In this document: positions 1-64,000 of the stretch, piece after piece
How positions within the stretch are numbered: position 1 is the first letter of the stretch
How the letters are laid out: every line of letters begins with the position of its first letter
From: an uncultured Eubacteriales bacterium
Lineage (GTDB): Bacteria; Actinomycetota; Coriobacteriia; Anaerosomatales; JAAXUF01
Length of the DNA: 64,000 bases
NCBI GenBank assembly: GCA_964644675.1
Contig: CAZXWK010000006.1
Coordinates: forward strand, 16,341 to 80,340
Reading direction: 5' to 3'
Notes under the pieces: generated by a model
What the model saw: only the letters and a program-made list of their open reading frames with translations
What the model was told of the DNA's origin: nothing
Databases searched by the model: none
Program-made: the position numbers and the translations under genes

Positions 1-148
1 GGTCCTCGGCTCACCGCTTCGCTCCTGCGCCGCGAAGGGCGGCGGCGCAGACTCGCCGTGGACCCGCGCGCTCGGCTCGCCGGACTCCTCGGAAACCCTG
101 AAGGGCGGCCATCGCGCACTGTCGACACGTCTCGCGGCCGCACGCGCC

Positions 149-439
149 CTACCGCCGGCCGCCGCCTTTGAGCAACCGCTCAAACTCGCGCTTGTCCCAG
201 CCGGCCATGGCGCGGTCCCCGACCTGGATCACCGGCACGCCGCGCTGTCCGGTCATGAGCACCATCCGCTTGAGACCACGGCGGTCTCGCGTGACGTCGA
301 TCTCCGTGAACTCGAACCCCTTCTCGGCGAGGTAGCGCTTCGCGACCGTGCACCAGTGGCACGCGGGCGTCGTGTAGACGGTGATCCGTGGTGCTTCCCG
401 CCGAGAACCGCTCATCGTCCGCGTGCCGCCTTTCGCCAT
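149..439 (-). CDS. Glutaredoxin-like protein (NrdH/YruB type)
   Basis: ITVYTTPACHWC (CxxC) and cis-Pro segment GQRGVPVI. Start uncertain (ATG 439 or 415). Confidence 0.85.
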   Translation of the reverse strand: MAKGGTRTMSGSRREAPRITVYTTPACHWCTVAKRYLAEKGFEFTEIDVTRDRRGLKRMVLMTGQRGVPVIQVGDRAMAGWDKREFERLLKGGGRR

Positions 440-553
440 GTTGCGGGAACCGTTTGGAGTGGACGCTTGACACCGCAGGTATGATAGCCGACGGCCCTGA
501 AGCCGCCGCAACGCTCGCGTCTGTAGCGAGCTCGAACCGAGGAGTCTCTACCA

Positions 554-1945
554 GTGAGTTCCCACGACTACGACGTCGTCATCGTCGGTGCCGGTCCCGC
601 CGGCATCTTCGCCGCGCTCGAACTCGTCCGTTCGGGCGTGACCGACATCCTCATCGTCGAGAAGGGCCACGCGATCGCCAAGCGCCGGTGCCCTGCGCGG
701 CGCACCTCGTGCGTCGGCTGCAAGACCTGCGACATCATGACCGGATGGGGCGGCGCGGGCGCATTCTCGGACGGCAAGCTCACGCTCACCACCGAGGTCG
801 GGGGGTGGCTGCCGGACTTCATCGCCAAGCCTGAGCTCGAGGAGCTCGTGGACTACACCGACAGGCTCTGGCTCGACTTCGGCGCGACCACCGAGGTGCA
901 CGGTCCCGACACCGCGACCGCCGCCGAGCTCGAGCGCGAGGCGACGCTTGCGGGCATGAAGCTCCTCCCGATGAACATCCGCCACCTGGGCACCGACCGC
1001 TCGCCCGAGGTGCTCGACGCCATGCGGGTCTCGCTCGAGGCGTCCGGCGTCACCGTGCGCACCGAGATCGCCGCCGCCCGCATCCTCGCCGAGAACGGCC
1101 GCGCCACCGGTGTCGAGCTCGCTGACGGCGAGGTCGTCTCGGCGGGGGCGGTCATCGCCGCGCCGGGGCGCGAGGGGGCCGACTGGCTCGCCGAGCAGGC
1201 CCACGCGCTAGGCCTGACGCTCGTCAACAACGCGGTCGACATCGGCGTGCGCGTCGAGTGCCCGGCGCCCATAATGCAGCGGCTCACCGACGCGCTGTAC
1301 GAAGCCAAGCTCGTCTACCACACCAAGGCGTTCGGCGACACGGTCCGCACCTTCTGCATGAACCCGTACGGCGAGGTCACCACCGAGAGCTACGGCGACG
1401 TCGTCACCGTCAACGGCCACAGCTACGCCGAGAGCAAGACGCCCTACACAAACTTCGCGGTACTCGTGAGCCAGCGCTTCACCGAGCCGTTCCGAGATCC
1501 GATCACGTACGGCCGCTCGATCGCCAAGCTCGCGAACCTGCTGGGCGACGGCATCCTGGTGCAGCGGCTCGCCGACCTCAAGGCCGGCCGCCGCTCGACG
1601 CCCGAGCGCATCGCGCAGTCGCTCGCCGAGCCCACGCTCGCCCACGCGACTCCGGGCGATCTCTCGGCGGTGCTGCCCTACCGCCACTTGACCGACATCA
1701 TCGAGTTCCTCGACGCGATGGAGCCGCTCGCGCCCGGCATCTCGGGGTCCAGCACACTGCTCTATGGCGTCGAGGTGAAGTTCTACAGCTCGCGTCTCGA
1801 GGTGTCGCCGAACCTCGAGACAGCCGTGAGCGGCCTGTACGCGATCGGGGACGGCGCGGGCATCACGCGCGGCCTCGTGCAGTCGAGCGCGAGCGGGGTG
1901 GTCGCGGCGCGCGCGGTGCTCGCTACTCGCCGAGCTGCTTCCTGA
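554..1945 (+). CDS. NAD(P)/FAD-dependent oxidoreductase with N-terminal Cys cluster (COG2509-like)
   Basis: VVIVGAGPAG Rossmann motif, CPARRTSCVGCKTC Cys cluster, GGAGAFSDGKL, C-terminal GLYAIGDGAG. RBS AGGAG before GTG. Confidence 0.85.
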   Translation: MSSHDYDVVIVGAGPAGIFAALELVRSGVTDILIVEKGHAIAKRRCPARRTSCVGCKTCDIMTGWGGAGAFSDGKLTLTTEVGGWLPDFIAKPELEELVDYTDRLWLDFGATTEVHGPDTATAAELEREATLAGMKLLPMNIRHLGTDRSPEVLDAMRVSLEASGVTVRTEIAAARILAENGRATGVELADGEVVSAGAVIAAPGREGADWLAEQAHALGLTLVNNAVDIGVRVECPAPIMQRLTDALYEAKLVYHTKAFGDTVRTFCMNPYGEVTTESYGDVVTVNGHSYAESKTPYTNFAVLVSQRFTEPFRDPITYGRSIAKLANLLGDGILVQRLADLKAGRRSTPERIAQSLAEPTLAHATPGDLSAVLPYRHLTDIIEFLDAMEPLAPGISGSSTLLYGVEVKFYSSRLEVSPNLETAVSGLYAIGDGAGITRGLVQSSASGVVAARAVLATRRAAS

Positions 1946-3044
1946 AGCTGGTCACCGCCGCGGTGAAGATCACGGTCGCGAACAGCGCCATGGCGAGAAG
2001 CGGCTGCCACAGGTCCGGGATCGACGTGCCCTTCAGGTACGCGCTCCGCATCGCGACGATCGAATAGCGCAGGGGGATGAGGTAGGTCAGCGGCACGATC
2101 TCGGCCGGCATGGACTCGATCGGGAAGATGAAGCCCGACAACACGATCATCGGCAGGAAGATGAACATGATCGTCTGTTGGGCCTGCTGTTGGTTGCGCG
2201 ACACGAGCGACACGAGCAGTCCGATTCCGATTGAGGTCAGCAGGAACAGCGACAGCGTCACGGCGACCGTGAGCACGCTGCCGTTGAACGGCACGCGGAA
2301 CCACACGCTCCCTACGAAGGCGATGAAGCTCGCCTGGATGACGGCGATCCCGGCGTAGGGGAGCACCTTCCCCAGCAGGTACTCTCCGCGCGTGATGGGC
2401 GTGACGAGCATCTGCTCGAGGGTGCCTCGTGCCCGTTCGCGCACCACCGCCTGGCTCATGACGCTGCCCACCGAGAGCAGCAGGATCGTCACCATCAGCC
2501 CCGGGATGGTCGCGTTGACGGCCTTGAGCGAGGGGTTGAAGACCACCCGGACGCGTGCGTCGATGCCTGGCGCCCGGGCCTGCTTCGCGGCCAGGCCGAG
2601 CGTGCGCTGGTTGAACTCCGCGACGATCTGCGCGGCGTACCCGCTCGCGACCGCAGCCGTCTTGGAGTCGGCTCCGTCGACGACGATCCCGATCGGCACC
2701 GTGCGGCCGGCCGTGACCGAGTCGGCCATCCCGGCTGGAACGACCAGCGCGAGGCCGACCCCGCCCTGGTCGATGAGCGGGCCGAGCTGCGACTCGTCGT
2801 CGAGCCGGTTCACGACCACGAAGTAGCCGCTCGACGAGAACGAACTGACGAGCTGCCGCGAGAGCGCGGTCTTGTCGTGGTCGACCACGATCATCGGGAC
2901 GTTGCGTACGTCGGAGCCGACGACGTAGCCGAACAGCAGCAGCTGCAGAATCGGCATCACGAAGATGAGGGGGAGCAGCAGCCGGTCGCGCCGGAGCTGA
3001 AGCAGCTCCTTCCACATCACCAGTCGCAGGCGGCGGAGACTCAT
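1923..3044 (-). CDS. ABC-2 type transporter permease (YbhR-like)
   Basis: MWKELLQLRRD N-terminus, ERARGTLEQMLVTP, LSGFIFPIESMP. ATGA overlap with the upstream gene. Confidence 0.9.
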   Translation of the reverse strand: MSLRRLRLVMWKELLQLRRDRLLLPLIFVMPILQLLLFGYVVGSDVRNVPMIVVDHDKTALSRQLVSSFSSSGYFVVVNRLDDESQLGPLIDQGGVGLALVVPAGMADSVTAGRTVPIGIVVDGADSKTAAVASGYAAQIVAEFNQRTLGLAAKQARAPGIDARVRVVFNPSLKAVNATIPGLMVTILLLSVGSVMSQAVVRERARGTLEQMLVTPITRGEYLLGKVLPYAGIAVIQASFIAFVGSVWFRVPFNGSVLTVAVTLSLFLLTSIGIGLLVSLVSRNQQQAQQTIMFIFLPMIVLSGFIFPIESMPAEIVPLTYLIPLRYSIVAMRSAYLKGTSIPDLWQPLLAMALFATVIFTAAVTSFRKQLGE

Positions 3045-4216
3045 TCGAGCCCCCTGCGCCGATGGAGGAAGGTCGCGAGTGCGAGACCTATCGCCGCGTA
3101 CGCGAGCAGCTGCAGGACGAGCGCGCCCAGAGCGGGCCACCCCGTGCCGCGCAGGAACACCCCGCGCGAGATGTCGATCATGTACCGGGCCGGGAACAGG
3201 AACGATGCCCCCTGCAGCAGTGGTGGGACCGAGGAGAGCGGGAACGCCATCCCCGAGAGCATGAAGCCGGGGAGCAGCGAGATGAGCAGCCCGATGAGGT
3301 TCGCCGATTCGATACTGGGCGCAACCGCCGAGATGACCAGGCCGATCGACAGCGCGCACAGGATGAAGAGGAACATGCCGACGGCGAGTACCGTGATGTC
3401 GCCGCGGAGCGGAACCCGGAACACGCCCATCGCCACGATCGAGATGCCAATGGTGTCGATGAACCCCAGCAGCGCCCAGGGCAACACCTTGCCCACTATG
3501 AGCTCACCGTCGGTGAGCGGGGACTCGAGCAGCTGCTCGAGCGTGCCGGACTCGCGCTCCTTGACCAAGGTGACGGCTGTCTGCTGGACGGTCACGATCA
3601 TGATGATGACCACCATCAGTCCCGGCACGAGGAAGTCCGCGCTCTTGCCCTCGGGGTTGTACCAGGTGCGTATCCTGGGCTCGAGCAGCCCCGCGCCTTG
3701 GAGTGATGCTCCGCGAGCTGCCGCCCAGGACACGAGCGATGCCTGGTTCAGCCGGTTGTTCAGCGCGACCGCGTACGCCTGCCCCAACTGGGCCGACGTC
3801 GGCTCGCTCCCGTCGACCAGCACCGCGACGTCACCCTTGCCGCCTCCGGCGATCGTCCGTGCGAACCCGTCCGCCACCACGACGGCCACGCGCGCCTGAC
3901 CACGGTCGAAAGCCCGATACACCTCGTCCATCGAGCTCACCGCGCCCGTGACCGTGAAGAACCCCGACTGCCCGAACGCGTCGACGTATGCCCGACTGGC
4001 GGCCGTGTGGTCGAGGTCGAGCACGACCGCCGGTACGTTGCGGACGTCGAAGCTGATCGCATACGCGAAGAGCAGGAGCTGGACCAGGGGAAGCAGGAGC
4101 ACCGCCACGATCATGCGCCAGTCACGCCCGATGTGGACGAATTCCTTGCGCGCGATGGCGGCGATCCGAGAGGCCGAGCCTCTCGCATGGGACCGTCGAC
4201 CGATGTGCGCTGACAT
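3041..4216 (-). CDS. ABC-2 type transporter permease (YbhS-like)
   Basis: IARKEFVHIGRD, RTWYNP, ERESGTLEQLLESP, LSGMAFPL. Confidence 0.9.
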   Translation of the reverse strand: MSAHIGRRSHARGSASRIAAIARKEFVHIGRDWRMIVAVLLLPLVQLLLFAYAISFDVRNVPAVVLDLDHTAASRAYVDAFGQSGFFTVTGAVSSMDEVYRAFDRGQARVAVVVADGFARTIAGGGKGDVAVLVDGSEPTSAQLGQAYAVALNNRLNQASLVSWAAARGASLQGAGLLEPRIRTWYNPEGKSADFLVPGLMVVIIMIVTVQQTAVTLVKERESGTLEQLLESPLTDGELIVGKVLPWALLGFIDTIGISIVAMGVFRVPLRGDITVLAVGMFLFILCALSIGLVISAVAPSIESANLIGLLISLLPGFMLSGMAFPLSSVPPLLQGASFLFPARYMIDISRGVFLRGTGWPALGALVLQLLAYAAIGLALATFLHRRRGLE

Positions 4217-4226
4217 CCGGATCCCC

Positions 4227-4865
4227 CTAGCCGCTGGCGCCGTCTCCCCAGCCCATCATGAGCGAGATCGCGTCCACGATGGCGTCGTCGTGCTGTGTCT
4301 CGAAGAACATCGACGTCATCGTGTAGCCGACGACCATGCTCATGAACGCGCGCACCTTGGCCTCGAGATCGTCGGGTGCCCGCCGGATGCCGAAGAACGA
4401 GTCGACGTGCGGCACGAACGTCCGCACGTTCTCGACCATCGCCTGGCCGAACTTCTCGCGGAACACCAGGCGCATGGAACGGTTGTGGGGAGCGGCGTTC
4501 ATGAGCGTGCTCATGATGTTGCGGCCCTCACCCATCTCGGTGCGGCGCATGTGCAGCAGGTTCACGAGCGAGCTGCGCAGGCTCTCGGGCTGTACCTCGG
4601 CGAGTCTGCGCCGTGCTTCGCCGGTGATATGCTCGCCCGCCGTCGACACCAGGTCGAGCAGCAGCGCCTCCTTGCCGGCGTAGTGGCGGTAGAGCGCGGG
4701 CTCGGTGACGCCCACCCGCGACGCGATGTCGCGCATGGTACCGCCCTCGTAGCCCTTCTCGGAGAAGACCGCGAGCGCGGCGTCCAGGATCTCGCCTCGG
4801 CGGCCCTCGATGAACTCGCTGAAGTAGGCGTCAGGCGGGCCGGGTGCCGTCATGTCGTGAATCAT
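4227..4865 (-). CDS. TetR/AcrR family transcriptional regulator
   Basis: ILDAALAVFSEKGYEGGTMRDIASRVGVTEPALYRHY helix-turn-helix. Start taken at the ATGA overlap (alternative 4853). Confidence 0.92.
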   Translation of the reverse strand: MIHDMTAPGPPDAYFSEFIEGRRGEILDAALAVFSEKGYEGGTMRDIASRVGVTEPALYRHYAGKEALLLDLVSTAGEHITGEARRRLAEVQPESLRSSLVNLLHMRRTEMGEGRNIMSTLMNAAPHNRSMRLVFREKFGQAMVENVRTFVPHVDSFFGIRRAPDDLEAKVRAFMSMVVGYTMTSMFFETQHDDAIVDAISLMMGWGDGASG

Positions 4866-5857
4866 GCTCGGCCTCCCTGAGTACCGACCAGGTGGACGAA
4901 CGCGTCCTCGAGCGTCGGCTCGACCGGCTCCACGTGGTAGACGCGGAAGCCGGCGTTCTCCAGGTAGGGCTTCAGCTCGGCCTTCGCCGAGGCGGCCGCG
5001 CCCAGGTTCACGTTGATGAGGGAGCCCTGCATGTAGGCGTCGTCGACGGCCGGATGCTTTTGGAGTTCGGCGAGGGCCCCCTCGCCGTCGTCCACTTCGA
5101 GCTGGACGATCGTGTCGGCCGCGAGCGCGCCCTTGATCTCTTGCGGCGTGCCCGCCGCGATGATGTTGCCTCGGTAGATGAACGCGAGGCGGTTGCAGTG
5201 GGTCGCCTCGTCCATGTAGTGCGTCGTCACGAACAACGTGACGCCCTGATGCGCCAGGTCGTAGAGGAGCTCCCAGAACTGGCGGCGGGCGTTGGGGTCG
5301 ACGCCGGAGGTCGGCTCGTCGAGGAAGATGAGCTTGGGCTCGTGGATGGTCGCGCATCCTAGGGCGAGCCGCTGCTTCCATCCAACCGAGAGGTTGCCGG
5401 TGAGCTCGTCCTCCCGGCCCTCGAGGTCGGCCATCTTGAGGATGTAGGTGCGGCGCTCTTCGTACTTCTCGGCGGTCAGGCCATAGATGCCGGCGTAGAA
5501 CTTCAGGTTCTCGTCCACGGTCAGGTCCTGGAACAGCGAGAACTTCTGCGACATGTAGCCGATGTTCTCACGGACGCGCTCGGGCTCGTCGTCGATGTCG
5601 TAGCCCATGACGCGCGCCGACCCGGCGGTGGATTCGATGGTGCCGCACAGCATGCGGATCGTCGTGGTCTTGCCCGAGCCGTTGGGACCCAGGAACCCAA
5701 AGATCTCGCCCTGCTTCACATCGAGGTCGATCGAGTCCACGGCCACGAAATCGCCGAACTCCTTGCGCAGGCCGCGCACCAGGATCGCGTTGCCGTCCTC
5801 CATGTGAGGCTCGGCCTTCACCCGCGTCTTTGTCCAAGGCAGTGCCATGAGCGTCAC
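4862..5857 (-). CDS. ABC transporter ATP-binding protein
   Basis: Walker A GPNGSGKTT, signature LSVGWKQR, Walker B LIFLDEPT. Start may be 5848 or 5803. Confidence 0.92.
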   Translation of the reverse strand: MTLMALPWTKTRVKAEPHMEDGNAILVRGLRKEFGDFVAVDSIDLDVKQGEIFGFLGPNGSGKTTTIRMLCGTIESTAGSARVMGYDIDDEPERVRENIGYMSQKFSLFQDLTVDENLKFYAGIYGLTAEKYEERRTYILKMADLEGREDELTGNLSVGWKQRLALGCATIHEPKLIFLDEPTSGVDPNARRQFWELLYDLAHQGVTLFVTTHYMDEATHCNRLAFIYRGNIIAAGTPQEIKGALAADTIVQLEVDDGEGALAELQKHPAVDDAYMQGSLINVNLGAAASAKAELKPYLENAGFRVYHVEPVEPTLEDAFVHLVGTQGGRA

Positions 5858-5863
5858 TCTCTG

Positions 5864-6994
5864 TCAGTCGTTGAGCTGCTTGCGGAACCGGGTGAGCCCG
5901 AACACGAAGATCGCCACCGAGAAGACCGCCATCGCCAGGAACTGCGGCCAGAGGGCGGCGAACCCGGAACCCTTGAGGAAGTTGGAGCGGACGATCACCA
6001 GGATGTAGCGCAGTGGGATGAGGAACGTGAGGATGTAGAGCCACTTGGGGAACGCGTCGATCGGGAACATGAAGCCGCCCAGCATCATCGACGGCATCTG
6101 CATGAACATGGCGGTCTGCTGCGCCTGCTGCCGCGTGCGCGACATGAGTGACACGATCATGCCCAGCCCGAGCGCGCTCAACATGAAGAGCATCAGCCCG
6201 GACAGCAGCACTGCGAGCGAACCGCGGAACGGCACCCGGAACCACGTCACGCCGACGACGAACGTGACGGCGACCTGCACGAATGCGATCCCGATGTAGG
6301 GTATGAGCTTGCCGAGCAGGTAGTCGGTCCGCCCGATGGGCGTGACGAAGAGCTGCTCGAGCGTGCCACGCTCGCGCTCCTTCACGATCGCCTGGCTCAT
6401 GAGGTTCTGCGTCGACATGAGCAGGATGAACGCGAGCAGCGCCGGCACCATGGTGTTCACGGCGCGCATCGTCGGGTTGTAGAGCACCCGGACGCGTGCG
6501 TCCACGCCCAGTGGCACGGCCTTCCCGGGCGCCGCGTTGGGCAGCGCGTAGAACTGGCTGCTCAGGCTCGAGATGATCCCGGACGCGTACCCGGCCGCGA
6601 CTTGGCTGTTGCGGCTGTCGGACCCGTCGATGACGACCCCGATCTGCGCCGGTCGCCGGGCCTTGATGGAGTCGCCGAGCCCTTTGGGGATCTCGATCGC
6701 GATGACCGCGACGCTCCCGTCGAGCGCGTCTTTGACTCCCGCCTCGCTCGTCGGCCGCGCTACGACCGTGAAGTACCCGGAGCTGGTGAAGGCGTCGACC
6801 ACCTGGCGCGACTGCACCGTGTTGTCCTGGTCGTAGACGGCAAGGCTGAGGTTGCGCACGTCCGAGCCCACCACGTAGCCGAAGAGGATGAGCTGCAGCA
6901 CCGGCATGACCAGCAGGAGCGGCAGCATCGCCTTGTCACGCCTGACCTGCTGGAATTCCTTCCAGATGAGGATGCGGATCCGGTTCCACGACAT
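5864..6994 (-). CDS. ABC-2 type transporter permease (YbhR-like)
   Basis: IWKEFQQVRRD, ERERGTLEQLFVTP. Paralog of 1923..3044. Confidence 0.9.
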   Translation of the reverse strand: MSWNRIRILIWKEFQQVRRDKAMLPLLLVMPVLQLILFGYVVGSDVRNLSLAVYDQDNTVQSRQVVDAFTSSGYFTVVARPTSEAGVKDALDGSVAVIAIEIPKGLGDSIKARRPAQIGVVIDGSDSRNSQVAAGYASGIISSLSSQFYALPNAAPGKAVPLGVDARVRVLYNPTMRAVNTMVPALLAFILLMSTQNLMSQAIVKERERGTLEQLFVTPIGRTDYLLGKLIPYIGIAFVQVAVTFVVGVTWFRVPFRGSLAVLLSGLMLFMLSALGLGMIVSLMSRTRQQAQQTAMFMQMPSMMLGGFMFPIDAFPKWLYILTFLIPLRYILVIVRSNFLKGSGFAALWPQFLAMAVFSVAIFVFGLTRFRKQLND

Positions 6995-7000
6995 CCGCGC

Positions 7001-8131
7001 TCACGCCCTCTCTCGGTAGAGTGCCGCCGAGAGGACCGTGATGACCACGGCGAAGATGGCCAGCGCAGCGACCTGGGGCCAGAGCACTCGAGGGTCGCCA
7101 CCCTTGAGGAAGACCGTCCGCGTGATGACCATGAAGTAGCGCGCCGGGAAGAAGTACGACACGAACTGCAGCGCCCAGGGCAGGCTCGAGATGGGGAAGA
7201 CGAAGCCCGAGAGCATGAAGGTCGGCAGGAAGCTCACGAGTGCACCCAGCTGGTTCGCGGTGTCCACCGAGGTCGCCCGCGCCGAGACCATCAGGCCGAT
7301 GCCCAACGTGCAAATCACGTAGAGGACGCTCGAGAGCACGAAGAGCGGGACCGATCCTCGGAATGGGATCCGGAACACGAGGATTCCGATGAGCGAGATG
7401 ATCACGATGTCGAGACCGCCGATGAACGCCCACGGCGCGATCTTGCCCACCATCAGCTCGATGCGCCGGATCGGCGAGACGATGAGCTGTTCGTACGTGC
7501 CCATCTCTTTCTCTCGGACCAAGGTGTTCGCGGTCTGCAACACGGTGACCATCGTGACCAGAACCACGATGAGCCCGGGCACGAAGTAGTACGCGGACTT
7601 GCCCTCGGGGTTGTACCAGGTGCGCGTCGTCGACGTCAGGCCTCCGACGCTCGTGGCGACGTTGACGCCCTTGGCCTCGTACTGCTTGATCGCCACCTTC
7701 GCCCCGAACAGGCGGGACAGCGCGCCCGCGTAGGTCTGCGCCACCTGCGCCGAGCTCGAGTCGGATCCGTCCACGAGCACCTGAACCGCTCCCGCGCGAC
7801 CGCCGGCTACGTCCTGGCCGAACCCGTTGCCCACGACGACGACGACCTTGGCCTCGTTGCTCTCGAGGACTGCGTCGACCTCGGCGTAGTTGTTGAGCAC
7901 CCGGTCGACCTGGAAGTAGTTCGACTGCTGGAGCGCCGTGATGTACTGACGGCTCTGTGCGGTGTGGTCGAGGTCCAGCGCCGCCGTCGGCAAGTGCTTC
8001 ACGTCGAACGAGAGCGCGTAGCTGTACAGGAACAGCTGGATGAGCGGCATCACCAGGATGACGCCCAGCAGCCGCTTGTCCCGCATGATGTGGATGAACT
8101 CTTTGCGGGCGATGGCGAGGACGCGACGCAC
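7001..8131 (-). CDS. ABC-2 type transporter permease (YbhS-like)
   Basis: IARKEFIHIMRD, RTWYNPEGKS, EKEMGTYEQLIVSP. Paralog of 3041..4216. Confidence 0.9.
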   Translation of the reverse strand: MRRVLAIARKEFIHIMRDKRLLGVILVMPLIQLFLYSYALSFDVKHLPTAALDLDHTAQSRQYITALQQSNYFQVDRVLNNYAEVDAVLESNEAKVVVVVGNGFGQDVAGGRAGAVQVLVDGSDSSSAQVAQTYAGALSRLFGAKVAIKQYEAKGVNVATSVGGLTSTTRTWYNPEGKSAYYFVPGLIVVLVTMVTVLQTANTLVREKEMGTYEQLIVSPIRRIELMVGKIAPWAFIGGLDIVIISLIGILVFRIPFRGSVPLFVLSSVLYVICTLGIGLMVSARATSVDTANQLGALVSFLPTFMLSGFVFPISSLPWALQFVSYFFPARYFMVITRTVFLKGGDPRVLWPQVAALAIFAVVITVLSAALYRERA

Positions 8132-9126
8132 TACTCGGCCACCCCCAGGATGCTCTCGTCGTCCGAGCCGACGAGTTCACCGGCGCCCGGTATGAGCGTC
8201 GCGAACGCCATCTCCAGATCGGTCGGGGACGGGTGCATGTGCGCGACCGTGAACCCTGCGTTCTCGAGCGCTTCACGAAGCTCGTCCTCGCACTCGTCCT
8301 CGCCGACGCATTCCTGCACGAGCACGCGCAGCACCTCGCCGGACACCTCGACGCTCGACACGAACGTGAGGGCGCGGACGATCTCCATGGCCTGGCGATA
8401 GCGGTCGACCGCGACCTCGATCACGCGCCCCGGCACGCGCCTCTTCATCCCGGCGGGAGTGTCGCGCAGGATGATGCGGCCCTGCGTCATGAACGCGATC
8501 TCGTCGCAGCGGTCGGCTTCGTCCATGTACGGCGTGGCGACGAACACGGTGATCCCTTGCCGGTGCAGGTCGCTGATGATGCGCCAGAACTCCCGACGCG
8601 ACACGGGGTCGACGCCCGTGGTGGGCTCGTCGAGGAAGAGCAGGTCGGGCTCGCTGATGAGCGTGGCCGCCAGCGCGAGCTTCTGCTTCATGCCTCCCGA
8701 CAGGTACTGCGCCTGCCGGTCGCCGAATTCCGTGAGCCCCGAGAACTCGAGCAGCCTGGCGGAGCGCTCGGCCATCTCCGCACGAGGGACGCCCCTGAGC
8801 TCGGCGAAGAAGTTCAGGTTCTCCTGCACGGTCAGGTCGCCGTAGAGCGAGAACGCCTGCGACATGTAGCCGATTCGCGGCTTGACCGCATGCGGGTCGG
8901 TGGTGACCGAGTGGCCGAAGACCAGCGCGTCGCCCGATGTCGGCGTGAGGACGGTCGCCAACATGCGGATGAGGGTCGACTTGCCCGCGCCGTCCGGCCC
9001 GACAAGGCCGAACACCTCGCCGCGCGGGATGGTCATCGAGACGCCGTCGACCGCCGTGACCGACTTGAATTCGCGCCGGACGTCACGGATTTCGATCGCG
9101 ACCTCTGTCGGGGCCGCGTCGGTCAC
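8131..9126 (-). CDS. ABC transporter ATP-binding protein
   Basis: Walker A GPDGAGKST, LSGGMKQK, LLFLDEPTTGVDP. Confidence 0.92.
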   Translation of the reverse strand: MTDAAPTEVAIEIRDVRREFKSVTAVDGVSMTIPRGEVFGLVGPDGAGKSTLIRMLATVLTPTSGDALVFGHSVTTDPHAVKPRIGYMSQAFSLYGDLTVQENLNFFAELRGVPRAEMAERSARLLEFSGLTEFGDRQAQYLSGGMKQKLALAATLISEPDLLFLDEPTTGVDPVSRREFWRIISDLHRQGITVFVATPYMDEADRCDEIAFMTQGRIILRDTPAGMKRRVPGRVIEVAVDRYRQAMEIVRALTFVSSVEVSGEVLRVLVQECVGEDECEDELREALENAGFTVAHMHPSPTDLEMAFATLIPGAGELVGSDDESILGVAE

Positions 9127-9899
9127 TGAAGCACCACGTCAGCTGGCATGCCGGCCTTCAGCGCCGAGTCGGGATCGGTGATGCGGCACTTGACCTGATA
9201 GACGAGCTTGACGCGCTGGTCCTTGGTCTCGATCGAGGCGGGAGTGAACTCCGCTTGGGAACCGATGAAGGAGACCTCGACGTTGTAGGCCTTGGTGGTG
9301 GAGTCGGTGGTCAGCTTTCCCTTCTGGCCGATCTTCACCTCGCCGATGCGGTCCTCGGCGATGTAGATGGTGACGGTGAGCTGGGACGGGTCGCTCACGA
9401 CGGCGAGGGTGTTTCCCGGGACCGCATTCTCTCCCACGTTCGCGACCACGTTCGCGAGCGTTCCGTCGATCGGCGAGGCGATCGTCGCATAGCCGACTTG
9501 GACCTCGGCCATCTTCACCGCGATGACCGCCTGCTCGAGCTGCGCCCGGGCGGCGGCCTTCTCGGCCTTGGTCGAGCCGCTGTCGTCCTTGACGTGCTTG
9601 TAGTTGGCCGCGGCGGCGCGCTCGGCGGCTCTTGCCTGGTCAACCGTCAGTTGAGCGGTCGTCGGGTCGAGACGGTAGAGCACGTCACCCTTCTTCACGG
9701 GTACGCCTTCGTTGGGTGGGGCCTCGACGATGCGCCCTGTGGTCTGGGGGGTGACGGCGACCTGTTCGGTCTCGATCGTCCCCGATCCGCCCAGCACCCG
9801 CGACGCCGCGCCGCCGTCGCCGTAGAAGCGCTGGTAGGCGACGTAGCCGCCGACGGCCACCGCCACGATCAGAACGATCAGCGCGATCCTCTTGCCCAT
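9123..9899 (-). CDS. HlyD family periplasmic adaptor / membrane fusion protein (YbhG-like)
   Basis: N-terminal anchor, GVPVKKGDVLYRLD lipoyl-like motif, IASPIDG, AEFTPASIETKDQRVKLVY, LKAGMPADV. Confidence 0.88.
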   Translation of the reverse strand: MGKRIALIVLIVAVAVGGYVAYQRFYGDGGAASRVLGGSGTIETEQVAVTPQTTGRIVEAPPNEGVPVKKGDVLYRLDPTTAQLTVDQARAAERAAAANYKHVKDDSGSTKAEKAAARAQLEQAVIAVKMAEVQVGYATIASPIDGTLANVVANVGENAVPGNTLAVVSDPSQLTVTIYIAEDRIGEVKIGQKGKLTTDSTTKAYNVEVSFIGSQAEFTPASIETKDQRVKLVYQVKCRITDPDSALKAGMPADVVLQ

Positions 9900-9965
9900 G
9901 TCCTCAACGCTCCTGTCCTCGGTGCCGCAGGTCGTCACTCAGCCCGCCATCAGGGCGAGCGGTGG

Positions 9966-11195
9966 CTACTCGGTCTTCTCGATACGGATGTCGACGGGTG
10001 TCCCGGGGGGCGCCCAACCACCGCCGTCCAGCGTGATCACGACGCGCACGGCCTTGGTCATGTGCACGATGTCGGTGGGGAAGCTCGTGGGCGGGAAGAC
10101 CGCGCGATCTCCGATGGAGGTCACGGTTCCCGTCAGTGGTTCGCCCGCGTTCGAGTCGTAGTCGACGATCGCCTTCGCGCCCGGCGCGACGGCGAGCAGC
10201 TGCTCGCCGGTCAGGTACGTCTCGACCTGCGTCGCGGCGTCGGGCCTGATGCGCACCACCGGCGCGTTCACCATCGCGACGGTGCCGGCGGCGCGAGCCT
10301 CGGTGACGGTCCCGGTCGCCGGGGCGATGATGGTCGCCTGCGAGCGACGGTACTCCGCGACGTCGACGAGGATGTCCTGTCCGTCAGCGAGGATCGACAG
10401 CGTCTCGCGCGCGTTGGTGACCTGGGTGCGCGCGTCTCGGAGCGCCGACGCGCCCTGCGAGATTTTGGCCCTTCCCGAGTCGAGCTTGACCTGGGCGGTC
10501 GCAAGCTTCTTCTCGCCGGCCTCGACCTTGGCGAGGGTCGCCTTGAGCTGGGCGAGCTTCTGCGCGAGCGGCGGCGGCGGCCACGGTCCCGGCGGGTGCG
10601 GTCCCGCGATCGTTGCCTCGAGTGCCTTGATGCCCGCCTTGAGCTGGGACTTCCCAGTCGCGATTTCCTTCTTGGCGGCGTCGATCTTCTTCTGGGCGGT
10701 CGCCAGCTGGCTTCGCGCGTCGGCCAGCTTGCCCTGGTTGTCGGCGATTGTCCCGAGGTTGTCCTTCATCACGGACACCTGCGCATGGGCGCGCGCCGAC
10801 GAAGCTTTCGCGGCGGCCACTCCCAGATCCAGCACCGTCGTGTCGAGCTGCGCGATCGGAGTGCCGGAAGCGACGTGGTCACCAGTCTTCACGTAGACCG
10901 CGTCCAGCGATCCCGAGATGGTCGGCTGCATCGACGGCATCGCCGACGCGCCACGCCTCTGGCCGGCGGTGTTCGCGCTCATGCTCGCCGTGGGGGAGCT
11001 CGGAATCCCCGCCGCGACGTCGGGCGTGGGATAGGCGATCGCGGGCGCCTGAACCGTTCGCACGGTGCTGACGACGTTCCCCGAAACCCGGATCGCGTCC
11101 GTCGGACCGCTGGCGGCGTGACCGAACCACCACCACGCGCTGGCTGCCGCGGCAGCCACGAGTGCGATGCCGATGACGATCGGGAGCCGCTTCAC
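9966..11195 (-). CDS. HlyD family membrane fusion protein with long coiled coil
   Basis: N-terminal anchor, VKTGDHVASGTPIAQLD, coiled coil, IIAPATGTV, AVFPPTSFPTD, PPGTPVDI. Confidence 0.82.
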   Translation of the reverse strand: MKRLPIVIGIALVAAAAASAWWWFGHAASGPTDAIRVSGNVVSTVRTVQAPAIAYPTPDVAAGIPSSPTASMSANTAGQRRGASAMPSMQPTISGSLDAVYVKTGDHVASGTPIAQLDTTVLDLGVAAAKASSARAHAQVSVMKDNLGTIADNQGKLADARSQLATAQKKIDAAKKEIATGKSQLKAGIKALEATIAGPHPPGPWPPPPLAQKLAQLKATLAKVEAGEKKLATAQVKLDSGRAKISQGASALRDARTQVTNARETLSILADGQDILVDVAEYRRSQATIIAPATGTVTEARAAGTVAMVNAPVVRIRPDAATQVETYLTGEQLLAVAPGAKAIVDYDSNAGEPLTGTVTSIGDRAVFPPTSFPTDIVHMTKAVRVVITLDGGGWAPPGTPVDIRIEKTE

Positions 11196-11265
11196 GTTCT
11201 CTCCCTGCCTGCGAACCTGTTTCGGGCACTCGGCGGGCGGTGCCCGGGCGAGGTCCCTACACGAT

Positions 11266-11281
11266 GTGAGTTATCGCTCAC
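11266..11281. promoter_or_regulatory. Palindromic operator GTGAG-N6-CTCAC, probable site for the operon's TetR
   Basis: GTGAGTTATCGCTCAC lies immediately downstream of the minus-strand -10 element. Confidence 0.6.
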
Positions 11282-11282
11282 T

Positions 11283-11311
11283 AACATAGCGACCGGGCCC
11301 GCGCTCCGCAA
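11283..11311 (-). promoter_or_regulatory. Sigma70-type promoter of the HlyD/ABC operon
   Basis: Minus strand TTGCGG-N17-TATGTT. Confidence 0.6.
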
Positions 11312-11346
11312 CCCCGCAACCAGGGCCGTTTTGACTCGCGGCTAGG

Positions 11347-11379
11347 CCCACAAGCTGGTACGATGGTGAAGCTTGTGGG
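11347..11379. promoter_or_regulatory. 10-bp perfect inverted repeat enclosing a putative -10 of the cytochrome gene
   Basis: CCCACAAGCT-N13-AGCTTGTGGG. The spacer contains GGTACGAT (11357-11364). Confidence 0.5.
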
Positions 11380-14300
11380 GCATTAGGACAGGGGGTCCGC
11401 TGAACGCCCGCAATTCAGCAATCGGGGGGCCTGGGACCCTCCCGACAGTCAGCCGTCTCTCGGCGTTGTTCGAGGGGCGTCTTTCGCGTTACCCCGTTCC
11501 GTCCTCGATTCCTGCGTTTGTCGCGCTGACCAGCGCTTTCGTGACCTTCGTGCTTCTCGCGTGCGCTCTAGCGGCGACGCCCGCGTTCGCGGCTAACCCG
11601 CACACCGGGCTCTCACCGTCGACGGACCAGTGCAAGAGCTGCCACGCCGGCCACGGCTCTCCGAGTTCGTCGTCACTTCTGACCGAGAGCGATCAGAAGG
11701 CCCTCTGCTACGTCTGTCACGACGGCACCCAGAGCGCCTACAACGTCCAACAGGAGTTCGGCGACCGCGCTGATGGCTCGTCGTCCAAGGCCTCGCGGCA
11801 TCCGGTCAGCCCGGGTCAGCTCGAGTGCAGCGGCTGTCACACGCCGCACCGCGGTCCTCTCGAGGGCAACCCGATGTCGCTGGCAGCGGGCGCGTCCGAC
11901 GAGACGACCGGCAACGCCGTGTGTGGCTCATGCCACGGTGCGGGCTCGTCACTTCCGCAGGGCGACATGATGACCAACTACGTGGGCACCGCGCACGATA
12001 CGTCGATGTCCGCCTCCGAGACGGGCGGCTCGAGCATCAAGTGCCTCGCGTGCCACGAGCCCCACGGTTCGGACAACACGGCACTGATCGCCACGACCGT
12101 CCGGAGTCTCAGCGGTGAGACCCGCACCGTCTCCGTCAACGCGAGCACGGGCAGCACGCCTCTGTGCGTGGGGTGCCACGACACCAGCGACGGCACCTTC
12201 GGCGGCGGAGCAGCCTATATGGGCACGCCGCACTCCAGCGCGACGACCTCGACGGTGGCGTCGGTCAACTTCCCTGGAACGACCGGGGACCCGGGAGATT
12301 GCGACAACTGCCACTCGCCGCACGGAACCGGCAAGCCCCACATGGCGCGGGCGGCCGGCGACGACCTGTGCTACGGCTGTCACGACGCGGCCGGGACCAC
12401 CAAGCCCGCCGGCTACTCGTACCAGGGCAAGTCCGCGTACCAGGGTTCCGGGCACGCGACCATGAACGCCGGCGATATCCCGCAGGTCGTGTCGCTGACC
12501 GCCTCGAGCACCGACTTCCAGGCCTTCGAGTCCACGCAGGCTCCCACACCGTCCTCGCCCGGCACGCCCATGACCGCCGAGAAGACCCAGCGGCTCGTCT
12601 CGGTCGACTCGAGCTACGCGGTCACGTCTCTCGCCACGGCCACCGGGCAGCACGACTACCAGGTCTATCGGTTCAAGGTGCCGGCAGACGTCGCCGACAC
12701 CCAGTGGCTCAACCTGAGCTGGGCGGGGTATGGCGAGGAACTCGCCGGCTACGAGACCTCGGTCTCGGTGTGGTCCAAGTCCGCGAACGGCGGGTCCGGC
12801 GGCTGGAGTCGGATCTCAAACGGGCTGATGGCGGACCGCACCGCCGTCACCGCCAAGCTGGCCAACGCGCCGGACCTGATCGACGCGAACGGCTATGTCT
12901 GGGTGATGGGCGACGCCAAGAACGTCCGGCAGTCGACGATCGTAGGAACGCCGTCGGTGTCGTTCCCGACTTCGACCACCGCGCAGATCACGTGGACCAC
13001 CGAGGGATACGCGAGCAGCTGGGTGGATTACGGCATCACCTCGTCGTACGGCAGTACGGTCGGCACCAACACCCGTACCGTCAGCCACTCGGTGACGGTG
13101 CCGATCACCGCCGGCGGCAAGTACCGCTTCCAGGTTCGGGGCACCGCGCGCGATGGCGACAGCAGCTCCAGCGGTGAGCTGGGCTTCTCGGCGTCCGTCG
13201 TCACTCTGGTCCCGGCGCCCGACCTGTCGGGCACCCAGACGACGTTCTCCCAGACGTTCAATTGGGCGCACAACGACCCGGCGGGCGAGCCCTACACGTA
13301 CGACATCCGAATCCGGACGGCGTACTACCCCTACGACCAGACCCTCACCGGCCTCACGGCATCGACCCTGACCACCGACGTCTTCTGCTACGGCTCGAGC
13401 TACGCCATCTACGACTGGCAGGTTCGCGGCCGCGACAAGGACGGCTACTACACGCCGTGGTCGGCGATCGACCAGTTCACGGTCCGAGACCTCACGCCCA
13501 ACCCCGGCGGCTCGTGTCCCTTCCTGTTCGTCTGGAACGGATTCGGCTACGGCTTCGAAGCCGACATCAACACCGCCGGCATGATCGGCAGCAAGAACAC
13601 CTCGGGCTACATCAAGCCCGACCCCAAGGACCGCTACATCCTGACCAACCCGCCCGCCGAGACACTGGGCGGCTACGAGTTCCGCATGGTCGAGGAGCGC
13701 AACGAGATCGACTACACCGACGAGCTCAAGCTCTACACGGTGGACCTGCCCGAAGGCGTCGAGCTCGTCGCCGAGAAGGGCGAGCGCGGCGGCACGAGCC
13801 CGGCATTCCCGGGCGGCCTGCACACGGTGCAGAACCTGCGTGCGCCGGTCTCGGTGTACCGGACCGACACGGGCGAAGATGTCACTGACGCCATCGCGCT
13901 GACCGACGAGCAGCGCGTCCAGCTCAACGAGGACGCGAACATCGGCTTCGACTACAAGACGCTCGAAATCGACCTGGGTGACGTCTCGGGCGCACCTCAG
14001 GTGAAGATCGTCATGAATGCGCAGTCACTCAGGCCGTTCACGCCCGAGGGCCTCGCCCGCCAGCGTTCCTTCGGCGCGGGCACCAAGCTCGAGGTACAGC
14101 GCACCGACGGTACCTGGGAGCTGGTACCGACGAGCGAAGCGACGCTTCCCAATGCCATGGAGTTCGGGCGTACGTACGCGTTCGACATCACCAAGGCGAT
14201 GCACGACACCACGGGCAAGGTGCGTTTCACGTACCTGTTCAAGACGTACATCGACATGATCGGCGTGGACACGTCGCTCGACATCCCGGTCTATCCGGTC

Positions 14301-17300
14301 GAGGTTCCGATGACTTCGGCGTCTCTCGGCAGCCACGGTGTCGACTCCCGGTCGAACAGCACCGACATCTACAAGTACGTGTACGGCACGCAGACCGGCG
14401 AAGGTTCGCTCTTCCCTGGTGCCTACACGCGGTACGGAGACGTCACGCCGCTTCTGCAGTCCACCGATGACAAGTTCGTGGTGTACGGGCAGGGCGACGA
14501 GCTCACGCTGAGGTTCCTCAAGGCGTCAGAGCCGGCACCGGGCACTCGGCGAAGCTTCGTCGTCTATGTCGACGGCTACTACAAGAGCATGAAGTCGGCA
14601 GTGGAGCATGCGGTCGACCCCATGCCGTTCGCGGCGATGTCGAACTTCCCGTACGGCGCCGACGAGCACTACCCGGATGACGCAGACCACGTCGCCTACC
14701 AGCAGGAGTACAACACGCGTCTCGTCGAGGCCACGACTTCGGCAGCGCCGCCACTCGTGGCCACGGCCGAGAGCGCGTCGACGCTGCATCGCTCCCTCAA
14801 TGTCGACTTCGTCTCCGTCGACGTCGGCATACGCATCTCCGCGTCTGAGGGGGGCACCGGCTGTACGGTGTGTCACGCGGTCCACGGCGGCGGCGCCAAG
14901 AACGCTGACGGCACCGAGACCACCGGCACACTGGTCGCGCCCGAGCCTCAGCTGTGCACCGGCTTCGGATCTGGTGGCTGCCACGACAACGCGACGCGCA
15001 CCGCCGCCGGCGTCAACGTCAACGAGCGGATCACCGCGAGCGGCAACAATCTGACGCACCACGATCTGACCGAGTTCGCACAGGCCCAGACGGGCGCGCG
15101 GATCACGTGCACCAACTGCCACGACCCGCACACCAACAACGCCCTCTCACCCAGCTCGAATCCGGATGCAATCACGGCAAGCCTGCCGACGTCGATGGGT
15201 CCGTACCTGGACGCAAATGGTGCGACCTACCTGCTGGTGGGCGCGATGCACGATGCGACCGCACCGACCATCACCTCCGGGCCCACGATAGCGGGCGCCG
15301 GCAGCGGGTCGACCGTGCTTACTCCGACGGTGACGTGGACCACCAACGAGCCCAGCACCTCCTGGATCGACTTCGGCGTTTCGAGCGGCGTCTACATGAT
15401 GTCGTTTGGCAACAACGCTCTCGTCACCTCGCACACCGCGACGGCGACGGGGCTCGAGGTCGACACCACCTACTACTGGCGCGCACGCACTGTCGACGCG
15501 CTCGGCAACGTGCGCACCAGCGCAGAGGCGACCTACAGCACGACCATGCCGGCAGGGTCGATCACTTCGGGACCCACGCTGAGCGGGAACGGGTGGTCGA
15601 ACTACCAGACTCCTTCGGTCACGTGGACGACGAGCGACCAGTTCAGCACGATCCTCGAGTGGGGCACTTCGAGCGGTTCGTACACCTCGGACTACTCGGC
15701 GTCGGCGATGACCACCGCGCACGCCGCCGCTATGAGCGGCCTGACCACCGACACGGTCTACTACTGGCGCGTTCGGGGCGTCGACGCCATCGGGCGCTCG
15801 GTCACGTCGGCTGAGGCGACCTACCAGGCATCTCCGCCGGCGCAACCTGTGATTCTGACCGGGCCGATCATCAGCGGTCCGACGTGGTCGACGTTCACCT
15901 CGCCGACCGTCGCGTGGACCACCTCGGGCCTCACAACCTCGTGGCTTCAGTACGGAACGTCGAGCGGCAGCTACACGTCGTCGGTCGGGACCAACACGCT
16001 TTCGACCACGCATTCGGTGACTGCGAGCAGCCTGACGTCCGGCACCGTCTACTACATGCGGGTCTTCGGCCTTGACCCCGTGAACAGGCTGGTCGTCTCG
16101 AACGAGTTCACGTACACGCCCACGACGCCGGCCGCGCCGATCATCACGGCGGGCCCGACGATCGACGGATCGACGTACGCGAAGTCCTCGAGCCCTGTCA
16201 TCACGTGGACCACCGGGGACATCGCCTCGACCTGGGTCGACTGGGGGACCTCTCCCGGCGTCTACACCTCCAACGTCAACGTTGCGGGTAACACCACGGG
16301 CCACACGGTCACGCTCTCGGGGATGACATACGGCACGACGTACTACTGGCGCGCGCGCAGCGTGGATCCGGATGGGCGCATCGTGACGTCCGGCGAGTCC
16401 GCCTACACACCGGTTGCCTACCCGAGCCCGTCTGTCGCCTCGGTCGCGCCCAACCCCGCGTACTACGACTCGAGCATCCAGGCGGGTGCGGCGGTCAGCG
16501 CGTCCTGTACCGTCTCGACGATCGCCAATTCGAACTCGCTCGAGTATCGGCTCTTGCTCGACAACGTGGCGTACGGGTCGTGGCAGTCGTCCACCGAGTG
16601 GACGCTGCCGACCGTCGGCGTCGGCACGCACGGTCTCAAGGTCGCGGTCCGTGACGCCGCCACGCCCAGTAGCGTGACGACCGGCACGACCGAAACCTAC
16701 TTCGACGTGGTCGACACGTGGGTGGGCTGGGGGTCGTGCCCCTTCGTGTACACGTGGGACGGCAGCAGCTACCGATTCGAGGCCGACACGCTCACGGCGG
16801 CCCGTATCGGCGGCCCCACCGCAACCGGTTTCCAGCAGCCCAACCCCAACGACGCCTACGTGGTCAAGACGGTTCCGGCGGTCGAGGACGGCACCATCAA
16901 CTTCCGGCTCGTCGAGGAGCGCAAGGAAGTCGACTATCTCGACACCTACAAGCTCTTCGCGGTCGACGCACCCGCGAGCCTCCAAGTCTTCGCCGAGAAG
17001 GCCGTCGCCGGCGTCCGCACCTTCCCGCCGCTCGGCTCGGCCCTGCACACCGTTCGCGCACTCCGGGCGCCCGTCTCGGCGGTTCGGACCGACACGGGCG
17101 AGGACGTGCTGGCGGCGATCTCGACAGACGACGGAGACAGGATCGCGCTGAACGAGAGCGCCGAGACGTCGTTCACCTACAAGACGATCGAGCTCGACCT
17201 CGGTGACCAGGTCGCGACGGCGCCGCAGGTCAAGGTAGTCATGAACGCACTCTCCGAGTTCCCGGTCACCCCTGAGGGCATCGAGCGTCGCTTCACCTTC

Positions 17301-19112
17301 GGCGCACCCACCAAGCTCGCCGTACAGGATGCCGACGGCACGTGGCGATCCGTCACGGCCTCGGTGGGCGCGGTTCCGGCGGCGCCTGAGTTCGAGCGGC
17401 CCTACGTGTTCGATCTGACCAAGGCGGTCAAGGGAACCACGGGCAAGGTGCGATTCACGTTCTTGTTCCGCACGCTCATCGACTACATCGCCGTCGACAC
17501 CTCGAAGGACGAGCCCGTCAAGGTGACCGAGGTCCCGCTCGTCTCGGCGAAGCTGTCCTACCACGGCGTGGACCGGTACGCCGTGGTCGACGGTTCGCCT
17601 TCGTACTCGTACGGCACGCCGGTCGCCGCGGGCACCTTCTTCCCGGGTGCCTACACCCGCTACGGCGAAGTGGCACCGCTGCTCGACGCGGTCGACGACA
17701 AGTTCGTCGTGGCCGGCCAGGGCGATCAGCTCGACCTCTCGTTCACGGCTCCCCAAGCGCCGGCGTCGGGGCTCGCGCGCCACTACGTCTTCTCGCCCTA
17801 CGGCTACTACAAGGACGCGAAGACGAGCGTCGCGAAGACCGTCGAGCCGCTGCCGTTCGAGGCGATGTCGAACTACCCGTACCCCGAGACCGAGCAGTAC
17901 CCGACCGATGCCGAGCACACGCGTTACCTCGAGGAGTACAACACGCGCGAGGAGAGCGGACCCGCCGTCCTGAGCAAGCTCGAGCTTCCGGCCCTCGACG
18001 GTACCGCGCTCGCCAGAGCCGCCGGGCCGCTGTCCGATCGGATCGCCCTTGCCGAGAACCCCGGTCGCGTCACCGGGCGGTGGCACGAGCGCCATGCGAC
18101 CGACGTCATCTCGCGCGGCACGACTGTGAGCCGCCTCGTCGCGTCGACCGCGCCCGTTCACTACTCGGTGAACACCGACTACAGCCTGCTGACCGTCGAG
18201 TACCGGCGCGACAGCGTCACGACGCTCGCGCCCGACGCGGGTTGGGCCAGTGCGGGCACGACGCCGACACCGGGCGAACCCGGAACGCCGGCAGAGGCGT
18301 CCGATCTCGACCAGGTTCTGACGCAGAACGGCACGTACTGGATCACGGATATCGCGGCCGCCGAAGGGGTCTACAACTGGCAGCTCATGCGCTATTCGCT
18401 GCCGACGACGCCGTCGCCCGCGGGTGTGCGCAGCGTCCGCGTCGCGTGGACCGGCCACGGCGAGCCGACGGCGAACCACCCGACCGCGCTCTACCTGTGG
18501 AACTTCAAGACCTCGCGCTTCGACGTCCTGGCGAGCGGCACGTACGGCACCGACACCAGCGTCAACTCGGTCCGAGACATGTCTGACGGCGGCGCCAGCT
18601 GCCTGACGTGTCACGACGGTTCCGCTCCCGCCGGCGTGAAGTTCCCCTCAGCGGGCAAGAACATCGCCGGCACCTGGGTGACGGGGGCCAGCGGGGACTG
18701 GCACGGTCCGCGCGTGGGACCAGGTGGCGGCGCCAGCACACCGCTCGCGGCACCCTACACCTACGGCCAGTCCGCGGCGATCCCGTGCGAGACCTGCCAC
18801 GATCCTCACGGGTCGGGCAGCCTCTATCACGTGCCGGCCATGGTCAACGGCGTGCCGAACGTGTCCGTCACTTCGAGCACGACCGTCGAATCGCTGTGCG
18901 CGCCATGCCACACCGGCACCGCATACGACTGGCACTACTGGACGTGCAACTACTGTCACAACGATGCCGACGCGCACGAGGGCGAGCCGACGATCCAGTC
19001 GGGCACCGACTGTCTGTCCTGTCACGGGCACGGCGTGACCTTCACTCACCCGCACGAACGTGCCTTCTGCCACGGTTGTTCGCCCGACGGCGCGCAGTGG
19101 CGTACGTTCTAG
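11373..19112 (+). CDS. Giant secreted multiheme c-type cytochrome with FN3-like repeats and two 'GSCPF' domains
   Basis: 15 canonical CxxCH motifs (CKSCH, CYVCH, CSGCH, CGSCH, CLACH, CVGCH, CDNCH, CYGCH, CTVCH, CTNCH, CLTCH, CETCH, CAPCH, CNYCH, CLSCH), one CTGFGSGGCH, several CxxCHxPH, Sec-type signal ending AATPAFA. True start uncertain (TTG 11373 or 11466). Confidence 0.93.
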   Translation: MWGIRTGGPLNARNSAIGGPGTLPTVSRLSALFEGRLSRYPVPSSIPAFVALTSAFVTFVLLACALAATPAFAANPHTGLSPSTDQCKSCHAGHGSPSSSSLLTESDQKALCYVCHDGTQSAYNVQQEFGDRADGSSSKASRHPVSPGQLECSGCHTPHRGPLEGNPMSLAAGASDETTGNAVCGSCHGAGSSLPQGDMMTNYVGTAHDTSMSASETGGSSIKCLACHEPHGSDNTALIATTVRSLSGETRTVSVNASTGSTPLCVGCHDTSDGTFGGGAAYMGTPHSSATTSTVASVNFPGTTGDPGDCDNCHSPHGTGKPHMARAAGDDLCYGCHDAAGTTKPAGYSYQGKSAYQGSGHATMNAGDIPQVVSLTASSTDFQAFESTQAPTPSSPGTPMTAEKTQRLVSVDSSYAVTSLATATGQHDYQVYRFKVPADVADTQWLNLSWAGYGEELAGYETSVSVWSKSANGGSGGWSRISNGLMADRTAVTAKLANAPDLIDANGYVWVMGDAKNVRQSTIVGTPSVSFPTSTTAQITWTTEGYASSWVDYGITSSYGSTVGTNTRTVSHSVTVPITAGGKYRFQVRGTARDGDSSSSGELGFSASVVTLVPAPDLSGTQTTFSQTFNWAHNDPAGEPYTYDIRIRTAYYPYDQTLTGLTASTLTTDVFCYGSSYAIYDWQVRGRDKDGYYTPWSAIDQFTVRDLTPNPGGSCPFLFVWNGFGYGFEADINTAGMIGSKNTSGYIKPDPKDRYILTNPPAETLGGYEFRMVEERNEIDYTDELKLYTVDLPEGVELVAEKGERGGTSPAFPGGLHTVQNLRAPVSVYRTDTGEDVTDAIALTDEQRVQLNEDANIGFDYKTLEIDLGDVSGAPQVKIVMNAQSLRPFTPEGLARQRSFGAGTKLEVQRTDGTWELVPTSEATLPNAMEFGRTYAFDITKAMHDTTGKVRFTYLFKTYIDMIGVDTSLDIPVYPVEVPMTSASLGSHGVDSRSNSTDIYKYVYGTQTGEGSLFPGAYTRYGDVTPLLQSTDDKFVVYGQGDELTLRFLKASEPAPGTRRSFVVYVDGYYKSMKSAVEHAVDPMPFAAMSNFPYGADEHYPDDADHVAYQQEYNTRLVEATTSAAPPLVATAESASTLHRSLNVDFVSVDVGIRISASEGGTGCTVCHAVHGGGAKNADGTETTGTLVAPEPQLCTGFGSGGCHDNATRTAAGVNVNERITASGNNLTHHDLTEFAQAQTGARITCTNCHDPHTNNALSPSSNPDAITASLPTSMGPYLDANGATYLLVGAMHDATAPTITSGPTIAGAGSGSTVLTPTVTWTTNEPSTSWIDFGVSSGVYMMSFGNNALVTSHTATATGLEVDTTYYWRARTVDALGNVRTSAEATYSTTMPAGSITSGPTLSGNGWSNYQTPSVTWTTSDQFSTILEWGTSSGSYTSDYSASAMTTAHAAAMSGLTTDTVYYWRVRGVDAIGRSVTSAEATYQASPPAQPVILTGPIISGPTWSTFTSPTVAWTTSGLTTSWLQYGTSSGSYTSSVGTNTLSTTHSVTASSLTSGTVYYMRVFGLDPVNRLVVSNEFTYTPTTPAAPIITAGPTIDGSTYAKSSSPVITWTTGDIASTWVDWGTSPGVYTSNVNVAGNTTGHTVTLSGMTYGTTYYWRARSVDPDGRIVTSGESAYTPVAYPSPSVASVAPNPAYYDSSIQAGAAVSASCTVSTIANSNSLEYRLLLDNVAYGSWQSSTEWTLPTVGVGTHGLKVAVRDAATPSSVTTGTTETYFDVVDTWVGWGSCPFVYTWDGSSYRFEADTLTAARIGGPTATGFQQPNPNDAYVVKTVPAVEDGTINFRLVEERKEVDYLDTYKLFAVDAPASLQVFAEKAVAGVRTFPPLGSALHTVRALRAPVSAVRTDTGEDVLAAISTDDGDRIALNESAETSFTYKTIELDLGDQVATAPQVKVVMNALSEFPVTPEGIERRFTFGAPTKLAVQDADGTWRSVTASVGAVPAAPEFERPYVFDLTKAVKGTTGKVRFTFLFRTLIDYIAVDTSKDEPVKVTEVPLVSAKLSYHGVDRYAVVDGSPSYSYGTPVAAGTFFPGAYTRYGEVAPLLDAVDDKFVVAGQGDQLDLSFTAPQAPASGLARHYVFSPYGYYKDAKTSVAKTVEPLPFEAMSNYPYPETEQYPTDAEHTRYLEEYNTREESGPAVLSKLELPALDGTALARAAGPLSDRIALAENPGRVTGRWHERHATDVISRGTTVSRLVASTAPVHYSVNTDYSLLTVEYRRDSVTTLAPDAGWASAGTTPTPGEPGTPAEASDLDQVLTQNGTYWITDIAAAEGVYNWQLMRYSLPTTPSPAGVRSVRVAWTGHGEPTANHPTALYLWNFKTSRFDVLASGTYGTDTSVNSVRDMSDGGASCLTCHDGSAPAGVKFPSAGKNIAGTWVTGASGDWHGPRVGPGGGASTPLAAPYTYGQSAAIPCETCHDPHGSGSLYHVPAMVNGVPNVSVTSSTTVESLCAPCHTGTAYDWHYWTCNYCHNDADAHEGEPTIQSGTDCLSCHGHGVTFTHPHERAFCHGCSPDGAQWRTF
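15330..16420 (+). repeat. Four tandem FN3/purple-acid-phosphatase-N-like repeats in the cytochrome
   Basis: VTWTT/VTWTT/VAWTT/ITWTT start at 15330, 15618, 15909 and 16200 (spacing 288, 291, 291 nt). Each repeat has W/L..(F/W/Y)G..SG.Y, H and T.YY(W/M)R. Confidence 0.85.
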
Positions 19113-19214
19113 CAGCGGGCCCGACCGGCCGGGCAGACCGGTCGCCGGAGGTTATCGGACGGCAACACTCGGGCTTCGGGGCTTTGCCCGCCCATTCCGA
19201 CTAGGGCATACTGA

Positions 19215-20567
<1,353 letters not shown>

Positions 20568-20612
20568 GCGGCGACATTCCATAGCCTCAACACACGGCCG
20601 GACGGCCTGGCG

Positions 20613-20620
20613 GGTACAAT
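20613..20620 (+). promoter_or_regulatory. Putative -10 element of the GT2 gene
   Basis: GGTACAAT about 45 nt upstream of the TTG start. The same GGTAnnnT pattern recurs at 478, 11357, 24961, 50935 and 56089. Confidence 0.5.
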
Positions 20621-20664
20621 CGTAGGGCACCGGACAGTCGGTCCGATGTCAGGGGAGACACGAC

Positions 20665-22206
20665 TTGGCGAACGAGATAGTGAATAACGCGGACTCGCGC
20701 CGCAACTTCGGGCACGTCCTTCCGGGCGCGCTGTCATGGGCTGTCATCGTCCTGGCCGTGCTGGGCTCGCTCCTGTTTCCGCGGGTCTGGCTGGCCATCG
20801 CCACCATCTTCATGGCCTACGTCGTCTTCAGGCTGGTCGTGACGGCCAGCTTCATGGCGTGGGGGCAGCACCGCATCCACCAGGCCGAGAAGACCGATTT
20901 CACGCTCGGCGAGGATGAGGTCGGGCCGTTCGGGTTCGCGCCCTCTGATCTGCGGCACGTGGTCATCATCCCGAACTACAAGGAGCCCGCGGAGATCCTT
21001 CGCAGAACGCTCGAAGGCCTTGCGGCGCAGCACCGCGCCCCCGAGCGGCTCATCGTGGTTCTCGGCATGGAAGAGCGCGAGCAGGGGGCGCTCGAGAAGG
21101 GCTTGGCGCTCACCGCTGAGTTCGAGGGTCGGTTCCTGCACACGCTCGTGACCGTGCATCCCGGCAACATCGCCGGCGAGGAGCCCGGCAAGTCGTCGAA
21201 CGAGACGTGGGCCGCACGCAAGGCGCGGGCCGAGCTGGACGTCATCGGCGTGCCGATCGAACTCACGACGATCACGTCCTGCGACGCGGATTCCGTGCTG
21301 CACCCCAAGTACTTCTCGGCGGTGGCGGGCTCCTTCGCGGCGGACGAGCTGCGGTTCCGGACGTTCTGGCAGGCGCCGATCTTCTTCTACAACAACCTCT
21401 GGCAGGTTCCTGCGCCGGTGCGCTTCACCACCTCGTTGCAGCACGCGACCCAGCTGTCTGAGCTCGCGATGCCGTTCTACAACGCGCTCCCCATCTCGAC
21501 CTACACCCTCTCGATGCAGACTGCCGAGCAGTGCGGCTGGTGGGACGTCTCGGTGATCCCCGAGGACTGGCACTCGTGGCTGAACTGCCTCTTCGAGATG
21601 GGCGATGACATCCAGACCGTCCCGGTGTTCCTGCCCACGATGGGCGACGCGACGGACGGCGAGACGCTCATGGACGCCGTGCGCAACCGGTTCGAGCAGC
21701 TCAAGCGCCACTCTTGGGGTGCCGAGGACGTGGGGTTCATCTATGGCCAGCTGACTCAGCGGAAGCACACGTGGCGCCAGGCCACCGTCTTCCGTTTCGC
21801 GCAGGTCTTGCACGACCACGTGATGCGGGTCATCGGCTGGGTCTTCCTGATGAGCGTGTACGCGCTGAGCGCGTACTACACGCAGCTGCACTGGTACGAC
21901 TTGGGCTGGCACGCTTCAGTCGCGCAGAACCTCGCGGTACTGCGGTTCATGATGACCATCGGCGGTAGCGTCATGATCGGTTCGATCGTGGTCGAGCTGT
22001 GGCGTTGCCCGCCGCCCGACTCCGTCTCGAAGCTCAAGACGGCGGTCGAGCTCATGCTCATGTGGTTCCTGCTGCCGGTCATCGGGTTCTACCTTGGCAT
22101 GGCGCCCGCGCTCAGCGCGCAGACCCGGCTGCTGCTGGGGATCCCGCTCGGCTACAAGGTCACCCCGAAGCGCTTCACGGCCCCGGAGCCCCAGAAGGCC
22201 GGCTAG
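20665..22206 (+). CDS. Membrane-embedded family 2 glycosyltransferase (processive type)
   Basis: VIIPNYKE, GKSSN, SCDADS (DxD), IPEDW (acceptor Asp), QLKRHSWG (QxxRW variant), N- and C-terminal TM helices. Confidence 0.85.
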   Translation: MANEIVNNADSRRNFGHVLPGALSWAVIVLAVLGSLLFPRVWLAIATIFMAYVVFRLVVTASFMAWGQHRIHQAEKTDFTLGEDEVGPFGFAPSDLRHVVIIPNYKEPAEILRRTLEGLAAQHRAPERLIVVLGMEEREQGALEKGLALTAEFEGRFLHTLVTVHPGNIAGEEPGKSSNETWAARKARAELDVIGVPIELTTITSCDADSVLHPKYFSAVAGSFAADELRFRTFWQAPIFFYNNLWQVPAPVRFTTSLQHATQLSELAMPFYNALPISTYTLSMQTAEQCGWWDVSVIPEDWHSWLNCLFEMGDDIQTVPVFLPTMGDATDGETLMDAVRNRFEQLKRHSWGAEDVGFIYGQLTQRKHTWRQATVFRFAQVLHDHVMRVIGWVFLMSVYALSAYYTQLHWYDLGWHASVAQNLAVLRFMMTIGGSVMIGSIVVELWRCPPPDSVSKLKTAVELMLMWFLLPVIGFYLGMAPALSAQTRLLLGIPLGYKVTPKRFTAPEPQKAG

Positions 22207-22251
22207 CGCGGCCGAGGCAACGTCCCCACTCGAGAGCGGCAGGTGGTACCC

Positions 22252-23544
22252 ATGCGCGTACTCGTCATCGGTTCTGGCGGACGCGAGCACGCCATCGTGC
22301 ATGCGCTGGCCGGGTCGCCCCAGGTCGAGGCCATCTTCGCGGCGCCGGGCAACGGCGGCACCTCAGGCGAGCGGGCGGCCGTGAACGTGCAGCTCGACGT
22401 GACCGACCACGACGCGGTGGTCGCGTTCGCGCAGGAGAACCGCGTGGACCTGGCGGTGATCGGTCCCGAGGCACCGCTGGTGGCCGGGCTTGCCGACGAC
22501 CTGCGGGCCGCCCAGATCCCCACCGTGGGCCCGGGTTCGCGAGGTGCCGCGCTCGAAGGCAGCAAGTCGTTCGCGAAGGACCTCATGCTGCGCGCCCACG
22601 TTCCCACGGCAGAGGGACGAGCGTTCACCGAAAGAGGAGAGGCGCTGGCCTACCTGGCCACGCTGGGCGCGCCGGTCGTCGTGAAGGCTGACGGCCTCGC
22701 GGCCGGCAAGGGCGTGACCGTCGCCCCCGACATCGCGACCGCCGCCGCCGCCGTCGAGGAGTGCTTCGATGGCCGCTTCGGCGATGCGGGCATGACCGTG
22801 GTGATCGAGGAGTGCCTCGTCGGACCCGAGGTTTCGCTCCTCGCCTTCGTCGACGGCACCACCGTGCTCCCGATGGCTCCCGCGCAGGACCACAAGCGCG
22901 TGGGCGACGGCGACACCGGTCCGAACACCGGCGGCATGGGCGTCTACTCGCCCGTCCCCGGCATCCCCGCCGACGTCTACGGCGACATGGTCAGCATCCT
23001 GGAGCGAACGGCCGGCGCATTGGTCGCCGAGGGGATCATGTATCGCGGCATCCTGTACGGCGGCTTCATCCTGACCGACGAGGGCCCCAAGGTACTCGAG
23101 TACAACGCCCGCTTCGGCGACCCCGAGACGCAGGTGCTGCTGCCGCGTCTCGAGACCGACCTCGCGCAGGTGCTTCAGGCGGTGGCTCTTGGCGAGCTCG
23201 AGTCGCTCGGCGGGCTCTCGTGGTCGCGCGACGTCGCCGTCTCGGTCGTCGTCGCGAGCGGTGGCTATCCGGGTGACTACGAGACCGGCAAGCCGATCTC
23301 GGGGATCGAAGCGGCGGAGGCCGATCCGGGTGTCGTGGTCTACCATGCCGGCACCAAGCGCCTCGACGACGGTTCGCTCGTCACCGCAGGCGGCCGCGTC
23401 CTCAACGTCACCGCGTTCGCCGAGGACTTCGCGAGCGCCATCCAGAAGGCCTACGAGGCGGTCTCGAAGATCTCGTTCGACGGCGCCTTCTACCGTCACG
23501 ACATCGCCAATCGCGCGGTCGCCGGACAGCCGGCGTCCGAGTAG
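22252..23544 (+). CDS. purD: Phosphoribosylamine--glycine ligase
   Basis: RVLVIGSGGREHA, APGNGG, LEGSKSFAK, VVKADGLAAGKGV, GPNTGGMG, EYNARFGDPETQ. Confidence 0.98.
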   Translation: MRVLVIGSGGREHAIVHALAGSPQVEAIFAAPGNGGTSGERAAVNVQLDVTDHDAVVAFAQENRVDLAVIGPEAPLVAGLADDLRAAQIPTVGPGSRGAALEGSKSFAKDLMLRAHVPTAEGRAFTERGEALAYLATLGAPVVVKADGLAAGKGVTVAPDIATAAAAVEECFDGRFGDAGMTVVIEECLVGPEVSLLAFVDGTTVLPMAPAQDHKRVGDGDTGPNTGGMGVYSPVPGIPADVYGDMVSILERTAGALVAEGIMYRGILYGGFILTDEGPKVLEYNARFGDPETQVLLPRLETDLAQVLQAVALGELESLGGLSWSRDVAVSVVVASGGYPGDYETGKPISGIEAAEADPGVVVYHAGTKRLDDGSLVTAGGRVLNVTAFAEDFASAIQKAYEAVSKISFDGAFYRHDIANRAVAGQPASE

Positions 23545-23566
23545 CCACGCCAAGGAGCCCCGGCAC

Positions 23567-24934
23567 ATGCTATCCGAGCGTCTTCTGACCGCGGTCATGC
23601 GCCGCACGAACGACCGCTATCTCACGCTCGGCCCGTCGGACGCCGACCAGCTGCCCGCCCCGGTGGCCGACCGGCCGTACCTGCTCTACGTGCACGTGCC
23701 GTTCTGCGAGCGGCTCTGCCCCTACTGCTCGTTCAACCGCTTCCCGTACCACGCCGAGCGCGCTACGGCCTACTTCGCCCAGCTTCGCGAAGAGATGCGC
23801 ATGGTGGCGGACCTGGGCTACGACTTCCCCGCGATGTACATCGGGGGCGGCACGCCGACGATCGACATCGACGAGCTCGTTCAGACCATCGACCTCGCGA
23901 AGTCGCTCTTCTCCATCAAGGAGGTCTCCGCCGAGACCAACCCCAACCACCTCTACCCCCAGTGGATCGACCCGCTCGTCGAGCGCGTCGACCGCTTCAG
24001 CGTCGGAGTCCAATCGCTCGACGACGACTTGCTCAAGCAGATGGACCGCTACGACAAGTACGGCTCGGCCGAGCAGATCCTGGAGCGGCTCCAGTCGATC
24101 GAGGGCCGGTTCCACTCGCTCAACGTCGACATGATCTTCAACTTCCCGAGCCAGACTCCCGAGAAGCTCGCGCGCGACATCGAGCTGCTCAAGGCGACGC
24201 GTGCCAACCAGACGACCTTCTACCCGCTCATGGCGTCGCCGGCGGTGCGGGAGTCGCTCAAGCGGACCGTCGGGCCGGTGGACTACGCTCGTGAGGCCCG
24301 CTACTACAAGCAGATCGCCGAGGGGCTCTCGGACACCTTCGCCCCGGCGAGCGCGTGGACGTTCTCGCGCACCGGTGGCGGCATGATCGACGAGTACATC
24401 GTGGACTACGAGGACTACGTGGGCATCGGGAGCGGCGCCTTCTCCTTCCTCGAGGGCGCGCTGTACGTGAACACCTTCTCGCTGAAGAGCTATGCCGAGC
24501 GGATCGGTGCGCGCAAGACGCCCGCGACGCAGATGCGTCGCTTCGACCGCAAGGACCGCATGCGCTACCGCTTCCTCATGTCGCTCTTCGGCATGCGGCT
24601 CGACAAGCGGCAGTTCGCCGAGGACTTCGGCGTGAGCATCGACTTGGGGCTCGCCGTCGAGATGGCGTTCATGCGCTCGGCGGGTGCCTTCACGATCGAC
24701 AACGCGGACGAGTTGGTTCTCTCGGCGACGGGGCGCTACCTGCTCGTCGCGATGATGCGGGAGTTCTTCGTCGGCGTGAACAACCTCCGCGATCAGGCAC
24801 GAAGCGCGCTGACGACCCCCGAGAAGGAGCTGCTCTTCGGCGACGGAGAGAGCCCGTGCGCTCCCTCGGCCGACGAGGCGGTCGCCGCGGCCGTCGCCGA
24901 CACGGAGAGCGCCGAGCACTCGGTCCTTCCCTAG
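23567..24934 (+). CDS. menK: HemN-like class C radical SAM enzyme, probably menaquinone C-methyltransferase (MenK/MqnK family)
   Basis: LYVHVPFCERLCPYCSF (CxxxCxxC), YIGGGTP, SVGVQS, NVDMIFNFP, QTTFYPLM. The MLSERLLT start and QxTxYPLM segment match my recollection of coriobacterial MenK; HMM check needed. Confidence 0.65.
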   Translation: MLSERLLTAVMRRTNDRYLTLGPSDADQLPAPVADRPYLLYVHVPFCERLCPYCSFNRFPYHAERATAYFAQLREEMRMVADLGYDFPAMYIGGGTPTIDIDELVQTIDLAKSLFSIKEVSAETNPNHLYPQWIDPLVERVDRFSVGVQSLDDDLLKQMDRYDKYGSAEQILERLQSIEGRFHSLNVDMIFNFPSQTPEKLARDIELLKATRANQTTFYPLMASPAVRESLKRTVGPVDYAREARYYKQIAEGLSDTFAPASAWTFSRTGGGMIDEYIVDYEDYVGIGSGAFSFLEGALYVNTFSLKSYAERIGARKTPATQMRRFDRKDRMRYRFLMSLFGMRLDKRQFAEDFGVSIDLGLAVEMAFMRSAGAFTIDNADELVLSATGRYLLVAMMREFFVGVNNLRDQARSALTTPEKELLFGDGESPCAPSADEAVAAAVADTESAEHSVLP

Positions 24935-25030
24935 CAGACGCCGCGCTCCGGCCCGTTTCTGGTACGCTTCCCGCCGAGGGATGCGCCCCCGGGTTCAGGG
25001 GGCGTGACGGAGACGCGCTGGGAGGGTCTG

Positions 25031-25492
25031 ATGGCCGAAGAGCCGCTGGTCGGAATCATCATGGGCTCGCAGTCCGACATGGGCGTGATGGAGCTGTGCG
25101 CCGAGCAGCTCGAGGAGCTGGGCGTGCCCTTCGAACTGGTGGTCGCGAGTGCTCATCGCAACCCGGACCGGGTCCACGAGTGGGCCTCGACGGCGGCGGA
25201 CCGCGGCATGAAGGTCGTCGTTGCCGCGGCGGGCAAGGCGGCGCACCTGGGCGGCGTCGTCGCCGCGTTCACCCCTCTGCCGGTCATCACCGTCCCGATG
25301 AAAACGAGTGACCTTGGGGGCCTCGATTCGCTGCTCTCGATGGTGCAGATGCCGACCGGAGTGCCGGTTGCGTGCGTCGCGATCAACGGCGCCAAGAACG
25401 CCGCCATTCTCGCCACTCAGATACTGGGCACCTCGATGCCTGAGTATCGCGAACGGATCGTCGACTTGAAGAGGCGCATGGCCGAGGCGTGA
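25031..25492 (+). CDS. purE: N5-CAIR mutase
   Basis: [39 protein letters not shown]. Confidence 0.96.
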
Positions 25493-25537
25493 CGCGGTGG
25501 CTTTCGGGTAACCGGACGCTCACGCTGTCACCCCGCG

Positions 25538-26008
25538 ATGCCGATACAACGTATACCTGAACGGACGCGGACTCAGGGGGGTGAGTCGGCAGTGGGGGAA
25601 CGCACAGGGGGAGACCGAGGCTTCACGGTCATCGAAGTCCTGATCGTGGTGCTCATAATCGGAATCCTCGTCGCCATCGCGATGCCCGTGTTCTTCGCGA
25701 CGCGCGCGCGCGCCGAGCAGAAGACCTGTTTCGCCAACCAGCGCACCGTGGAAGGCGCCGTTCCCACGTGGCAGGCCCAGGATCCCGACGTCCATGACAC
25801 CAGTTCGATCGTCGGCGTGGTGGACAGCAACCACCCGCTGATCGCGGACGGGATCATCGCTTCGCCGCCTCGCTGTCCGTCCGCGCCCGCTCCGGCCGAT
25901 TCGCAGTTCCCCACGATCGCCGAGGGAGCCTACTCCTTCAATGCGGCAGGCGATCTCGAGCCCTGCGAGCAGGGGCTTCTCGGCGAACATGGGCGCTACT
26001 CCGACTAG
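25538..26008 (+). CDS. Type IV pilin-like protein (prepilin cleavage/methylation domain)
   Basis: DRG|FTVIEVLIVVLIIGILVAIAMP class III signal with E5. Start may be GTG 25592. Confidence 0.9.
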   Translation: MPIQRIPERTRTQGGESAVGERTGGDRGFTVIEVLIVVLIIGILVAIAMPVFFATRARAEQKTCFANQRTVEGAVPTWQAQDPDVHDTSSIVGVVDSNHPLIADGIIASPPRCPSAPAPADSQFPTIAEGAYSFNAAGDLEPCEQGLLGEHGRYSD

Positions 26009-26124
26009 ACGTCGGACCCGCTCGAGCGCGCTCCGATCCGCTCGGGTTCTCAGCGCGCGACACGTCGGCGATACTGTTCCCACTGCGCCGCCAGCACGGC
26101 GCCATTCATCCTGCGGGAGGCGGT

Positions 26125-27348
26125 ATGCAGCACGTGGTGTACGAGGACGTACGCATCGAGGGCCATCTGATCGACTCCGGGCTGATGTCGGGCGTCATGG
26201 ACGACATCATCGCCATGGGTGGTGAGTTCGAGACGCTCTCGTTCGAGGTGGGTCGCACCAACGAGGACGCCTCGGTGGCTCTGATCCGCGTGCGGGCGTC
26301 CAGCCAGGAGCAGCTCGACGCGATCCTCGGCGAGATCCAGCTGCACGGCGCCGTCTCCGTGGATCCGAGCGACGCGAAGCTCGCCCCGGCGGCGATGGAC
26401 GGCGTCTTCCCCGAGGGTTTCTACTCCACGACCAACATGGACACCGACGTGCGCATCGGCGGGGCGTGGGTCCGCGCGACGAATCCCGAGATGGACCTGG
26501 GCGTGCGCGTGGATCCGGCCGCGGGCACCGCCGAGAGCGTGCCGATGGCCGACGTGCGCGCCGGGGACCTCTACGTCGTCGGCCACGCCGGCATTCGCGT
26601 CCACCCCGTCGAGCGACCGCGCGACAAGCAAGCGTTCGAATTCATGTCGTCGTCGGTCTCGAGCGAGAAGCCCAAGGCCCAGGTCGTCGCCGACGTGGCG
26701 CGCATGCTGCGCGAGACGCGTGCGGCGGGCCGCGACGTCATCGCCGTCGTCGGGCCGGCCGTCGTGCACACGGGCGCGGCGGGCGAGCTCGCGCGGCTGG
26801 TCGAGCTGGGCTACGTCACCGTGCTCTTCGGCGGCAACGCCGTCGCCACGCACGACATCGAGAGCGCGCTGTACGGCACCTCGCTCGGCGTGGGACTCGC
26901 CGACGGCGTGCCGGCCCTTGGCGGCCACGAGCACCACCTGCGCGCGATCAACGCGATCCGCGGTGCGGGTTCGATCGCCGCGGCCGTCGAGCAGGGCCTC
27001 CTCACGAAGGGGCTCATGCACACGCTCGTCAAGACGGGGACGCCGTTCGTGCTCGCCGGCTCGATCCGAGACGACGGCCCGCTCCCCGATGTCATCACCG
27101 ACGTCGTGGTGGCCCAGGCCGAGATGCGTCGCTACGCGCAGGGTGCGGGCGCGTGCCTGATGCTCTCGACGATGCTGCATTCGATCGCGACGGGGAACAT
27201 GTTGCCGGCCTCGACCACCACCGTATGCGTCGACATCAACCCGGCCGTCGTGACCAAGCTCGCTGACCGGGGCTCGTGGCAGACGGTCGGTATCGTCACC
27301 GACGTCGGGCTCTTCCTCGAGCACCTCGCCAACGAGCTCGAACGCTAG
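26125..27348 (+). CDS. TIGR00300-family protein (ArgZ/AgrE C-terminal-like), putative ornithine cyclodeaminase
   Basis: EGHLIDSG, PEGFYSTTN, FEFMSSSVSSEKP, GGNAVATHDIE, LAGSIRDDGPLP, LHSIATGNMLP, CVDINPAVVTKLADRGS. Confidence 0.85.
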   Translation: MQHVVYEDVRIEGHLIDSGLMSGVMDDIIAMGGEFETLSFEVGRTNEDASVALIRVRASSQEQLDAILGEIQLHGAVSVDPSDAKLAPAAMDGVFPEGFYSTTNMDTDVRIGGAWVRATNPEMDLGVRVDPAAGTAESVPMADVRAGDLYVVGHAGIRVHPVERPRDKQAFEFMSSSVSSEKPKAQVVADVARMLRETRAAGRDVIAVVGPAVVHTGAAGELARLVELGYVTVLFGGNAVATHDIESALYGTSLGVGLADGVPALGGHEHHLRAINAIRGAGSIAAAVEQGLLTKGLMHTLVKTGTPFVLAGSIRDDGPLPDVITDVVVAQAEMRRYAQGAGACLMLSTMLHSIATGNMLPASTTTVCVDINPAVVTKLADRGSWQTVGIVTDVGLFLEHLANELER

Positions 27349-27416
27349 GGCGAGTCGCGACGTTCCTCGGCGAGGGGTAGGTAGTCTCTACGCGCCGGAT
27401 CGTCGGAGGAGACATC

Positions 27417-27890
27417 ATGCAGCCGATCATCACGTGCCTGTGGTTCGACACCCAGGCCGAGCGGGCAGCCGAGTACTACGCGTCGGTCTTCCCCGACGCC
27501 GAGGTCGGAGACGTCGTGCGCTACACCGAGGCCGGCCCAGGGCCTGCGGGGTCGGCGATGACCGCCTCGTGGAGGATCGGGGAGATGCGGTTCTTCGGGA
27601 TCAACGGAGGTCCGCTCTTCCCGTTCACTGAGGCGGTCTCGTTCCAGATACCGTGCGACTCCCAGGAAGAGGTCGACTACTACTGGGACATACTCTCGGC
27701 CGACGGCGGTGAGACCGGGCAGTGCGGCTGGCTCAAGGACAAGTTCGGAGTCTCGTGGCAGGTGACGCCGGTTCGGCTCACGCAGCTGCTGTCGGAGTCC
27801 GATCCTGAGACCGCGCGGCGCGTCACCGAGGTGATGCTCGGGCAGACCAAGCTCGTCATCGCCGAGCTGGAGGCTGCTGCGGCTTCGTGA
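27417..27890 (+). CDS. VOC family protein (PhnB-like)
   Basis: ITCLWFD, INGGPLF, FTEAVSF, QCGWLKDKFGVSWQV. Confidence 0.9.
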   Translation: MQPIITCLWFDTQAERAAEYYASVFPDAEVGDVVRYTEAGPGPAGSAMTASWRIGEMRFFGINGGPLFPFTEAVSFQIPCDSQEEVDYYWDILSADGGETGQCGWLKDKFGVSWQVTPVRLTQLLSESDPETARRVTEVMLGQTKLVIAELEAAAAS

Positions 27891-27933
27891 CGCGTCGATG
27901 GGCTCGCGTCGAAGCAGCGCCGCAGGCGAGCGC

Positions 27934-29979
27934 TCAGCCGGCATGGACCCGGAGCAGCCGGGCGTTCACGGCGACGATCACCGTCGATGCCGACATGAGC
28001 AGGCCGCCCACGGCCGGGCTCATCATGATGCCGGCGCCCGCGAACACCCCGGCCGCGAGCGGTAGCGCGATCACGTTGTAGCCGAGCGCCCACCACAGGT
28101 TCTGCACCATCTTCGCGTAGGTGGCGCGCGACAGCTCGATGACGGCGGGTACGTCTCGGGGGTCGCTCCGCACCAGCACCACGTCGGCGGTCGCGACCGC
28201 GACGTCCGTGCCTGCCCCGATCGCGATGCCGACGTCGGCCGCCGCCAGCGGCGGGGCGTCGTTGACCCCGTCGCCGACCATCGCGACGACGCGCCCCTCG
28301 CGCTGTATCCGGCGGACGGTCTCGGCCTTCTCGGCGGGGAGGACTCGCGAGAAGATCCGGGAGATCCCGAGGACACGGGCGACGGCGGATGCAACCGCCT
28401 CGGTGTCGCCGGTGAGCATGACGGGCTCGACGCCCATGGCCGTCAGCCGGTCGATCGCGGCCTTCGACTCGGGCCTCGCGAGGTCGGAGAGGGTGATCGC
28501 GCCGATAGCGCGGTCATCGCGGAGCACGAACGCCACGGTGCGGCCGGATCGGGAGAGGTCCTCCGCGGCGTCGGGGACTACGACCGCGGGGTTCTCGGCG
28601 AGGTAGCCAGGGCCGACGACGGAGATCCGGTCGGGGCCGATCGTCCCGGTGACGCCCCTGCCCGGGATCGCGCGGAACTCGCCGACCGGCACCGACGCGT
28701 CGGTCGCGGCGGCGATGGCCCGCGCGACGGGGTGCTCCGAGAGTCGCTCGAGGGAGCCGGCGAGCGCGAGGACGTCATCGGTGGAGAGATCACCCCAGCT
28801 CAGGATCTCGTCGACGCCGAAGCGGCCGAGCGTCAGCGTGCCGGTCTTGTCGAAGACGACGGTGTCGATGAGCCGCGCGTTCTCGAAGGCCATCCGGTTA
28901 CGCACGAGCAGGCCGGAGCGCGCGCCGAGTGCCGTGGAAACCGCGACGACGAGTGGGATCGCGAGCCCCAGGGCGTGCGGACACGCGACCACCATCACGG
29001 TCACCGCGCGCTCCATCGCGAACGCAAGCGGCTGGCCCAGGGCGAGCCATGCGCCGAAGGTGACCGCCCCGCCCGCGAGCGCGACGATCGTGAGCCACAT
29101 CGCAGCTCGGTCCGCGAGGTCCTGCGTACGCGACTTCGACGACTGCGCCTGGCGGACCAGCTCGACGACCTGCGCGAGGTAGGACTCGTCGCCGGTCTTC
29201 GCGACGCGGACGTACAACGCTCCGTCACCGTTGACCGACCCGCCGATGACGGTGTCGCCCGGCGCGCGGCGCACGGGGACGGACTCGCCGGTGAGCAGCG
29301 ACTCGTCCACCGCCGAGACTCCCTCGGTCACGGCGCCGTCGGCGGGGACCTTCTCGGCGGGGCGGACGAGGACGACGTCACCAGGCACGAGGTCGGCCAG
29401 CGGGACGTCGGCGATCGCGCCCTCGGCGTCCACGCGGTGCGCGGCCGGCGGCAACAGCGCGGCGAGCGATTCGAGCGCCTTCGAGGCCTCGCCTATCGAG
29501 CGCATCTCGATCCAGTGGCCCAGAAGCATCACGTCGATGAGCGTGGCGAGCTCCCAGAAGAACGGCATGCCTTCGACGCCCAGAACCGTCGCGGCGCTGT
29601 AGCCGTAGGCCACCGTGATGGCGACCGCGACCAGCGTCATCATGCCGGGTGTGCGTGCACGAAGCTCCCGAACCATGCCCTTGAGGAAGGGGAGTCCACC
29701 GTAGATGTAGAGCACGGTAGAGAGCGCCAGCAGGATCCAGTCCGCGCCCGGCACGGCGACGATGCGGCCTCCGGGGACGAGCGGCACGCCCGGCGAGATG
29801 AGGAGCACCGGAACCGTGAGCGCCAGGCTCACCCAGAAGCGGCGTCTGAAGTCCGCGATCGAGTGGCCCTCGTGGCGGCCGGCGTCGTGCGAGCCGTGCT
29901 CGCGCCCGCTCGCTTGGGGGTGGTCGACCGGCGTGCCATGGTGGGTGGGCTCCGTGCGGTGGTTATCGCTCACCATCAT
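27934..29979 (-). CDS. copB: P1B-3 type copper-translocating ATPase (CopB-like)
   Basis: His-rich N-terminus, FFWELATLIDVMLLGHWIE, LTGES, CPHALGLAIP, DKTGTLT, GDGVND, LGYN, MSAST. Confidence 0.88.
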   Translation of the reverse strand: MMVSDNHRTEPTHHGTPVDHPQASGREHGSHDAGRHEGHSIADFRRRFWVSLALTVPVLLISPGVPLVPGGRIVAVPGADWILLALSTVLYIYGGLPFLKGMVRELRARTPGMMTLVAVAITVAYGYSAATVLGVEGMPFFWELATLIDVMLLGHWIEMRSIGEASKALESLAALLPPAAHRVDAEGAIADVPLADLVPGDVVLVRPAEKVPADGAVTEGVSAVDESLLTGESVPVRRAPGDTVIGGSVNGDGALYVRVAKTGDESYLAQVVELVRQAQSSKSRTQDLADRAAMWLTIVALAGGAVTFGAWLALGQPLAFAMERAVTVMVVACPHALGLAIPLVVAVSTALGARSGLLVRNRMAFENARLIDTVVFDKTGTLTLGRFGVDEILSWGDLSTDDVLALAGSLERLSEHPVARAIAAATDASVPVGEFRAIPGRGVTGTIGPDRISVVGPGYLAENPAVVVPDAAEDLSRSGRTVAFVLRDDRAIGAITLSDLARPESKAAIDRLTAMGVEPVMLTGDTEAVASAVARVLGISRIFSRVLPAEKAETVRRIQREGRVVAMVGDGVNDAPPLAAADVGIAIGAGTDVAVATADVVLVRSDPRDVPAVIELSRATYAKMVQNLWWALGYNVIALPLAAGVFAGAGIMMSPAVGGLLMSASTVIVAVNARLLRVHAG

Positions 29980-30257
29980 CCGCCCAGGGTGCGCAGGATC
30001 TCCTGGTACTGCTCGGGCGTGATCTCGCCACTCGCCAGGCGCCGCTTGGCGATGGCGACCGCCTCGTCGTGTCCCGCGTCACCTGCCGGAAGCGTGGGCG
30101 AAGCCGACTCGTGGCCTCGCGACGCCTTCACCGCCCAGACGACGAGTAGCGCGATCGCCACGATCAGCAGCACCGCGAACAGGAAGATGAGCAGTCCGCC
30201 GTACGGGTTGTATCCGCCCATCATGTTGTAGCCGTAGCCGTATCCTCGACCCATCAT
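29976..30257 (-). CDS. SHOCT domain small membrane protein
   Basis: [15 protein letters not shown], one TM helix, [18 protein letters not shown]. Translationally coupled to copB. Confidence 0.85.
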
Positions 30258-30417
30258 CGCGGGTCATCTCCTCTCGGGGCGACGAACCGCGTCGCCTCCT
30301 GTCACAGAGTGTCTGTACCCGCGTGGTGGACTCGGCGTTCCGGTCGCCCCGCTCGGGTACAAGCTGAGTGCGCGACCGAGCGCGTGCGGACGACCCGCCC
30401 ACCCGAGAGGAGCCGCG

Positions 30418-30831
30418 ATGCGCGAGAAGCTGCAACTGACCGACGATGAGTGGCGCGCGAGGCTGACGCCCGAGCAGTTCCGCGTGCTGCGGCGCGCGGG
30501 CACGGAACCGGCGTTCTCCGGGGCACTCACCGATACCTTCGAGCCGGGCACCTACGTGTGCGCAGGGTGCGGCTCGACGCTGTTCTCCTCGGCGGCCAAG
30601 TTCCACTCGGGCTGTGGCTGGCCGAGCTTCTGGGAGCCGATCGAGCCCGATGCGGTGACCGAGCATCCGGACTACAGCTTCGGCATGCACCGGGTCGAGG
30701 TGCTGTGCGCGGTCTGCGACGGACACCTGGGCCACGTGTTCACGGACGGCCCGGAGCCGACGGGGCTGCGCTACTGCATCAACTCGGTCTCGATCGAGTT
30801 CGAGCCCGGAGAGGCGCCGGCGACCGACTGA
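30418..30831 (+). CDS. msrB: Peptide-methionine (R)-S-oxide reductase
   Basis: GTEPAF, CAGC and CAVC zinc motifs, [24 protein letters not shown]. Confidence 0.97.
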
Positions 30832-30949
30832 ACCCGCGAGCGAGCCGCTGTGGCCCCTCGTGGAGTGCTCGTGAAGGTGCGGTTTCGGGGCCTTCTCGGC
30901 ATGGAACTTGCGTTAGCGCGTACGAAGTCGCACCCGTTGAGGGGATCGA

Positions 30950-31315
30950 GTGTTCTCCACAGCTCACATTCGCAGGATCGCGTTGCCGCTGGTGGTCGTG
31001 TTGGCGATCGTCGCTATCGCCGTGCCCACCTGCCGGATGATCAACTGCGAGATGGACATGAGCAAGGGCATGCCGTTCATGCCCCGTGGCCTGGGCATCT
31101 ACAATCCCGCGTGTGGCGGCGAGTGGCTGACCACGACGGGTCCCAAGGGCGTCGTCCCCGGTGGCGCCGAGTCGCTCCTGCTTTCGTTCGCCGTCGCTGT
31201 CGTGATGGCGGTCGTCCTCTTCGCGCCGCAGCTGTCGGCGCGCCCGGTCTTCGCGTTCTCGGCGCAGCCTCCACCGCCGCCCGAGGACCCTCGCGGAGAG
31301 CGATTCCGAGTCTAA
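30950..31315 (+). CDS. Two-TM Cys/Met-rich small protein with polyproline tail; candidate copper-sensing leader/arrest peptide
   Basis: Hydrophobic segment, then CRMINCEMDMSKGMPFMP...AC, second TM, then tail QPPPPPEDPRGERFRV. GGGGA RBS before GTG. Confidence 0.7.
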   Translation: MFSTAHIRRIALPLVVVLAIVAIAVPTCRMINCEMDMSKGMPFMPRGLGIYNPACGGEWLTTTGPKGVVPGGAESLLLSFAVAVVMAVVLFAPQLSARPVFAFSAQPPPPPEDPRGERFRV

Positions 31316-31319
31316 TACC

Positions 31320-31418
31320 CTCCTCGTAAGTGTCTGAGCTGCGCGTTTGTGCGCTCTCTGACGCTGTCCGCGGGTACCCTCTGTTCCGAGGGTGCCGTCC
31401 GCCTTCATCTACGAGGAG
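31320..31418 (+). promoter_or_regulatory. RBS-sequestering RNA structure (anti-SD / SD)
   Basis: CTCCTCGTA (31320-31328) is the exact reverse complement of TACGAGGAG (31410-31418), which contains the next gene's SD. Internal hairpins at 31341-31354 and 31374-31395. Confidence 0.65.
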
Positions 31419-31427
31419 TCACCTGAA

Positions 31428-32672
31428 GTGTCACCACTGTTCGCATCCATGTTCGCGTTGGGGCTCGCCACGAGCCTCCACTGCATCGGGATGTGCGGGC
31501 CCATGGTCGTCACCTACGCCGTCAAGGGCGAGGAGTCAGGTCCCTGGTACCGCAAGCTCATCCCCAACGCGGCGTACCAGATAGCCAAGATCACGAGCTA
31601 CGTGCTCGTGGGCCTGGCGCTGGGTGCGATCGGCTCGGCGTTCAACCTCAACGGCATCCGCCCCTGGATCATGCTCGCCGCCGGCGTCTTCATGATCATC
31701 TTGGGGCTCGGGATGACCGGAAAGGTGCCGTGGGCCGCTCGTCTCACCCCGCGTCCCCCCAAGTTCCTCATCACCGCGCTCTCGAATCTGCGCCGCAAGG
31801 CCAAGGACGACGCCAGTGAAGGCGAGTCCACCCTGGCGACGCCCATCTCGTTCGGGCTCCTGACGGGCTTCATGCCGTGCGCGCCGCTCCAGGGCGCTCA
31901 GATCGCGGCGGCTGCCACGGGCAGCGCCATCACCGGAGGCGTCGCGATGCTCGCGTTCGGCCTCGGCACGGTGCCGCTCATGCTGCTGTTCGGCACCACG
32001 GCCAGCATGATCCCGATGAACTGGAAGCATCGACTCAACATCGTGCTCGCCATCGTCGTGATGGTGTTCGGCCTCGTGTTCATCAACCGGGCCGCGATGC
32101 TCCTTGGTTCGCCGGTCACGTTCGGCAGCGTCAAGACCGCTGTCGTCGGCACGAGCCCCACCGCGGGGAGCACGGACTTCAAGAAGGGCGCCGATGGCGT
32201 CGTCGAGGTCCCGCTCGCCATCATCAACACGCAGTACCAGCCGAAGCAGGTCACCGTCCCGGCCAACCAGCCGGTGCGCCTGGTGATCGACCGCCAGGAG
32301 GATGCGGCCTGCTCGGACAGACTCGTGATCCGCGAGCTCGGAATCGACGCCGCGCTCGCGCCCAACGGCGTGACCAAGGTCGACATCCCGGCGACGGCCG
32401 CCGGCACGTATCAGATGACGTGCGGCATGGGCATGATGGACGGCCAGCTCATCGTGATCTCGGGATCGGGCGCTGCGCCGGTCTCGAGTTCGACGCCGTG
32501 GATCTGGCTCGCGCTCGCACTGGGCGCGGCCGGCGGCGCGGTCTTCCTCGCGAGCCGCAAGTCGACCGCCGAGAAGGACGCGGCTGATCACAAGCCCGCG
32601 GCAAAGTCCTCGCCCAAGCCGGCGACCAAGCCGGCGACCAAGTCCCAATCCAAGAAGTCATCCAAGCACTAG
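31428..32672 (+). CDS. DsbD_2/TauE-like membrane protein fused to a cupredoxin domain
   Basis: SLHCIGMCGPMV, GFMPCAPLQ, cupredoxin-like ACSD...TCGMGMM, Lys-rich tail. GAGGAG before GTG 31428. Confidence 0.85.
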   Translation: MSPLFASMFALGLATSLHCIGMCGPMVVTYAVKGEESGPWYRKLIPNAAYQIAKITSYVLVGLALGAIGSAFNLNGIRPWIMLAAGVFMIILGLGMTGKVPWAARLTPRPPKFLITALSNLRRKAKDDASEGESTLATPISFGLLTGFMPCAPLQGAQIAAAATGSAITGGVAMLAFGLGTVPLMLLFGTTASMIPMNWKHRLNIVLAIVVMVFGLVFINRAAMLLGSPVTFGSVKTAVVGTSPTAGSTDFKKGADGVVEVPLAIINTQYQPKQVTVPANQPVRLVIDRQEDAACSDRLVIRELGIDAALAPNGVTKVDIPATAAGTYQMTCGMGMMDGQLIVISGSGAAPVSSSTPWIWLALALGAAGGAVFLASRKSTAEKDAADHKPAAKSSPKPATKPATKSQSKKSSKH

Positions 32673-32700
32673 AATCGAATCGACGAAGGAGACAGACCCC

Positions 32701-33297
32701 ATGGCTATGAACAAGCCGACCACCTCATCCGACACCATCCGCTGGGCCGCCATCGCCCTGCTCGTGGTCGTCGCGTTCTTTGGCGCGTACCGGTTCGCGT
32801 CCGCTCGCAGCAGCCTTGCCGCGGCCCAATCCCCGACCACGGCGGCCCAGGGGGCCGGCGCGACCGGCGGTGCTGGGTCGACCGGCGTCCAGACGGCGGC
32901 CAACGGAACCGCCCCCTCCACCCAGGCCGGCGGTTCGGGCTCAAGCTCCGGTGCCGGCTGCGCGTGCTGCGGCGGCTCGGGTACGCCGACGACCAACGGC
33001 GTGACCGGAACCGAGACCGAGGGCGTCGCGACGCTCGCGGACGGCGTGCAGAGGATCTCGGTCGACGTGACGACCGTCTACAACCCCAACGTCATCAAGC
33101 TCAAGGCCGGTGTCCCCGCCGAGATCACCTTCAGCCAGGCCGCCGGGTGCACGGGTATCGTGCACTCCGCCGACCTCGGGTTCGAAGAGGACCTCTCGGC
33201 CGGCCCCAAGACCGTGAAGCTGCAGGGCCTCCAGCCCGGCACCTACGCGTTCTCGTGCGGCATGGACATGGTCTTCGGCAAGATCGTCGTCGAGTAG
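32701..33297 (+). CDS. Membrane-anchored cupredoxin-domain protein (CupA-like)
   Basis: N-terminal TM, Gly/Ser/Thr linker with GCACCG, AGCTG...[14 protein letters not shown]. Confidence 0.85.
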
Positions 33298-33313
33298 AAC
33301 GAGGCGACAGACT

Positions 33314-36300
33314 ATGCATACCAATCCCGACACCGTGGTCGTGCGGCTGCGCGTCGATGGCATGCGATGCCACTCGTGTGAGCGCAAGCTCACCGCGTGG
33401 CTGAGCGACATCGAGGGCGTCGAGTCCGTGGATGCCAGCTACGCCGAGAGCCGCGTGACCATCTACGCCCTCGAGGGCGTGCAGTTCGAGGACATGATCA
33501 AGGCGATCATGCGCGCTGGCTTCCTGCCCGGCGCCCCGAGCGTCATCGAGGACCCCGACGCCGAGGCGGCCGTCGAGCTCCCCATACAAGCCGAGAAGTC
33601 CGACGAGGCGGTCGCCCAGGCCCTTCGCGACGCGATCGCGTCCGTCGAGGCGAGTGGCTACCCGGTCGGCGACCGCGAGCAGCAGAGCCTGTTCGACGAG
33701 AACGACGTCGAGATCACGGTCCCGGAGCCGATCGCGGCACCGGGCACCGAAATTGCAGGCGGCTTCGTCGAGCCTGAGGTCGTGCTGGGGCCGGTCGCAG
33801 CCGTCGAGGCTGCGGAGGCCGCTGCGCCCGCCGAGCCCGAGCCGGCACCGGCCGAGCCGGTACTCGTGATCGAGCCCGAGCCCGAACCCGAGCCCGAGCC
33901 CGAGCCCGAACCCGAGGCCACCACGCCCGCGTCCGAAGCTCCTGCGCGCTACCGCCGCCTGAAGCTGAGTTCGGTCGGCATGCACTGCGGCGCGTGCGAG
34001 AAGCTCGTCACCATGCACGCCAAGCAGATCGACGGCGTGGTCGCAGCCGAAGGCGACGCCGAGGCCCAGACACTCACGGTCTACCTCGACCGCGAGGTCT
34101 CGACCGACGATCTCGCCGGCGCGATCTTGGCCGCGGGCTTCACGCCGGGCACCCCGCTCGTGCTGGGCGTCGCCGTCGTGAGCGAGCTGCCCGGTGCCAC
34201 GCCGGCTGAGGCCGCGCCCGCGCCGAGCGCCGCTCCCGCTGTCGTCGAGGCGGCCCCTGCGGCAGTCGCAGTCGCTTCCACGGTAGCCGCCGCTCCCGCC
34301 GCGCCCACTCCCGAGCCCGCCGCTCCCGTCACGAGCGCGTGCCCGGTGCTCCCCCCGGAGCCCGAACCGGCTGTGGCTGCGGCCTCCGAGCCGCGCGACG
34401 CGTACGCCGCTCCCGTCACGCAACCGCTCGCGGTGCGCGACGCCACCTTCGCGGTGGGCGGCATGACGTGCGCGTCCTGCTCGGCAATCATCGAGAAGAC
34501 GCTCGGCAAGACCGCCGGCGTCGAGTCGGCGACGGTCAACCTCGCGACCGAGAAGCTGTCGGTCGCCTACGACCCCGACGTCATCGACACGGACGGCATC
34601 AAGGCGACCGTGGACGGCCTCGGGTACTCGGCGATGCTGCTCGGCGCTCCCGCCGTCGCGGCCGAAGTGCCCGGAAAGGTCACGCTCGGTCTGCTCGGCA
34701 TGACGTGCGCTTCGTGCGCCGCCGTCATCGAGAAGACGCTCACCAAGCTTCCCGGCGTGAAGTCGGCGACCGTCAACCTCGCCGCCAACAGCGGCACGGT
34801 GGAGTTCGACCCCAACGTCATCGGCATCGACGAGCTCATCTCGGCGGTGCGTGGCGCGGGCTACGACGCGATGGTGAAGGTCGAGCAGATCCCCGGCGCT
34901 TCCGACACCGTCGACGTGCAGGCCGAGGCGCAGGCCAAGGCGTACAAGCACGAAGTGTTCATGTTCTGGTTCGCGGTGGCCTTCTCGGTACCGCTGTTCG
35001 TCATCGCGATGGTGCCGCCGTTCATGGATCTGGTCCCGCTCAAGGTCTCCGAGTGGCTCGCCGCCACCGTCGGCGGAGCGTGGGATCCCATGATGGTCGG
35101 CAAGTACCTGATGTTCCTGCTGGCGACGCCGGTGCAGTTCTACGCCGGCGCGCGGTTCTACAAGGGCGCGTACCACGCCATCAAGCGAGGGTCGGGCAAC
35201 ATGGACCTGCTCGTGGCGATCGGCACGTCGGCCGCGTACTTCTACTCGGTGGCCGCCACGTTCATCCCGGCGGTCGAGATGGAGCCCGCGTTCTACGAGA
35301 CGTCTGCGCTCCTCATCACGTTCGTGCTCCTGGGCAAGCTGCTCGAGGCGCGGGCGAAGGGCAAGACCTCCGACGCGATCAAGAAGCTCATGGGGCTCGC
35401 CGCCAAGACCGCACGCGTCGTGCGCGGCGGCGAGGAGATCGACATCCCCGTCGAGCAGGTCATCGTCGGCGACCTCGTGGTCGTGCGCCCGGGCGAGAAG
35501 GTCCCGGTCGACGGCGTCGTCATCGAGGGCTCCTCGGCGATCGACGAGTCCATGCTCACCGGCGAGTCGCTGCCGGTCGAGAAGCACGAGGGCGACCAGG
35601 TCATCGGCGCCACCATCAACAAGCTCGGCAGCTTCACGTTCCGCGCGACCAAGGTCGGCGCCGACACCGCGCTCGCCCAGATCGTCCGGCTCGTCGAAGA
35701 GGCCCAGGGCTCCAAGGCGCCGGTCCAGCGTTTCGCTGACCGCATCAGCGCCGTGTTCGTCCCGTTCGTCATCGGGGCCTCGCTGCTCACCTTCTTCTTC
35801 TGGGCGTTCGCGGGACCCGTCATCTTCGGCGCGCAGCCCGACCCGTCGGCGGTGTTCCCGCTCTTCGAGCCGATCACCATGGCCGCTGCGACCAACGGCT
35901 GGTGGATCGCCGCGCTGCTCGCCGGCATCGCCGTCGTCGTCATCGCGTGCCCGTGCGCGCTGGGTCTGGCCACCCCGACCGCGATCATGGTCGGCACCGG
36001 CCGAGGCGCCGAGAACGGCATCCTCATCAAGTCCGGAGACGCGCTCGAGACCGCGTACAAGATCTCGGCGATCGTCTTCGATAAGACCGGAACGCTCACC
36101 CACGGCAAGCCCGAGGTCACCGACATCGTGCTCGCCGATGGTCACGACGTGGACCGCGTCTTCAAGCTTGCCGCCGCGCTCGAGCGCAACTCCGAGCACC
36201 CGCTCGCCGAGGCGGTCGTCGCCCGCGCCAAGGCCGACGGCATCGAGCTGCCGGCCGTCGAGGGTTTCTCGGCGGTACCGGGGCACGGGGTCGAGGGCAC

Positions 36301-37084
36301 CGTCATGGGCATGAAGGTCGCGTTCGGCAACCGCAAGCTCATGGCGCGCGAGAACATCGATATCTCGGCCTGGGAAGAGCGCATCAGCGCGCTCGAGGAC
36401 GAGGGCAAGACCGTCATGCTCGTCGGCGTCAACGGCGCCAAGCTCGCGGGCATGGTCGCCGTCGCCGACACGCTCAAGCCCAACTCCGCCGAGGCCGTCA
36501 GTCGTCTCACCGCGATGGGCGTCAAGGTATTCATGATCACCGGCGACAACGCCCGCACCGCTCGCGCCATCGCGTCCGAGGCCGGCATCACCCCCGACCA
36601 GGTCCTCGCCGAGGTCCTGCCGGAGCACAAGGCCGAAGAGGTCGCGAAGCTCCAGGCGCAGGGGTTGACCGTAGCCATGGTCGGAGACGGCATCAACGAC
36701 ACGCCCGCGCTCGCGCAAGCCGACGTCGGCATCGCGATGGGCGCCGGCACCGACGTCGCGATGGAGACCGGCGGTATCGTGCTCATCAAGAACGACCTGC
36801 GCGACGTGGTGACCGCCATCGAGCTGTCCCGCGCGACCATGCGCAAGATCCGCCAGAACTTCTTCTGGGCGCTCGGCTACAACACCGTGCTGATGCCGGT
36901 GGCCGCGGTCGGCCTGCTCTCGCCGTTCCCGTGGGTCGCCGGTGCCGCCATGGCGTTCTCGAGCGTCTCGGTGGTCACCAACTCGCTGCTCCTGCGGCTC
37001 TTCAAGCCCAGCCTCAGGACCGCCGAGAAGACCACGCCCCCGACAGACACCCCTCCCGCGGTGGCCGAGCCGGCCGCCGCCTGA
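33314..37084 (+). CDS. copA: P1B-1 copper-translocating ATPase with four HMA domains
   Basis: HMA motifs GMRCHSC, GMHCGAC, GMTCASC twice; [50 protein letters not shown]. Confidence 0.95.
33872..33916 (+). repeat. 6-nt tandem repeat GARCCC encoding (Glu-Pro)n in the CopA linker
   Basis: gagcccgagcccgaacccgagccc... translates as [15 protein letters not shown]. Confidence 0.9.
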
Positions 37085-37095
37085 AAGGACCGTCA

Positions 37096-37926
37096 ATGAA
37101 GCGCATCCTCCTCGCGAGCGTGATGCTCGCGCTTGCCGGGGCCGCCCTCGTGGCCACCGGTTGCACCACCTCCAAGCAGGCCGAGACCGACACCTCCAAG
37201 GTCTGGGGCTACGTCGCCTCGGCCGACAAGGCCCAACTCGAACTCGACGAGCAGCAAGACGGCGCGAAGTCCCTGGTCGTCAAGCGCGTACTCGCCCCGA
37301 GCGACGCGTGGGTCGTCGTCCACGCCGACATGAACGGCAAGCCGGGCATGCGCGTGGGCCTCGCCCACGTGAAGCGCGGCGAATCGCTCGACGTGAAGGT
37401 CCCGCTCAAGGACGTGACGACCCCCAAGGTCATCGTCGCCGTCCACGCCGACAAGGGCACCGCCGATAAGTTCGACTTCGACATGATGAACAAGGAGATG
37501 AGCCCGGACCGCCCGTTCTTCGTCGGCGGCTCGGAACTCGCCAAGGTGGCAACGGTCCGGCAGTACGGGATTGAGGCGGCTCCCGGCGAGGCGTCCCTGA
37601 CGGCGTCGGACCAGCCGGGCGCCACGAGCGAACTCGTTGTCGGCAACGTCCTGGCTCCGAGCGACGCGTGGGTCGTCGTGCACCTCGAGAAGGACGGTGC
37701 GCCCGGAAGCCGCGTGGGTCTGGTGCACGTCCGCGCGGGCGAGACGAGCAACGTGGTCGTCAAGCTCGATCCGCTCCCGCTGACCGACAACCTGCTCGTC
37801 GCGCTCCATGCCGACAAGGCCGACCCCGAGCTTTTCAACTTCGATATGGAAGACACCGTGAACAGCGCCGATCAGCCGTTCTTCATCGACGGCAAAGAGG
37901 TCGCGATCAAGGTTCCGGTGAAGTAG
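37096..37926 (+). CDS. Lipoprotein with two tandem DUF7282-like domains
   Basis: Lipobox-like LVATG|C; two copies of VLAPSDAWVVVH...PG.RVGL.HV..GE...V.V.L...HADK...F.FDM...D.PFF..G. RBS AAGGA before ATG 37096. Confidence 0.75.
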   Translation: MKRILLASVMLALAGAALVATGCTTSKQAETDTSKVWGYVASADKAQLELDEQQDGAKSLVVKRVLAPSDAWVVVHADMNGKPGMRVGLAHVKRGESLDVKVPLKDVTTPKVIVAVHADKGTADKFDFDMMNKEMSPDRPFFVGGSELAKVATVRQYGIEAAPGEASLTASDQPGATSELVVGNVLAPSDAWVVVHLEKDGAPGSRVGLVHVRAGETSNVVVKLDPLPLTDNLLVALHADKADPELFNFDMEDTVNSADQPFFIDGKEVAIKVPVK

Positions 37927-37927
37927 C

Positions 37928-38554
37928 GTGCGGCTTCTCGTCGTCGGCGCCGCAGGACGTACCGGCCGTCACGTCGTGACCCGAGCCCTCGGGCACGGGC
38001 ACGACGTGACGGCGCTCGTCCACAAGACCCCGCTGTCGCTCGAAGACGAGCACCTGACGGTCGTGCGCGGTGACGTGCGCGACCTCGATACCGTGCGTGC
38101 CGCCGTCGCCGGAAACAGCGGGGTCGCCTTCGCGCTCTCGCAGGGTTCCGGCGGCGGCGCGCACGTGCACGAGCAAGGCATCGCGAACGTCATCTACGCG
38201 ATGGCCGAGGACATGGCGACGCGCCTAGCGGTGGTGAGCGCGGCAGGCACCTTCGCCCGGACGGACCGCAACCTCTCGCTCGCGTATCGCGCGATGGTGG
38301 CGACCACGCTGCGACCGGTCTACGACGACCTCGAGGCGATGGAGCGCCGCATCATGGCGTCCGACCTCGACTGGACGATCGTCCGCCCGGTCGGGCTCAC
38401 CGACGACCCTCCGAGCGGGCACTACCGCGTGTCGCTCGACGGCTCGCTGCTGCCCAAGTCGACACGCATCCCGCGCGCCGACGTCGCCTCGGTGCTGGTC
38501 AAGGCGCTCGAGACCGACACGTACTGGCGCAGAACCGTCGTCATCGGCGGCTGA
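37928..38554 (+). CDS. NAD(P)H-binding atypical SDR (flavin reductase/BVR-B-like)
   Basis: VVGAAGRTG, GDVRD, LDWTIVRPVGLTD, IPRADVA. Confidence 0.88.
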   Translation: MRLLVVGAAGRTGRHVVTRALGHGHDVTALVHKTPLSLEDEHLTVVRGDVRDLDTVRAAVAGNSGVAFALSQGSGGGAHVHEQGIANVIYAMAEDMATRLAVVSAAGTFARTDRNLSLAYRAMVATTLRPVYDDLEAMERRIMASDLDWTIVRPVGLTDDPPSGHYRVSLDGSLLPKSTRIPRADVASVLVKALETDTYWRRTVVIGG

Positions 38555-38631
38555 CCGCACCCGACCTTCCGACCGCGAGCCCTCGGGCTCCAGCGTGCCC
38601 GGCTCAGCCGTTCGCGGCTGCGCTCCCGACG

Positions 38632-39585
38632 TCAGACGACCGGTTCCGCCGGGGGCTCCTCGGCGGTGTCGGGGATGCGGACGGCGACCAGGCTGGCCTG
38701 CTCGCGCAGCGCGCTCAGCACCGCGGAGATACCCGGCGTGCCGCGGCTTCCCCTGCGGATGCTTGCCCAGATCGTCCGGTCGAGCTGCAGGTCGGAGACG
38801 GTGGTGAACTCGACGTTCGGGTACGTGCCGATAAGCGCGAGCGGCGGGACGAGTGCGACGCCCAGCCCTTGGCCGACGGCGGCGAGGATGACCTGGAAGT
38901 CCATCGAGTGGAAATCCGTCTGCGGTTCGTACCCCGCCCGACGGGTCGCCGCGACGACCAGGTCCAGCATCGAGGTCGAGTCTCGGCCCACGATCCACTC
39001 TTCCTCGGTGAGGTCGGCGAGCCGCACCGGCCCCGCGCCGGCCAGCCGGTGGGCCGCCGGCAGCGCCAGGTAGACCGGTTCCGAGAACAGCTCCTCGCGC
39101 TCGAGCCCGCGGTCCTGCAGGCGGGGGAGGAGGTCCCACTCGTACGCGACCACGACGTCGAGGTCGCGCGCCTTGAGCGCGGGCACCGATTCCTCGGGCT
39201 CCAGGTCCACCATGGAGACCCGCAGGTTCGGGTAGGCGTCCCGGAGCTTCGACAGAACGGGGATGAGGAGCGCCCGCGCCGCGGTGGGGAAGGCGGACAC
39301 GCGCACGTGTCCGACGACGCCGCGAGACGCCGCGGCGAGGTCGGCCTCGGCCCGCTCGATGTCGGCGAGGATCAGCTCGGTGTTGGCGACGAGCCGTGCG
39401 CCCGCGTCGGTGAGACGGACGCCTCGGCCCTGCCGCTCGAGAAGCGGCGTACCCGCCTCGCGCTCGAGGACCGCCATCTGCTGGGAGACGGCCGACGGTG
39501 TCATGAAGAGCGCCTCGGCGGCGGCGGCGATGGTGCCACGCGCGGCGACTTCACGGAGCATGCGGAGCCGGTTCACGTTCAACAT
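38632..39585 (-). CDS. LysR family transcriptional regulator
   Basis: AAAEALFMTPSAVSQQMAVLE...LLERQGRGVRLTDAG; VRVSAFPT. Confidence 0.95.
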   Translation of the reverse strand: MLNVNRLRMLREVAARGTIAAAAEALFMTPSAVSQQMAVLEREAGTPLLERQGRGVRLTDAGARLVANTELILADIERAEADLAAASRGVVGHVRVSAFPTAARALLIPVLSKLRDAYPNLRVSMVDLEPEESVPALKARDLDVVVAYEWDLLPRLQDRGLEREELFSEPVYLALPAAHRLAGAGPVRLADLTEEEWIVGRDSTSMLDLVVAATRRAGYEPQTDFHSMDFQVILAAVGQGLGVALVPPLALIGTYPNVEFTTVSDLQLDRTIWASIRRGSRGTPGISAVLSALREQASLVAVRIPDTAEEPPAEPVV

Positions 39586-39710
39586 GATGTAGACGAGCTT
39601 ACGCTATGCATTAGATAGGGACAATTGTTCTACTGCATGAACGGCCCGATGATAGCTGTAGAACCACCGCGGTCGACAAACGGAGTCACCGCTTGAAGGA
39701 GGCGTTGAAC

Positions 39711-39809
39711 ATGCATGACAACTTCAGCGAAGGCGGAGTCTTCTACGGTCGCACGGCACTCGCCATCATCGGCGTGATCGCCATGTCGGTGCTGCTCCAC
39801 CTGCTCTAG
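39711..39809 (+). CDS. Unannotated 32-aa single-TM peptide MHDNFSEGGVFYGRTALAIIGVIAMSVLLHLL
   Basis: AAGGAGG 8 nt before ATG, hydrophobic C-terminal half, own terminator, divergent from LysR. Confidence 0.7.
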   Translation: MHDNFSEGGVFYGRTALAIIGVIAMSVLLHLL

Positions 39810-39864
39810 TACCTCTCGTCCCCCTTGCGTCCGGTGCGGTCATCCCCCCGCATCGACGTCCCCG

Positions 39865-39895
39865 AAAGCGCCCCGCTCCCCGCGGGGCGCTTTTT
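39865..39895 (+). terminator. Intrinsic terminator
   Basis: AAAGCGCCCCGC-TCCCC-GCGGGGCGCTTT followed by more T. Confidence 0.85.
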
Positions 39896-40027
39896 CGTCC
39901 TCTGCGGGAGAGCCCGGTCCACGCGACAGGTAACACTCCACCATGCTAGAGTGGTAGAGCGCACCGCCGCGCTGTCGAGCGCACGCGCGCTGCGCGGAAT
40001 CGAATCATCGGACGTCTCGGAGGAACC

Positions 40028-40900
40028 ATGCTCAGGATCGCACTGCCCAAGGGATCGCTCGAGGAGCAGACGATGCTCCTCTTCTCGCAGGCCGACCTCG
40101 AGGTGAAGAAGTCGAGTCGCGAGTACAACCCGACCATCGCCGATCCGCGCATCTGCAAGGTCAAGATCCTCCGTCCGCAGGAGATCCCGCTGTTCGTCGA
40201 GGCGGGCGACTTCGACCTGGGCATCTCGGGATACGACTGGGTCACCGAGTCGGGCGCCGACGTCGTCGAGGTCGCCGAGCTGCCCTACGCAAAGACCGGC
40301 ACCGGTGTCGTGAACATGGTGCTCGCCGTCCCGGACGAGTCGCCGGTGTCCTCGGCGAAGGACATCCGGCCGGGCAGCCGCATCACCACCGAGTTCCCCA
40401 ACGTCACCAAGGCGTACTTCGAGGAGCTGGGCATTCCGGTCGAGGTGCACTTCAGCTACGGCGCGACCGAGGCCAAGGTCCCGGACATGATGGACGCGCT
40501 CGTGGACCTCACCGAGACCGGCTCGACGCTGCGGCGCAACGGGCTGAAGATCGTCGACACCGTGCTCACCTCCACGACCCGGCTGCTCGCGAACAAGGAC
40601 GCCTGGGAGGATGCCGAGAAGCGCCGCGAGATCGAGGAGATACGGACGCTGCTGCTGGGCGTCATCGAGGCGCGCGGCCGCGTGCTGCTGTCGATGAACG
40701 TCCCCGAGGCCAAGCTCGACGCCGTCATCGCCCAGCTCCCCTCGATGAAGCACCCCACGGTCTCAACGCTCTACGGGTCGACCGACCTCGAGGTCACGAC
40801 CGTCGCCGACAAGGCCGGCGTCAACATCCTCATCCCGCGCCTGAAGGCCGCGGGAGCCGAGGACATCCTCGAGATCCCCATCAGCAAGATCGTGAAGTAG
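40028..40900 (+). CDS. hisG: ATP phosphoribosyltransferase, long form
   Basis: IALPKGSL, RPQEIP, DLGISGYD, TEFPN, SYGATE, ETGSTLRRNGL, C-terminal regulatory domain. Confidence 0.96.
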   Translation: MLRIALPKGSLEEQTMLLFSQADLEVKKSSREYNPTIADPRICKVKILRPQEIPLFVEAGDFDLGISGYDWVTESGADVVEVAELPYAKTGTGVVNMVLAVPDESPVSSAKDIRPGSRITTEFPNVTKAYFEELGIPVEVHFSYGATEAKVPDMMDALVDLTETGSTLRRNGLKIVDTVLTSTTRLLANKDAWEDAEKRREIEEIRTLLLGVIEARGRVLLSMNVPEAKLDAVIAQLPSMKHPTVSTLYGSTDLEVTTVADKAGVNILIPRLKAAGAEDILEIPISKIVK

Positions 40901-41093
40901 CGGCCCGCGATCCTCGGCGGGCGTCGCGGCGACGTGAAGGCGGGTTCGGCGCGGGCCACTCGTCACGTCAGCGTTACGCCCGTGAACGTGCGGGTACACG
41001 CTATGGGAAGCCGAGGGCATGCGGGTCATCCCAGGCGCCGTAGGCACCGATCAGCGTTTTGACAGACCGCACCGAGCAAGGGAGGTGTGCGGG

Positions 41094-41864
41094 ATGCCGA
41101 GCGTAGAGCCGGTCGCGGCGCGACAGCCAGGCGAGGATGAGGCGGACGACCGCCTCATCGTCATGCGCGACGTTCGTCGCATCTACCGTATGGGCGAGGT
41201 CGAGGTCGAGGCGCTTCACGTCGACGAGCTCGTCATCCGCCGAGGCGAGTTCGTCGCCATCCTGGGCCCGTCGGGTTCGGGCAAGACGACGCTCCTGAAC
41301 CTGCTCGGCGGGATCGACGCGGCCACGACCGGGACGATCACCTTCGCCGAGCACGACATCTCGCGCCTCAACCGCCGTGAGCTCACGCTGTTCCGGCGCG
41401 AGCACATCGGCTTCGTCTTCCAGTTCTTCAACCTGATCCCCACGCTCACCGCCGAGGAGAACGTCCGGTTCGCCCTCGACCTGGCGTGGCGGGACGGCAG
41501 TGGCCCGGACCTCGACCCGGCCGAGCTGCTCGCGAAGGTCGGCCTCGCGGAGCGCAGAGAGCACTTCCCGGCGCAACTGTCGGGCGGTGAGCAGCAGCGC
41601 GTCGCCGTGGCCCGTGCGCTCGCGAAGGCGCCGGAGCTCATCTTGGGCGACGAGCCGACCGGCAACCTCGACTTCCGCACGGGCAAGCTCGTGCTCAAGG
41701 TGCTGCGCGAAGTGAACCGCGACGCCGGAGCGGCGGTCGTGCTCGTCACGCACAACCAGCCGCTTGCCGCGATCGCCGACCGGGTCCTGCAACTCCGCGA
41801 CGGACACATCGTCTCCGAGCAAATCAACGAGCACCCGGTCGATCCGGAGGACGTGAGCTGGTGA
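41094..41864 (+). CDS. ABC transporter ATP-binding protein (LolD/MacB type)
   Basis: GPSGSGKTT, IGFVFQFFNL, LSGGEQQRVA, DEPTGNLD. GGAGGT before ATG 41094. Confidence 0.92.
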   Translation: MPSVEPVAARQPGEDEADDRLIVMRDVRRIYRMGEVEVEALHVDELVIRRGEFVAILGPSGSGKTTLLNLLGGIDAATTGTITFAEHDISRLNRRELTLFRREHIGFVFQFFNLIPTLTAEENVRFALDLAWRDGSGPDLDPAELLAKVGLAERREHFPAQLSGGEQQRVAVARALAKAPELILGDEPTGNLDFRTGKLVLKVLREVNRDAGAAVVLVTHNQPLAAIADRVLQLRDGHIVSEQINEHPVDPEDVSW

Positions 41865-44251
41865 AACGGCGCCGGGGCATCAGCATGCTGACCCTCAAGG
41901 CCTGGCGCGACATGAAGGCCCACAAGGGGCAGTTCATCTCGCTCGTCGTCCTCATCGCGATAGGGATCACGAGCTACGTCACGTTCCAGAACGGCTACTA
42001 CAACCTGAAGGCATCGCTCGACCACGCGTATTCGACGCTGCGCCTCGCGGACTTCACCGTGCGCGTCGACCGCGTTCCACTCGCGGCGGCGCGCGCGGTG
42101 GAGCGTGTGCCCGGAGTGGAGCGCGCGATCGTGCGGACCGTCAACGATGTGGGCATCGAGCGGGGCAACGGCGAGCAGGCGACGGCCCGCGTGATCAGCT
42201 CGGCGGGTCCCTCGGCCAAGATTGACGCCGTCCACCTCGAGGAGGGCCGCTACCCTGCGCCGGGCGCGCGCGATGAGGTCGCGCTGAGCACGCAGTTCGC
42301 GCGGGACACGGCCACGCGGCCTGGCGACGAGATCACGCTCCTGATCGGCGGCCACCGAGTACCCGTGCGCGTGGTCGGCATCGGCGTGGACCCGGAGAAC
42401 ATGTACGCGATGCAGAGCGAGGGCACCCTGCCCGCGCCCGGCACCTTCGCGCTCGTCTACACCTCCGAGAAGGGCATCGAGTACCTGTTCGGCACGTCGC
42501 ACTCCGGTAACGACGTGGCTGTCGTCGCGAAGCCCGGCGTCGCCGTCGAGGCGCTCTCCGAGGAGGTGGAGGACGAGCTGCGCCCGTATGGGTTGGACTC
42601 GACCATCCTTCGCGACGACATGCCGAGCTACGCCGGGCTCGAGTCCGAGCTCGAGCAGAACCGTCTGATGGCCCGCTCCATGCCCGCGCTCGTGCTCGCC
42701 ATCAGCGCGATGTCGCTCTTCATCGCGCTCTCGCGACTGGTTCAGGCGCAGCGCGGCGAGATCGGTCTCGCAAAAGCGCTCGGCTACAGCGACCGGCGGA
42801 TCCTGGGTCACTACCTGACGATCGCACTGATCGTCGCCGTCTCGGGCTCGGTCATCGGGTTGGCCCTGGGCGTCTGGGGGGCGCAAGGTGTCGCCGCCAT
42901 GTACGTGTCGATGTTGGGGCTGCCGTTCCTGACCGGCGGCTTCTACCCCGACGTTGCGGCCATCGCCGTGGCCCTTGCCGTGGTGGCATGCCTGCTTGCG
43001 GCGGCTGTGCCCGCGTGGCGCTCCGCTCGGCTGGCACCGGCGATGGCGATGCACTCCGACCCCAACGTCTCGCTCACCGGTGGCCACATCCCGGTCGTGG
43101 AACGCGTGTTGCGCCCGATCCTGCCACGTTCGTTCACCTTCCGGGTTCCGCTGCGCAACGTCTTCCGGGCGAAGCGCCGCACCGTGTACACGATCCTCGG
43201 CATCGCCTTCGCCATGGTGCTCTCGGTGGCGACCGTGGCGATGTTCGACTCGATCGACTACATCATGAACAGGGCGTTCACCGGCATCGAGCGCTGGGAC
43301 ATCATGGCCGTCTTCGACCAGCCGTTCGGCACGGCTCGCATGGCCGAGGTGCGCGACATGAGCGGCGTTCAGCGGGTCCAAGTGGCGCTCATGCTGCCGG
43401 TGACGATCTCGGCCAACGGTGCCGAGGAGGACGTGGTCGTGACCGCCACGAACCCGGACGCTGACTTCCACGGGTTCGAGCCGGTCGGCGGGCCTCCGCC
43501 TTCCGACAGTCTGGCCGACGGCGATCTGGTTCTCTCGGCATCGACGGCCCGTACCCTCCGGGTGGTGCCGGGCGACAGCGTGTCTGTGGATTCGCCGCTC
43601 GTCGACGATCCCGTGATGATGCGCGTGGGAACGCTGTCCGACGAGATGCTCGGCCAGCCGGTGTTCGTGTCGCTCGAGGCCGCCTCGAGGCTGACGGGAA
43701 GCGCGGTGACCGCGTTCAACGTGCTCTACATCGACGCCGATCCCGCGCGCGCCAACCGGATCAGGCAGGACATCTACGACCTGCCGGGGGCGTCGGCCGT
43801 TCAGGTCAAGGCGAGCTACGTGGAGCAGCTCAAGAAGTGGCTGCAGCTCTTCGACTTCTTCGGCGTGGTGCTGCTTGGCTTTGGGGCCGCACTTGCGTTC
43901 GTGGTCGTGTTCACGACGTTCACCGCCAACGTCACCGAGCGAACGCGCGAGATAGCGACGATGCGGACGATCGGCGAGGACAACGTGCGCCTCACGGTCA
44001 TGATCACGCTCGAGAATCTCGCCATCGCGCTCGCGGCCGTCCCCTTGGGGATCTGGCTGGGCGTCCAGGCCGCCAACGCCCTGTTCGCCTACTTCGACGT
44101 CGAGGGATTCGAGCTCAGGGCACACATCTACCCCAGCAGCATCGCCCAGATCTGCGTGCTCATGCTGATCGTGTTGTTGCTCTCCGAGATACCGCCGGTG
44201 CGCAGGATCTTCCGCCTCGACCTCGCCGAAGCCACCAAGGTCATGGAGTAG
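41861..44251 (+). CDS. FtsX/MacB-like ABC permease (duplicated architecture)
   Basis: Two extracytoplasmic plus TM halves; QRGEIGLAKALGY and ERTREIATMRTIG. Confidence 0.9.
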   Translation: MKRRRGISMLTLKAWRDMKAHKGQFISLVVLIAIGITSYVTFQNGYYNLKASLDHAYSTLRLADFTVRVDRVPLAAARAVERVPGVERAIVRTVNDVGIERGNGEQATARVISSAGPSAKIDAVHLEEGRYPAPGARDEVALSTQFARDTATRPGDEITLLIGGHRVPVRVVGIGVDPENMYAMQSEGTLPAPGTFALVYTSEKGIEYLFGTSHSGNDVAVVAKPGVAVEALSEEVEDELRPYGLDSTILRDDMPSYAGLESELEQNRLMARSMPALVLAISAMSLFIALSRLVQAQRGEIGLAKALGYSDRRILGHYLTIALIVAVSGSVIGLALGVWGAQGVAAMYVSMLGLPFLTGGFYPDVAAIAVALAVVACLLAAAVPAWRSARLAPAMAMHSDPNVSLTGGHIPVVERVLRPILPRSFTFRVPLRNVFRAKRRTVYTILGIAFAMVLSVATVAMFDSIDYIMNRAFTGIERWDIMAVFDQPFGTARMAEVRDMSGVQRVQVALMLPVTISANGAEEDVVVTATNPDADFHGFEPVGGPPPSDSLADGDLVLSASTARTLRVVPGDSVSVDSPLVDDPVMMRVGTLSDEMLGQPVFVSLEAASRLTGSAVTAFNVLYIDADPARANRIRQDIYDLPGASAVQVKASYVEQLKKWLQLFDFFGVVLLGFGAALAFVVVFTTFTANVTERTREIATMRTIGEDNVRLTVMITLENLAIALAAVPLGIWLGVQAANALFAYFDVEGFELRAHIYPSSIAQICVLMLIVLLLSEIPPVRRIFRLDLAEATKVME

Positions 44252-44324
44252 CCGGGCCCGCTCGACGCCGCCGTCATCTGCCGCTCTGGCCTGTGTCACA
44301 CTGTCTCGTGAGAAGGGGGGTCTC

Positions 44325-45041
44325 ATGCCGCGTGCGGGTTGGTGCCGGGAGTGCCGAGAGTGGGTCTGGGTCGACGCTGAAGGCGCGTGCCCGAACGGCC
44401 ATGACGCCGAGTGCGTGTCGCACCACTACGAGGCGGACCCCCGCGCCGCGGAGCCCGTCGACGCGTTCGGCCGGGGCGAGATGCCGCCAGAGGTCCAGCG
44501 GTTCAACTGGGGTGCGTTCCTGGTGCCGGTCCTGTGGGGTGTCGGCTATCGGGTCTGGCACCTCGTCGCGATCTGGGCGTTCGCGCTGCTCGTTCCGCTC
44601 ACGCTGAGTTCGCTCGTGCTGGCGGCTTCGTCGGGCTCGGGCTCCCCGTCCGTCTCGGCGGTCATCGGCGTGACGGTGATCTCGGACGCCTTGGTCGCCT
44701 ACATCCGCCTGTGGGCGGGAGCGAACGCGAACCGGCTCTTCTGGCAGCGCGAGCACGCGCGGCTCGAAGCCGACGCGACCGCGCGCCCGCGCGTGACCAT
44801 ACCCGTCTTCTTGCTGCGCCAGCGCGCATGGGTGGTGTGGGGCCTTATCGGCGCGGCGCTGGCGCTCGCGGTCTCGTATCCGGCCGCGGTCCAGGCATGG
44901 AAGCCGTACGGGCTCGAGTCGGCGGCGCTGCTCGAGCCGGTTGCGTTCCTGGTCGGGCAGATCGTCATCGCCTTGTGGCTCGCACGGCAGATGCGGCTGG
45001 ACAACCCGGGGGCGACCGCAGCGCGGGACGGGGCGACCTGA
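44325..45041 (+). CDS. Membrane protein with N-terminal Cys/His zinc-ribbon-like motif
   Basis: WCRECREWVWVDAEGACPNGH, FNWGAFLVPVLWG, 4-5 TM segments. Confidence 0.7.
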   Translation: MPRAGWCRECREWVWVDAEGACPNGHDAECVSHHYEADPRAAEPVDAFGRGEMPPEVQRFNWGAFLVPVLWGVGYRVWHLVAIWAFALLVPLTLSSLVLAASSGSGSPSVSAVIGVTVISDALVAYIRLWAGANANRLFWQREHARLEADATARPRVTIPVFLLRQRAWVVWGLIGAALALAVSYPAAVQAWKPYGLESAALLEPVAFLVGQIVIALWLARQMRLDNPGATAARDGAT

Positions 45042-45758
45042 GTGAGCGTATTCGTCCGAGACCTGCTCACGCTTACCTTCGTCGCCCTCATGGCGCTCAT
45101 CGCGAACTCCAGTGCGTTCGTCTGGGGTCCCAACATGGTCTACCTCATCCAGCCCAAGCGCCCCATCGCGCAGTCGATCGCCTACACGGTCGGTCGTGGA
45201 GTCGTGCTCACGGTCGCGAGCGGCGTCATCGTCTGGGCGCTCATCGTCATGAACGCCAATGCCGATCAGCTCGCGGACGAGATCAGGCAGATGGCCAATC
45301 GCTCTCATCCCTGGATGAACGTCGTGATCGGTCTCGCGGTGGTATTCGTCGCGTACCGTCTGTGGAAACGTCCGCCCTCGATGCTCTCCGATCGTGGGCT
45401 CGAAGTCGCCACGGACAGGGAGGCCCGCATCTGGCCGGCGTTCGCCCTTGGGATCACGATCATGTTCGCGAACCTGCTCGAGTTCGTGTGGCAGATACTC
45501 ACTCTGGGCGGTGCGGCCACGGCATCGCGCAACAGCCTCCTGGTCGTCGGTCTTGCGGCGCTGCTGTGGACGGTGCTGGGGACCGCGACGCTGTGGGCCC
45601 CGATCCTGCTACGGATCTTCGTGCCGCAGTGGTCGACCGAGCGTTTCACCGCACTCACCACACGCATGCCCACGGTCAAGCCGTGGGCGGTCGCGCTCCC
45701 GGTCGCGCTCATCGGCGTCGCGCTGACCGTCGCCGGGGCGTTCGGCCTCCTGGGCTGA
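45042..45758 (+). CDS. Multi-pass membrane protein, possibly GAP/LysE-superfamily translocator
   Basis: About six hydrophobic segments. Family call is from overall pattern only. Confidence 0.55.
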   Translation: MSVFVRDLLTLTFVALMALIANSSAFVWGPNMVYLIQPKRPIAQSIAYTVGRGVVLTVASGVIVWALIVMNANADQLADEIRQMANRSHPWMNVVIGLAVVFVAYRLWKRPPSMLSDRGLEVATDREARIWPAFALGITIMFANLLEFVWQILTLGGAATASRNSLLVVGLAALLWTVLGTATLWAPILLRIFVPQWSTERFTALTTRMPTVKPWAVALPVALIGVALTVAGAFGLLG

Positions 45759-45766
45759 GACGCGAA

Positions 45767-45797
45767 GGCGCCCCCGCCGCGGGGCGACGGGGGCGCC
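45767..45797. terminator. GC-rich hairpin between convergent genes
   Basis: GGCGCCCCCG...CGGGGGCGCC, no clear U tract. Confidence 0.55.
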
Positions 45798-45863
45798 GGT
45801 TCGTACTCGCCGGACGAGCGCCGGCCGGCTCACCTGATCCGACCGTTGCAGGCGCCCGGGTTC

Positions 45864-46439
45864 CTAGTAGTTGTCCGGGTAGACCTCGTAGAACGACTGC
45901 GGGTGTTGGCACGCGGGGCACAGGTCGGGCGCCGTGGTGCCCTCGAAGACGTAGCCGCAGTTGCGGCAGAGCCACTTGACCGGCGTCGCGCGCTTGAAGA
46001 CCTCGCCGCTCTCGACGTTCGCGAGGAGCTTGCGGTACCGCTTCTCGTGCCACGCCTCGACCTTCGCGATCTCGCGGTAGCTCTCGGCGACGTCGGCGAA
46101 TCCCTCCGCCTCGGCGACGTTCGCGAAGTCCGGGTAGAGCGTGCCCCACTCCATGAGTTCACCCTCGGCGGCCGCGAGCAGGTTCTCGGCGGTGGAGCCG
46201 ATGACCCCGGCGGGATAGGAGGCCGTGATCTCGACCTCGCCGCCCTCCAGGTACTTGAAGAAGACCTTCGCGTGCTCCTTCTCGTTCTCGGCGGTCTCCA
46301 AGAACAGGGCCGAGATCTGCTCGTAGCCCTCCTTCTTCGCGACGCTGGCGAAGTACGTGTAGCGGTTGCGAGCCTGGGACTCGCCCGCGAACGACTTGAG
46401 CAGGTTCTGCTCGGTCTTGCTGCCCTTGATGCTTGCCAT
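45864..46439 (-). CDS. rbr: Rubrerythrin
   Basis: FAGESQARNRY, ENEKEH, EGELME, EAWHEKRY, WLCRNCGY...CPACQHP rubredoxin domain. Confidence 0.95.
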   Translation of the reverse strand: MASIKGSKTEQNLLKSFAGESQARNRYTYFASVAKKEGYEQISALFLETAENEKEHAKVFFKYLEGGEVEITASYPAGVIGSTAENLLAAAEGELMEWGTLYPDFANVAEAEGFADVAESYREIAKVEAWHEKRYRKLLANVESGEVFKRATPVKWLCRNCGYVFEGTTAPDLCPACQHPQSFYEVYPDNY

Positions 46440-46530
46440 GGGCGCTCCTCTCGGGGTCGGGGGACAGGGATGGTCTAGGGAGAAGGATTCCCGTCCACGG
46501 GTGCATCAAACGGTCACGGGGAAGTCGGGG

Positions 46531-46587
46531 TTGACTAGTGCGAAGTTAGTAGTAGTATGCGTCGTGACTAGTATGAAGTTCGTACTA
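46531..46587 (+). promoter_or_regulatory. PadR-operon promoter with three tandem palindromic operator-like units
   Basis: TTGACT-N16-TAGTAT; TAGTGCGAAGTTAGTAGTA (46536), TAGTATGCGTCGTGACTA (46553), TAGTATGAA-G-TTCGTACTA (46569). Confidence 0.7.
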
Positions 46588-46629
46588 CTACCAAGTTGCG
46601 AACACCATTCGAGAGGGAGGGAGGTGGCC

Positions 46630-46998
46630 ATGGTACTGACAGCGGAGAACGCGCTGAAGAAGTTCCAGAAGGAGCTCAACGGCGGGACGGTCTCGCTGGT
46701 CCTGCTGGCCATTCTCGACCGCTCGCCGGATGCCCTGTACGGCTACCAGATCGCGAAGAGCATCGAGGGAGCCTGGGGCGACGGCGTGCCGGTCAAGCAA
46801 GGGACGCTCTATCCGGTCCTGCGCTCGATGGAGGAGGCGGGGTTGCTCATGAGCCGGGTGGAGCCGAGCGTCTCGGGACCGCCCCGCAAGTACTACTGGA
46901 TCACCGATCACGGGCGAGCCGTGCTCGGGGAGTGGAAGGCGGCGTGGGAGCGCACGCGCTCGTTCGTCGATGCGACGCTGGAGGGGAACGTTGGCTAA
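46630..46998 (+). CDS. PadR family transcriptional regulator
   Basis: LYGYQIAK, KQGTLYPVLRSMEEAGLL, PPRKYYWITDHG. GGAGGT RBS. Confidence 0.93.
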   Translation: MVLTAENALKKFQKELNGGTVSLVLLAILDRSPDALYGYQIAKSIEGAWGDGVPVKQGTLYPVLRSMEEAGLLMSRVEPSVSGPPRKYYWITDHGRAVLGEWKAAWERTRSFVDATLEGNVG

Positions 46999-47971
46999 CA
47001 CGGTCGAGGGATACCTCGCTGAACTCAGGAAGGCGCTCGCAGGCGCCGACCCGGCACTGGTGCAGGACGCCCTGTACGACGCCGAGGAGTACCTGCGCAA
47101 CGCGGTGGCCGAGGGCGACGGGAGTCCGGAGGCGCTCGAAGCCGCGATCGAGGCGTACGGCGCGCCCGAGGAGGTCGCCGACGCGTACCGCGAGAACGAG
47201 GCGATCGTCTCGGCGGCGCTTCGCAAGCCCAAGCCGGTGGTCCCGGCGCAGGGCTTCCGCGCCACGGCGCTCGGGCGCTTCTTCGGGATCGTGGTCGACC
47301 CGAGTGCGTGGGGCGCGCTGTTCTACATGCTGCTCGCGCTCGCGACCGGCGTCATCTACTTCACGGTCGTCGTCACCGGGCTCTCGCTCACGTTCGGCCT
47401 GTTCATCCTCATCATCGGGATCCCGTTCGCGCTGCTGTTCCTGGCGACGGTCCGGGCGATCTCGCTGGCCGAGGGTCGCATGGTCGAGGGGCTTCTCGGC
47501 GTGCGGATGCCCCGTCGTCCCAGGACCCTCGGCGTGCAGGGCGGTTTCTGGGCGCGCGTGAAGGGCTGGCTCACCGACTACCGCTCGTGGACGACGATGC
47601 TCTACATGGTGCTGCAGCTCCCGCTCGGCATCATCTACTTCACCGTGGTGACCGTCGCGCTGTCTCTGTCGGTCGCGGCCGTCGCGGCACCCGTCGCCTC
47701 GCTCGTGCTCAACCAGCCGATCATCGTCAACGGCGAGTACGGCTACATGCCCTACGCATGGGCGCTGCCGCTCTTCGTGGCGATTGGAGCGCTCGGCTTC
47801 TTCGTCACGCTGTGGATGTGCAAGGGCATCGGGTACGTGCATGGGATGTGGGCGAAGACGATGCTGGTCGGTCGCTTCGAGCCGGTCGGCGCGTACGATG
47901 CGCCGGCCGTGGTCGCGGCCCAGCCGTCGAGCGAGAACGTGGCCGTTCCGACCCCGCCGCAGGCCGGCTAG
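46991..47971 (+). CDS. DUF1700/HAAS-like N-terminus plus membrane 'sensor' domain protein
   Basis: YLAELRKAL...DALYDAEEYL...YGAPEEVA, then TM region with AISLAEGRMVEGLLGVRM. TTG start overlaps the PadR stop. Confidence 0.8.
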   Translation: MANTVEGYLAELRKALAGADPALVQDALYDAEEYLRNAVAEGDGSPEALEAAIEAYGAPEEVADAYRENEAIVSAALRKPKPVVPAQGFRATALGRFFGIVVDPSAWGALFYMLLALATGVIYFTVVVTGLSLTFGLFILIIGIPFALLFLATVRAISLAEGRMVEGLLGVRMPRRPRTLGVQGGFWARVKGWLTDYRSWTTMLYMVLQLPLGIIYFTVVTVALSLSVAAVAAPVASLVLNQPIIVNGEYGYMPYAWALPLFVAIGALGFFVTLWMCKGIGYVHGMWAKTMLVGRFEPVGAYDAPAVVAAQPSSENVAVPTPPQAG

Positions 47972-47984
47972 AAGGGAGTCGACC

Positions 47985-48767
47985 ATGAACAAGTCGCTAC
48001 GGATCGCGATCGTGGTCGGCCTGGCGCTGGGCGTGCTCGCCGTCGCCGGCTGCCGCCGCGTCGAACTCTCCGACTACCAGAAGGGCGTCGTCACCGTCAC
48101 GACCGCACCGGCCTCGACCGAGACGACCACCGCGCCGCTCGGCGGGGCGCAGGCGCTGAACGCACGCCTGCGCATGGCCGTCGGCGACCTGTCGCTGTCG
48201 GGAGGCGCGACCGCCGGCCAGGCGTTCGACGCGTCGATGCACTACCAGCCCAAGACCTGGAAGCCGGTCGTGAGGTACGAGCCGCCGGGCTCGGCCGAGG
48301 GCACCGCCGCAGCCATCGCGTCGCTGTGGATCGACCAGCCCGAGGTCAAGGGCCAGTCGTGGCCGAACATGGAGAACAGCTGGAAGGTCAAGCTCGCGAG
48401 CGGCGTGCCCACCGACCTCTCGCTCAAGTTGGGCGTGGGCACGAGCAACGTGGACCTCAGCGACGTGGACATCCGGACGCTCGAGCTCGTCACTGGCGTA
48501 GGCTCGACGACGCTCGACCTCACCGGCGCGCGGACGGCGACCGTCACCGCGGACGTCGAGTCCGGCATCGGTGAGCTCACGATCAAGCTGCCCAAGGACG
48601 TGGGTGTCCGGGTCACGGGCGGCAAGGAGGGTGTCGGCGATCTGAGCTCGAACGGGTTCACCCAGCAGGGCGGGGCGCTGGTCAACGCGGCCTACGCCGG
48701 CTCAGGGCCCAAGATCGAGATCGCGCTCACCCGCGGCGTCGGGTCGGTGGAGCTGCGGCTCGAGTAG
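47985..48767 (+). CDS. Lipoprotein, DUF2154/LiaF-like (toast-rack) beta-solenoid
   Basis: LAVAG|C lipobox; repeated L.LGVG...VDL, L.TGVG..TLDL, V.SGIGELTI, LTRGVGSVEL. Confidence 0.75.
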   Translation: MNKSLRIAIVVGLALGVLAVAGCRRVELSDYQKGVVTVTTAPASTETTTAPLGGAQALNARLRMAVGDLSLSGGATAGQAFDASMHYQPKTWKPVVRYEPPGSAEGTAAAIASLWIDQPEVKGQSWPNMENSWKVKLASGVPTDLSLKLGVGTSNVDLSDVDIRTLELVTGVGSTTLDLTGARTATVTADVESGIGELTIKLPKDVGVRVTGGKEGVGDLSSNGFTQQGGALVNAAYAGSGPKIEIALTRGVGSVELRLE

Positions 48768-48830
48768 CCCTTGCGAGATCCCCGGGGCGGCGTTCGGCAC
48801 GTACGGCCGGCGTCGCCCCGTTTCGCGCCC

Positions 48831-49694
48831 TCAGACCGCCCGCCACACCCCCGCGTGGTTCTCGACGCTGAACTCGAGCAGTCCCTTGCCGAGCAACCCG
48901 CCGAGAAACCCCTTCACCGTGGTGACCGCGAGCCAGTACTGGGCCGGGTTGTCCGAGAGCCCGCGCTCCGCAGAGACCATCGCGATGGCCTCCTCGGTGG
49001 TGTGCGGCGTCTTGAGCCGATCGAGGATGAGCTGCTCGATCTGGGCGATCTGCGAGAGGTGGAACTCGATGTCCTTCTCGGCGGTGGTGCGGTCGACGAG
49101 TACTCCGTGACCGGGGACGAGCCATTCGAAGTCGAGTCCGCGGATGGTGCGCAGCGACTCGGCGACCAGGTCGGGGTCGATCGCGTAGGGGAGCCGGTGC
49201 CGCTCCCAGAGCCGCTCGAGGTAGAGCGCGTCGCCCGAGAACAGCACCTTGTCTGCGGTGAGGAAGCCCGTGTGGCCGAGCGTATGCCCGGGCAGGCGGA
49301 CCGGGGTGGCGCGCTCGTCGTCCCACGTCTCGACGACGGAGTCCACTTCGCACGGCGTCCCCTTGAAGAGCTTGGTCACGAGCAGGTCGCTCGGCTTTGC
49401 CCACGAGAACATGCCACGCACGTTCACGTCGGGATTCTCGACGAGCGTCGCGTCGTCACGCGCGGCGACGACCGTCGCGCCGCGCTCGCGTACGAAGGCG
49501 GCCGCCGAGAAGTGGTCGGCGTGCCCGTGCGTGATCGCGAGCTTGTCGCAACTCGAGCCGGCGTACGCCGACTCCTCGGGTCCGGTGTCGACGACGAGTC
49601 CGTCGCAGTAGCCCGAGTTGGTGAGTCCGGGCAGGTAGGCGGTGGAACCGGCGATGTGGACGGCGCCCTCGGGGGCACCGGGAACTGACTTCAT
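48831..49694 (-). CDS. MBL-fold metallo-hydrolase
   Basis: VVDTG, THGHADH, PGHTLGH, SGDA, VPGHG. Confidence 0.9.
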   Translation of the reverse strand: MKSVPGAPEGAVHIAGSTAYLPGLTNSGYCDGLVVDTGPEESAYAGSSCDKLAITHGHADHFSAAAFVRERGATVVAARDDATLVENPDVNVRGMFSWAKPSDLLVTKLFKGTPCEVDSVVETWDDERATPVRLPGHTLGHTGFLTADKVLFSGDALYLERLWERHRLPYAIDPDLVAESLRTIRGLDFEWLVPGHGVLVDRTTAEKDIEFHLSQIAQIEQLILDRLKTPHTTEEAIAMVSAERGLSDNPAQYWLAVTTVKGFLGGLLGKGLLEFSVENHAGVWRAV

Positions 49695-49753
49695 GCGCTC
49701 ACCTCGCAGGTGAGTATGACACGAGGCCGGAGCTGAGGAAGCGGCGTCCCGCC

Positions 49754-50470
49754 CTACACGGCGCCCGTCGTGGCGGCTGAGCGGCGCCGCAGGCGATCGA
49801 GCACGGGCCGCAGCTCGTCGGAGGTGACCACGCTCCCGTGCGCCGGGTAGATGGTGGTCGCGCCCTCGTCGAGCAGCAGCTGCCAGCTGTCGAGCACCTG
49901 CTCGACGTCGAGCGCCATGTTCGGGAGCTCGGGCGGCGTCACGCCGGGGATCCGCCGGCCCTGCACCGTGTCGCCGACGAACGCCGAGCCGTCGTCGAGA
50001 ATGACGGTGAGGTCACCGTCGCTGTGCCCGGGGGTGTAGACGACGCGGCCCGGCAGGCCGTACTCGTCGAGCCGGGCACCGTCGTCGAGGCCGAGCACGG
50101 TGCCGGCTCCGCGTAGCCCCATCCGCGGGAGCCAGGTCATCGCGAGCCGTTCGTACACGCGCGAGTAGGGGTTGAGTCCGGGCGACGCGATCATCGCGCC
50201 GGTAGCGACGATGCGCGCGTGCTCCGGATGCGCGACCACGTCGAAGGGGCCGGCGACGTCCTGTATCTCGGGCAGCCCGCCGAAGTGGTCGGCGTGACCG
50301 TGCGTGACCACCGCAAGCCGCAGCTCGTTGGGCGACCGGCCGAGGGAGGCGATCTTGGCGAGCACCGTCTTGCCGTGGCCGACCATGCCCGCGTCGATCA
50401 GGAACAGCGCCTCGTCGGTCTCGATGAGGTGGCTGTACGCCGCGATTCCCTGTAGCCGATGTATCCGCAT
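49754..50470 (-). CDS. MBL-fold metallo-hydrolase
   Basis: LIDAG, THGHADH, TPGHSDG, VGD, YPAHG. Confidence 0.9.
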   Translation of the reverse strand: MRIHRLQGIAAYSHLIETDEALFLIDAGMVGHGKTVLAKIASLGRSPNELRLAVVTHGHADHFGGLPEIQDVAGPFDVVAHPEHARIVATGAMIASPGLNPYSRVYERLAMTWLPRMGLRGAGTVLGLDDGARLDEYGLPGRVVYTPGHSDGDLTVILDDGSAFVGDTVQGRRIPGVTPPELPNMALDVEQVLDSWQLLLDEGATTIYPAHGSVVTSDELRPVLDRLRRRSAATTGAV

Positions 50471-50653
50471 GGGTCGAACAGGAGCAACGCCCGTGCCGCG
50501 CGCGTCTCACGTGCGGCTCAGACTCCTTCACGGTAGACCGAACGGTCACGCTGAACGGCGTCTGTTCGGCACGGGAATCGCTCATCAACGTGCACGGGTG
50601 AATCCCGAGGGCGCAATCCCGCGACCCGCCGTTGTAGAGGAGGTGAGCCAGTA

Positions 50654-50722
50654 GTGCGAAGTAGTCACATCGCTGCACTGGTCCCGACCGTTTCCGCTCA
50701 CGCGGAGGTCGGCACCGCCTAG
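50654..50722 (+). CDS. Candidate 22-aa leader peptide MRSSHIAALVPTVSAHAEVGTA
   Basis: Near-perfect SD AGGAGGTGA 7 nt before GTG; the stop is directly followed by a structured region. Confidence 0.4.
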   Translation: MRSSHIAALVPTVSAHAEVGTA

Positions 50723-50811
50723 AACAGCGGCGTTGCAGGGCCTCACCCGCCCGATGCGCAACGCAACGCGATACTCGCGAATAGCACCAACGTCGCTGTT
50801 CGGCAGCGATG
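50723..50811 (+). ncRNA. Unidentified structured RNA element (four-way junction with alternative fold)
   Basis: 13-bp stem 50723-50735/50788-50800 (one G-U) enclosing three hairpins; competing hairpin 50791-50811. Confidence 0.45.
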
Positions 50812-50813
50812 GG

Positions 50814-50844
50814 AGAGGGCCTCGGAGACGGGGCCCTCTTCTTT
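50814..50844 (+). terminator. Intrinsic terminator
   Basis: AGAGGGCCTCG-GAGA-CGGGGCCCTCT then TCTTT. Confidence 0.75.
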
Positions 50845-50983
50845 GCGTTCAGACTGCCGACGTGGCTGGCTCGCTCCTGTGGCGCCGAGGCCTGTGTGAC
50901 ATTCGTGGATTCGCGGTACCGAGTGGCCTCCTCGGGTACACTCGATATGCATCTGATTCGATTCGGACTGAGGGGAGTGAATC

Positions 50984-51412
50984 GTGGAACACGGACCTGT
51001 AGACGTCATCGCAATCGCGACCGGCGAACCGCGTTTCGACGGCAGCGTGCTCGCTGAGCTGGAGCGGCTCGCAGAGGCCGGCACGATCCGCGTGCTCGAC
51101 GCGATGGTCGTGGTGAAAGACGAGGACGGCGCCGCGTACGGCGTCGATCTCGAGGACCTGCCCGAAGAGGAGAAGGCCAAGCTCGGATTCATCGAGACGG
51201 GCACGCGCGGCATGTTCGATGCCGAGGACGCGGCAGCGCTCATGGAGGGCATGGTCGCCGGTTCTACCGTCGCCGCGTTCGCCATCGAGCACGTCTGGGC
51301 GATCGGTCTCGCGAACGCGTTCTACAACGCGGGCGCCGAGGTCGCGACCAGCTTCAGGGTCCCCGCGCCGGTCGTGTCCGAGCTGTACGCGGCGATCGCC
51401 GCCGGCAAGTAG
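50984..51412 (+). CDS. DUF6325-like protein
   Basis: GPVDVIAI...FDGSVLAELERLAEAGTIRVLD...GSTVAAFAIEHVWA; usual upstream partner of actinobacterial SHOCT genes. Confidence 0.75.
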   Translation: MEHGPVDVIAIATGEPRFDGSVLAELERLAEAGTIRVLDAMVVVKDEDGAAYGVDLEDLPEEEKAKLGFIETGTRGMFDAEDAAALMEGMVAGSTVAAFAIEHVWAIGLANAFYNAGAEVATSFRVPAPVVSELYAAIAAGK

Positions 51413-51423
51413 AGGAGGACGAG

Positions 51424-51756
51424 ATGCCAGCACTCATCAGAGGCGTAGCCCGCACGGCGGTCATCGCGGGCACCGCGACCGCCACGTCGAACGCGGTCAA
51501 CCGCCGCATGGCCCAGAAGAACGTCGAGGCCTACGGCAACGCGCAGCAGCAGTACCAGGCCGAGCAGGGCTACGCGGCCCCGCCCGTCGCGGTGGGCGCC
51601 GGCCCTTCGCCCGGAGCGGTCGTCGCGGCGCCGCCCGTGGCGGCTCCGGCCGGCACGGACCTCACGGCCGAGCTCCAGAAGCTCGCCGACCTCAAGGCCC
51701 AGGGCATCCTGAGCGACGAGGAGTTCGCCGCAGCGAAGGCCAAGCTGCTCGGCTAG
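51424..51756 (+). CDS. SHOCT domain protein
   Basis: LIRGVARTAVIAGTATA N-terminus; ELQKLADLKAQGILSDEEFAAAKAKLL. Confidence 0.9.
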   Translation: MPALIRGVARTAVIAGTATATSNAVNRRMAQKNVEAYGNAQQQYQAEQGYAAPPVAVGAGPSPGAVVAAPPVAAPAGTDLTAELQKLADLKAQGILSDEEFAAAKAKLLG

Positions 51757-51795
51757 CGCGAGTTCAGGGCGCTAGGCGCACCAGAGCGGAACACG

Positions 51796-51823
51796 AAGGG
51801 CCCCCCAGCTGGGGGGCCCTTTT
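51796..51823. terminator. Bidirectional-type terminator hairpin
   Basis: AAGGGCCCCCC-AGCT-GGGGGGCCCTT-TT between convergent genes. Confidence 0.85.
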
Positions 51824-51871
51824 CGCGCGCTTGAGGTATCGCGCCGGGTCGGAGCCGACGCGCGGGTGGGT

Positions 51872-53065
51872 CTAGCAGGTGCCCGGCGCCGAGCACGGGG
51901 CCGAGCGGACGAACTCGGGGGTCGCTTCGATGTGCGCGACCAGGCCGCTGCGATCGGACTCCGCATGCAGCAGGCACGTGGTGTCCTCGGCCATCGGGTC
52001 GCCGGTGCGCTGCCACGCCTTCGCGCGGCAACCGCGGCAGATTCGCGAGTACTCGCACGCCTCGGGGGCGCAGACGCCCTTGGACTCCTGCTGGTCGAGC
52101 TTGTAGAGCTCGCCCACGGCGTCCTGCAGCGTCATCTCGCGGATGCTGCCGATCGTCCAGTCCTGGGCGAACTGGCAGGGCATGATGCCGCCCTCGGAGT
52201 TGATGTTCATGTGGCCCTTGCCCACCGGGCACGCCGAGATGGTCTTGAGGCGCTCAAGGCCGTTGGAGACGTCGATACCGCGCTCGACGAACTTCTCGGC
52301 GACGAAGGGGATGAAGCTCGGCATCGCGCCGATGTCCCACTCGAGCTTGGACTCCTCGGACAGGATGTCCTCGACGATGAAGTCGCCCAGCTCGCGCCAC
52401 TGCTCGGCGGTGATGCGGCCGTCGTCCTCGCCCTCGCTACGGCCGGCGGTGATGAGGTCGCAGAAGTAGATGAGGCCGCAGTCGAGCTCCTTGGCCTCGG
52501 CGATGAGGTCGTAGACGTGAGGCCAGGTGTCCTGGGAGATCGCGGTCTTGATCGCGACGCCGACGCCTTCCTCGCGCAGGACCTTGATCGCCTCGACGAC
52601 GCGGTCGTGCGTGCCGGGCACGCCGACCATGGGGTCGTGGAACTCGGCGGGGCCGTAGAGCGACGTCGCGATCCAGTCGATCCCGGCAGCCTTGAGGCGC
52701 TTGGCGGCGTCACGGTCCATGAGCGTGCAGTTGGTCGACACCGTCACGCGGATGCCGTAGCCGCGCGCGAGCTCGAGGATCTCCCAGAAGTTCTTGCGCA
52801 TCATCGGCTCGCCACCGGACAGGAACAGGGCCGGCAGGCCGCTCTCGCCCATCTGCGTCACCAGAGCGATGGTCTCCTCGTCGGTGAGCTCCTCGGGACG
52901 GCCGGTGTGGTCGGCGGCCATGTAGCAGTGGTCGCAGAGCAGGTTGCACCGGTTGGTGATGTTCCAGATCACGTCGCTCGGCCGGCCGAGCTTGTACGCC
53001 GTGACGGCCTTGTTCTCGACTTCCGCGAGCGGGCCCTTGAAGAACAGCGATCGAACGTGAGCCAT
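51872..53065 (-). CDS. Radical SAM/SPASM protein (NirJ/Ahb-like N-terminus)
   Basis: IWNITNRCNLLCDHCY, LSGGEPM, STN; SPASM cysteines ACPVG...PCQF...CAPEACEYSRICRGCRA...TCLL. Confidence 0.88.
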   Translation of the reverse strand: MAHVRSLFFKGPLAEVENKAVTAYKLGRPSDVIWNITNRCNLLCDHCYMAADHTGRPEELTDEETIALVTQMGESGLPALFLSGGEPMMRKNFWEILELARGYGIRVTVSTNCTLMDRDAAKRLKAAGIDWIATSLYGPAEFHDPMVGVPGTHDRVVEAIKVLREEGVGVAIKTAISQDTWPHVYDLIAEAKELDCGLIYFCDLITAGRSEGEDDGRITAEQWRELGDFIVEDILSEESKLEWDIGAMPSFIPFVAEKFVERGIDVSNGLERLKTISACPVGKGHMNINSEGGIMPCQFAQDWTIGSIREMTLQDAVGELYKLDQQESKGVCAPEACEYSRICRGCRAKAWQRTGDPMAEDTTCLLHAESDRSGLVAHIEATPEFVRSAPCSAPGTC

Positions 53066-53147
53066 GTGCGAGCCTCCTGAGGTCGCGGGCGGCCCGAATC
53101 GGCCCCTCCGCGCGTGCGCACGCCATTATGCAACCCGCGAGCCACTC

Positions 53148-53171
53148 GCGCACGATGTAACTATTGTGCGC
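53148..53171. promoter_or_regulatory. Near-perfect palindrome in the rSAM/AKR divergent intergenic region
   Basis: GCGCACGAT-N6-ATTGTGCGC (8/9 match), just upstream of a minus-strand CATAAT (53126-53131). Confidence 0.4.
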
Positions 53172-53302
53172 GGTGCAGAGGGGGTCGCGCCCCGCCACAT
53201 GCCGGGCCCCTTCGACAGCCGGCCACGCTGACGACTACAGTGGTTTGAGAACGGCGTGCGTTCACTGCGGCCGAACGGACTTCCTCGCCAAGAAGGAAGC
53301 GA

Positions 53303-54157
53303 ATGGCGGACTTCGAACTCACATCGCTTGCGAGCACGGTCGAGATCGCGCCCGGCGTGGAGATGCCGCGGCTCGGTCTGGGCACGTACCGCGCCGACGA
53401 GGGCCCCGACGTCGAGGGCGAGGTCGCGTATGGGCTGTCCGTTGGCTATCGCCTCGTGGACACGGCCGCGCTCTACGGCAACGAGCACAGCGTCGGTGCT
53501 GCGATCCGGGCGAGCGGGATCCCCCGCGAGGACGTCTTCGTCACGACCAAGCTCTGGAACTCCGATCAGGGGTACAGGTCGACCTTCTCGGCGTTCGACG
53601 CGAGCCTGGCCCGTCTCGGCTTCGACTACGTCGACCTGTATCTGATCCATTGGCCGGTGCCGGGCCTGATGCAGGAGACCTGGAGCGCGATGGAGGAGAT
53701 CCTGGACTCGGGACGCACCCGGGCGATCGGCGTGTGCAACTTCCTCCCGCACCACCTTCAGGAGCTACTGTCGTTCGCCAAGGTGCCGCCGGCGGTGGAC
53801 CAGGCCGAGTTGCACCCGCGTCTCCAGCGCGTCGCGCTGCAGCGCTCGTGTCGGGACGCCGGAATCACACTCCAGGCGTGGGCCCCCGTGATGCGCGGTC
53901 GCGTGAACGGGATTCCCGAGCTGCAACAGATCGCCAAGCGCCACGGCAAGACCCCTGCGCAGGTCTCGATCCGCTGGATCCTGCAGCGCGGGATGGTCAC
54001 CATCCCCAAGTCCATCCACGAGGAGCGCATCGCCGAGAACGCCGACGTGTTCGACTTCGAGCTGTCCGGGGACGAGATGGCGGTCATCGGCAAGCTCGAT
54101 CGTGACGAGCGCATCGGCCCCGACCCCGACACGTACGCGACCGGTCGCACCGGATAG
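53303..54157 (+). CDS. Aldo/keto reductase
   Basis: LGLGTY, DTAALYGNE, FVTTKLWNSD, DLYLIHWP, IGVCNF, IPKS. Confidence 0.95.
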   Translation: MADFELTSLASTVEIAPGVEMPRLGLGTYRADEGPDVEGEVAYGLSVGYRLVDTAALYGNEHSVGAAIRASGIPREDVFVTTKLWNSDQGYRSTFSAFDASLARLGFDYVDLYLIHWPVPGLMQETWSAMEEILDSGRTRAIGVCNFLPHHLQELLSFAKVPPAVDQAELHPRLQRVALQRSCRDAGITLQAWAPVMRGRVNGIPELQQIAKRHGKTPAQVSIRWILQRGMVTIPKSIHEERIAENADVFDFELSGDEMAVIGKLDRDERIGPDPDTYATGRTG

Positions 54158-54172
54158 CGAGGAGGACCACCG

Positions 54173-54976
54173 ATGAACCGACGGATCATCTCCCTGCTGG
54201 GCATCGCAGTCGTAGTGGCCGTTCTGCTGACCTCGGCGGGATGCAAGCGTCAGACCCCGAGTTCGACCGAGCCGGGCCGCGGCCAGCCCCACCAGGCCGA
54301 GACGACCCCCTCGGTCGTCACGACTCCGACGAACCAGCCGCAGACCGACTCGGTGTCGAGCGGCCCTGTCAGTACCCCCGCCGCAGGTACCGCGGTTCGG
54401 ACCGCGCTGATGGACGCCGCGCGCACGCGGCTGAGCACGACCTCGCAGTTCGTGGTCAACCAGCTCTACGTGCAGGGTGACGCCGCGATCGGCGACATCG
54501 AGACCGTGAGCGGCGGCAAGCGCTACTTCGTCGCGTGGCGCGGGCCGGAATGGGTCGCCGTCTGGAGCGAGCCGTTCGGCTCCTCGGGCGCGAGCCTTGC
54601 GGCCGCGACCACCGCGCTACCCACGTTCTCGAGCGCGCTGCTGGACAAGGTCGACTGGAAGTTCGCCAAGCCCGCGAGCGCGGCGCAGCTCAAGGCGAGC
54701 CTCGCGAAGTCGGCCCAGGGCTGGGCTGACAGCATGATGGGCGGCGTCGGCAAGCCGTACAAGGTGGAGACCGCCAAGGTTGCCAAGGACTCGAAGGGCA
54801 ACTGGTGGGGACTGGCGGTCGTCCAGCCCTCGCCGAGCGAGGGAAACAGCTACGAGGCGCTGGTGTTCTGGTGCCGGTACGAGAACGGTGCCTGGTCCGG
54901 TCAGGCCCAAGACCCCGAGCCGCCTGCGCCGTCCACCTACTTTCCGTCCGAAGTTGTTGGTGTTCTGGGTCTGTGA
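54173..54976 (+). CDS. Hypothetical lipoprotein
   Basis: LLTSAG|C lipobox-like signal, Pro/Thr linker, two small globular segments. Confidence 0.75.
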   Translation: MNRRIISLLGIAVVVAVLLTSAGCKRQTPSSTEPGRGQPHQAETTPSVVTTPTNQPQTDSVSSGPVSTPAAGTAVRTALMDAARTRLSTTSQFVVNQLYVQGDAAIGDIETVSGGKRYFVAWRGPEWVAVWSEPFGSSGASLAAATTALPTFSSALLDKVDWKFAKPASAAQLKASLAKSAQGWADSMMGGVGKPYKVETAKVAKDSKGNWWGLAVVQPSPSEGNSYEALVFWCRYENGAWSGQAQDPEPPAPSTYFPSEVVGVLGL

Positions 54977-55049
54977 GGGTAGCTATCATTATCTGAGATG
55001 ATTTGCCGATGCCGAGTGCGCGTGCCCGCACGATGACAGAGGGTTCCCG

Positions 55050-55328
55050 GTGACGTATCAGCCGAGCGAGATTGCCGATCTCATACTGCTTATAGCGCTC
55101 ACGCCGATCATCATCGGCACCGTGCGGCGCGTACACGCGCCGTGGACCGTTGCGGCGTACGTGGCGTACGGCTTCATGGCTGCGGCGTACACCTTCACCA
55201 TCCTCGAAGGGTTCATCGCTGCCGACCTCTTCAATCTCCTCGAGCACTTGTCGTATCTCGGTGCAGGCGTGGCTTTTGCGGCTCTTGCCATCATGGCCAG
55301 CACGGTGATGACGGGAGGTCGGAGATAG
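55050..55328 (+). CDS. Small 3-TM membrane protein
   Basis: Three hydrophobic segments, FTILEG...LFNLLEH; stop overlaps the next start. Confidence 0.7.
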   Translation: MTYQPSEIADLILLIALTPIIIGTVRRVHAPWTVAAYVAYGFMAAAYTFTILEGFIAADLFNLLEHLSYLGAGVAFAALAIMASTVMTGGRR

Positions 55329-55999
55329 TGAACGCGGTCGCCTTCGCCGACGTCCTCTCCACGCTCGCGTTCCTCGTGGCCGCCGTGCTCGTTGCCGTGC
55401 TGCCGTACGACGAGATCCTGACCAAGCCCGCTCGCGCGATCCTGGTCGCCGCCATGTTGCTCTACGTGTTCGTCGGCATTTCGAACGTACTCGAGCACGC
55501 GGGCATCACCGCGAAGTACGACTACTACGAGGACTTCGCCGAGATTCTCTTCATCCCGGCGCTCGCCTACGTCGCTAACTCGGTCTATCTCACTTCTGAG
55601 CTGCGGAAGAGCAATCTGGCCGCCCGCGCGCAGATGCGCCAGAACGACCTGCTGCTCAACATCGTGGACACCGTTCCCGGCGGCATCGTCCTGGTCGATC
55701 CGACCGGCGGAGTGACCTTCGCCAACGAAGGCGCGGAGCGCGTCCTCGGTCTCGCGTCGGACGAAGGCGGATCGCTGCGCATCACGCCTCCGTGGCGGCT
55801 CTCCGACCCCCTGACCGGTGAAGAGGTCACGTTCGCGGAGCTCGCGTCCGGGGGCGAGCTGGTGCGAAGGCCGCTCAGGGCGACCTGGCCGGATGGCCAG
55901 GTGACGGAGCTCACCTTGAGCGTCACGCCTATGGCCAGCGGGGTCGCTGACATCGGCGGCAGTGTCATCGCGTTCGAGGACACCACGCCCCGCAGCTGA
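55328..55999 (+). CDS. Membrane-anchored PAS-domain protein lacking an output domain
   Basis: 3 TM (SNVLEHAG), then LLNIVDTVPGGIVLVDPTGGVTFANEGAERVLG PAS fold; stop right after FEDTT. Confidence 0.8.
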   Translation: MNAVAFADVLSTLAFLVAAVLVAVLPYDEILTKPARAILVAAMLLYVFVGISNVLEHAGITAKYDYYEDFAEILFIPALAYVANSVYLTSELRKSNLAARAQMRQNDLLLNIVDTVPGGIVLVDPTGGVTFANEGAERVLGLASDEGGSLRITPPWRLSDPLTGEEVTFAELASGGELVRRPLRATWPDGQVTELTLSVTPMASGVADIGGSVIAFEDTTPRS

Positions 56000-56068
56000 C
56001 GCTCGCGCACCGGATTCTCAGCATCGGCCAAGCCCCCGGTTCCTCTCGAAGTACTGGCAAGATGTGGG

Positions 56069-56096
56069 TTGCTATGCAATCCGGGTTTGGTATCAT
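56069..56096 (+). promoter_or_regulatory. Sigma70-type promoter
   Basis: TTGCTA-N16-TATCAT with TG extension. Confidence 0.6.
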
Positions 56097-56147
56097 GCAG
56101 TCTCGTACTGTCAGTCGAGTTCGCGCGACCGGAAGGAGGGATGAGAC

Positions 56148-56249
56148 ATGAAGCATACGGTTCAGCTTGGCGCCTTGCGCGTCACCCAGAGCGGCGGGCT
56201 GCCGATGTCCGCTCGTCTCGTCCGTATTCCGGTGCGCCGCGCCGCCTGA
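56148..56249 (+). CDS. Unannotated 33-aa ORF MKHTVQLGALRVTQSGGLPMSARLVRIPVRRAA (candidate leader)
   Basis: GGAAGGAGGG RBS at canonical spacing, first ORF after the promoter. Confidence 0.55.
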   Translation: MKHTVQLGALRVTQSGGLPMSARLVRIPVRRAA

Positions 56250-56261
56250 CCTTCTCACGCG

Positions 56262-56293
56262 TCGCGGGCACCCCGTTGGGGAGGAACCCGCGA
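56262..56293 (+). promoter_or_regulatory. Hairpin occluding the RBS and start of the next ORF
   Basis: TCGCGGG/CCCGCGA outer stem plus CCCC-GTT-GGGG inner stem cover GGGGAGGA and the A of ATG 56293. Confidence 0.55.
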
Positions 56294-56538
56294 TGTTCGA
56301 TCAACACACCTCGGCGCTCACGCGCCCCCGGCACGTGTTCGACGTGCCCGCGATCGCCGTCTGGACGCTCGCGATGACCGGCGCGGCGACCCTTCGTCTC
56401 GCGCACGCGCTCGACCGCGCGTCCGCTCGCCGCACGCACGTCTCGGCTTCGAGCTCCGAGCGGCCCCGTGCAAGGATCGGCCCTTCTGGGGAGGTACTTG
56501 CCAAGCACTTCGTGCCGGACTCGTTCCGGATCCGCTGA
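56293..56538 (+). CDS. Hypothetical 81-aa protein with a hydrophobic segment
   Basis: GGGGAGGA RBS; VPAIAVWTLAMTGAATLRLAHAL; followed by a strong hairpin. Confidence 0.55.
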   Translation: MFDQHTSALTRPRHVFDVPAIAVWTLAMTGAATLRLAHALDRASARRTHVSASSSERPRARIGPSGEVLAKHFVPDSFRIR

Positions 56539-56543
56539 CACGG

Positions 56544-56577
56544 ACCGGGGGATGGCGGTGAACCGCCGTCCCCCGGT
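56544..56577 (+). terminator. 15-bp hairpin (terminator without U tract, or mRNA-stabilising stem)
   Basis: ACCGGGGGATGGCGG-TGAA-CCGCCGTCCCCCGGT (one G-U). Confidence 0.6.
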
Positions 56578-56596
56578 GCCGATAGGGGGCAGCTCG

Positions 56597-57121
56597 ATGC
56601 ACCTGCGCACCGCCCGTCCGGAGGATCTCGCCCAGGTCCAGCGCATCGACCGCGCGGCGTTCGAGACCGGAGCAGAGGCCGACCTCGTCGCGGAGCTCGT
56701 CGACGACGAGGCCTACATCCCCGAGTTCTCGCTCGTGGCGCTGGACGGCGACACGATCGTCGGTCATGCGCTGGCGACGCGGCTCTGGGTGCAGTCCGAG
56801 AACGGATCGGTCCACCCGCTGCTCGCGCTGGGGCCGGTCGCCGTCGAACCAGGTTCGCAGGACCAGGGCCTCGGCAGGCTGATGGTGCTCGATTGCGCCC
56901 GACGCGCGCGTGCGGCGGGCGAGCGCGGAATCGTGGTGCTCGGCTATCCCGGCTACTACTCGCGCCTCGGCTTCGTGCCGGCGGGGCCGCTGGGCATCGA
57001 CCCACCCGAGGGATGGGACGTCCCGGGCGAGGCGTGGATGGCGCTCGAGCTGCGTCCCGGATCGCTCGAGGGCGTGAGCGGGACCGCGGAGTTCGCCCGC
57101 CCCTTCGACGCGGTCGTGTAG
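56597..57121 (+). CDS. GNAT N-acetyltransferase (YhbS-like)
   Basis: LRTARPED, LALGPVAVEPGSQDQGLG, VVLGYPGYYSRLGF. Confidence 0.9.
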   Translation: MHLRTARPEDLAQVQRIDRAAFETGAEADLVAELVDDEAYIPEFSLVALDGDTIVGHALATRLWVQSENGSVHPLLALGPVAVEPGSQDQGLGRLMVLDCARRARAAGERGIVVLGYPGYYSRLGFVPAGPLGIDPPEGWDVPGEAWMALELRPGSLEGVSGTAEFARPFDAVV

Positions 57122-57190
57122 CGGCTTCCGCTTCGCAGCGATGCCGCAAGGCGGCCGTCCGTCGCGCGCGAGGCCGATCCGGAGTCGGCG

Positions 57191-58102
57191 CTAGCTCGCT
57201 TCCGCGGCCTCCCTGAGGGCGTCGACCACCGCCGAGATCCCCGGCGCCGTGCCCGACCCGCTCCGCACCGCCGAGAAGATCGTGCGCTCCAGCCGCGGTT
57301 CCTCCAGGGCGCGAAGCGAGAGCCCGCGAATGCCGCGCAGGTCGGCCACGCGCGGGATGAGTGCGGCGCCCAGCCCGTTTCGGACCGCTTCGGCGATCAC
57401 GCGGAACTCGTTGCTCTGGAACTCGATGATCGGTTCGAAGCCTGCGAGGTGCGCGGCGCGCACCACCGCATCGCGGCAGAACGTTGCCTCTCGGCCGACG
57501 ATCCATCGCTCGCGGGCGAAGTCGGCGAGGCGCGCGGGCGCATCGGCGAGGGGGTGGGTCGCGGGCAGCGCGAGCAGCATGCGCTCGGTGAGCAGGTCGG
57601 TTCGCTCGATGCCCGGGTCCGAGTAGGGGGGCAGCAGGTTGTACTCGTGGCTGATCACGACGTCGAGCTGTCCCGACTTGAGCGCGGGCATGGCCTCGTG
57701 GGGCTCGAGGTCCGTCGCCAGCACGGTGAGCGACGGGTGCGAGCGTCTGAGTCGCGCGAGTGCGGGCACCAGGAACGCCTGGGCGGCGGTGGGGAACGCC
57801 GAGACGCGCACGGTGCCCGTCACGGTGCCGCCGATCGACTCGAGGTCGGCGACGGCGGCCTCGCACTCGGCGAGGATGCGCTCGGCGCGGGCGACCAAGA
57901 GCCTGCCGGCGTCGGTGAGCTCGACGCTGCGTGGGGTGCGCTCGAGCAGCGCCACGCCGACCTCGCGCTCGAGGGCGGCCATCTGTTGCGAGACTGCAGA
58001 CGGAGTGAGCCAGAGCGCCTCGGCGGCAGCACTGATCGAGCCGCGCTCGGCGATCTCGCGGAGGACGCGGAGGCGGCTGGTGTTCAGCGGTTGATTGAGC
58101 AT
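57191..58102 (-). CDS. LysR family transcriptional regulator, probably leaderless
   Basis: AAAEALWLTPSAVSQQMAALE...LTDAG; minus-strand TAAGGT lies 6 nt before ATG. Confidence 0.95.
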   Translation of the reverse strand: MLNQPLNTSRLRVLREIAERGSISAAAEALWLTPSAVSQQMAALEREVGVALLERTPRSVELTDAGRLLVARAERILAECEAAVADLESIGGTVTGTVRVSAFPTAAQAFLVPALARLRRSHPSLTVLATDLEPHEAMPALKSGQLDVVISHEYNLLPPYSDPGIERTDLLTERMLLALPATHPLADAPARLADFARERWIVGREATFCRDAVVRAAHLAGFEPIIEFQSNEFRVIAEAVRNGLGAALIPRVADLRGIRGLSLRALEEPRLERTIFSAVRSGSGTAPGISAVVDALREAAEAS

Positions 58103-58111
58103 AAGGTGACC

Positions 58112-58136
58112 TTACGCTCAACGACACAAAGCGTAA
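58112..58136. promoter_or_regulatory. Inverted repeat in the LysR/EamA intergenic region
   Basis: TTACGCT-N11-AGCGTAA, perfect 7-bp arms. Confidence 0.55.
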
Positions 58137-58164
58137 ATAGACCTGACGCTAGCTCTGGCGCACC

Positions 58165-59160
58165 ATGGGTCACATGAAGCATCTCTCGGCAACAGAGCGT
58201 CTCAAGGCACTCGCGGCCCTCGTCTCGGCGGTGGTGCTGTGGGCATCGGCGTTCATCGCGATTCGCGCGGTGGTGGCGAGCGGCGCCTATACTCCCGCGC
58301 AGCTCTCGGCGGCGCGGATCGGGCTCGCGGCGGTGCTGCTGGGCGCGCTCGCGCTCACGCGTGGCGGGGTGCGGTTGCCGCAGGGGCGAGACTGGCTGGT
58401 CTTCATTGCGCTCGGCGTCATGGGGCAGGCCGCATACCACCTCCTGCTCAACACCGGCGAGCAGAGCGTGGACGGCGGCACGGCGGCGCTGCTGGTCTCG
58501 TGCGCGCCCATTCTCGCGTCCCTGCTTGCGGTCGCGTTCCTGGGCGAGCGCATGACTCCTGTCGGGTGGTTCGGAACCGTACTCGCGTTCGGGGGTGCGG
58601 CGACCATCGCCATCTCGGCGGGCGCCTCGCTGCGCGGAGGAGCCGGGGTGCTGATGGTGGTCGCGGCCACGTGCCTGTGGGCGGGGTTCCTCGTGCTGCA
58701 GAAGACCGTCGCCGGCCGCTACGAGCCGCTCGAGCTGACCGCCTGGCCCATGTGGATCGGTGCGCTCGCGCTGCTCCCGTTCGCGCTGTCGCTCCCGCGC
58801 GCCGTCGCGACCGCGCCGTCCTCGGCGACCGCGGCGGTGGTCTGGCTCGCGGCCGGATCGTCGGTCGCAGGCTTCCTGGTCTGGGCGTACGCGATCAAGC
58901 GGCTCGAAGTCGTCGTCGCCACCTCGGCGCTGTACTGCGTGCCGGTCGCCGCGTTCGTGATGGGCGTGCTGTTACTGGGTGAGATGCCGCCTCCGTCCGC
59001 TCTCGCGGGAGGCGTGGTGGCGATCGCGGGTGTCGCGCTGGTGCAGCTCAAGGGCCGCCCTGCGGCGTCAGCGGACGACACCGCTTTCGCCGAGGATTCC
59101 GCCGAAGATGTTTCGGGGCGGCAGACCGGCGTGGCGGATACTGCTCCGGCCGACGCGTAG
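58165..59160 (+). CDS. EamA/DMT family transporter
   Basis: LWASAF, SAARIG, GTAALLVSCAPI, second repeat with ALYCVPV; about 10 TM; divergent from LysR. Confidence 0.92.
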   Translation: MGHMKHLSATERLKALAALVSAVVLWASAFIAIRAVVASGAYTPAQLSAARIGLAAVLLGALALTRGGVRLPQGRDWLVFIALGVMGQAAYHLLLNTGEQSVDGGTAALLVSCAPILASLLAVAFLGERMTPVGWFGTVLAFGGAATIAISAGASLRGGAGVLMVVAATCLWAGFLVLQKTVAGRYEPLELTAWPMWIGALALLPFALSLPRAVATAPSSATAAVVWLAAGSSVAGFLVWAYAIKRLEVVVATSALYCVPVAAFVMGVLLLGEMPPPSALAGGVVAIAGVALVQLKGRPAASADDTAFAEDSAEDVSGRQTGVADTAPADA

Positions 59161-59195
59161 CGGCTCGTCGCACTGCTCGGCAGTTCTTTCGCGGT

Positions 59196-59211
59196 TTTGA
59201 CCTCGGTCAAA
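59196..59211. promoter_or_regulatory. FNR/CRP-family-like palindrome TTGAC-N4-GTCAA
   Basis: TTTGACC-TC-GGTCAAA, perfect; centred 41.5 nt upstream of the start predicted from CATTCT (59233-59238). Confidence 0.6.
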
Positions 59212-59270
59212 GAACCGGCTTCGCGCGCGCGGCATTCTCAGGGTGCAGTCACCGTTGCAGGAGGCCCCGA

Positions 59271-60002
59271 ATGTCGCACCAGATCGCAGTGGATCCCCAG
59301 AGCGCCGGTTCCGCGCGCAAGACCATCGACCCCGCGCGCGCCGAGGCGAGCCGCGCAGACACGGCGCAGGCCGGTGTCGAATCCGCGCAGGCCGCCCAGC
59401 CTCGCTTCTTCGACACCTACGCGCTGGTCTACGGGTTCAGCCTGACGTTTCTGGTCCCCGGCCTGCTCTACATGAGCACGCTGCCGTTCCGCACCTACAC
59501 GTTCCAGTACGTGGGCGCGTTCGGCTTCCCGATCCTGCTGGGGTTGGCGGCGACGTTCTTCACCGATAGCGCCGACGGCCTCAAGACCAAGCTGATCAGG
59601 TCGGCGATCCTGGTGCCGCTCGCGGTGGTCACGGGCGTGACCGTCCTGTTCGTGGGATCGCTCACCGCGGTCCCGGTCAGCCCCTACCTCAATCCCGAGA
59701 ACTACGGCACGACGACGCCGTTCGTCGTGGCCCTGCTCGCGCTCCTCGCATCGCCGCTCGTGTTCGCGGTCGTGAAGCGCGTGCGCACACGCCTGACGTG
59801 GCGGTCACTGGTGCAGCTGGCCGCGCTGCTTGTCGGTCTTGCCGTCGCTGCCGGCGTGGCGTATCTGATGCTGCGGGGGCCGGGCGAGCTCAAGGCGCTG
59901 GCGCGCAAGGACATCACGATCTACGTGACGGGCGCCGTGATGTGGTACCTGCCGTCGTTCGGGATAGCCGCGGGCGCGTGGCGGGCGGTCGATCTGGTCT
60001 AG
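59271..60002 (+). CDS. Hypothetical multi-pass membrane protein
   Basis: GGAGG RBS, about six TM segments, no recognised family motif. Confidence 0.75.
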   Translation: MSHQIAVDPQSAGSARKTIDPARAEASRADTAQAGVESAQAAQPRFFDTYALVYGFSLTFLVPGLLYMSTLPFRTYTFQYVGAFGFPILLGLAATFFTDSADGLKTKLIRSAILVPLAVVTGVTVLFVGSLTAVPVSPYLNPENYGTTTPFVVALLALLASPLVFAVVKRVRTRLTWRSLVQLAALLVGLAVAAGVAYLMLRGPGELKALARKDITIYVTGAVMWYLPSFGIAAGAWRAVDLV

Positions 60003-60029
60003 GACCGTCCGGCCGTCGGCCCGGTCCGC

Positions 60030-60356
60030 CTAGCGGATCGAGTCGTACGCCGAGCGCATGCGGGTGAGGACCTCCTGGAGATCCGCATCGGTGCGCAGCG
60101 GCAGCACCGGCCACGCGCGCATCTGCATCCGCACGTTGTAGACGAACGGCTTGGCCCGGTTGGAGGCGTAGAGCGTCTCGGCCTCCTGCGATGTCGCCGC
60201 CTTGAACGCCGCTTCGCCCTTGTCGGGGAAGAACGCGAACATCCCGTTGCCCCGTACGAATCCCGGGTGTCCGAACACCTCTTTGCGCTTCACGCCGGGC
60301 CAGGAGAGGACGATCTCTTCGACGTTGGACTTCAGCTCGTCGAGCTTGTCGGCCAT
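60030..60356 (-). CDS. TfoX/YjbR(MmcQ)-like small protein
   Basis: WPGVKRKEVFGHPGF...MFAFF; GAGGAGG RBS. Confidence 0.65.
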   Translation of the reverse strand: MADKLDELKSNVEEIVLSWPGVKRKEVFGHPGFVRGNGMFAFFPDKGEAAFKAATSQEAETLYASNRAKPFVYNVRMQMRAWPVLPLRTDADLQEVLTRMRSAYDSIR

Positions 60357-60443
60357 TCCGATTCCTCCTCGCGATATCCCTCCACCAGCATTACCCTACC
60401 ACCACATCGGCGTGGTTCGCCGCTTACCACATGGTGATTCGGG

Positions 60444-60845
60444 TCAGAAGCGAAGGAGTGTCTCGGCGAGGATGAGTCCGCACGACGCGAGCACCGCGCC
60501 GGTGACGAGCGATCGCCCCACGAGCTCGGAGGGGTTCAGCGTCGCCGAGCGGCCCGCCTCGAGCGCGGCGAAGCGCTCCGGCGCGGTGACCACCAGGTGG
60601 AAGAACGAGCCGAGCCCACCGCCCAGCACGAACGGCGGCAGGGCGAACAGCGGGGTGGAGAGCAGGAGCGCGCGCAGCAGGTCTTGCACGCCGCCCGCCG
60701 TCGCCCCCGGGAGTCCCAGCCGTACCGCGACCGCGACCGCCGGCACCGGTACGAGCGCGAGCACCACGAGCGCGAGCGCGAGCCACGCCATGCCCGAGGC
60801 GCGGTGCGTAGCCGAGTTCACGATGTGGGCGCTTGCTCCGGTCAC
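60444..60845 (-). CDS. Hypothetical membrane protein
   Basis: AGGAGGAGG before GTG; three hydrophobic segments. Confidence 0.6.
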   Translation of the reverse strand: MTGASAHIVNSATHRASGMAWLALALVVLALVPVPAVAVAVRLGLPGATAGGVQDLLRALLLSTPLFALPPFVLGGGLGSFFHLVVTAPERFAALEAGRSATLNPSELVGRSLVTGAVLASCGLILAETLLRF

Positions 60846-60982
60846 GTTCCTCCTCCTGGTCGGGCGCGGTCAGCGCGTGCGGTCGTCCGCGAAGCGCACG
60901 CTCGCCGCGCAGGTGCATTTCGACGCAGGAGCCGCGTGCCCTTCCGAACTCGAGCGTCGCGGTCGAGCCGCGGCGCGACCCG

Positions 60983-61528
60983 TCAGCGGCCGTCGAGCGC
61001 CCGCTCGAGCCGAGCGAGGAACTCGACCTGACCGCGCATGATCATCGTCCGGGCGCGCGGCAGGTCGAACCACGCCGCGCGGTCGATCTCGGGATGCTGT
61101 TCGAAGCGCCCGGAGCGGGGCGGCCACTCCAGGTCGAAGAGGTTGCTCTCGACCGCGGTCGCGTCGGCGTCGCCCTCGCACGCGAACGCGTAGACGAGCT
61201 TGCCGCTGGGCTGGCGTACCGTGCCGAGGTCGAGCAGCTCGGAGCCGCAGCTCCCGTCGAGCTCGAGCCCGGTCTCCTCCTCGAACTCCCGGCGAGCAGC
61301 GTCCAGGGGCTTCTCGGCGGCGAAGTCGAACTCACCCTTGAAGATCGTCCAGCTGCCCTCGTCCTTGTGCGCCCAGTACGGCCCGCCGGGATGGCCGAGC
61401 AGAACCTCGACCGTGTTATCACGGCGGCGGTAGAGGAGGATGCCTGCGCTCTGGCGGTAGCGCTTGGGAGTGTCGGGGCGCTCGGTCACGGGGCTCCTGG
61501 CGGGCGGGTAGGGGACGGTGGCCTGCAC
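60983..61528 (-). CDS. NUDIX hydrolase (COG4119-like)
   Basis: SAGILLYR, HPGGPYW, KGE...AARREFEEETG Nudix box, EWPPRSG, PEIDRAAWF. Start may be 61489. Confidence 0.92.
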   Translation of the reverse strand: MQATVPYPPARSPVTERPDTPKRYRQSAGILLYRRRDNTVEVLLGHPGGPYWAHKDEGSWTIFKGEFDFAAEKPLDAARREFEEETGLELDGSCGSELLDLGTVRQPSGKLVYAFACEGDADATAVESNLFDLEWPPRSGRFEQHPEIDRAAWFDLPRARTMIMRGQVEFLARLERALDGR

Positions 61529-61651
61529 TGTGTGTTCCCGCGGACGGCCCGCGCGCCTCGGCGGCGATCTGCTGGCGACCGCTACGGCCCGGCGCGCGAG
61601 GCTCTGCTACGCTCGGCTGGTACCTGACGCCGGACGCCGCGGAGGCCCGCC

Positions 61652-64000
61652 ATCCGACCTCGCTGGACCAAGGTCGTGCGCGACCTGCTCGCGCACAAGG
61701 TCCGCACGGTGCTCGTCGTGCTCTCGATCGCGGTGGGGATCTTCGCGGTCGCGGTGATGATGGGCGGTCGCGCGGTGCTGATCCGCGCCCTCGACCAGTC
61801 CTTCCCGCTCTCGAACCCGCCTTCGATCACCTACGGCACCACGCCGTTCGACGAGCACTTCGAGCGCACCGTCGCCGAGCAGCCCTCGGTCGCCGACGCC
61901 CAGGGGCGCCATTCCATGCAGATCAGCTACCGCGTCAACGGCGGTCCGTGGAAGAGCATCACGCTCAACGCGTTCAAGGACTACGAAGCGGTCCGTGTCG
62001 CCAGGCTCGATTTGCCGGTCGGGACCGAGTGGCCGCGGCGCGGCGAGATGCTGCTCGAGCGCGGATCGATCGCGTACTCGGGGCTCAAGGTGGGCGACAC
62101 CATCGAGTTGAAGACCGCCGAGGAGCCCAATCCCACCGTGCGCGTCAGCGGCACCGTTCACGACATCAACGCCGTGGTGCCCATGATGTCGGGCCGCTCG
62201 GTGGGCTACGTGAACTGGGACACGCTCGCCGACCTGGGTGAGACGCAGATGTTCAACCAGCTCGACGTGGTCGCGGCTGGGCAACCCAAGACGCTCGACC
62301 AAGTCACCGAGATCGGCGCGGCGCTGCGCGACGACGTCATCGAGAAGAACGGCGTCATGGTGGTGCGGATGAACGCGCACGAGCCGGGCGTCCAGAACCT
62401 CGCCGACACCTTCAAGGCGATCACGATGCTGCTCGTCGTGGTCGGCGCGATGACGCTGCTGCTCAGCGCGTTTCTCGTCGTCAACACGATCAGCGCGCTG
62501 GTCACGCAGCAGACCCGGCAGATCGGCGTGATGAAGGCGGTGGGCGCGCGTACTGGGCAGCTGGTCGGGATGTTCCTGGTCATGGTGCTCGCGTACGGCG
62601 TGTTGGGCTTGCTGGTCGCGTTGCCGCTCGGGCAGCTGGCCACCAACCGGTTCGTGGACTTCGGCAGCTCGCAGATGAACTACCTGGTCTCGGACTACCG
62701 GCTTCCCGGGCCGATCCTGGCGATCGAGCTCGCTGTCGGGCTCCTGGTCCCGCTCCTTGCGGCAGTCGTCCCGGTCGTCTCGGGCATGCGGATGCCCGTG
62801 GCCCGAGCGCTCTACACGACCGGGGGGTCGAACAAGCAGTTCGGCGACAGCCTCACCGACCGGGTGCTCGGCGGCATCCGCGGCCTGTCGCGCCCCGTCG
62901 CGCTCGCGCTGCGCAACACGTTCCGCCGAAAGGGCCGACTCGCCCTCACGCTCATCACGCTCACGCTCGCGGCGTCGGTATTCATGGCGGTGGCGAGCGT
63001 GCAGAGCTCGATCAAGCACACCGTCGATCTGGTCGGGCAGCACCGGTCGATGGACCTGTGGGCGAACTTCTACCCGCCGCAGCCCTTCGCCGAGGTCAGC
63101 CGAGAGGCCCTGCGCGTCCCCGGCGTCACCGACGTCGAGGGCTGGATGGCGCGGACCGCCGTCCGCCTTCGGCCGGGCGGGGGCGAGTCACCCTCGCTCG
63201 TCGTGCAGGGGCTGCCGCCGAACACCAAGTACATGCACCCGGAGATCCAGGAGGGGCGCTGGCTGAAGCCCGGCGACACCAACGCGATCGTCGTCGACAC
63301 CGGGGTGACCAAGTCCGATCCCGACATCACCGTCGGCAGCGTGCTCACGCTGAAGATGCGCGAGGTGGAGCGGCACTTCAAGGTGGTGGGCATCGCGCGG
63401 GGAGACCTGCTCTATCCCTACGCGTACACGCCGCATGACTACCTCGACGCGCAGTTCGGAGCCACCGGCAAGGTCGACACGATCATGATCGCCACCGACA
63501 AGCACGACGCGGCGACGCAGTCCGAGGTCGCACGAGCCCTGACCGACCGCATGTCAGAGCGGCAGATCCGTGTCGCCGAGACCATGACCCAGCGCGACCT
63601 GCAGCAGATCATCTCGGACTCGCTCAACATCATCGTGGTGTTCCTGGTGATCATGGCCGCACTGCTCGCGACGGTCGGCGGCATCGGGCTCTCAGGGACG
63701 ATGAGCATCAACGTGCTCGAGTCCACGCGCGAGATCGGCGTCATGCGCGCGGTCGGCGCGTCCAACGCGTCGATCTACCAGATCTTCATCACCGAGGCGG
63801 TCGTGGTCGGGCTGTTCTCGTGGTTGCTCGGTGTGGTGCTGAGCCTGCCGATGTCGTTGCTGCTGACAGCGGCGCTCGGCAAGGCGATGAACTTCCAGCT
63901 CACGTTCGCCTACTCGCCGAGCGGCGTCGCGCTGTGGCTCGGGTTCGTGGTTGTCATCGCGGTGCTCGCGAGCCTGCTGCCCGCCTATCGCGCGGCGCGC
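61652..64000 (+). CDS. FtsX/MacB-like ABC permease, runs off the window; apparent ATC start
   Basis: Open frame from ATC 61652 (I-R-P-R-W-T-K-V-V-R-D-L) to 64000; QQTRQIGVMKAVGA and ESTREIGVMRAVGA; in-frame TGA at 61625. Not in the ORF track because it has no stop inside the window. Confidence 0.88.
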   Translation, partial: MRPRWTKVVRDLLAHKVRTVLVVLSIAVGIFAVAVMMGGRAVLIRALDQSFPLSNPPSITYGTTPFDEHFERTVAEQPSVADAQGRHSMQISYRVNGGPWKSITLNAFKDYEAVRVARLDLPVGTEWPRRGEMLLERGSIAYSGLKVGDTIELKTAEEPNPTVRVSGTVHDINAVVPMMSGRSVGYVNWDTLADLGETQMFNQLDVVAAGQPKTLDQVTEIGAALRDDVIEKNGVMVVRMNAHEPGVQNLADTFKAITMLLVVVGAMTLLLSAFLVVNTISALVTQQTRQIGVMKAVGARTGQLVGMFLVMVLAYGVLGLLVALPLGQLATNRFVDFGSSQMNYLVSDYRLPGPILAIELAVGLLVPLLAAVVPVVSGMRMPVARALYTTGGSNKQFGDSLTDRVLGGIRGLSRPVALALRNTFRRKGRLALTLITLTLAASVFMAVASVQSSIKHTVDLVGQHRSMDLWANFYPPQPFAEVSREALRVPGVTDVEGWMARTAVRLRPGGGESPSLVVQGLPPNTKYMHPEIQEGRWLKPGDTNAIVVDTGVTKSDPDITVGSVLTLKMREVERHFKVVGIARGDLLYPYAYTPHDYLDAQFGATGKVDTIMIATDKHDAATQSEVARALTDRMSERQIRVAETMTQRDLQQIISDSLNIIVVFLVIMAALLATVGGIGLSGTMSINVLESTREIGVMRAVGASNASIYQIFITEAVVVGLFSWLLGVVLSLPMSLLLTAALGKAMNFQLTFAYSPSGVALWLGFVVVIAVLASLLPAYRAAR

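What the first reader, a model, noticed from the sequence alone, without database searches (positions are those of the whole stretch)
11373..19112. ~2,500-aa secreted multiheme cytochrome with three separated heme clusters in a probable monoderm
Seen: 8 CxxCH at the N-terminus (11631-12383), 2 plus an atypical one centrally (14862-15122) and 5 at the C-terminus (18600-19025), separated by heme-free stretches of about 830 and 1,160 aa made of adhesin-like beta domains. There is a signal peptide but no C-terminal TM, LPxTG or SLH anchor. Known: large extracellular multiheme cytochromes mediate electron transfer to minerals or partner cells, and CxxCHxPH supplies distal His ligands. Inference: a surface or secreted redox-active adhesin for extracellular electron transfer. 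I do not recognise this domain combination from any characterised protein.
Basis: partly seen in the sequence, partly recalled or inferred. Interest (0 to 1): 0.85.

Follow-up and report, generated by a model that had tools for sequence, protein, structure and literature searches.

The report
Giant secreted multiheme cytochrome, uncharacterised family
A real 2,500-residue secreted protein from an uncultured subsurface actinobacterium carries 15-17 covalent heme sites in three groups, separated by binding-type beta domains, and belongs to an unstudied family that probably passes respiratory electrons to solids outside a Gram-positive cell.

Summary
ORF 11373-19112 (+) is intact and has coding-type composition. 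It carries 8 + 2 + 5 CxxCH motifs and an invariant central CX7CH; shuffles of the protein give 0.013 CxxCH. The same product occurs in two independent assemblies, and colinear homologues exist, so it is not a misassembly.

The organism is an uncultured Coriobacteriia of the Anaerosomatales/OPB41 type. This lineage has Gram-positive walls, many multiheme cytochromes, and one isolate that is an obligate Fe(III) reducer.

Layout:
- signal peptide
- MtrA-like octaheme wire
- CBM/MAM-like jelly roll
- 2 FN3
- a 410-aa Pfam-less beta domain ("DomX")
- triheme
- 4 FN3 and an Ig-like domain
- DomX
- jelly roll
- c7-like pentaheme, ending in ...RTF

Every heme has a conserved candidate distal His, which points to electron transfer rather than catalysis. 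There is no wall or membrane anchor and no conserved partner gene.

The protein belongs to an uncharacterised family of about 75 clusters at 50% identity. The family core is a half-size protein: triheme, FN3 stalk, DomX, jelly roll, pentaheme.

The best reading is an envelope or extracellular electron-transfer cytochrome with binding and spacer modules. How electrons cross the heme-free stretches is unresolved. I rate it a new variant of a known kind, of moderate to high interest.

The parts
11373..19112 (+). Whole ORF, 2,579 codons including the longest possible N-terminus. Alternative starts are TTG 11466 (aa 32) and GTG 11541 (aa 57, the start used by the database copy P0001, 2,523 aa).
11466..11591 (+). 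Signal peptide. Arg-containing n-region, a hydrophobic core (the only hydrophobic segment of the protein) and an AFA|A signal-peptidase-I-type site just before the conserved NPH motif.
   Evidence: hydropathy; AxA|xNPHG conserved in homologues. No signal-peptide predictor was available, so this is read from the sequence.
11595..12467 (+). Heme group H1 (aa 75-365). 8 CxxCH plus 8 conserved non-motif His (77, 143, 159, 208, 231, 287, 317, 361). MtrA/DmsE-like linear multiheme 'wire'.
   Evidence: Pfam Paired_CXXCH_1 at 115 bits against a cut-off of 20.6, 7 stretches. Partial TIGR03508 DmsE-family hit. Profile against PDB: 6r2q chain A E 4.2e-18, OmhA 6qvm E 2.5e-6. His conservation.
12495..12932 (+). 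Domain A1 (aa ~375-520). Jelly-roll beta-sandwich of the CBM/MAM type, with a conserved PTPxxPGTP and W-x-G-x-G-E signature.
   Evidence: AF2 pLDDT about 90 over this part. Foldseek: neuropilin MAM E 4.7e-4, alginate CBM, CBM16/22, phage phi812 baseplate protein. 30% identical to A2.
12933..13502 (+). Two FN3-like domains of the Pur_ac_phosph_N type (aa 521-710).
   Evidence: Self-similarity to the four central FN3-like repeats. Pfam PF16656 at 53.5 bits against a cut-off of 30.
13509..14747 (+). DomX copy 1 (aa 713-1125). A ~410-aa all-beta three-subdomain module that opens with an invariant S-C-P-F motif and ends with PLPFxAMSNYPY...WNTR. No Pfam family covers it.
   Evidence: 53% identical to copy 2. 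AF2 pLDDT 92.4, pTM 0.90. No PDB match with E<1e-3. No Pfam or NCBIfam hit.
14781..15257 (+). Heme group H2 (aa 1137-1295). An invariant H-R-S-L-N-x-D strand, CxxCH at 1164 and 1246, the invariant C1195-x7-C1203-H, and 5 conserved non-motif His.
15258..16442 (+). Four FN3-like repeats (aa 1296-1690), a variable-length stalk. Only 3 of 15 homologues have all four. The H2-to-DomX2 distance ranges from 243 to 545 aa across the family.
16443..16727 (+). Ig-like beta domain (aa 1691-1785) that precedes DomX2. It is present in all homologues and in the half-size family members.
   Evidence: The fold assignment is inferred from sequence pattern only.
16731..17975 (+). DomX copy 2 (aa 1787-2201).
18168..18572 (+). 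Domain A2 (aa ~2266-2400), the second CBM/MAM-like jelly roll. It is preceded by the H-Y-S-V-N-T-D strand.
   Evidence: 30% identical to A1, E 8e-12. Conserved with H3 as a C-terminal module in about 75 clusters.
18573..19109 (+). Heme group H3 (aa 2401-2579). 5 CxxCH, 7 conserved non-motif His, a degenerate terminal C-H-G-C site, and a C-terminus ...W-R-T-F. Its C-terminal part is cytochrome c7 / GSU1996-like.
   Evidence: Pfam Cytochrome_C7 at 44.4 bits against a cut-off of 24.8. Profile against PDB: 3ov0 E 1.6e-9. Alignment. Terminal x-[T/A/S]-F in nearly all family members.

Best explanation
The gene encodes a Sec-exported c-type multiheme cytochrome that works outside the cytoplasmic membrane of a monoderm, anaerobic, subsurface Coriobacteriia of the Anaerosomatales/OPB41 type.

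It belongs to an uncharacterised family. The family's core unit is: triheme module with a CX7CH site, FN3 stalk, Ig, DomX, CBM-like jelly roll, c7-like pentaheme module, C-terminal Phe. In this protein the core is extended at the N-terminus by an MtrA-like octaheme wire, a second jelly roll, two FN3 domains and a second DomX.

All 15-17 hemes appear to be bis-His electron-transfer hemes. I think the most likely function is extracellular electron transfer. On that reading:
- the N-terminal heme wire, nearest the membrane, takes electrons from membrane or wall-zone cytochromes;
- the beta modules (jelly rolls, DomX) hold the protein in the wall or matrix, or on a solid or polymeric acceptor;
- the FN3 stalk, which varies in length, projects the C-terminal block of DomX, jelly roll and pentaheme beyond the wall, where it reduces Fe(III) minerals, humics or a partner.

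Shown here: secretion signal, heme motifs, domain identities, family, lineage.

Inferred: the direction and acceptor of electron flow, surface retention, and how electrons cross the heme-free stretches. The options for the last are folding back so the heme groups touch, bridging by other cytochromes, or collisions of flexibly tethered modules.
For: Reality of the gene:
- A real, intact gene, also assembled in two independent assemblies.
- 15 CxxCH against 0.013 expected.

Electron-transfer character of the heme modules:
- H1 is homologous to the MtrA decaheme wire (E 4.2e-18) and more distantly to the Gram-positive surface reductase OmhA.
- H3 is homologous to the Geobacter c7-type dodecaheme GSU1996.
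- Conserved non-motif His number 8, 5 and 7 for the 8, 3 and 5-6 hemes. There is no CxxCK and no conserved Met in the heme groups.

Export and non-heme modules:
- Signal peptide with a conserved AxA site. Some homologues have an N-terminal TM-like segment instead, which places the N-terminus near the membrane.
- The non-heme modules are extracellular binding or spacer folds.
- Only the FN3 stalk between H2 and DomX2 varies in length (243-545 aa). The other spacings are constant.

Lineage:
- PurA is 86-92% identical to subsurface Coriobacteriia/HGW-Actinobacteria MAGs, which have been predicted to be iron reducers because of their many MHCs (PMC5520028).
- Cultured Anaerosomatales are Gram-positive, encode 17-18 MHCs plus cytochrome c biogenesis genes, and one is an obligate Fe(III) reducer (PMC9686372).
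- The window carries rubrerythrin, an anaerobe marker.

Family behaviour:
- The protein evolves fast. It is about 40% identical between genomes whose PurA is about 89% identical, as expected for an exposed surface protein.
- The family's closest DomX relatives are often fused to or adjacent to other MHC genes. Relatives carry further MHC-binding-module fusions next door.
Against: - There are no experimental data for any family member.
- There is no conserved gene partner. The homologues sit among housekeeping genes (leuS, comEC, holA, rpsT, lepA; here purA/purD), so context gives no functional support.
- No wall or membrane anchor was found, so surface retention is unproven.
- If the protein is extended, heme-free stretches of 826 and 1,159 aa would put the heme groups far beyond electron-tunnelling distance. 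I could not test whether they pack together.
- No cytochrome c maturation genes lie in the 64-kb window.
- The genome scan returned no locus titled as either cultured Anaerosomatales isolate. Neither isolate was searched directly.
- DomX is common in proteins with no heme (CRTAC1-type, CARDB fusions, stand-alone), so it is not EET-specific.
Confidence: 0.6

Rival explanations
1. It is a structural, redox-active matrix or scaffold protein, or a capacitor. On this reading it is released into the wall or extracellular matrix, where its three heme groups are docking and relay stations for smaller cytochromes or soluble shuttles. It would not itself be the terminal reductase, and the beta modules would bind matrix polysaccharide.
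For: - No anchor.
- Heme groups separated by long non-conductive spacers.
- CBM-like jelly rolls.
- The relatives encode many other MHCs, some adjacent to the homologue.
- P. hydrogeniphila forms a dense extracellular matrix on ferrihydrite (PMC9686372).
Against: - No polysaccharide ligand or binding-site residues were identified.
- The Foldseek matches to CBMs are weak (E 5e-4 to 1e-2, TM below 0.4).
- Sequence alone cannot distinguish this from the main explanation.
Confidence: 0.15
2. It works in the opposite direction, taking electrons up from Fe(II) minerals, cathodes, reduced humics or a syntrophic partner, using the same architecture.
For: - MtrA-type and c7-type modules are reversible electron carriers (established knowledge of Mtr/MtoA systems).
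- The lineage lives in H2- and mineral-rich subsurface settings (PMC5520028).
Against: - Cultured relatives use H2 or formate as donors and Fe(III), S0 or thiosulfate as acceptors.
- Nothing in the window suggests an electron sink such as nitrate or O2 reductases.
Confidence: 0.1
3. It is an extracellular redox enzyme, for example a reductase of a soluble oxyanion or of a polymer-bound substrate. The binding modules would target the substrate and one heme would be catalytic.
For: - The H1 profile weakly matches octaheme nitrite reductases, OTR and NrfA (E 2.5e-4 to 1e-3).
- OcwA and OmhA, the characterised Gram-positive surface MHCs, show nitrite reductase activity in vitro (PMC9250108).
- The atypical CX7CH and terminal C-H-x-C sites could form special centres.
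Against: - Every canonical heme has a conserved candidate sixth-ligand His.
- There is no CxxCK.
- The strongest homologies are to pure electron carriers, MtrA and GSU1996.
Confidence: 0.08
4. It is an artefact: a chimeric assembly, or a decaying pseudogene that happens to stay open.
For: Very long ORFs in high-GC DNA can be spurious, and antisense shadow ORFs up to 1,155 aa do occur here.
Against: - GC3 is 0.88 with a coding-type GC1/GC2 pattern.
- An identical product is present in two other assemblies.
- Colinear homologues show all heme Cys and His invariant.
- There are no long repeats.
Confidence: 0.02

Closest known systems
MtrA / DmsE-family decaheme cytochromes (Shewanella; PDB 6R2Q chain A)
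   Same: The N-terminal octaheme group H1 is homologous. The profile E-value is 4.2e-18 over three stretches, and there is a partial TIGR03508 hit. It shares the same CxxCH...H spacing pattern and the same role as a linear bis-His electron wire.
   Different: - 8 hemes instead of 10.
- It scores far below the family cut-off (51.8 against 192.2 bits).
- There is no porin partner, since the host has no outer membrane.
- Here it is only the first ~290 aa of a 2,500-aa multidomain protein.
GSU1996 / cytochrome c7-type multi-domain cytochromes (Geobacter; PDB 3OV0)
   Same: The C-terminal part of H3 matches c7-type triheme units. The Pfam Cytochrome_C7 hit is above its cut-off, and the profile E-value is 1.6e-9.
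   Different: GSU1996 is a periplasmic chain of four c7 domains with no non-heme modules. Here a single c7-like unit ends a giant protein and is preceded by a jelly-roll domain.
OcwA (Thermincola potens) and OmhA (Carboxydothermus ferrireducens), cell-surface terminal reductases of Gram-positive bacteria
   Same: - The same cell type (monoderm) and the same proposed job.
- Secreted multiheme proteins.
- H1 shows distant similarity to OmhA residues 312-511 (E 2.5e-6; identity of 6QVM from PMC9250108).
   Different: - OcwA and OmhA are compact 9- and 11-heme NrfA-related proteins with two penta-coordinated hemes. [quoted passage not shown]
- This protein has no SLH domain and no OcwA hit.
- Every canonical heme here has a conserved candidate sixth-ligand His.
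- It has three separated heme groups and about 1,900 aa of beta modules.
MtrC/OmcA-type outer-surface decahemes
   Same: The principle of alternating beta-domains with multiheme domains in one chain. Some homologues carry faint precomputed PF22113 hits.
   Different: - The local Pfam scan found no PF22113 hit for the window protein at E<=1.
- MtrC is compact, about 650 aa, with a continuous heme cross.
- It is lipid-anchored on an outer membrane.
S-layer-domain multiheme fusions of ANME-2 / Methanoperedens archaea (from my own knowledge of McGlynn et al. 2015; cited in PMC5520028)
   Same: The concept: very large envelope cytochromes in which heme modules flank a non-heme envelope domain, proposed to carry electrons across a non-conductive cell envelope.
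   Different: - No detectable homology.
- The non-heme modules are different (S-layer domain there; FN3, DomX and jelly roll here).
- A different domain of life.
CRTAC1-family / ASPIC-UnbV proteins of Acidobacteriota and Planctomycetota
   Same: They carry the same ~410-aa DomX at their C-terminus, about 30-35% identical over the full length.
   Different: They have TPR, FG-GAP/VCBS and UnbV_ASPIC domains and no hemes. The window protein has none of those domains.

Membership tests
c-type multiheme cytochrome | Multiple CxxCH covalent heme-attachment motifs | tested here: met
   15 CxxCH, with 0.013 expected by chance. All are conserved in homologues.
c-type multiheme cytochrome | Export signal, because heme attachment takes place outside the cytoplasm | tested here: met
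   A single N-terminal hydrophobic segment ending in AFA|A. The AxA|xNPHG pattern is conserved. No dedicated signal-peptide predictor was available.
c-type multiheme cytochrome | Cytochrome c maturation system (System II ResB/ResC-CcsBA plus CcdA, or Ccm) in the same genome | not testable with these tools
   None in the 64-kb window. The only candidate is a DsbD_2 (CcdA-like)-cupredoxin fusion inside a copper island. Cultured relatives encode biogenesis genes (PMC9686372).
c-type multiheme cytochrome | Heme actually attached to the protein | not testable with these tools
   Needs heme staining or mass spectrometry.
Paired_CXXCH_1 (PF09699 / TIGR01905) domain proteins | Score above the curated cut-off | tested here: met
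   115.2 bits against 20.6, 7 stretches. TIGR01905 gives 83.6 bits against 25.2.
DmsE/MtrA family decaheme (TIGR03508) | Full-length match above the cut-off, and ten hemes | tested here: not met
   51.8 bits against a cut-off of 192.2. Only profile positions 129-227 of 258 are matched, and H1 has 8 hemes. Homology of H1 to MtrA is nevertheless clear.
GSU2203 family decaheme (NF041028) | Score above the cut-off | tested here: not met
   31.7 bits against 325.
MtrC/OmcA family | MtrC-MtrF domain II/IV pentaheme domains (PF22113) | tested here: not met
   No hit at E<=1 in the local Pfam scan of the window protein. Only faint precomputed hits exist, in some homologues.
OcwA/OmhA clade (NrfA-related cell-surface MHCs of Firmicutes) | Homology across the 9- or 11-heme core, and two penta-coordinated hemes | tested here: not met
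   There is only a partial profile match to OmhA (E 2.5e-6, residues 312-511) and no OcwA match. Every canonical heme has a conserved candidate distal His.
Cytochrome c7 superfamily (PF14522) | Domain score above the cut-off | tested here: met
   44.4 bits against 24.8. The H3 profile matches 3ov0 at E 1.6e-9.
Covalently or non-covalently wall-anchored Gram-positive surface proteins | LPXTG sortase signal, or SLH, LysM or CW_binding domains, or a lipobox | tested here: not met
   No such Pfam or NCBIfam hits. The C-terminus is ...QWRTF. The Cys in the signal peptide (VLLAC) does not fit the organism's typical lipobox, as seen in the lipoprotein at 54173 (LTSAGC).
CRTAC1 / ASPIC-UnbV family | FG-GAP/VCBS repeats plus a UnbV_ASPIC domain | tested here: not met
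   Both are absent from the window protein. They are present in the acidobacterial DomX carrier L057. Only DomX is shared.
The uncharacterised 'jelly roll + pentaheme C-terminal module' family (this report) | C-terminal jelly roll + 5-heme module ending in x-[T/A/S]-F; DomX; a triheme with CX6-7CH preceded by H-R-S-L-N-x-D | tested here: met
   All features are present and colinear with P0002-P0017 and with the half-size member P0100 (46% identity over 1,000 aa).

The most novel reading that the evidence does not exclude
The family is a new type of envelope-crossing electron conduit for monoderm bacteria. In it, short heme wires are not contiguous but are held on a rigid, variable-length FN3/DomX scaffold. 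Electrons would pass between modules by tethered-domain collisions, a 'swinging-arm' mechanism, or by head-to-tail contacts between molecules. The invariant C-x7-CH would be a previously undescribed covalent heme-attachment motif that needs an unusual lyase specificity. DomX would be a new mineral- or polymer-binding fold.
Probability: 0.15. Interest if true: 0.8.

Novelty: new variant of a known kind. Interest (0 to 1): 0.55.

Why it matters
It is still poorly understood how Gram-positive bacteria move respiratory electrons across a thick, non-conductive wall. Only a few proteins have been studied, chiefly OcwA and OmhA.

This family comes from a cosmopolitan subsurface lineage (OPB41/Anaerosomatales, HGW-Actinobacteria) that is repeatedly tied to iron reduction. 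It has a very different design: three small heme wires spaced by about 1,900 residues of binding and stalk domains.

If the design is functional, there are two possibilities. Either the fold brings the heme groups together in a way that sequence does not reveal, or electron transfer uses tethered or intermolecular steps. Both are testable and both would widen current models.

Two by-products are useful on their own:
- an invariant CX7CH candidate heme site, for which the paper library holds no mention;
- DomX, a ~410-aa extracellular domain with no Pfam family, a confident model and no structural relative.

Tried and rejected
Searches that led nowhere:
- Whole-protein PDB sequence search: nothing better than E 0.007. 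Only profiles of the separate heme groups were informative.
- Foldseek of DomX against PDB and BFVD: no match with a meaningful TM-score. The best were discoidin or Eph-LBD-like subdomain hits and phage fibre proteins at TM of 0.2 or less. DomX stays unassigned.
- AF2 of H1 without hemes gave low confidence (pLDDT 45-75). I used only the jelly-roll part of that model.
- Promoter and terminator scan, Rfam and tRNA scans around the gene and across the window: nothing.
- Literature look-ups for DRR182650, GCA_004348925/RCMX01 and CX7CH returned nothing.

Ideas considered and rejected:
- Operon partners. The divergent HlyD/ABC-2 transporter upstream is present on the two DRR contigs but at none of the five homologue loci whose genes were listed, so I do not link it to the cytochrome.
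- The CcdA-like DsbD_2 gene at 31362-32672 as evidence for cytochrome maturation. It is fused to a cupredoxin and sits between copper ATPases.
- A lipoprotein anchor via Cys64. The context does not fit a lipobox, and the AxA site is the conserved feature.
- The Cys-Pro at the start of DomX as a heme-regulatory motif. The same motif is invariant in heme-free CRTAC1-type proteins, and I had no way to test it.
- 'DomX is EET-specific'. Two of the four closest stand-alone DomX genes examined have no cytochrome neighbours.
- The single CxxCH in ORF 55142-55999. It lies in a probable non-coding N-terminal extension of a sensor gene.

Full report
**1. The observation**

The window is 65-72% G+C throughout. 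A single ORF of 2,579 codons runs from 11373 to 19112 on the + strand. Its GC by codon position is 0.58/0.55/0.88, the pattern of real genes in this window. The long antisense ORFs, such as 15147-18614, have the shadow pattern instead.

- eight at aa 87-337;
- two at aa 1164 and 1246;
- five at aa 2410-2551.

The 'atypical' central site is C1195-x7-C1203-H1204.

Shuffling the protein 5,000 times gives 0.013 CxxCH on average. No other frame in the 64 kb holds more than one.

The only hydrophobic segment is N-terminal, aa 46-75, and ends in AFA|ANPH. Pfam and NCBIfam find no LPXTG, SLH, LysM or other wall-binding domain.

The start codon is uncertain. The candidates are TTG 11373, TTG 11466 and GTG 11541, and none has a convincing Shine-Dalgarno sequence. 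TTG 11466 would give the most conventional signal peptide.

Three results exclude misassembly:
- An identical 2,523-aa product is called on contigs of two other assemblies, DRR182650 and DRR182651.
- The gene has no long near-identical DNA repeats.
- Many colinear homologues exist.

**2. Anatomy**

Self-comparison, Pfam, two AlphaFold models and family alignments give the following order. All coordinates are aa of the 2,579-codon ORF.

| Module | aa | Notes |
|---|---|---|
| Signal peptide | to 73 | AFA\|A site |
| H1 | 75-365 | 8 hemes |
| Jelly roll A1 | ~375-520 | |
| Two FN3-like domains | 521-710 | |
| DomX1 | 713-1125 | |
| H2 | 1137-1295 | conserved H-R-S-L-N-x-D strand, 2 CxxCH + CX7CH |
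| Four FN3-like domains | 1296-1690 | |
| Ig-like domain | 1691-1785 | |
| DomX2 | 1787-2201 | 53% identical to DomX1 |
| Linker | 2202-2265 | contains H-Y-S-V-N-T-D |
| Jelly roll A2 | ~2266-2400 | 30% identical to A1 |
| H3 | 2401-2579 | 5 CxxCH, a degenerate C-H-G-C, C-terminal ...WRTF |

The protein is acidic, with 249 D+E against 148 K+R, and rich in Thr, Ser, Ala and Gly.

**3. The heme groups**

A profile of H1 from 11 family members hits PDB 6r2q chain A at E 4.2e-18 in three stretches.
- The tool's molecule label for that chain is wrong. From my own knowledge, 6R2Q is the Shewanella baltica MtrCAB complex and chain A is MtrA.
- The printed alignment is plainly a decaheme sequence.
- The partial TIGR03508 DmsE-family hit agrees.

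Weaker H1 hits are OmhA (6qvm, E 2.5e-6; identity confirmed in PMC9250108), NrfB, octaheme nitrite reductases, OmcE and OmcS.

A profile of H3 hits the Geobacter c7-type dodecaheme GSU1996 (3ov0) at E 1.6e-9. Pfam Cytochrome_C7 is above its cut-off.

The family alignment shows conserved His residues outside the motifs:
- eight in H1, for 8 hemes;
- five in H2, for 3 hemes if CX7CH binds heme;
- seven in H3, for 5-6 hemes.

There is no conserved Met in the heme groups and no CxxCK. This is the signature of low-spin bis-His electron-transfer hemes, not of a catalytic centre.

The CX7CH site is invariant across the family, and CX6CH in one member. The paper library holds no mention of such a motif. 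Whether it binds heme is open.

**4. The non-heme modules**

- **FN3-like repeats.** They are of the purple-acid-phosphatase N-terminal type, scoring 53.5 bits against a cut-off of 30.
- **Domain A.** It models with pLDDT of about 90 as a jelly roll. It resembles MAM domains, several carbohydrate-binding modules and a phage baseplate protein, but only weakly: E 5e-4 to 1e-2, TM below 0.4. Some database copies carry a faint precomputed PF27237 (AF_1625_C) hit. That family is not in my local Pfam copy, and I could not tell which part of the protein it covers.
- **DomX.**
  - It has no Pfam or NCBIfam family.
  - With 50 aligned relatives it gives a very confident model: pLDDT 92.4, pTM 0.90, all-beta, three subdomains.
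  - That model has no PDB match at E<1e-3 and nothing meaningful in BFVD.
  - DomX is widespread.
  - Most of the 80 loci kept are the C-terminal ~410 aa of a protein in Acidobacteriota or Planctomycetota. The two I read are ~1,100-aa proteins, and the one I scanned has TPR, FG-GAP and UnbV_ASPIC domains.
  - It also occurs fused to CARDB and as stand-alone proteins of 450-750 aa.
  - Of the four closest stand-alone relatives I checked, two are fragments of, or neighbours to, large multiheme genes. Two have no cytochrome nearby.

DomX is therefore a general extracellular module of unknown ligand, recruited into this cytochrome family.

**5. The family**

The word-indexed search found about 17 colinear proteins of 1,900-3,000 aa at 31-50% identity. 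They are labelled 'hypothetical protein' or 'cytochrome c3 family protein', and come from Actinobacteria/Actinomycetia MAGs and one Clostridia MAG.

In GTDB species genomes, full-length copies are in five loci:
- Actinobacteria UBA2279;
- an uncultured Actinomycetes MAG (MFD03804);
- Anaerosomatales Yes46-06;
- a Coriobacteriales MAG;
- a Coriobacteriia MAG.

An exhaustive HMMER search with the C-terminal 350 aa (A2 + H3) found 75 representative clusters at E<1e-30. In the complete proteins the module sits at the C-terminus.

Nearly all members end in x-[T/A/S]-F. I cannot explain this.

Heme numbers are stable at 7-8 + 2(+1) + 4-6. A few members have expanded N-terminal groups, with 24-26 CxxCH in total.

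Spacing is informative:

| Interval | Length |
|---|---|
| H1 to DomX1 | ~370 aa, constant |
| DomX1 to H2 | ~450-480 aa, constant |
| DomX2 to H3 | ~600 aa, constant |
| H2 to DomX2 | 243-545 aa, variable (one to four FN3) |

Only 3 of 15 homologues carry all four FN3 repeats of that stalk.

Half-size members exist. P0100 (1,317 aa) is colinear with window aa 1587-2579 at 46% identity and begins with an H2-like group.

The family core is therefore: triheme, FN3 stalk, Ig, DomX, jelly roll, pentaheme. The window protein adds an N-terminal block of MtrA-like wire, jelly roll, two FN3 and DomX.

**6. Organism and context**

PurA, encoded just downstream, is 89-92% identical to proteins of 'Coriobacteriia bacterium' MAGs. 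It is 86% identical to HGW-Actinobacteria-1 and -6 from Horonobe groundwater.

What is known about that lineage:
- The Horonobe clade was predicted to reduce iron because of its many large MHCs (PMC5520028).
- A Coriobacteriales with 37 MHCs was the fourth most abundant genome in an anode biofilm (PMC7399161).
- The first OPB41 isolates have Gram-positive walls and 17-18 MHCs plus cytochrome c biogenesis genes. Parvivirga hydrogeniphila is an obligate Fe(III) reducer (PMC9686372).
- That paper does not describe a protein like this one. The genome scan returned no locus titled as either isolate, but I did not search either isolate directly, so this is not evidence of absence.

The window also encodes rubrerythrin.

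The cytochrome gene stands alone:
- Upstream and divergent lie two HlyD-like adaptors and an ABC/ABC-2 exporter.
- Downstream lie purA, a glycosyltransferase, purD, a radical SAM gene and purE.
- In four relatives the homologue is inserted at two different points of a conserved housekeeping block: EamA-[here]-leuS-comEA-comEC-holA-rpsT-[or here]-lepA.
- In a fifth relative it lies elsewhere.

There is thus no conserved partner.

The genome that holds P0006 has a PurA 89% identical to the window's, but its giant cytochrome is only about 39-42% identical. That fast divergence fits an exposed protein.

No ResB/ResC or Ccm gene lies in the window. The DsbD_2 (CcdA-like) gene at 31362-32672 is fused to a cupredoxin and sits among copper ATPases, so I do not count it.

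**7. Mechanism**

Shown here:
- a Sec-type exported protein;
- 15 canonical and up to two atypical heme sites;
- heme modules homologous to electron carriers;
- extracellular binding and stalk modules;
- no anchor;
- membership of an uncharacterised family in a monoderm, MHC-rich lineage with one cultured Fe(III) reducer.

Inferred: it serves extracellular electron transfer.

The N-terminus is probably membrane-proximal, because some homologues have an N-terminal TM-like segment instead of a cleavable signal. The constant N-block holds 11 hemes, and the FN3 stalk would carry the C-block of DomX, jelly roll and pentaheme outward.

The open problem is the heme-free stretches. A fully extended chain of six FN3 domains, an Ig domain, two DomX and two jelly rolls would keep the heme groups tens of nanometres apart (my estimate from typical domain sizes). 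That is far beyond tunnelling range. Three solutions are possible:
- the blocks fold so that the groups touch, as the beta and heme domains do in MtrC;
- other cytochromes or shuttles bridge them;
- flexible tethering lets the modules collide.

The variable stalk length argues against a single rigid compact fold that includes all the FN3 repeats.

I give about 0.6 to extracellular electron transfer in the broad sense, and much less to any particular way of crossing the gaps.

**8. Comparison and novelty**

The protein works like the surface and envelope cytochromes of other metal reducers, and it contains modules homologous to MtrA and c7. It fails the membership tests for the DmsE/MtrA, GSU2203, MtrC/OmcA and OcwA/OmhA families. 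It shares only DomX with CRTAC1-type proteins.

No member of its own family has been characterised or, as far as my searches show, discussed.

I rate it a new variant of a known kind: a multiheme EET-type cytochrome with a new modular architecture.

Three elements are worth follow-up:
- the separated heme groups;
- the invariant CX7CH;
- the structurally orphan DomX.

Noticed in passing
window 13509-14747 and 16731-17975; loci L006-L079: DomX is a ~410-aa extracellular all-beta domain. It has an invariant S-C-P-F start and a PLPFxAMSxYPY...NTR end. It has no Pfam family, a very confident AF2 model (pLDDT 92) and no structural relative in PDB. In the loci I examined it forms the C-terminus of TPR/FG-GAP/UnbV_ASPIC (CRTAC1-type) proteins of Acidobacteriota and Planctomycetota. 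It is a candidate for a new domain family.
   Followed up: partly
window 19101-19109; C-termini of P0002-P0238: Nearly every member of the cytochrome family ends in x-[T/A/S]-F (here W-R-T-F), including very divergent members. A conserved C-terminal Phe recalls the outer-membrane-protein sorting signal of diderms, yet this lineage is monoderm. I have no explanation.
   Followed up: partly
window 14955-14984: An invariant C-x7-C-H motif (CX6CH in one homologue) lies inside the central heme group. The paper library contains no mention of such a motif. It could be a new heme-attachment motif, or a disulfide next to a ligand His.
   Followed up: partly
window 1923-11270 (- strand): A long run of exporter genes lies divergent from the cytochrome gene: two HlyD-like adaptors (9123-9938, 9966-11270), two ABC ATPases (8131-9138, 4862-5863) and four ABC-2 permeases (7001-8176, 5864-7000, 3041-4255, 1923-3503). 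The adaptors are also present on the DRR182650/1 contigs but not at the homologue loci of other genomes.
   Followed up: partly
window 27934-37084: A copper-homeostasis island. It holds a P-type ATPase (27934-30078, -), MsrB/SelR (30238-30831), a DsbD_2 (CcdA-like) membrane protein fused to a cupredoxin domain (31362-32672), and a 1,288-aa P-type ATPase with four HMA domains and a DUF6286-like stretch (33218-37084).
   Followed up: no
window 22207-25492: A radical SAM gene (ORF 23075-24934; its true start is probably downstream of the purD stop at 23544) is inserted between purD and purE in a purine-biosynthesis cluster. The cluster also contains a GT2-like glycosyltransferase (20626-22206) between purA and purD.
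   Followed up: no
L083 8327-9370 and 17743-21555; L085 5758-6810 and 17071-20979: In relatives, the giant cytochrome is flanked within the housekeeping block by further multiheme genes. One is a ~350-aa MHC. Another is a 1,270-1,302-aa MHC, and the L085 copy carries an F5/8 type C (discoidin) domain. Fusing heme modules to binding modules therefore appears to be a habit of this lineage.
   Followed up: no
window 51872-53125 (-) and 45864-46505 (-): A radical SAM/SPASM maturase-type gene and a rubrerythrin gene. Rubrerythrin fits a strictly anaerobic lifestyle. No peptide substrate was looked for near the SPASM gene.
   Followed up: no
L087 6015-13271: On a long-read metagenome contig, five adjacent same-strand ORFs look like one giant homologue split by frameshifts. 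They are cytochrome c7-like, GSu_C4xC__C2xCH, DomX, paired-CXXCH and c7-like. 'Stand-alone' DomX proteins in databases may therefore partly be assembly fragments.
   Followed up: partly

Follow-up and report, generated by a model that had tools for sequence, protein, structure and literature searches.

A duplicated all-beta domain with a near-invariant cysteine, interleaved with the haem blocks of a secreted multihaem cytochrome

The outer-surface decahaem cytochromes MtrC, OmcA and MtrF of Shewanella are built of haem domains that alternate with non-haem all-beta domains, and in MtrC flavin binding is under the control of a functional pair of Cys residues in a non-haem beta-barrel domain (PMC4486940, PMC9973256). 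Extracellular electron transfer in Gram-positives is poorly understood, in particular the positioning of large cytochromes in the thick wall and their non-haem parts. Coriobacteriia with 17-37 multihaem cytochromes are documented in two studies (PMC9686372, PMC7399161). A third relevant group is the CRTAC1 or ASPIC-UnbV family (TPR, FG-GAP/VCBS propeller and UnbV_ASPIC, ~1,100-1,250 aa), in which the C-terminal ~410 residues are unannotated and whose genes lie between genes for homologues of hydrazine-synthase subunits (PMC12758564).

Here we analysed a cytochrome gene in a 64,000-nucleotide stretch of DNA (the window) from an uncultured Coriobacteriia-like Gram-positive bacterium. Its product likewise alternates haem blocks with all-beta domains, namely FN3-like spacers, an unannotated module (X) and a larger unannotated domain (D). 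MtrC, OmcA and MtrF are the closest known way of working, with a resemblance in layout only: they are unrelated to the window protein in sequence and in Pfam domains, and Pfam gives no match to the MtrC/MtrF domain (PF22113) in it. Moreover, the MtrC beta-barrels comprise ~100-150 residues with a CX8C disulfide, whereas D comprises ~410 residues with a single unpaired Cys, and the host is a monoderm without a porin-cytochrome complex, unlike the hosts of MtrC and OmcA. With the multihaem cytochromes of Coriobacteriia and other Gram-positives that reduce iron or live in anode biofilms (Anaerosomatales; Coriobacteriales S27) the cytochrome shares lineage and a presumed role in extracellular electron transfer; the searched passages of the two studies on Coriobacteriia describe neither D nor the haem-X-FN3-D architecture. 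The unannotated C-terminus of the CRTAC1 family is itself D, sharing with the window copies S-C-P, E75, D80, YTRYGD, DD, GD, K368, PxPF..M and NTR, but in the cytochrome D is internal, duplicated and flanked by haems, and Pfam finds no FG-GAP or FG-GAP_3 (at E<=1), UnbV_ASPIC (PF07593) or TPR in the window protein.

Layout of the cytochrome gene

The features of the gene, all on the plus strand, are:

11373..19112 (+), whole gene, a 2,579-aa open reading frame counted from its mechanical TTG start
11466..11591 (+), probable signal peptide (...RLSRYPVPSSIPAFVALTSAFVTFVLLACALAATPAFA, then ANPH after the cleavage site), with a hydrophobic stretch at aa 48-66 and cleavage between AFA and A
11631..12383 (+), haem block 1, 8 CxxCH, aa 87-337
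12498..12872 (+), module X, copy 1, aa 376-500, an unannotated ~120-aa beta-sandwich, repeat of aa 2298-2377
12879..13472 (+), two FN3/Ig-like domains, aa ~503-700, internal repeats with aa 1279-1668, Pur_ac_phosph_N-like
13482..14735 (+), domain D, copy 1, aa 704-1121
13515..13517 (+), invariant Cys of copy 1, aa 715, motif G-S-C-P-F
14787..15131 (+), haem block 2, aa 1139-1253, 2 CxxCH and a conserved C-x7-CH
14955..14984 (+), CTGFGSGGCH, aa 1195-1204, a C-x6/7-CH kept in 16/16 orthologues
15168..16442 (+), four to five tandem FN3-like domains, aa 1266-1690, Pur_ac_phosph_N in 4 stretches
16716..17963 (+), domain D, copy 2, aa 1782-2197
16737..16739 (+), invariant Cys of copy 2, aa 1789, motif G-S-C-P-F
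18159..18572 (+), module X, copy 2, aa 2263-2400, after D2 and a ~65-residue predicted disordered linker
18600..19079 (+), haem block 3, 5 CxxCH (aa 2410-2551) and conserved Cys 2566

The domain order is therefore haems(8) - X - FN3x2 - D - haems(2-3) - FN3x4-5 - D - X - haems(5). The open reading frame has a GC3 of 0.88. In the public gene call for the same locus (P0106, translated from a Logan contig of a sludge metagenome) the start is a GTG at 11541, giving 2,523 aa with the same D copies, while an alternative in-frame TTG at 11466 would yield a signal peptide of more typical form. An export signal is expected in a multihaem cytochrome because haem attachment is extracytoplasmic, and it was found by a hydropathy scan and inspection, from which the cleavage site was also inferred; the C-terminal end carries neither a membrane anchor nor a sortase motif. 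All 15 CxxCH motifs are kept in 16/16 orthologues, and the whole protein matches Paired_CXXCH_1 (115.2 bits, cut-off 20.6), Cytochrome_C7 (44.4, cut-off 24.8) and Cytochrom_c3_2 (34, cut-off 25) in Pfam and TIGR01905 (83.6 bits, cut-off 25.2) in NCBIfam. CTGFGSGGCH is possibly a 16th, non-canonical haem site. Judged by these sequence features, the window protein is a secreted c-type cytochrome with 15, or possibly 16, haems.

Haem block 1 retains 8/8 motifs and 9 extra His in 16/16 orthologues, and among these orthologues the conserved non-proximal His number 9 for 8 haems, 5 for 3 and 5-6 for 5 in the three blocks. Since they are at least as many as the haems in each block, the Cys of D is, on these counts, unnecessary as a haem axial ligand.

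Module X was detected in 48 D-containing proteins and is probably Pfam PF27237 (AF_1625_C). The two proteins annotated with this family (P0044 and P0176) have only X and D in common, and phmmer relates the module at the N-terminus of each to X of the cytochromes (E 1e-7 to 4e-4); on the window protein itself PF27237 gives just a precomputed 'faint' match. As proteins that contain D only carry no Pfam annotation, PF27237 does not cover D.

Upstream of the gene lie HlyD/ABC-2 transporter genes and downstream purA, a GT2, purD and a radical SAM gene. These neighbours are not kept beside the closest orthologue, so operon partners are not supported. The window has neither a third D copy nor a second multihaem open reading frame, and three small metatranscriptomes from the same sludge samples had zero sampled words in common with the region.

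The two copies of D and their family

A preliminary description of this DNA, made from the sequence alone, had proposed that the cytochrome contains two copies of a ~400-aa domain of unknown function, each with a single Cys. Both segments are present in the translation (GGSCPFLFVWNG...YQQEYNTR and WGSCPFVYTWDG...YLEEYNTR), the Arg of NTR ending at 14720 in copy 1 and at 17948 in copy 2, close to where that description had put them, and BLASTP aligns them with 217/406 identical residues (53%), 2 gapped positions and E = 3e-148, a similarity well outside what chance would give. At the nucleotide level, 831 of 1239 aligned columns are identical. All the motif pairs listed there were recovered (EERNEIDY/EERKEVDY, GKVRFTYLF/GKVRFTFLF, FPGAYTRYG, DDKFVV.GQGD and PF.AMSN(F/Y)PY), and each copy has exactly one Cys, at 13515 and 16737. 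The domain HMM places D at aa 706-1120 and 1786-2195 with ~449 bits for each copy (HMM positions 3-408 and 9-408), and both carry C12, E75, D80, W212, G313, T316, G319, P382, M386 and R413. The two segments are thus copies of one autonomous, ~410-residue, all-beta extracytoplasmic domain; the unit is larger than had been proposed, since D is accompanied by the second unannotated module, X.

D has no assigned family. Neither Pfam nor NCBIfam gave anything over D at E<=1, whether the entire protein or each copy was scanned, and PDB sequences queried with one copy or with the profile returned Fab noise only, in addition to CRTAC1, whose structure (9etn) matches the upstream propeller/UnbV columns of the profile and not D. 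Literature searches on the domain, on AF_1625 and on CRTAC1 C-terminal domains found no description of D, and no assignment to a characterised family already known in multihaem cytochromes arose. An exhaustive search (E<=1e-3) recovered D homologues in 2,590 clusters at 50% identity, from bacteria and archaea. The family is undescribed in curated databases despite its confident predicted fold and near-invariant free Cys. Defining D and X as families would improve the annotation of many 'hypothetical' and 'CRTAC1 family' proteins.

The suggestion that similar segments end large FG-GAP/ASPIC-UnbV proteins was correct, with matches at ~30% identity covering 97% of the query. Most haem-less members are CRTAC1-like (TPR, FG-GAP and UnbV_ASPIC) with D at the C-terminus; in 47 haem-less representatives, FG-GAP_3 is present in 31 and UnbV_ASPIC in 24. 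The association with haems is not confined to this gene: among the 143 cluster representatives listed, 45 have four or more CxxCH, and 18 of these 45 have two D copies in the same domain order as the window protein. No fewer than about 20 sequence clusters share this interleaving of haem blocks with X, FN3 and D; those with a name belong to Coriobacteriia, Actinomycetota and Clostridia, and all named haem-D fusions come from metagenome-assembled genomes of these monoderm lineages. The cytochrome orthologues are named 'hypothetical protein' or 'cytochrome c3 family protein' in the databases.

Beyond FG-GAP, UnbV_ASPIC and TPR, the domains that co-occur with D are LamG_3, PKD, HYR, CARDB, Big_6 and a disintegrin-like domain, types that are typical of surface or adhesive proteins. 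All full-length members inspected by eye have a signal peptide, a membrane anchor or a T9SS tail, and the archaeal ones include surface proteins made of a signal peptide, X, D and a transmembrane segment. In P0176, X-D is fused to a five-TM NapH/NosR-like polyferredoxin, of which it is the sole extracytoplasmic part. The neighbours recurring across 20 genome loci were related to haem only in three related Acidobacteriota loci, where the gene of a 5-haem TPR protein adjoins CRTAC1 paralogues, one of them with D.

Conserved positions and predicted fold of D

The Cys of the Cys-Pro motif proved to be conserved, being present in 235/236 instances, and Pro follows it in 229/237. It is the sole Cys of D in 113/225 instances and 17 sequences of more than 600 aa, often incomplete ones, contain no other Cys at all (P0185 is a full-length example), and in the 16 orthologues it is the only conserved Cys outside haem motifs. 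An intramolecular disulfide was rejected, because every second instance has no other Cys and neither Cys672 nor Cys1712, which lie close by, is conserved. Inspection by eye also showed that the sequence pattern around S-C-P disagrees with both a formylglycine site (CxPxR) and a lipobox.

About 20 polar positions of D are also close to invariant; most of them are Asp or Glu, and the others include Thr316, Arg413 and Lys368. Invariance is nearly total for Cys12, Glu75 (249/250), Asp80, Thr316 and Arg413, with somewhat lower counts for K368 (252/265) and N411 (239/263), and the conserved columns hold no near-invariant His and no invariant Gln. The rare Cys-less members retain all other invariant residues. 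MI-APC covariation (235 sequences) gave weak hints only that the Cys lies near the acidic cluster. No residues specific to haem-linked as opposed to haem-less D were found, and it is therefore probable that D does the same job in both settings.

The AlphaFold2 model of D1 (pLDDT 94.8, pTM 0.92) is all-beta, without a helical or Rossmann-like core, and predicts the Cys at the N-terminal edge of the domain, directly after a disordered segment (residues 1-9, pLDDT <50). Foldseek against PDB and BFVD returned nothing at E<=1e-3, and neither database offers a counterpart to the complete set of three lobes. Loose overlays on a single lobe were obtained with galactose-binding-domain-like jelly rolls (the Eph LBD, neuropilin discoidin domains b1/b2 as b1 and b1b2, CBMs including a chondroitin-binding one, and allantoicase), with probability 0.9-0.97, E>=5e-2, TM to target 0.45-0.49, identity of 8-13% and RMSD of 6-10 A; further weak resemblances were to Gram-positive adhesins and pilins. 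A model of D2 with X2 brought no better matches and no sign of X packing on D (linker of ~65 residues at pLDDT 25-32, X at 75-86).

Possible roles of D

Our preferred reading, to which we give a probability of roughly 0.4, is that D, exposed between the haem blocks, serves for docking to a ligand or a surface and has a reactive thiol or a metal site. D would be built of lectin-like jelly-roll sandwiches, its acidic cluster could bind Ca2+ or another metal, and the free thiolate would form part of the binding or metal site. Together, the D pair, X and the FN3 spacers would form non-haem arms between the haem blocks, which may keep the electron conduit within the Gram-positive envelope or on its surface, or in contact with an extracellular partner (a mineral, a polymer or another cell). 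They would be analogous to the beta-barrels between the haem domains of MtrC/OmcA. Docking would likewise be the task of D where it ends CRTAC1-like propeller proteins and where it occurs in the archaeal surface proteins. Consistent with docking, the sole structural resemblances of the modelled D, all weak, are to ligand-binding jelly rolls, the full-length members inspected carry export or anchoring signals, its partner domains are of surface or adhesive types, the named haem-D fusions come from monoderms, no residue is conserved specifically in haem-linked as opposed to haem-less D, and the Cys is often the only one. Against it, the best TM to target of the model is only 0.49 with no significant structural match, the invariant Cys, Thr, Arg, Lys and Glu shared from archaea to bacteria resemble an active site, ~20 invariant polar residues exceed what most binding modules keep, and Cys-less members retain all the others.

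In an unlikely reading, D is a redox-active or catalytic module. Its thiol and Glu/Asp/Lys/Thr/Arg cluster, perhaps with a bound metal or covalent cofactor, would then be the site where electrons arrive from the haems (in P0176, from the polyferredoxin) and where a substrate outside the cell is acted on, so that the cytochrome would be an enzyme and not a wire. The independent fusions of D to c-type haems, repeated in the 45 multihaem representatives, and to a polyferredoxin of NosR/NapH-like layout in which X-D is the only external part are a hint of a redox role. The near-total invariance of Cys12, Glu75, Asp80, Thr316 and Arg413, the three Acidobacteriota loci and the placement of CRTAC1-family genes amid those for hydrazine-synthase-subunit homologues (PMC12758564) point the same way, as does the expectation that an extracellular unpaired Cys would remain a thiolate in anaerobes. 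On the other hand, two thirds of the 143 listed representatives have no redox domain, no haem gene was found near four other CRTAC1-type loci, and D has no cofactor-binding motif, conserved His or match to an oxidoreductase fold. The haem-linked subgroup has no residues of its own, and the long disordered linkers and FN3 spacers do not point to tight electronic coupling to the haems.

Slightly less probable still is the proposal that D is mainly a rigid spacer or oligomerisation module, in which the conserved residues, including those of Ca2+ sites, keep the fold and the Cys is buried without chemistry. The very high model confidence, the many conserved Gly, Pro, Trp and Leu positions, the Cys-less members that keep everything else, the accompanying FN3 spacers and flexible linkers, and a copy number and copy-to-copy identity (29% to 100%) that vary freely among orthologues would all fit a structural part. 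However, this Cys is kept in 99.6% of archaeal and bacterial instances although overall identity is 25%, which is rare for a buried structural Cys because Ser, Ala or Val usually substitute; moreover, this Cys sits at the domain edge right after the predicted disordered segment, and S-C-P is retained even in shortened archaeal and Bacteroidota variants.

With a lower probability than a spacer, D may be an extracytoplasmic redox or catalytic module of a kind not recognised before, the terminal reaction site fed by haem chains in Gram-positives or by a NosR/NapH-like polyferredoxin in other organisms, at which the thiol and the acidic/Thr/Arg/Lys cluster would work, possibly with a metal, a sulfur species or a covalent cofactor. 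If true, it would define a new class of cell-surface oxidoreductase and give a function to thousands of 'CRTAC1 family' and hypothetical D proteins. The Cys of D could point to a new kind of module that docks electron conduits, or else to a new site of redox chemistry.

It is very unlikely that the Cys drives self-processing, by autoproteolysis between Ser and Cys of G-S-C-P with fragments that stay non-covalently associated, or a thioester- or isopeptide-type bond to a partner or the cell wall. The Cys does lie exactly at the N-terminal boundary of the fold, preceded by Gly/Ser/Thr/Ala and then Ser, and five giant archaeal proteins have a Hint (intein-like) domain whose end lies 7-13 residues ahead of C-P-F-V-Y-T-W-D-G, so that a processed end near the Cys exists there. 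For a cross-link, Lys368 and Glu75 are invariant and Asn411 mostly so, which would be candidates for the contacting Lys, Asn/Asp and catalytic Glu/Asp of CnaA/CnaB-type isopeptide domains, and the weak Foldseek matches include Gram-positive pilins and adhesins, which have internal cross-links. Nevertheless, D lacks the conserved His, Asn and Gln of Hint, Ntn, GPS/SEA or thioester domains: there is no near-invariant His such as the TxxH or terminal HN of Hint domains would require, the Gln that with Cys is the hallmark of thioester domains is absent from the conserved columns, the fold is predicted to be beta sandwiches, and Pfam Hint matches occur only upstream of D, in archaeal proteins, and not within it. 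Members of the archaeal branch do not keep the Ser that precedes the Cys, and the model has no strand upstream of the Cys, which means that cleavage would sever the protein into three pieces.

Haem-regulatory (CP) motifs consist of C-P followed by a hydrophobic residue, and S-C-P-F in both copies fits this pattern at the junction of a flexible segment in a domain that adjoins haem blocks, but a thiolate ligating a c-haem of the same protein or a non-covalent haem b is the least probable role of the Cys, as the conserved distal His in the 16 orthologues suffice for every haem and Cys-Pro is just as invariant in many haem-less proteins.

Architecture and context of the window cytochrome

Both copies of domain D (D1 and D2) are encoded by a single long ORF (window 11373-19112, forward strand; 2,579 aa) whose GC by codon position, with a GC3 of 0.88, is that of a real gene, in a window of high GC content (65-72%). 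The preliminary description of two copies of one domain, each with a lone Cys, was confirmed in every detail: both segments that it cited are present in the translation (copy 1: Cys codon at 13515, 'YNTR' end at 14720; copy 2: 16737 and 17948), the copies are 53% identical across 406 residues, of which 2 positions are gapped (BLASTP, E = 3e-148), and each contains exactly one Cys. The host protein has 15 CxxCH motifs by motif count, and Paired_CXXCH_1, Cytochrome_C7 and Cytochrom_c3_2 all score above cut-off in profile searches. It is an extracellular multihaem cytochrome, a known kind of protein, in a new architectural variant whose domain order, derived from self-comparison, a domain HMM and a search for a second repeated segment, is common to about 20 clusters.

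Domain order of the window protein (ORF numbering)
To ~aa 73: signal peptide
aa 87-337: haem block 1, 8 haems
aa 376-500 (window 12498-12872): module X1
To ~aa 700: two FN3-like domains
aa 704-1121: domain D1
aa 1139-1253: haem block 2, 2 CxxCH and a conserved C-x7-CH
aa 1266-1690: four to five FN3-like domains
aa 1782-2197: domain D2
~65 aa between D2 and X2: linker, predicted disordered
aa 2263-2400 (window 18159-18572): module X2
aa 2410-2551: haem block 3, 5 haems

In block 2, CTGFGSGGCH (window 14955-14984, aa 1195-1204) presents a C-x6/7-C-H flanked by two canonical CxxCH and kept in 16/16 orthologues, which could bind a 16th haem in a non-canonical way. A short sequence of the form H-x-S-(V/L)-N-x-D-(Y/F)-x-x-(L/V)-x-V occurs 20-70 residues after each D, the sites of this type being His361 (window 12453-12455), His1139 (14787-14789) and His2263 (18159-18161), which are kept in 14-16 of 16 orthologues. 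It also opens X2, is found behind D1 with no X body after it, and in P0044, another D protein, the same type of strand follows D ahead of the TM anchor; its role may be strand complementation or haem ligation.

The start codon (window 11373-11591) is ambiguous: the same protein in public collections (P0106) is called from GTG 11541, so that its signal peptide lacks a charged N-region, whereas the in-frame TTG 11466 would prepend 'MFEGRLSRYPVPSS...', a more typical N-region. Neither a sortase signal nor a C-terminal membrane anchor was found in the protein. The DNA was found in three sludge-metagenome runs, the nearest genome, at a D identity of 57%, is a MAG of an uncultured member of the Coriobacteriia, and named orthologues come from MAGs of Coriobacteriia, Actinomycetota and Clostridia, as 'hypothetical protein' or 'cytochrome c3 family protein'. 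The surrounding genes (HlyD/ABC-2 transporter genes, purA, GT2, purD and a radical SAM gene) do not recur beside the orthologue's gene, indicating that the window cytochrome gene stands alone. The mechanically called purD (22243-23544) and radical SAM (23189-24934) ORFs overlap by ~355 nt, and for the radical SAM gene a start downstream of the listed TTG is probable. Elsewhere in the window (27934-37084) lies a metal-handling cluster:

27934-29979, reverse strand: P-type ATPase
31392-32672: DsbD-like membrane protein fused to a cupredoxin-like domain
33314-37084: P-type ATPase of 1,256 aa with four HMA domains

Domain D, its relatives and its partners

D forms a large family without a curated entry in the libraries searched, as of their dates: nothing in Pfam, NCBIfam or PDB sequences matches it, neither Pfam version has a family for it, and an exhaustive HMMER search gave 2,590 clusters (50% identity) at E<=1e-3, 507 of them at E<=1e-30. 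No published description of it was found in the literature searched. The AlphaFold2 model, from a 77-sequence alignment, is very confident (pLDDT 94.8, pTM 0.92), with about 25 strands, three short helices and disorder confined to the first nine residues. Foldseek against PDB and BFVD returned nothing significant; the best partial resemblances, not significant, were to jelly rolls that bind ligands (Eph LBD, neuropilin b1/b1b2, a chondroitin-binding CBM and allantoicase), those to Gram-positive adhesins and pilins being weaker still.

The family occurs in genomes of Acidobacteriota, Planctomycetota, Myxococcota, Bacteroidota, Chlorobiaceae, Ca. Electronema and several archaea, the archaeal variants being shortened. 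Within one cytochrome, identity between the two D copies ranges from 29% up to 99-100% (P0107 and P0167 against P0111-P0115 and P0162), and the nearest relative is the other copy of the same protein for 14/38 D copies; this pattern points to repeated duplication or gene conversion rather than one ancient event.

The preliminary description was right in placing such segments at the C-terminus of FG-GAP/ASPIC-UnbV proteins: among 47 haem-less representatives FG-GAP_3 is present in 31, UnbV_ASPIC in 24 and TPR in about 20, and D lies near the C-terminus, directly after UnbV_ASPIC where that domain exists. The association with haems also recurs, at least 4 CxxCH motifs being present in 45/143 representatives among those listed, 18 of these 45 with two D copies. 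Further partners are LamG_3, DUF7151, disintegrin-like repeats, Big_6, CARDB, a T9SS sorting tail, NosD/beta-helix and, in Ca. Electronema, PKD/HYR; in a MAG of this cable bacterium (L009 164-2941) a divergent D is N-terminal, followed by PKD and HYR. In Acidobacteriaceae/Terriglobales MAGs a conserved gene row (L002 2611-13199, also L003 and L005) begins with a ~1,000-aa protein with 5 CxxCH (Cytochrome_C554-like) and TPR, followed by three CRTAC1 paralogues, only the middle one with D.

In P0176 (L022 1401-4913, 1,170 aa; a cluster of six members), X and D follow a signal peptide and are extracellular; after them come five TM helices and, on the cytoplasmic side, a NapH/NosR-type polyferredoxin (Fer4_5, Fer4, LdpA-type), a layout resembling NosR/NapH. 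The protein is represented by four identical full-length copies in separate assemblies, and just upstream of its gene there is one for TatA.

In five archaeal giants, a Hint/intein-like domain terminating in ...ILVHN ends 7-13 residues ahead of C-P-F-V-Y-T-W-D-G, the start of the shortened D, so that Hint-mediated cleavage would place D at a new N-terminus. These surface proteins (L011, L015, L016, L017, L019) are from Methanomassiliicoccales, Thermoplasmata and Methanobacteriota MAGs; three have 1,826-1,902 aa, and L017 and L019 are truncated where their contigs end.

X, which accompanies D in 48 of the proteins examined, is modelled as a ~120-aa beta-sandwich (pLDDT 75-86) with the motifs P-T-P-x-x-P-G and W-x-G-H-G-E-P-T; in simple proteins of the signal-peptide-X-D type, most of them with a TM anchor at the end, it immediately precedes D. 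Precomputed annotation places PF27237 (AF_1625_C) on two proteins only, both with X and D. Since the N-terminal modules of both match cytochrome X (phmmer) and the window protein has a 'faint' precomputed match, X is probably this new Pfam family.

The invariant Cys and possible roles of D

On the evidence, D is best read as an autonomous extracytoplasmic module for docking or ligand binding, with a putative metal- or thiol-containing site; in a Gram-positive electron conduit it would serve as a non-haem arm. Of the known systems, MtrC/OmcA works in the most similar way, its haem domains alternating with beta-barrel domains; there, a Cys pair in a beta-barrel controls flavin binding (PMC4486940, PMC9973256). 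A large number of multihaem cytochromes is documented for some Coriobacteriia, iron reducers or anode colonisers among them (PMC9686372, PMC7399161).

Conservation in 282 domain instances of D (copy-1 numbering)
Cys12: 235/236
Glu75: 249/250
Asp80: 248/251
Trp212: 258/262
Thr316: 269/269
Met386: 262/267
Arg413: 263/263

About 35 more positions, many of them Asp, are at least 90% conserved. Such invariance, the separate fusions to haem and iron-sulfur modules, and the location of CRTAC1-family genes beside genes for homologues of hydrazine-synthase subunits (PMC12758564) would favour a redox or catalytic role of D, a less likely alternative to docking.

The invariant Cys is the sole Cys in 113/225 full-length D instances and the only one of the entire sequence in 17 sequences >600 aa, many partial; P0185 (1,071 aa, TPR-FG-GAP-UnbV-D) is a full-length example. 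Across 16 orthologous cytochromes, the conserved Cys outside haem motifs are the two D cysteines and, within haem block 3, Cys2566; Cys672 and Cys1712, close to the D cysteines, are not conserved. On this comparative evidence the D Cys is an unpaired thiol, and a role as disulfide partner is excluded. A role as haem ligand is unlikely, given enough conserved extra His for bis-His ligation in each block (9 for 8 haems, 5 for 3 and 5-6 for 5 in blocks 1, 2 and 3; 16 orthologues); the Cys motif is just as invariant in haem-less proteins. As to adaptation of D to haem proteins, no residues conserved specifically in the haem-linked subgroup were found. Neither a His nor a Gln of the kind that Hint, Ntn or thioester chemistry would need is conserved in D. 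The two complete instances without Cys (P0180 copy 1 and P0141 copy 1) are rare and keep the other invariant residues. Weak covariation places Cys12 opposite Asp28 in the N-terminal hairpin, this hairpin against the strand bearing Glu75-Asp88, and the NTR and YTRYG strands side by side.

Follow-up and report, generated by a model that had tools for sequence, protein, structure and literature searches.

A conserved membrane leader of 121 residues opens a copper operon in the window (the whole 64,000-nucleotide stretch of DNA analysed here), and an RNA helix that begins just past its stop codon holds the SD of the gene that follows. Whether this SD is accessible probably depends on translation of the leader. 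That the C-terminal tail of the leader encodes a programmed pause is a somewhat favoured addition, and modulation of the pause by copper or by redox state is plausible but not favoured. For the whole explanation, in which the leader is a translation-operated, tail-paused, copper-tuned switch at the head of the operon, we regard the case as evenly balanced. Positions of the features discussed below are collected in Table 1.

Table 1. Features of the leader, the spacer RNA and the copper operon, numbered from the first nucleotide of the window.
Feature	Position	Strand	Basis or detail
Sigma-54-type -24/-12 promoter-like element, GGCATGGAACTTGC, GG-N10-GC	30898-30911	+	38 nt before leader start codon
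Leader ORF SD, GAGGGG	30939-30944	+	5 nt before GTG 30950
Leader ORF, 121 aa: TM1/signal sequence, extracytoplasmic Cys/Met loop, TM2, cytoplasmic tail, stop	30950-31315	+	Homologues, codon GC, AlphaFold2
Cys/Met loop, residues 26-74, PTCRMINCEMDM...C55, three Cys and many Met	31025-31171	+	Conservation
TM2, residues about 73-92	31166-31225	+	Hydrophobic helix, AlphaFold2
C-terminal motif PPPPPEDPRGERFRV, candidate arrest/pause peptide	31268-31312	+	Conservation
Leader stop TAA, then U	31313-31315	+	Directly after motif
Anti-SD, 5' arm of P1, CTCCTCGTA	31320-31328	+	MFE fold, conservation, covariation
Hairpin P2	31329-31365	+	Window MFE fold; same place in nearly all homologues
Hairpin P3, contains GGTACCCT	31370-31402	+	Window MFE fold; sequence unconserved among homologues
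3' arm of P1, TACGAGGAG	31410-31418	+	MFE fold; AGGAG invariant in 41-sequence alignment
DsbD_2 + Cupredoxin_1 membrane protein gene	31428-32672	+	Pfam PF13386 2e-46, PF13473 9e-18
Rest of operon: cupredoxin, CopA, DUF7282 lipoprotein	32701-37926	+	Profile matches, synteny
Cupredoxin_1 gene	32701-33297	+	
Cu(I) P1B-ATPase CopA, 4 HMA domains, CPC motif	33314-37084	+	
DUF7282 protein with lipoprotein-type signal	about 37096-37926	+	

The original prediction described a 121-residue ORF at the operon head with a TM segment, a Cys loop, a second TM segment and a proline-rich tail, and this description is confirmed by the translation, the codon composition and the homologues. The ORF opens with GTG, reads ...AVPTCRMINCEMDMSKGMPFMPRGLGIYNPAC...SLLLSFAVAVVMAVVLFAP-QLSARPVFAFSAQPPPPPEDPRGERFRV up to the stop, and has a coding-type pattern of GC by codon position (GC1 0.65, GC2 0.51, GC3 0.85). 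In the homologues, too, a comparable purine-rich SD precedes the start codon, and the distance from the start to a PxC motif is 25 residues in 26 of 27 scorable loci. A search of 1.84 billion proteins returned a family of 89 clusters at 50% identity. The leader has 35 close homologues, and among close relatives the protein is conserved over its full length. No match to the leader protein was found in Pfam (for PF11162, none at E <= 0.1) or in NCBIfam, and none of 49 family members matched the DUF2946 profile (PF11162) at E <= 1 in hmmscan, which rules out membership of DUF2946. The leader had been proposed to differ from the DUF2946 leaders in its Cys spacing and in having no RAPP motif; the profile search, the Cx4C...C spacing and the motif alignment all bear this out. 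Judged by sequence, the family is small, unannotated and unrelated to DUF2946, and our literature search found no paper that describes it.

The N-terminus of the leader combines positive charges with a following hydrophobic helix, as in export signals, and an AIA-V within the leader could be a signal peptidase site. AlphaFold2 predicts two helices (residues 6-32 and 72-91) and a loop of low confidence; with a loop pLDDT of 45-58, no folded domain is predicted, a model that suits a sensor or leader better than a structural domain. P26, T27, C28, M30, C33 and C55 are invariant in close members, so that the Cys motif is C28-x4-C33 plus C55, flanked by Met; across the whole family the invariant loop Cys are C33 and C55 only. 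The predicted tail of some 30 residues after TM2 proved to be a family property: from the end of TM2 to the C-terminus there are 29 residues here, and among 99 members the median is 29 (IQR 29-30), with exactly 29 in 59 of them.

The best-conserved segment of the leader is its tail, even where overall identity falls to about 25%. The family consensus is PPPP(P)xxP[RL]GxR[FL]x[VLI]-stop, also seen in the form PPPPPxDP[RL]GxRFxV, and the motif directly meets the stop codon in all members, as had been anticipated for an arrest-type C-terminus. Every synonymous codon is employed at the invariant Pro, Gly and Arg positions, and selection therefore acts on the peptide. The tail also carries rare or non-preferred codons: GC3 is 0.64 in the tail vs 0.83 in the remaining ORF, and is lower in 37 of 42 loci; position -6 is GGA in 30 of 43 (8% genome usage), and position -2 is AGR in 23 of 31 Arg (7%). 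The base after the stop is U in 34 of 41 loci, the last residue of the tail is V, L or I, and the stops used by the homologues are TGA (22), TAG (11) and TAA (10). In E. coli, termination is efficient where V, L or I comes before the stop and U is at +4. We considered whether the tail is a module found on other proteins and ruled this out, the motif occurring once per locus in about 400 kb examined; odd library matches (P0098, P0051, P0074 and P0122) are chimeras, frameshifts or low-complexity sequences. The tail matched none of the solved structures with which it was compared.

Between the leader stop and the DsbD_2-cupredoxin start lies a 112-nt spacer, in which CTCCTCGTA follows the stop after a 4-nt gap and TACGAGGAG contains the SD of the DsbD_2-cupredoxin gene (GAGGAG, 31413-31418), itself 9 nt 5' of the GTG start at 31428. 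The MFE fold of positions 31300-31440 has an energy of -54.4 kcal/mol (z = -3.6; 0 of 200 shuffles fold as well). In it, P1 closes the hairpins P2 and P3 to form a three-way junction. An anti-SD helix enclosing two hairpins had been predicted and is present; the roughly 13 bp proposed for it are not, since the window has 9 contiguous pairs, and P1 reaches 12-13 bp in some homologues. The anti-SD 9-mer as such is no rarity, with 4 copies in the window vs 1.8 expected; what goes beyond chance is that its place is fixed and that homologues conserve it.

This conservation is evident from 41 distinct homologous intergenic regions of 99-131 nt. In all 41 the MFE fold pairs nucleotides +4 to +10, counted from the stop, with the SD hexamer, and the anti-SD is kept 3-5 nt after the stop; P1 encloses exactly two hairpins in 34, and the median folding z is -4.2, with values below -2 in 38. 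RNAalifold, applied to a MAFFT alignment, recovers P1 unaided. Columns 17/138, within P1, show GC 29, AU 6, UA 2, CG 1 and GU 1, and further compensatory changes occur in columns 14/141, 15/140 and 16/139. The covariation that had been expected between anti-SD and SD is thus found in the flanking pairs; the SD core cannot vary, which confines covariation to its flanks. The P1 covariation score was reached by 0 of 500 shuffles, a comparison that overstates significance because the sequences are related. Within the spacer, conservation is confined to both arms of P1 and to two G positions. For the P2 region, where the alignment is crude, MAFFT gave an alignment that yields no RNAalifold structure, and a hand-drawn P2 structure scored no better than the same structure slid by +2 columns, because its stems are GC repeats. 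A second possible partner of the anti-SD, codons -7 to -5 of the leader (CGC GGA G), makes 6 of 7 pairs with it in the window, and no covariation is evident between them (both judged by eye). Distant members at about 25% identity retain the anti-SD arrangement in 4 of 5 tested cases (L057, L060, L061 and L062), and the divergent L059 has a similar tail, no anti-SD, and a cupredoxin instead of DsbD_2 downstream.

The geometry of the tail and the anti-SD points to where a pause would have to occur. When the first 10-13 nt of the spacer are forced to be unpaired, as by a ribosome at the stop, the SD becomes about 300-fold more accessible, its median probability of being unpaired rising from 0.001 to 0.36. 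PPPPP occupies tail positions -15 to -11 and is conserved there. At 33-45 nt from the stop, it would hold a stalled ribosome too far back to touch the anti-SD, and any effective pause must therefore lie at the last codons or at the stop itself. The masking folds agree with the idea that a ribosome held at or near the stop, covering the anti-SD, would free the SD; PPPPP itself is discarded as the operative stall site.

The genes downstream are those predicted, profile searches having identified DsbD_2-cupredoxin, cupredoxin, copA and lipoprotein genes in this order. The DsbD_2-cupredoxin gene adjoins the leader in all loci but one, the DsbD_2-cupredoxin / cupredoxin / CopA synteny is kept, and this first gene may be the direct target of the putative switch. 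The gaps that follow it measure 28, 16 and 11 nt, which makes it likely that the later genes are coupled to it in expression.

In the mechanism that we infer, the operon would be off by default, the spacer being folded as a three-way junction in which P1 pairs the anti-SD with the SD of DsbD_2-cupredoxin. The N-terminal TM/signal sequence would bring the nascent chain to the membrane, and the Cys/Met-rich loop would be exposed outside the cell with the chain still bound to the ribosome. Once the ribosome reaches the stop, the tail would occupy the exit tunnel and TM2, ending 29 residues earlier, would be just out of it; the ribosome would then cover the anti-SD, so that P1 could not form and the downstream SD would be free. 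The tail would slow termination in a programmed pause or arrest, the length of which would be set by the pull from TM2 membrane insertion and from loop folding. Force-profile work reportedly shows that a pulling force acts on a TM helix when it lies about 28-30 residues away from the peptidyl-transferase centre. Cu(I) on the loop, or the thiol/disulfide state of the loop, would alter this pull, and copper would lengthen the pause, so that more DsbD_2-cupredoxin is translated; because the genes are closely spaced and polarity is avoided, more cupredoxin, CopA and lipoprotein would follow too.

The strongest alternative, unlikely in our estimation, is plain translational coupling with no programmed arrest. 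The leader would then be a small working membrane protein that might, for instance, handle Cu or thiols together with DsbD_2-cupredoxin, its tail would be a cytoplasmic interaction or sorting motif, and the helix would do no more than tie translation of the next gene, in occurrence and in amount, to that of the small gene. Several observations that count against the switch fit here: the leader is long for a regulatory peptide, with two TM helices, three conserved Cys, conservation over its full length in close relatives and the same partners throughout, and may be a working protein whose tail binds a partner; any ribosome at the stop would open P1 briefly; the termination context appears efficient; and L059 retains the tail in the absence of an anti-SD. 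The tail also contains no RAPP, RAGP, RGPP or Pro-stop, and thus none of the known arrest motifs listed in PMC10987492. Yet it is the tail, not the putative metal-binding loop, that is most conserved even among members with only 25% identity, and its end coincides with the stop in every member, with TM2 fixed at about one exit-tunnel length from it and rare codons enriched within it. In classical anti-SD coupling, translation of an upstream cistron likewise unfolds a structure that masks the downstream SD, but this needs no conserved C-terminal peptide, fixed TM-to-stop distance or terminal rare codons, and all three occur here. Stoichiometric coupling typically relies on short overlaps, which a spacer of 99-131 nt enclosing two hairpins does not resemble, the brief opening at normal termination would leave a 30S subunit little time to bind, and a working protein sits poorly with the lack of a folded domain in the AlphaFold2 model.

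Control could also lie at transcription. The spacer between msrB and the leader has a sole strongly conserved stretch, and this is the sigma-54-type element: GGCA[CT]G-N4-TTGC is present in nearly every locus with upstream sequence, distant members included, at 35-70 nt before the leader, and GGCATGGAACTTGC has the GG-N10-GC pattern, its flanks resemble TGGCACG-N4-TTGCW, and its distance from the gene is suitable. The conserved element implies an additional layer of transcription control by a trans-acting activator encoded elsewhere, and to this extent it counts against the switch, since copper control could be mainly transcriptional. On that account a distant enhancer-binding activator would sense copper or envelope stress, the structured spacer, whose folds are very stable, would mainly stabilize the mRNA or guide its processing, and pairing of the SD would contribute little to regulation. 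We consider this improbable as a replacement for the switch, because it leaves unexplained the anti-SD 3-5 nt from the stop, the covariation in the SD flanks and the conservation of the tail; it is compatible with translational control and does not exclude it. No rpoN or activator gene was present among the scanned window ORFs, nor did a motif search of the homologous loci find one. Actinobacteria have been reported to be without sigma-54 (PMC3162934), and our search of the literature on sigma-54 in Coriobacteriia found nothing relevant.

As for other regulators, none of CsoR, CopY, MerR, ArsR, RpoN or an enhancer-binding protein was detected among 35 window ORFs in a scan that was not exhaustive. 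The claim that the island has no CsoR, CopY or CueR gene accordingly stands for the scanned ORFs, and the sigma-54-type element qualifies it by implying an activator gene elsewhere. An internal -10 at GGTACCCT (31373-31380, the 5' arm of P3), raised earlier as a way around the switch, fell away: the scan found no sigma-70-like promoter, and the P3 sequence is not conserved. An internal promoter or CsoR-like operator in P3 (TACCC...GGGTA) was rejected on the same grounds, the TACCC/GGGTA words being found in a minority of the 41 spacers.

The leader-operated switch is probably related in principle, and not in sequence, to the DUF2946 leaders CutF and CruR. CutF of Rhodobacter capsulatus, the DUF2946 protein of the cutFOG operon, has a polyproline tail and an SD-shielding stem-loop, senses extracytoplasmic Cu, and must be translated in cis (PMC9973294; bioRxiv 10.1101/2025.02.05.636593). 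Like the present leader, it is small and exported and is the product of the first gene of a copper operon, with an extracytoplasmic Cys motif, a polyproline-containing C-terminus within the final 15 residues and a stem-loop over the SD of the next gene. CutF differs in being secreted with a cleavable signal peptide and in having a CxxxC motif, whereas the present family has TM2 29 residues from the stop and a Cx4C...C/Met loop; the present tail, PPPPPxDPxGxRFxV, is longer. CutF stalls at PPP, and here PPPPP is too far away to unmask the SD, which places any pause at the stop; the RNA is here a long-range helix closing a three-way junction; and a multicopper oxidase in a Pseudomonadota host is replaced by DsbD_2-cupredoxin and a P1B-ATPase in an actinobacterial, Coriobacteriia-like one.

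CruR of Bordetella pertussis, also DUF2946, is encoded by an upstream ORF; it carries a Cys motif and, at conserved spacing, a C-terminal arrest-like motif, and it acts post-transcriptionally (PMC9426467). It shares with the present leader a Cys motif, a conserved C-terminal motif and a place at the head of a copper-related operon. CruR has CxxC and a RAPP three residues from its end, the latter absent from this family. The DUF2946 leaders are single-pass, with about 45 residues from Cys motif to C-terminal motif; here TM2 lies between the two, and the conserved spacing is that of 29 residues from the end of TM2 to the stop. Copper relieves the arrest of CruR and turns its operon off, whereas induction is expected here. 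CruR works through Rho-dependent termination over a 162-nt spacer (PMC9426467), and an analogous output could be imagined, in which a ribosome paused at the leader end blocks Rho, or its absence lets Rho act, so that the leader works mainly by ending transcription early, ahead of the DsbD_2 gene or inside it, and not through SD accessibility. An untranslated DsbD_2 gene would indeed be open to Rho polarity, which may be a secondary effect. G+C-rich, tightly folded RNA is a poor loading site for Rho. The present spacer is of this kind, a scan for intrinsic terminators found none, and the conserved RNA feature is specifically SD sequestration; we therefore rate termination as the main output slightly below the transcriptional account, and improbable. 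Very improbable is a ligand- or protein-binding RNA, a riboswitch or regulator site in which the conserved three-way junction with its SD-sequestering closing helix opens P1 independently of leader translation, given that an Rfam scan of 29500-33500 gave only one chance-level miRNA match (E = 0.42), that junctions and loops are unconserved in sequence outside the P1 arms and two G positions, and that the fixed distance from the stop codon would be unexplained.

With SecM, MifM, VemP and ApdA/ApdP/RQH, the leader shares an N-terminal membrane-targeting segment and a conserved C-terminal peptide at a fixed distance, and, as we propose, an SD-sequestering structure opened by a paused ribosome, with release by force. 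Those proteins monitor Sec or YidC and sit upstream of secA, secDF or yidC, in contrast to the copper-handling genes found here; the present tail has none of their motifs (RAGP, RAPP and others), and the present chain bears a loop of metal-binding type. Some newly described arrest peptides act with a stop codon in the A site (PMC10987492). As an extension of the switch that is plausible but less likely than not, the family would form a class of nascent-peptide sensors of its own, unrelated to DUF2946, arresting at termination, gated by force from TM2, reporting copper or redox state through the Cys/Met loop, and lying below a sigma-54-type promoter.

To our knowledge, the metal-sensing leader peptides studied so far are CutF and CruR only, both DUF2946 and both from Pseudomonadota, and the present family represents a separate solution, from a different phylum. 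Its geometry is clean and testable, with 3-5 nt from stop to anti-SD, 29 residues from TM2 to stop, and PPPPP too distant to be the operative stall. If the switch is real, the tail would be a new arrest sequence acting at termination, and a membrane-insertion force sensor could be joined to metal sensing, the Cys/Met loop informing the ribosome directly, in Actinomycetota, of copper outside the cytoplasm or of the thiol redox state. The promoter ahead of the leader would be of sigma-54 type, in a phylum from which sigma-54 is reported to be missing, and P1B-ATPase copper-efflux operons could be translationally controlled with no adjacent CsoR, CopY or CueR. A conserved C-terminus, a stop codon and an anti-SD in succession would also provide a rule by which leaders missed by Pfam searches may be found.

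The small ORF predicted to head the copper operon has a coding-type distribution of G+C over codon positions (GC1 0.65, GC2 0.51, GC3 0.85) in a window of 68% G+C, and GAGGGG lies 5 nt ahead of its GTG. Within the operon, the spacers between genes are 28, 16, and 11 nt, as against 112 nt after the leader ORF. The gene msrB is always directly upstream of the leader, in several loci (L053, L055, L056) together with msrA; the presence of methionine sulfoxide reductases beside Met-rich copper proteins may reflect a functional link. The second cupredoxin (198 aa) has a TM anchor and, in a linker rich in Gly, Ser, and Thr, a CACCGG motif; its residues 16-92 give a faint, below-threshold match to DUF2946 (E = 0.022). 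Divergent from msrB lies a pair of genes (27934-30257, minus strand) encoding a 93-aa SHOCT-domain protein and, with its start overlapping the end of the former by 4 nt, another P-type ATPase of 681 aa without HMA domains. Elsewhere, a very long ORF of 2579 aa (11373-19112, plus strand) shows coding-type GC3.

Features of the leader, its RNA elements, and the neighboring genes
Feature	Position	Strand	Remarks
msrB	30418-30831		gene upstream of leader
GG-N10-GC element	30898-30911	+	GGCATGGAACTTGC; 38 nt before leader start
Leader ORF	30950-31315	+	GTG start, 121 aa
Leader TM1	N-terminal		hydrophobic helix after basic N-terminus
Leader loop segment	between TM1 and TM2		PTCRMINCEMDMSKGMPFMP...C55
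Leader TM2	residues ~73-92		second hydrophobic helix
Leader tail	last 29 residues		PQLSARPVFAFSAQPPPPPEDPRGERFRV
Leader stop	31313-31315		TAA
Anti-SD, P1 5' arm	31320-31328		CTCCTCGTA; 4-nt gap from stop
P2 hairpin	31329-31365		enclosed by P1 in fold of 31300-31440
P3 hairpin	31370-31402		enclosed by P1 in fold of 31300-31440
P1 3' arm	31410-31418		TACGAGGAG; exact complement of anti-SD, contains SD GAGGAG
DsbD_2 + Cupredoxin_1 fusion gene	31428-32672		downstream of leader; GTG start at 31428
Second cupredoxin gene	32701-33297		downstream
Cu(I)-type P1B-ATPase gene	33314-37084		four HMA domains, CPC motif
DUF7282 protein gene	about 37096-37926		lipoprotein-type signal

Searches of Pfam and NCBIfam with the leader ORF gave no match. 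A word-indexed search returned 35 homologues, all of 106-134 aa, and a profile run exhaustively against 1.84 billion representatives returned 89 clusters, nearly all of 110-130 aa and matching end to end; judged by sequence, the leader proteins are a genuine small unannotated family in which the C-terminus is best conserved. P26, T27, C28, M30, C33, C55, P93, and tail positions are invariant in close members, and family-wide, to ~25% identity, C33 and C55 are the only body residues that stay invariant. The conserved C-terminal motif that the original prediction suggested looking for exists: PPPP(P)-x-x-P-[RL]-G-x-R-[FL]-x-[VLI] is kept throughout the family, down to ~25% identity, and in 43 distinct DNA sequences it runs into the stop codon without a gap. 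All synonymous codons occur at its invariant Pro, Gly, and Arg positions in these sequences, and selection therefore acts on the peptide rather than on the RNA. Given the family alignment, AlphaFold2 yields two helices (6-32 and 72-91) and nothing else but a low-confidence loop.

The RNA following the leader folds as anticipated in outline, with CTCCTCGTA and TACGAGGAG pairing as exact complements and P1 enclosing two hairpins; the helix is 9 bp in the window rather than the ~13 bp proposed, and begins 4 nt rather than five after the stop. The fold has an energy of -54.4 kcal/mol (z = -3.6), with 0 of 200 shuffles as stable, and its 3' arm places the SD 9 nt ahead of the GTG. The caveat that an internal -10 might bypass the switch is unsupported: the site lies in the non-conserved arm of P3.

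Homologous loci were collected by scans of genome and metagenome collections (50) and by single-protein look-ups (13 more); the genome records are labelled as MAGs of Coriobacteriia or other Actinomycetota, several as 'Eubacteriales'. The anti-SD is conserved across the comparison sample of 41 distinct spacers (99-131 nt): in all 41 the partner of the SD hexamer in the spacer's own MFE fold is nt +4 to +10, counted from the stop, and a duplex between the SD region and the opening 16-18 nt of the spacer is worth -13 to -22 kcal/mol. Exactly two hairpins are enclosed by P1 in 34 of these spacers, and P1 is retained in the MFE fold of 37 after 90 nt of ORF are added. Structure is far above the expectation from composition (median folding z -4.2; below -2 in 38/41). 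The arrangement is kept in distant members (L057, L060, L061, and L062); the spacer of another distant member, L063, is cut off by a contig end. The sole locus seen without an anti-SD is that of a divergent member with the tail DPPDPPDDPLFGRLLI (L059, 848-1340), where the next gene encodes a cupredoxin rather than DsbD_2 and the 113-nt spacer forms hairpins while the SD stays unpaired.

In a MAFFT alignment of the spacers (mean column identity 48%), invariance or near-invariance is confined to the two P1 arms and two G positions, and RNAalifold found P1 unaided. The SD core allows no variation, whereas the flanking pairs do vary, and they covary as one would look for in a real helix: columns 17/138 are GC in 29 sequences, AU in 6, UA in 2, CG in 1, and GU in 1, and columns 16/139 are UA in 32, UG in 2, CG in 1, and GC in 1, with single compensatory changes at 14/141 (CTCCTTG/CAAGGAG in L011) and 15/140 (CTCCTCATGA/TCATGAGGAG in L017). 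The covariation score for P1 is 0.159, against 0.093 in shuffles (reached by 0/500) and at most 0.104 in slid registers, with the proviso that the sequences are related and the controls generous. On the alignment evidence, this pattern of variation is that expected of a selected helix. P2 gives no significant covariation on a crude alignment, because its stems are GC repeats.

In toeprinting, the protection by a ribosome extends ~15 nt beyond the P-site codon's first base; with a stop codon in its A site, the ribosome would cover the RNA to ~9-11 nt past the stop, a stretch that coincides exactly with the anti-SD core. When the first 10-13 nt, counting the stop, are barred from pairing, the SD's median predicted probability of being unpaired climbs from 0.001 to 0.36 in the 41 sequences. 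A ribosome stalled at PPPPP (codons -15 to -11) reaches only ~18 nt before the stop, too far away to disrupt P1, and a pause with a regulatory effect would therefore have to fall at the stop or within the three codons before it. During a pause at the stop, PPPPP would be far inside the tunnel, with GxR[FL]x[VLI] beside the peptidyl-transferase center; the 29-residue tail would about fill the tunnel, with TM2 just out and the Cys/Met loop (residues 26-74) possibly already outside the membrane. There is precedent for arrest with a stop codon in the A site (PMC10987492).

Non-preferred codons are used over the last 15 positions of the leader, with a GC3 of 0.64 versus 0.83 for the rest of the ORF, and GC3 is lower there in 37 of 42 loci. 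Gly -6 is GGA in 30/43, as against 8% usage in the genes of the window, and Arg -2 is AGA or AGG in 23/31, as against 7%; the window's tail (31268-31312) uses the rare codons CCT, CCA, GGA, and CGA in a genome with GC3 near 0.9. CCC-C runs are prone to frameshifting (PMC8129111), and avoidance of such runs could partly account for the diversity of proline codons. At codons -6/-5, GGAGA[GA] resembles an SD 15-18 nt ahead of the stop; it might retard the ribosome, or base-pair with the anti-SD.

No known arrest motif fits the tail. Its last residue is V, L, or I, with U at +4 in 34/41, a context that looks efficient for termination and counts against a pause. That the leader is a working membrane protein, with P1 serving simple coupling, we regard as unlikely. 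Between TM2 and the C-terminus lie a median of 29 residues (IQR 29-30; exactly 29 in 59 of 99 members). We lean slightly toward a programmed pause.

What the sequences establish is the RNA and peptide anatomy with its conservation; membrane targeting, a pause, its dependence on force, and a signal we infer. By default the SD would be sequestered and expression off; translation of the leader up to its stop would open P1, a dependence of SD unmasking on leader translation that we hold to be probable. The conserved tail would lengthen the ribosome's stay on the stop, until the chain is pulled by TM2 entering the membrane and by the loop as it folds, which would bring the pause to an end. Cu(I) on the Cys/Met loop, or failed disulfide formation, would weaken this pull; copper would thus lengthen the pause and increase initiation on the DsbD_2-cupredoxin gene, and the closely spaced downstream genes would rise along with it. 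The first controlled gene encodes a DsbD-type thiol-reductant transporter, and for this reason the state of extracytoplasmic thiols may be an alternative or additional signal; modulation by copper or redox state is put forward tentatively.

The sole conserved block of the msrB-leader spacer is GGCA[CT]G-N4-TTGC, kept in nearly all loci 35-70 nt before the leader (e.g. L014 5941, L057 148), with GGCACGATACTTGCA as one of the forms in other loci. In sequence and spacing this GG-N10-GC element fits the sigma-54 -24/-12 consensus, which is unexpected because Actinobacteria reportedly lack sigma-54 (PMC3162934). The window holds two matches to GG-N10-GC versus 0.33 expected; the second, GGCACGGGCGTTGC (50484-50497, minus strand), precedes by 14-27 nt the start of a gene for a metallo-beta-lactamase-fold protein (49754-50470, minus strand). 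The earlier statement that the island has no CsoR or CopY regulator holds for the scanned ORFs, with no CsoR, CopY, MerR, ArsR, or sigma-54 activator among those of the window or in the neighborhoods of the homologous loci, but the consensus fit implies that transcription probably depends on an activator encoded elsewhere. The element is compatible with the switch, and copper control need not be solely translational. One locus, L063, has a PadR-family regulator gene (3367-3795, minus strand) divergent upstream of the leader; the others have no adjacent regulator. TACCC...GGGTA-type palindromes in P3 recall CsoR operators (31373-31396 in the window; also L001, L017, L024, L026, L011, and L047); fewer than half of the 41 spacers have them, and they are probably a coincidence in a GC-rich hairpin.

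A literature search found no paper on the leader family. Its functionally closest systems are CutF and CruR, with the arrest peptides SecM, MifM, VemP, and ApdA/RQH related in a wider sense. The leader and the DUF2946 proteins have in common an export signal and a proline-rich C-terminus, CutF and the leader both have an SD-shielding structure, and the logic of the proposed switch is that demonstrated for CutF (PMC9973294; bioRxiv 10.1101/2025.02.05.636593). Membership in DUF2946 is rejected: 0 of 49 family members match, the cysteines are spaced Cx4C...C rather than CxxC or CxxxC, a difference already pointed out in the original prediction, and the leader has a second TM helix. We therefore class the leader as of the same functional type as CutF and CruR and unrelated to them in sequence, set apart by its distinct tail, the proposed TM-gated geometry and stop-codon pause site, the different operon, and the different phylum.
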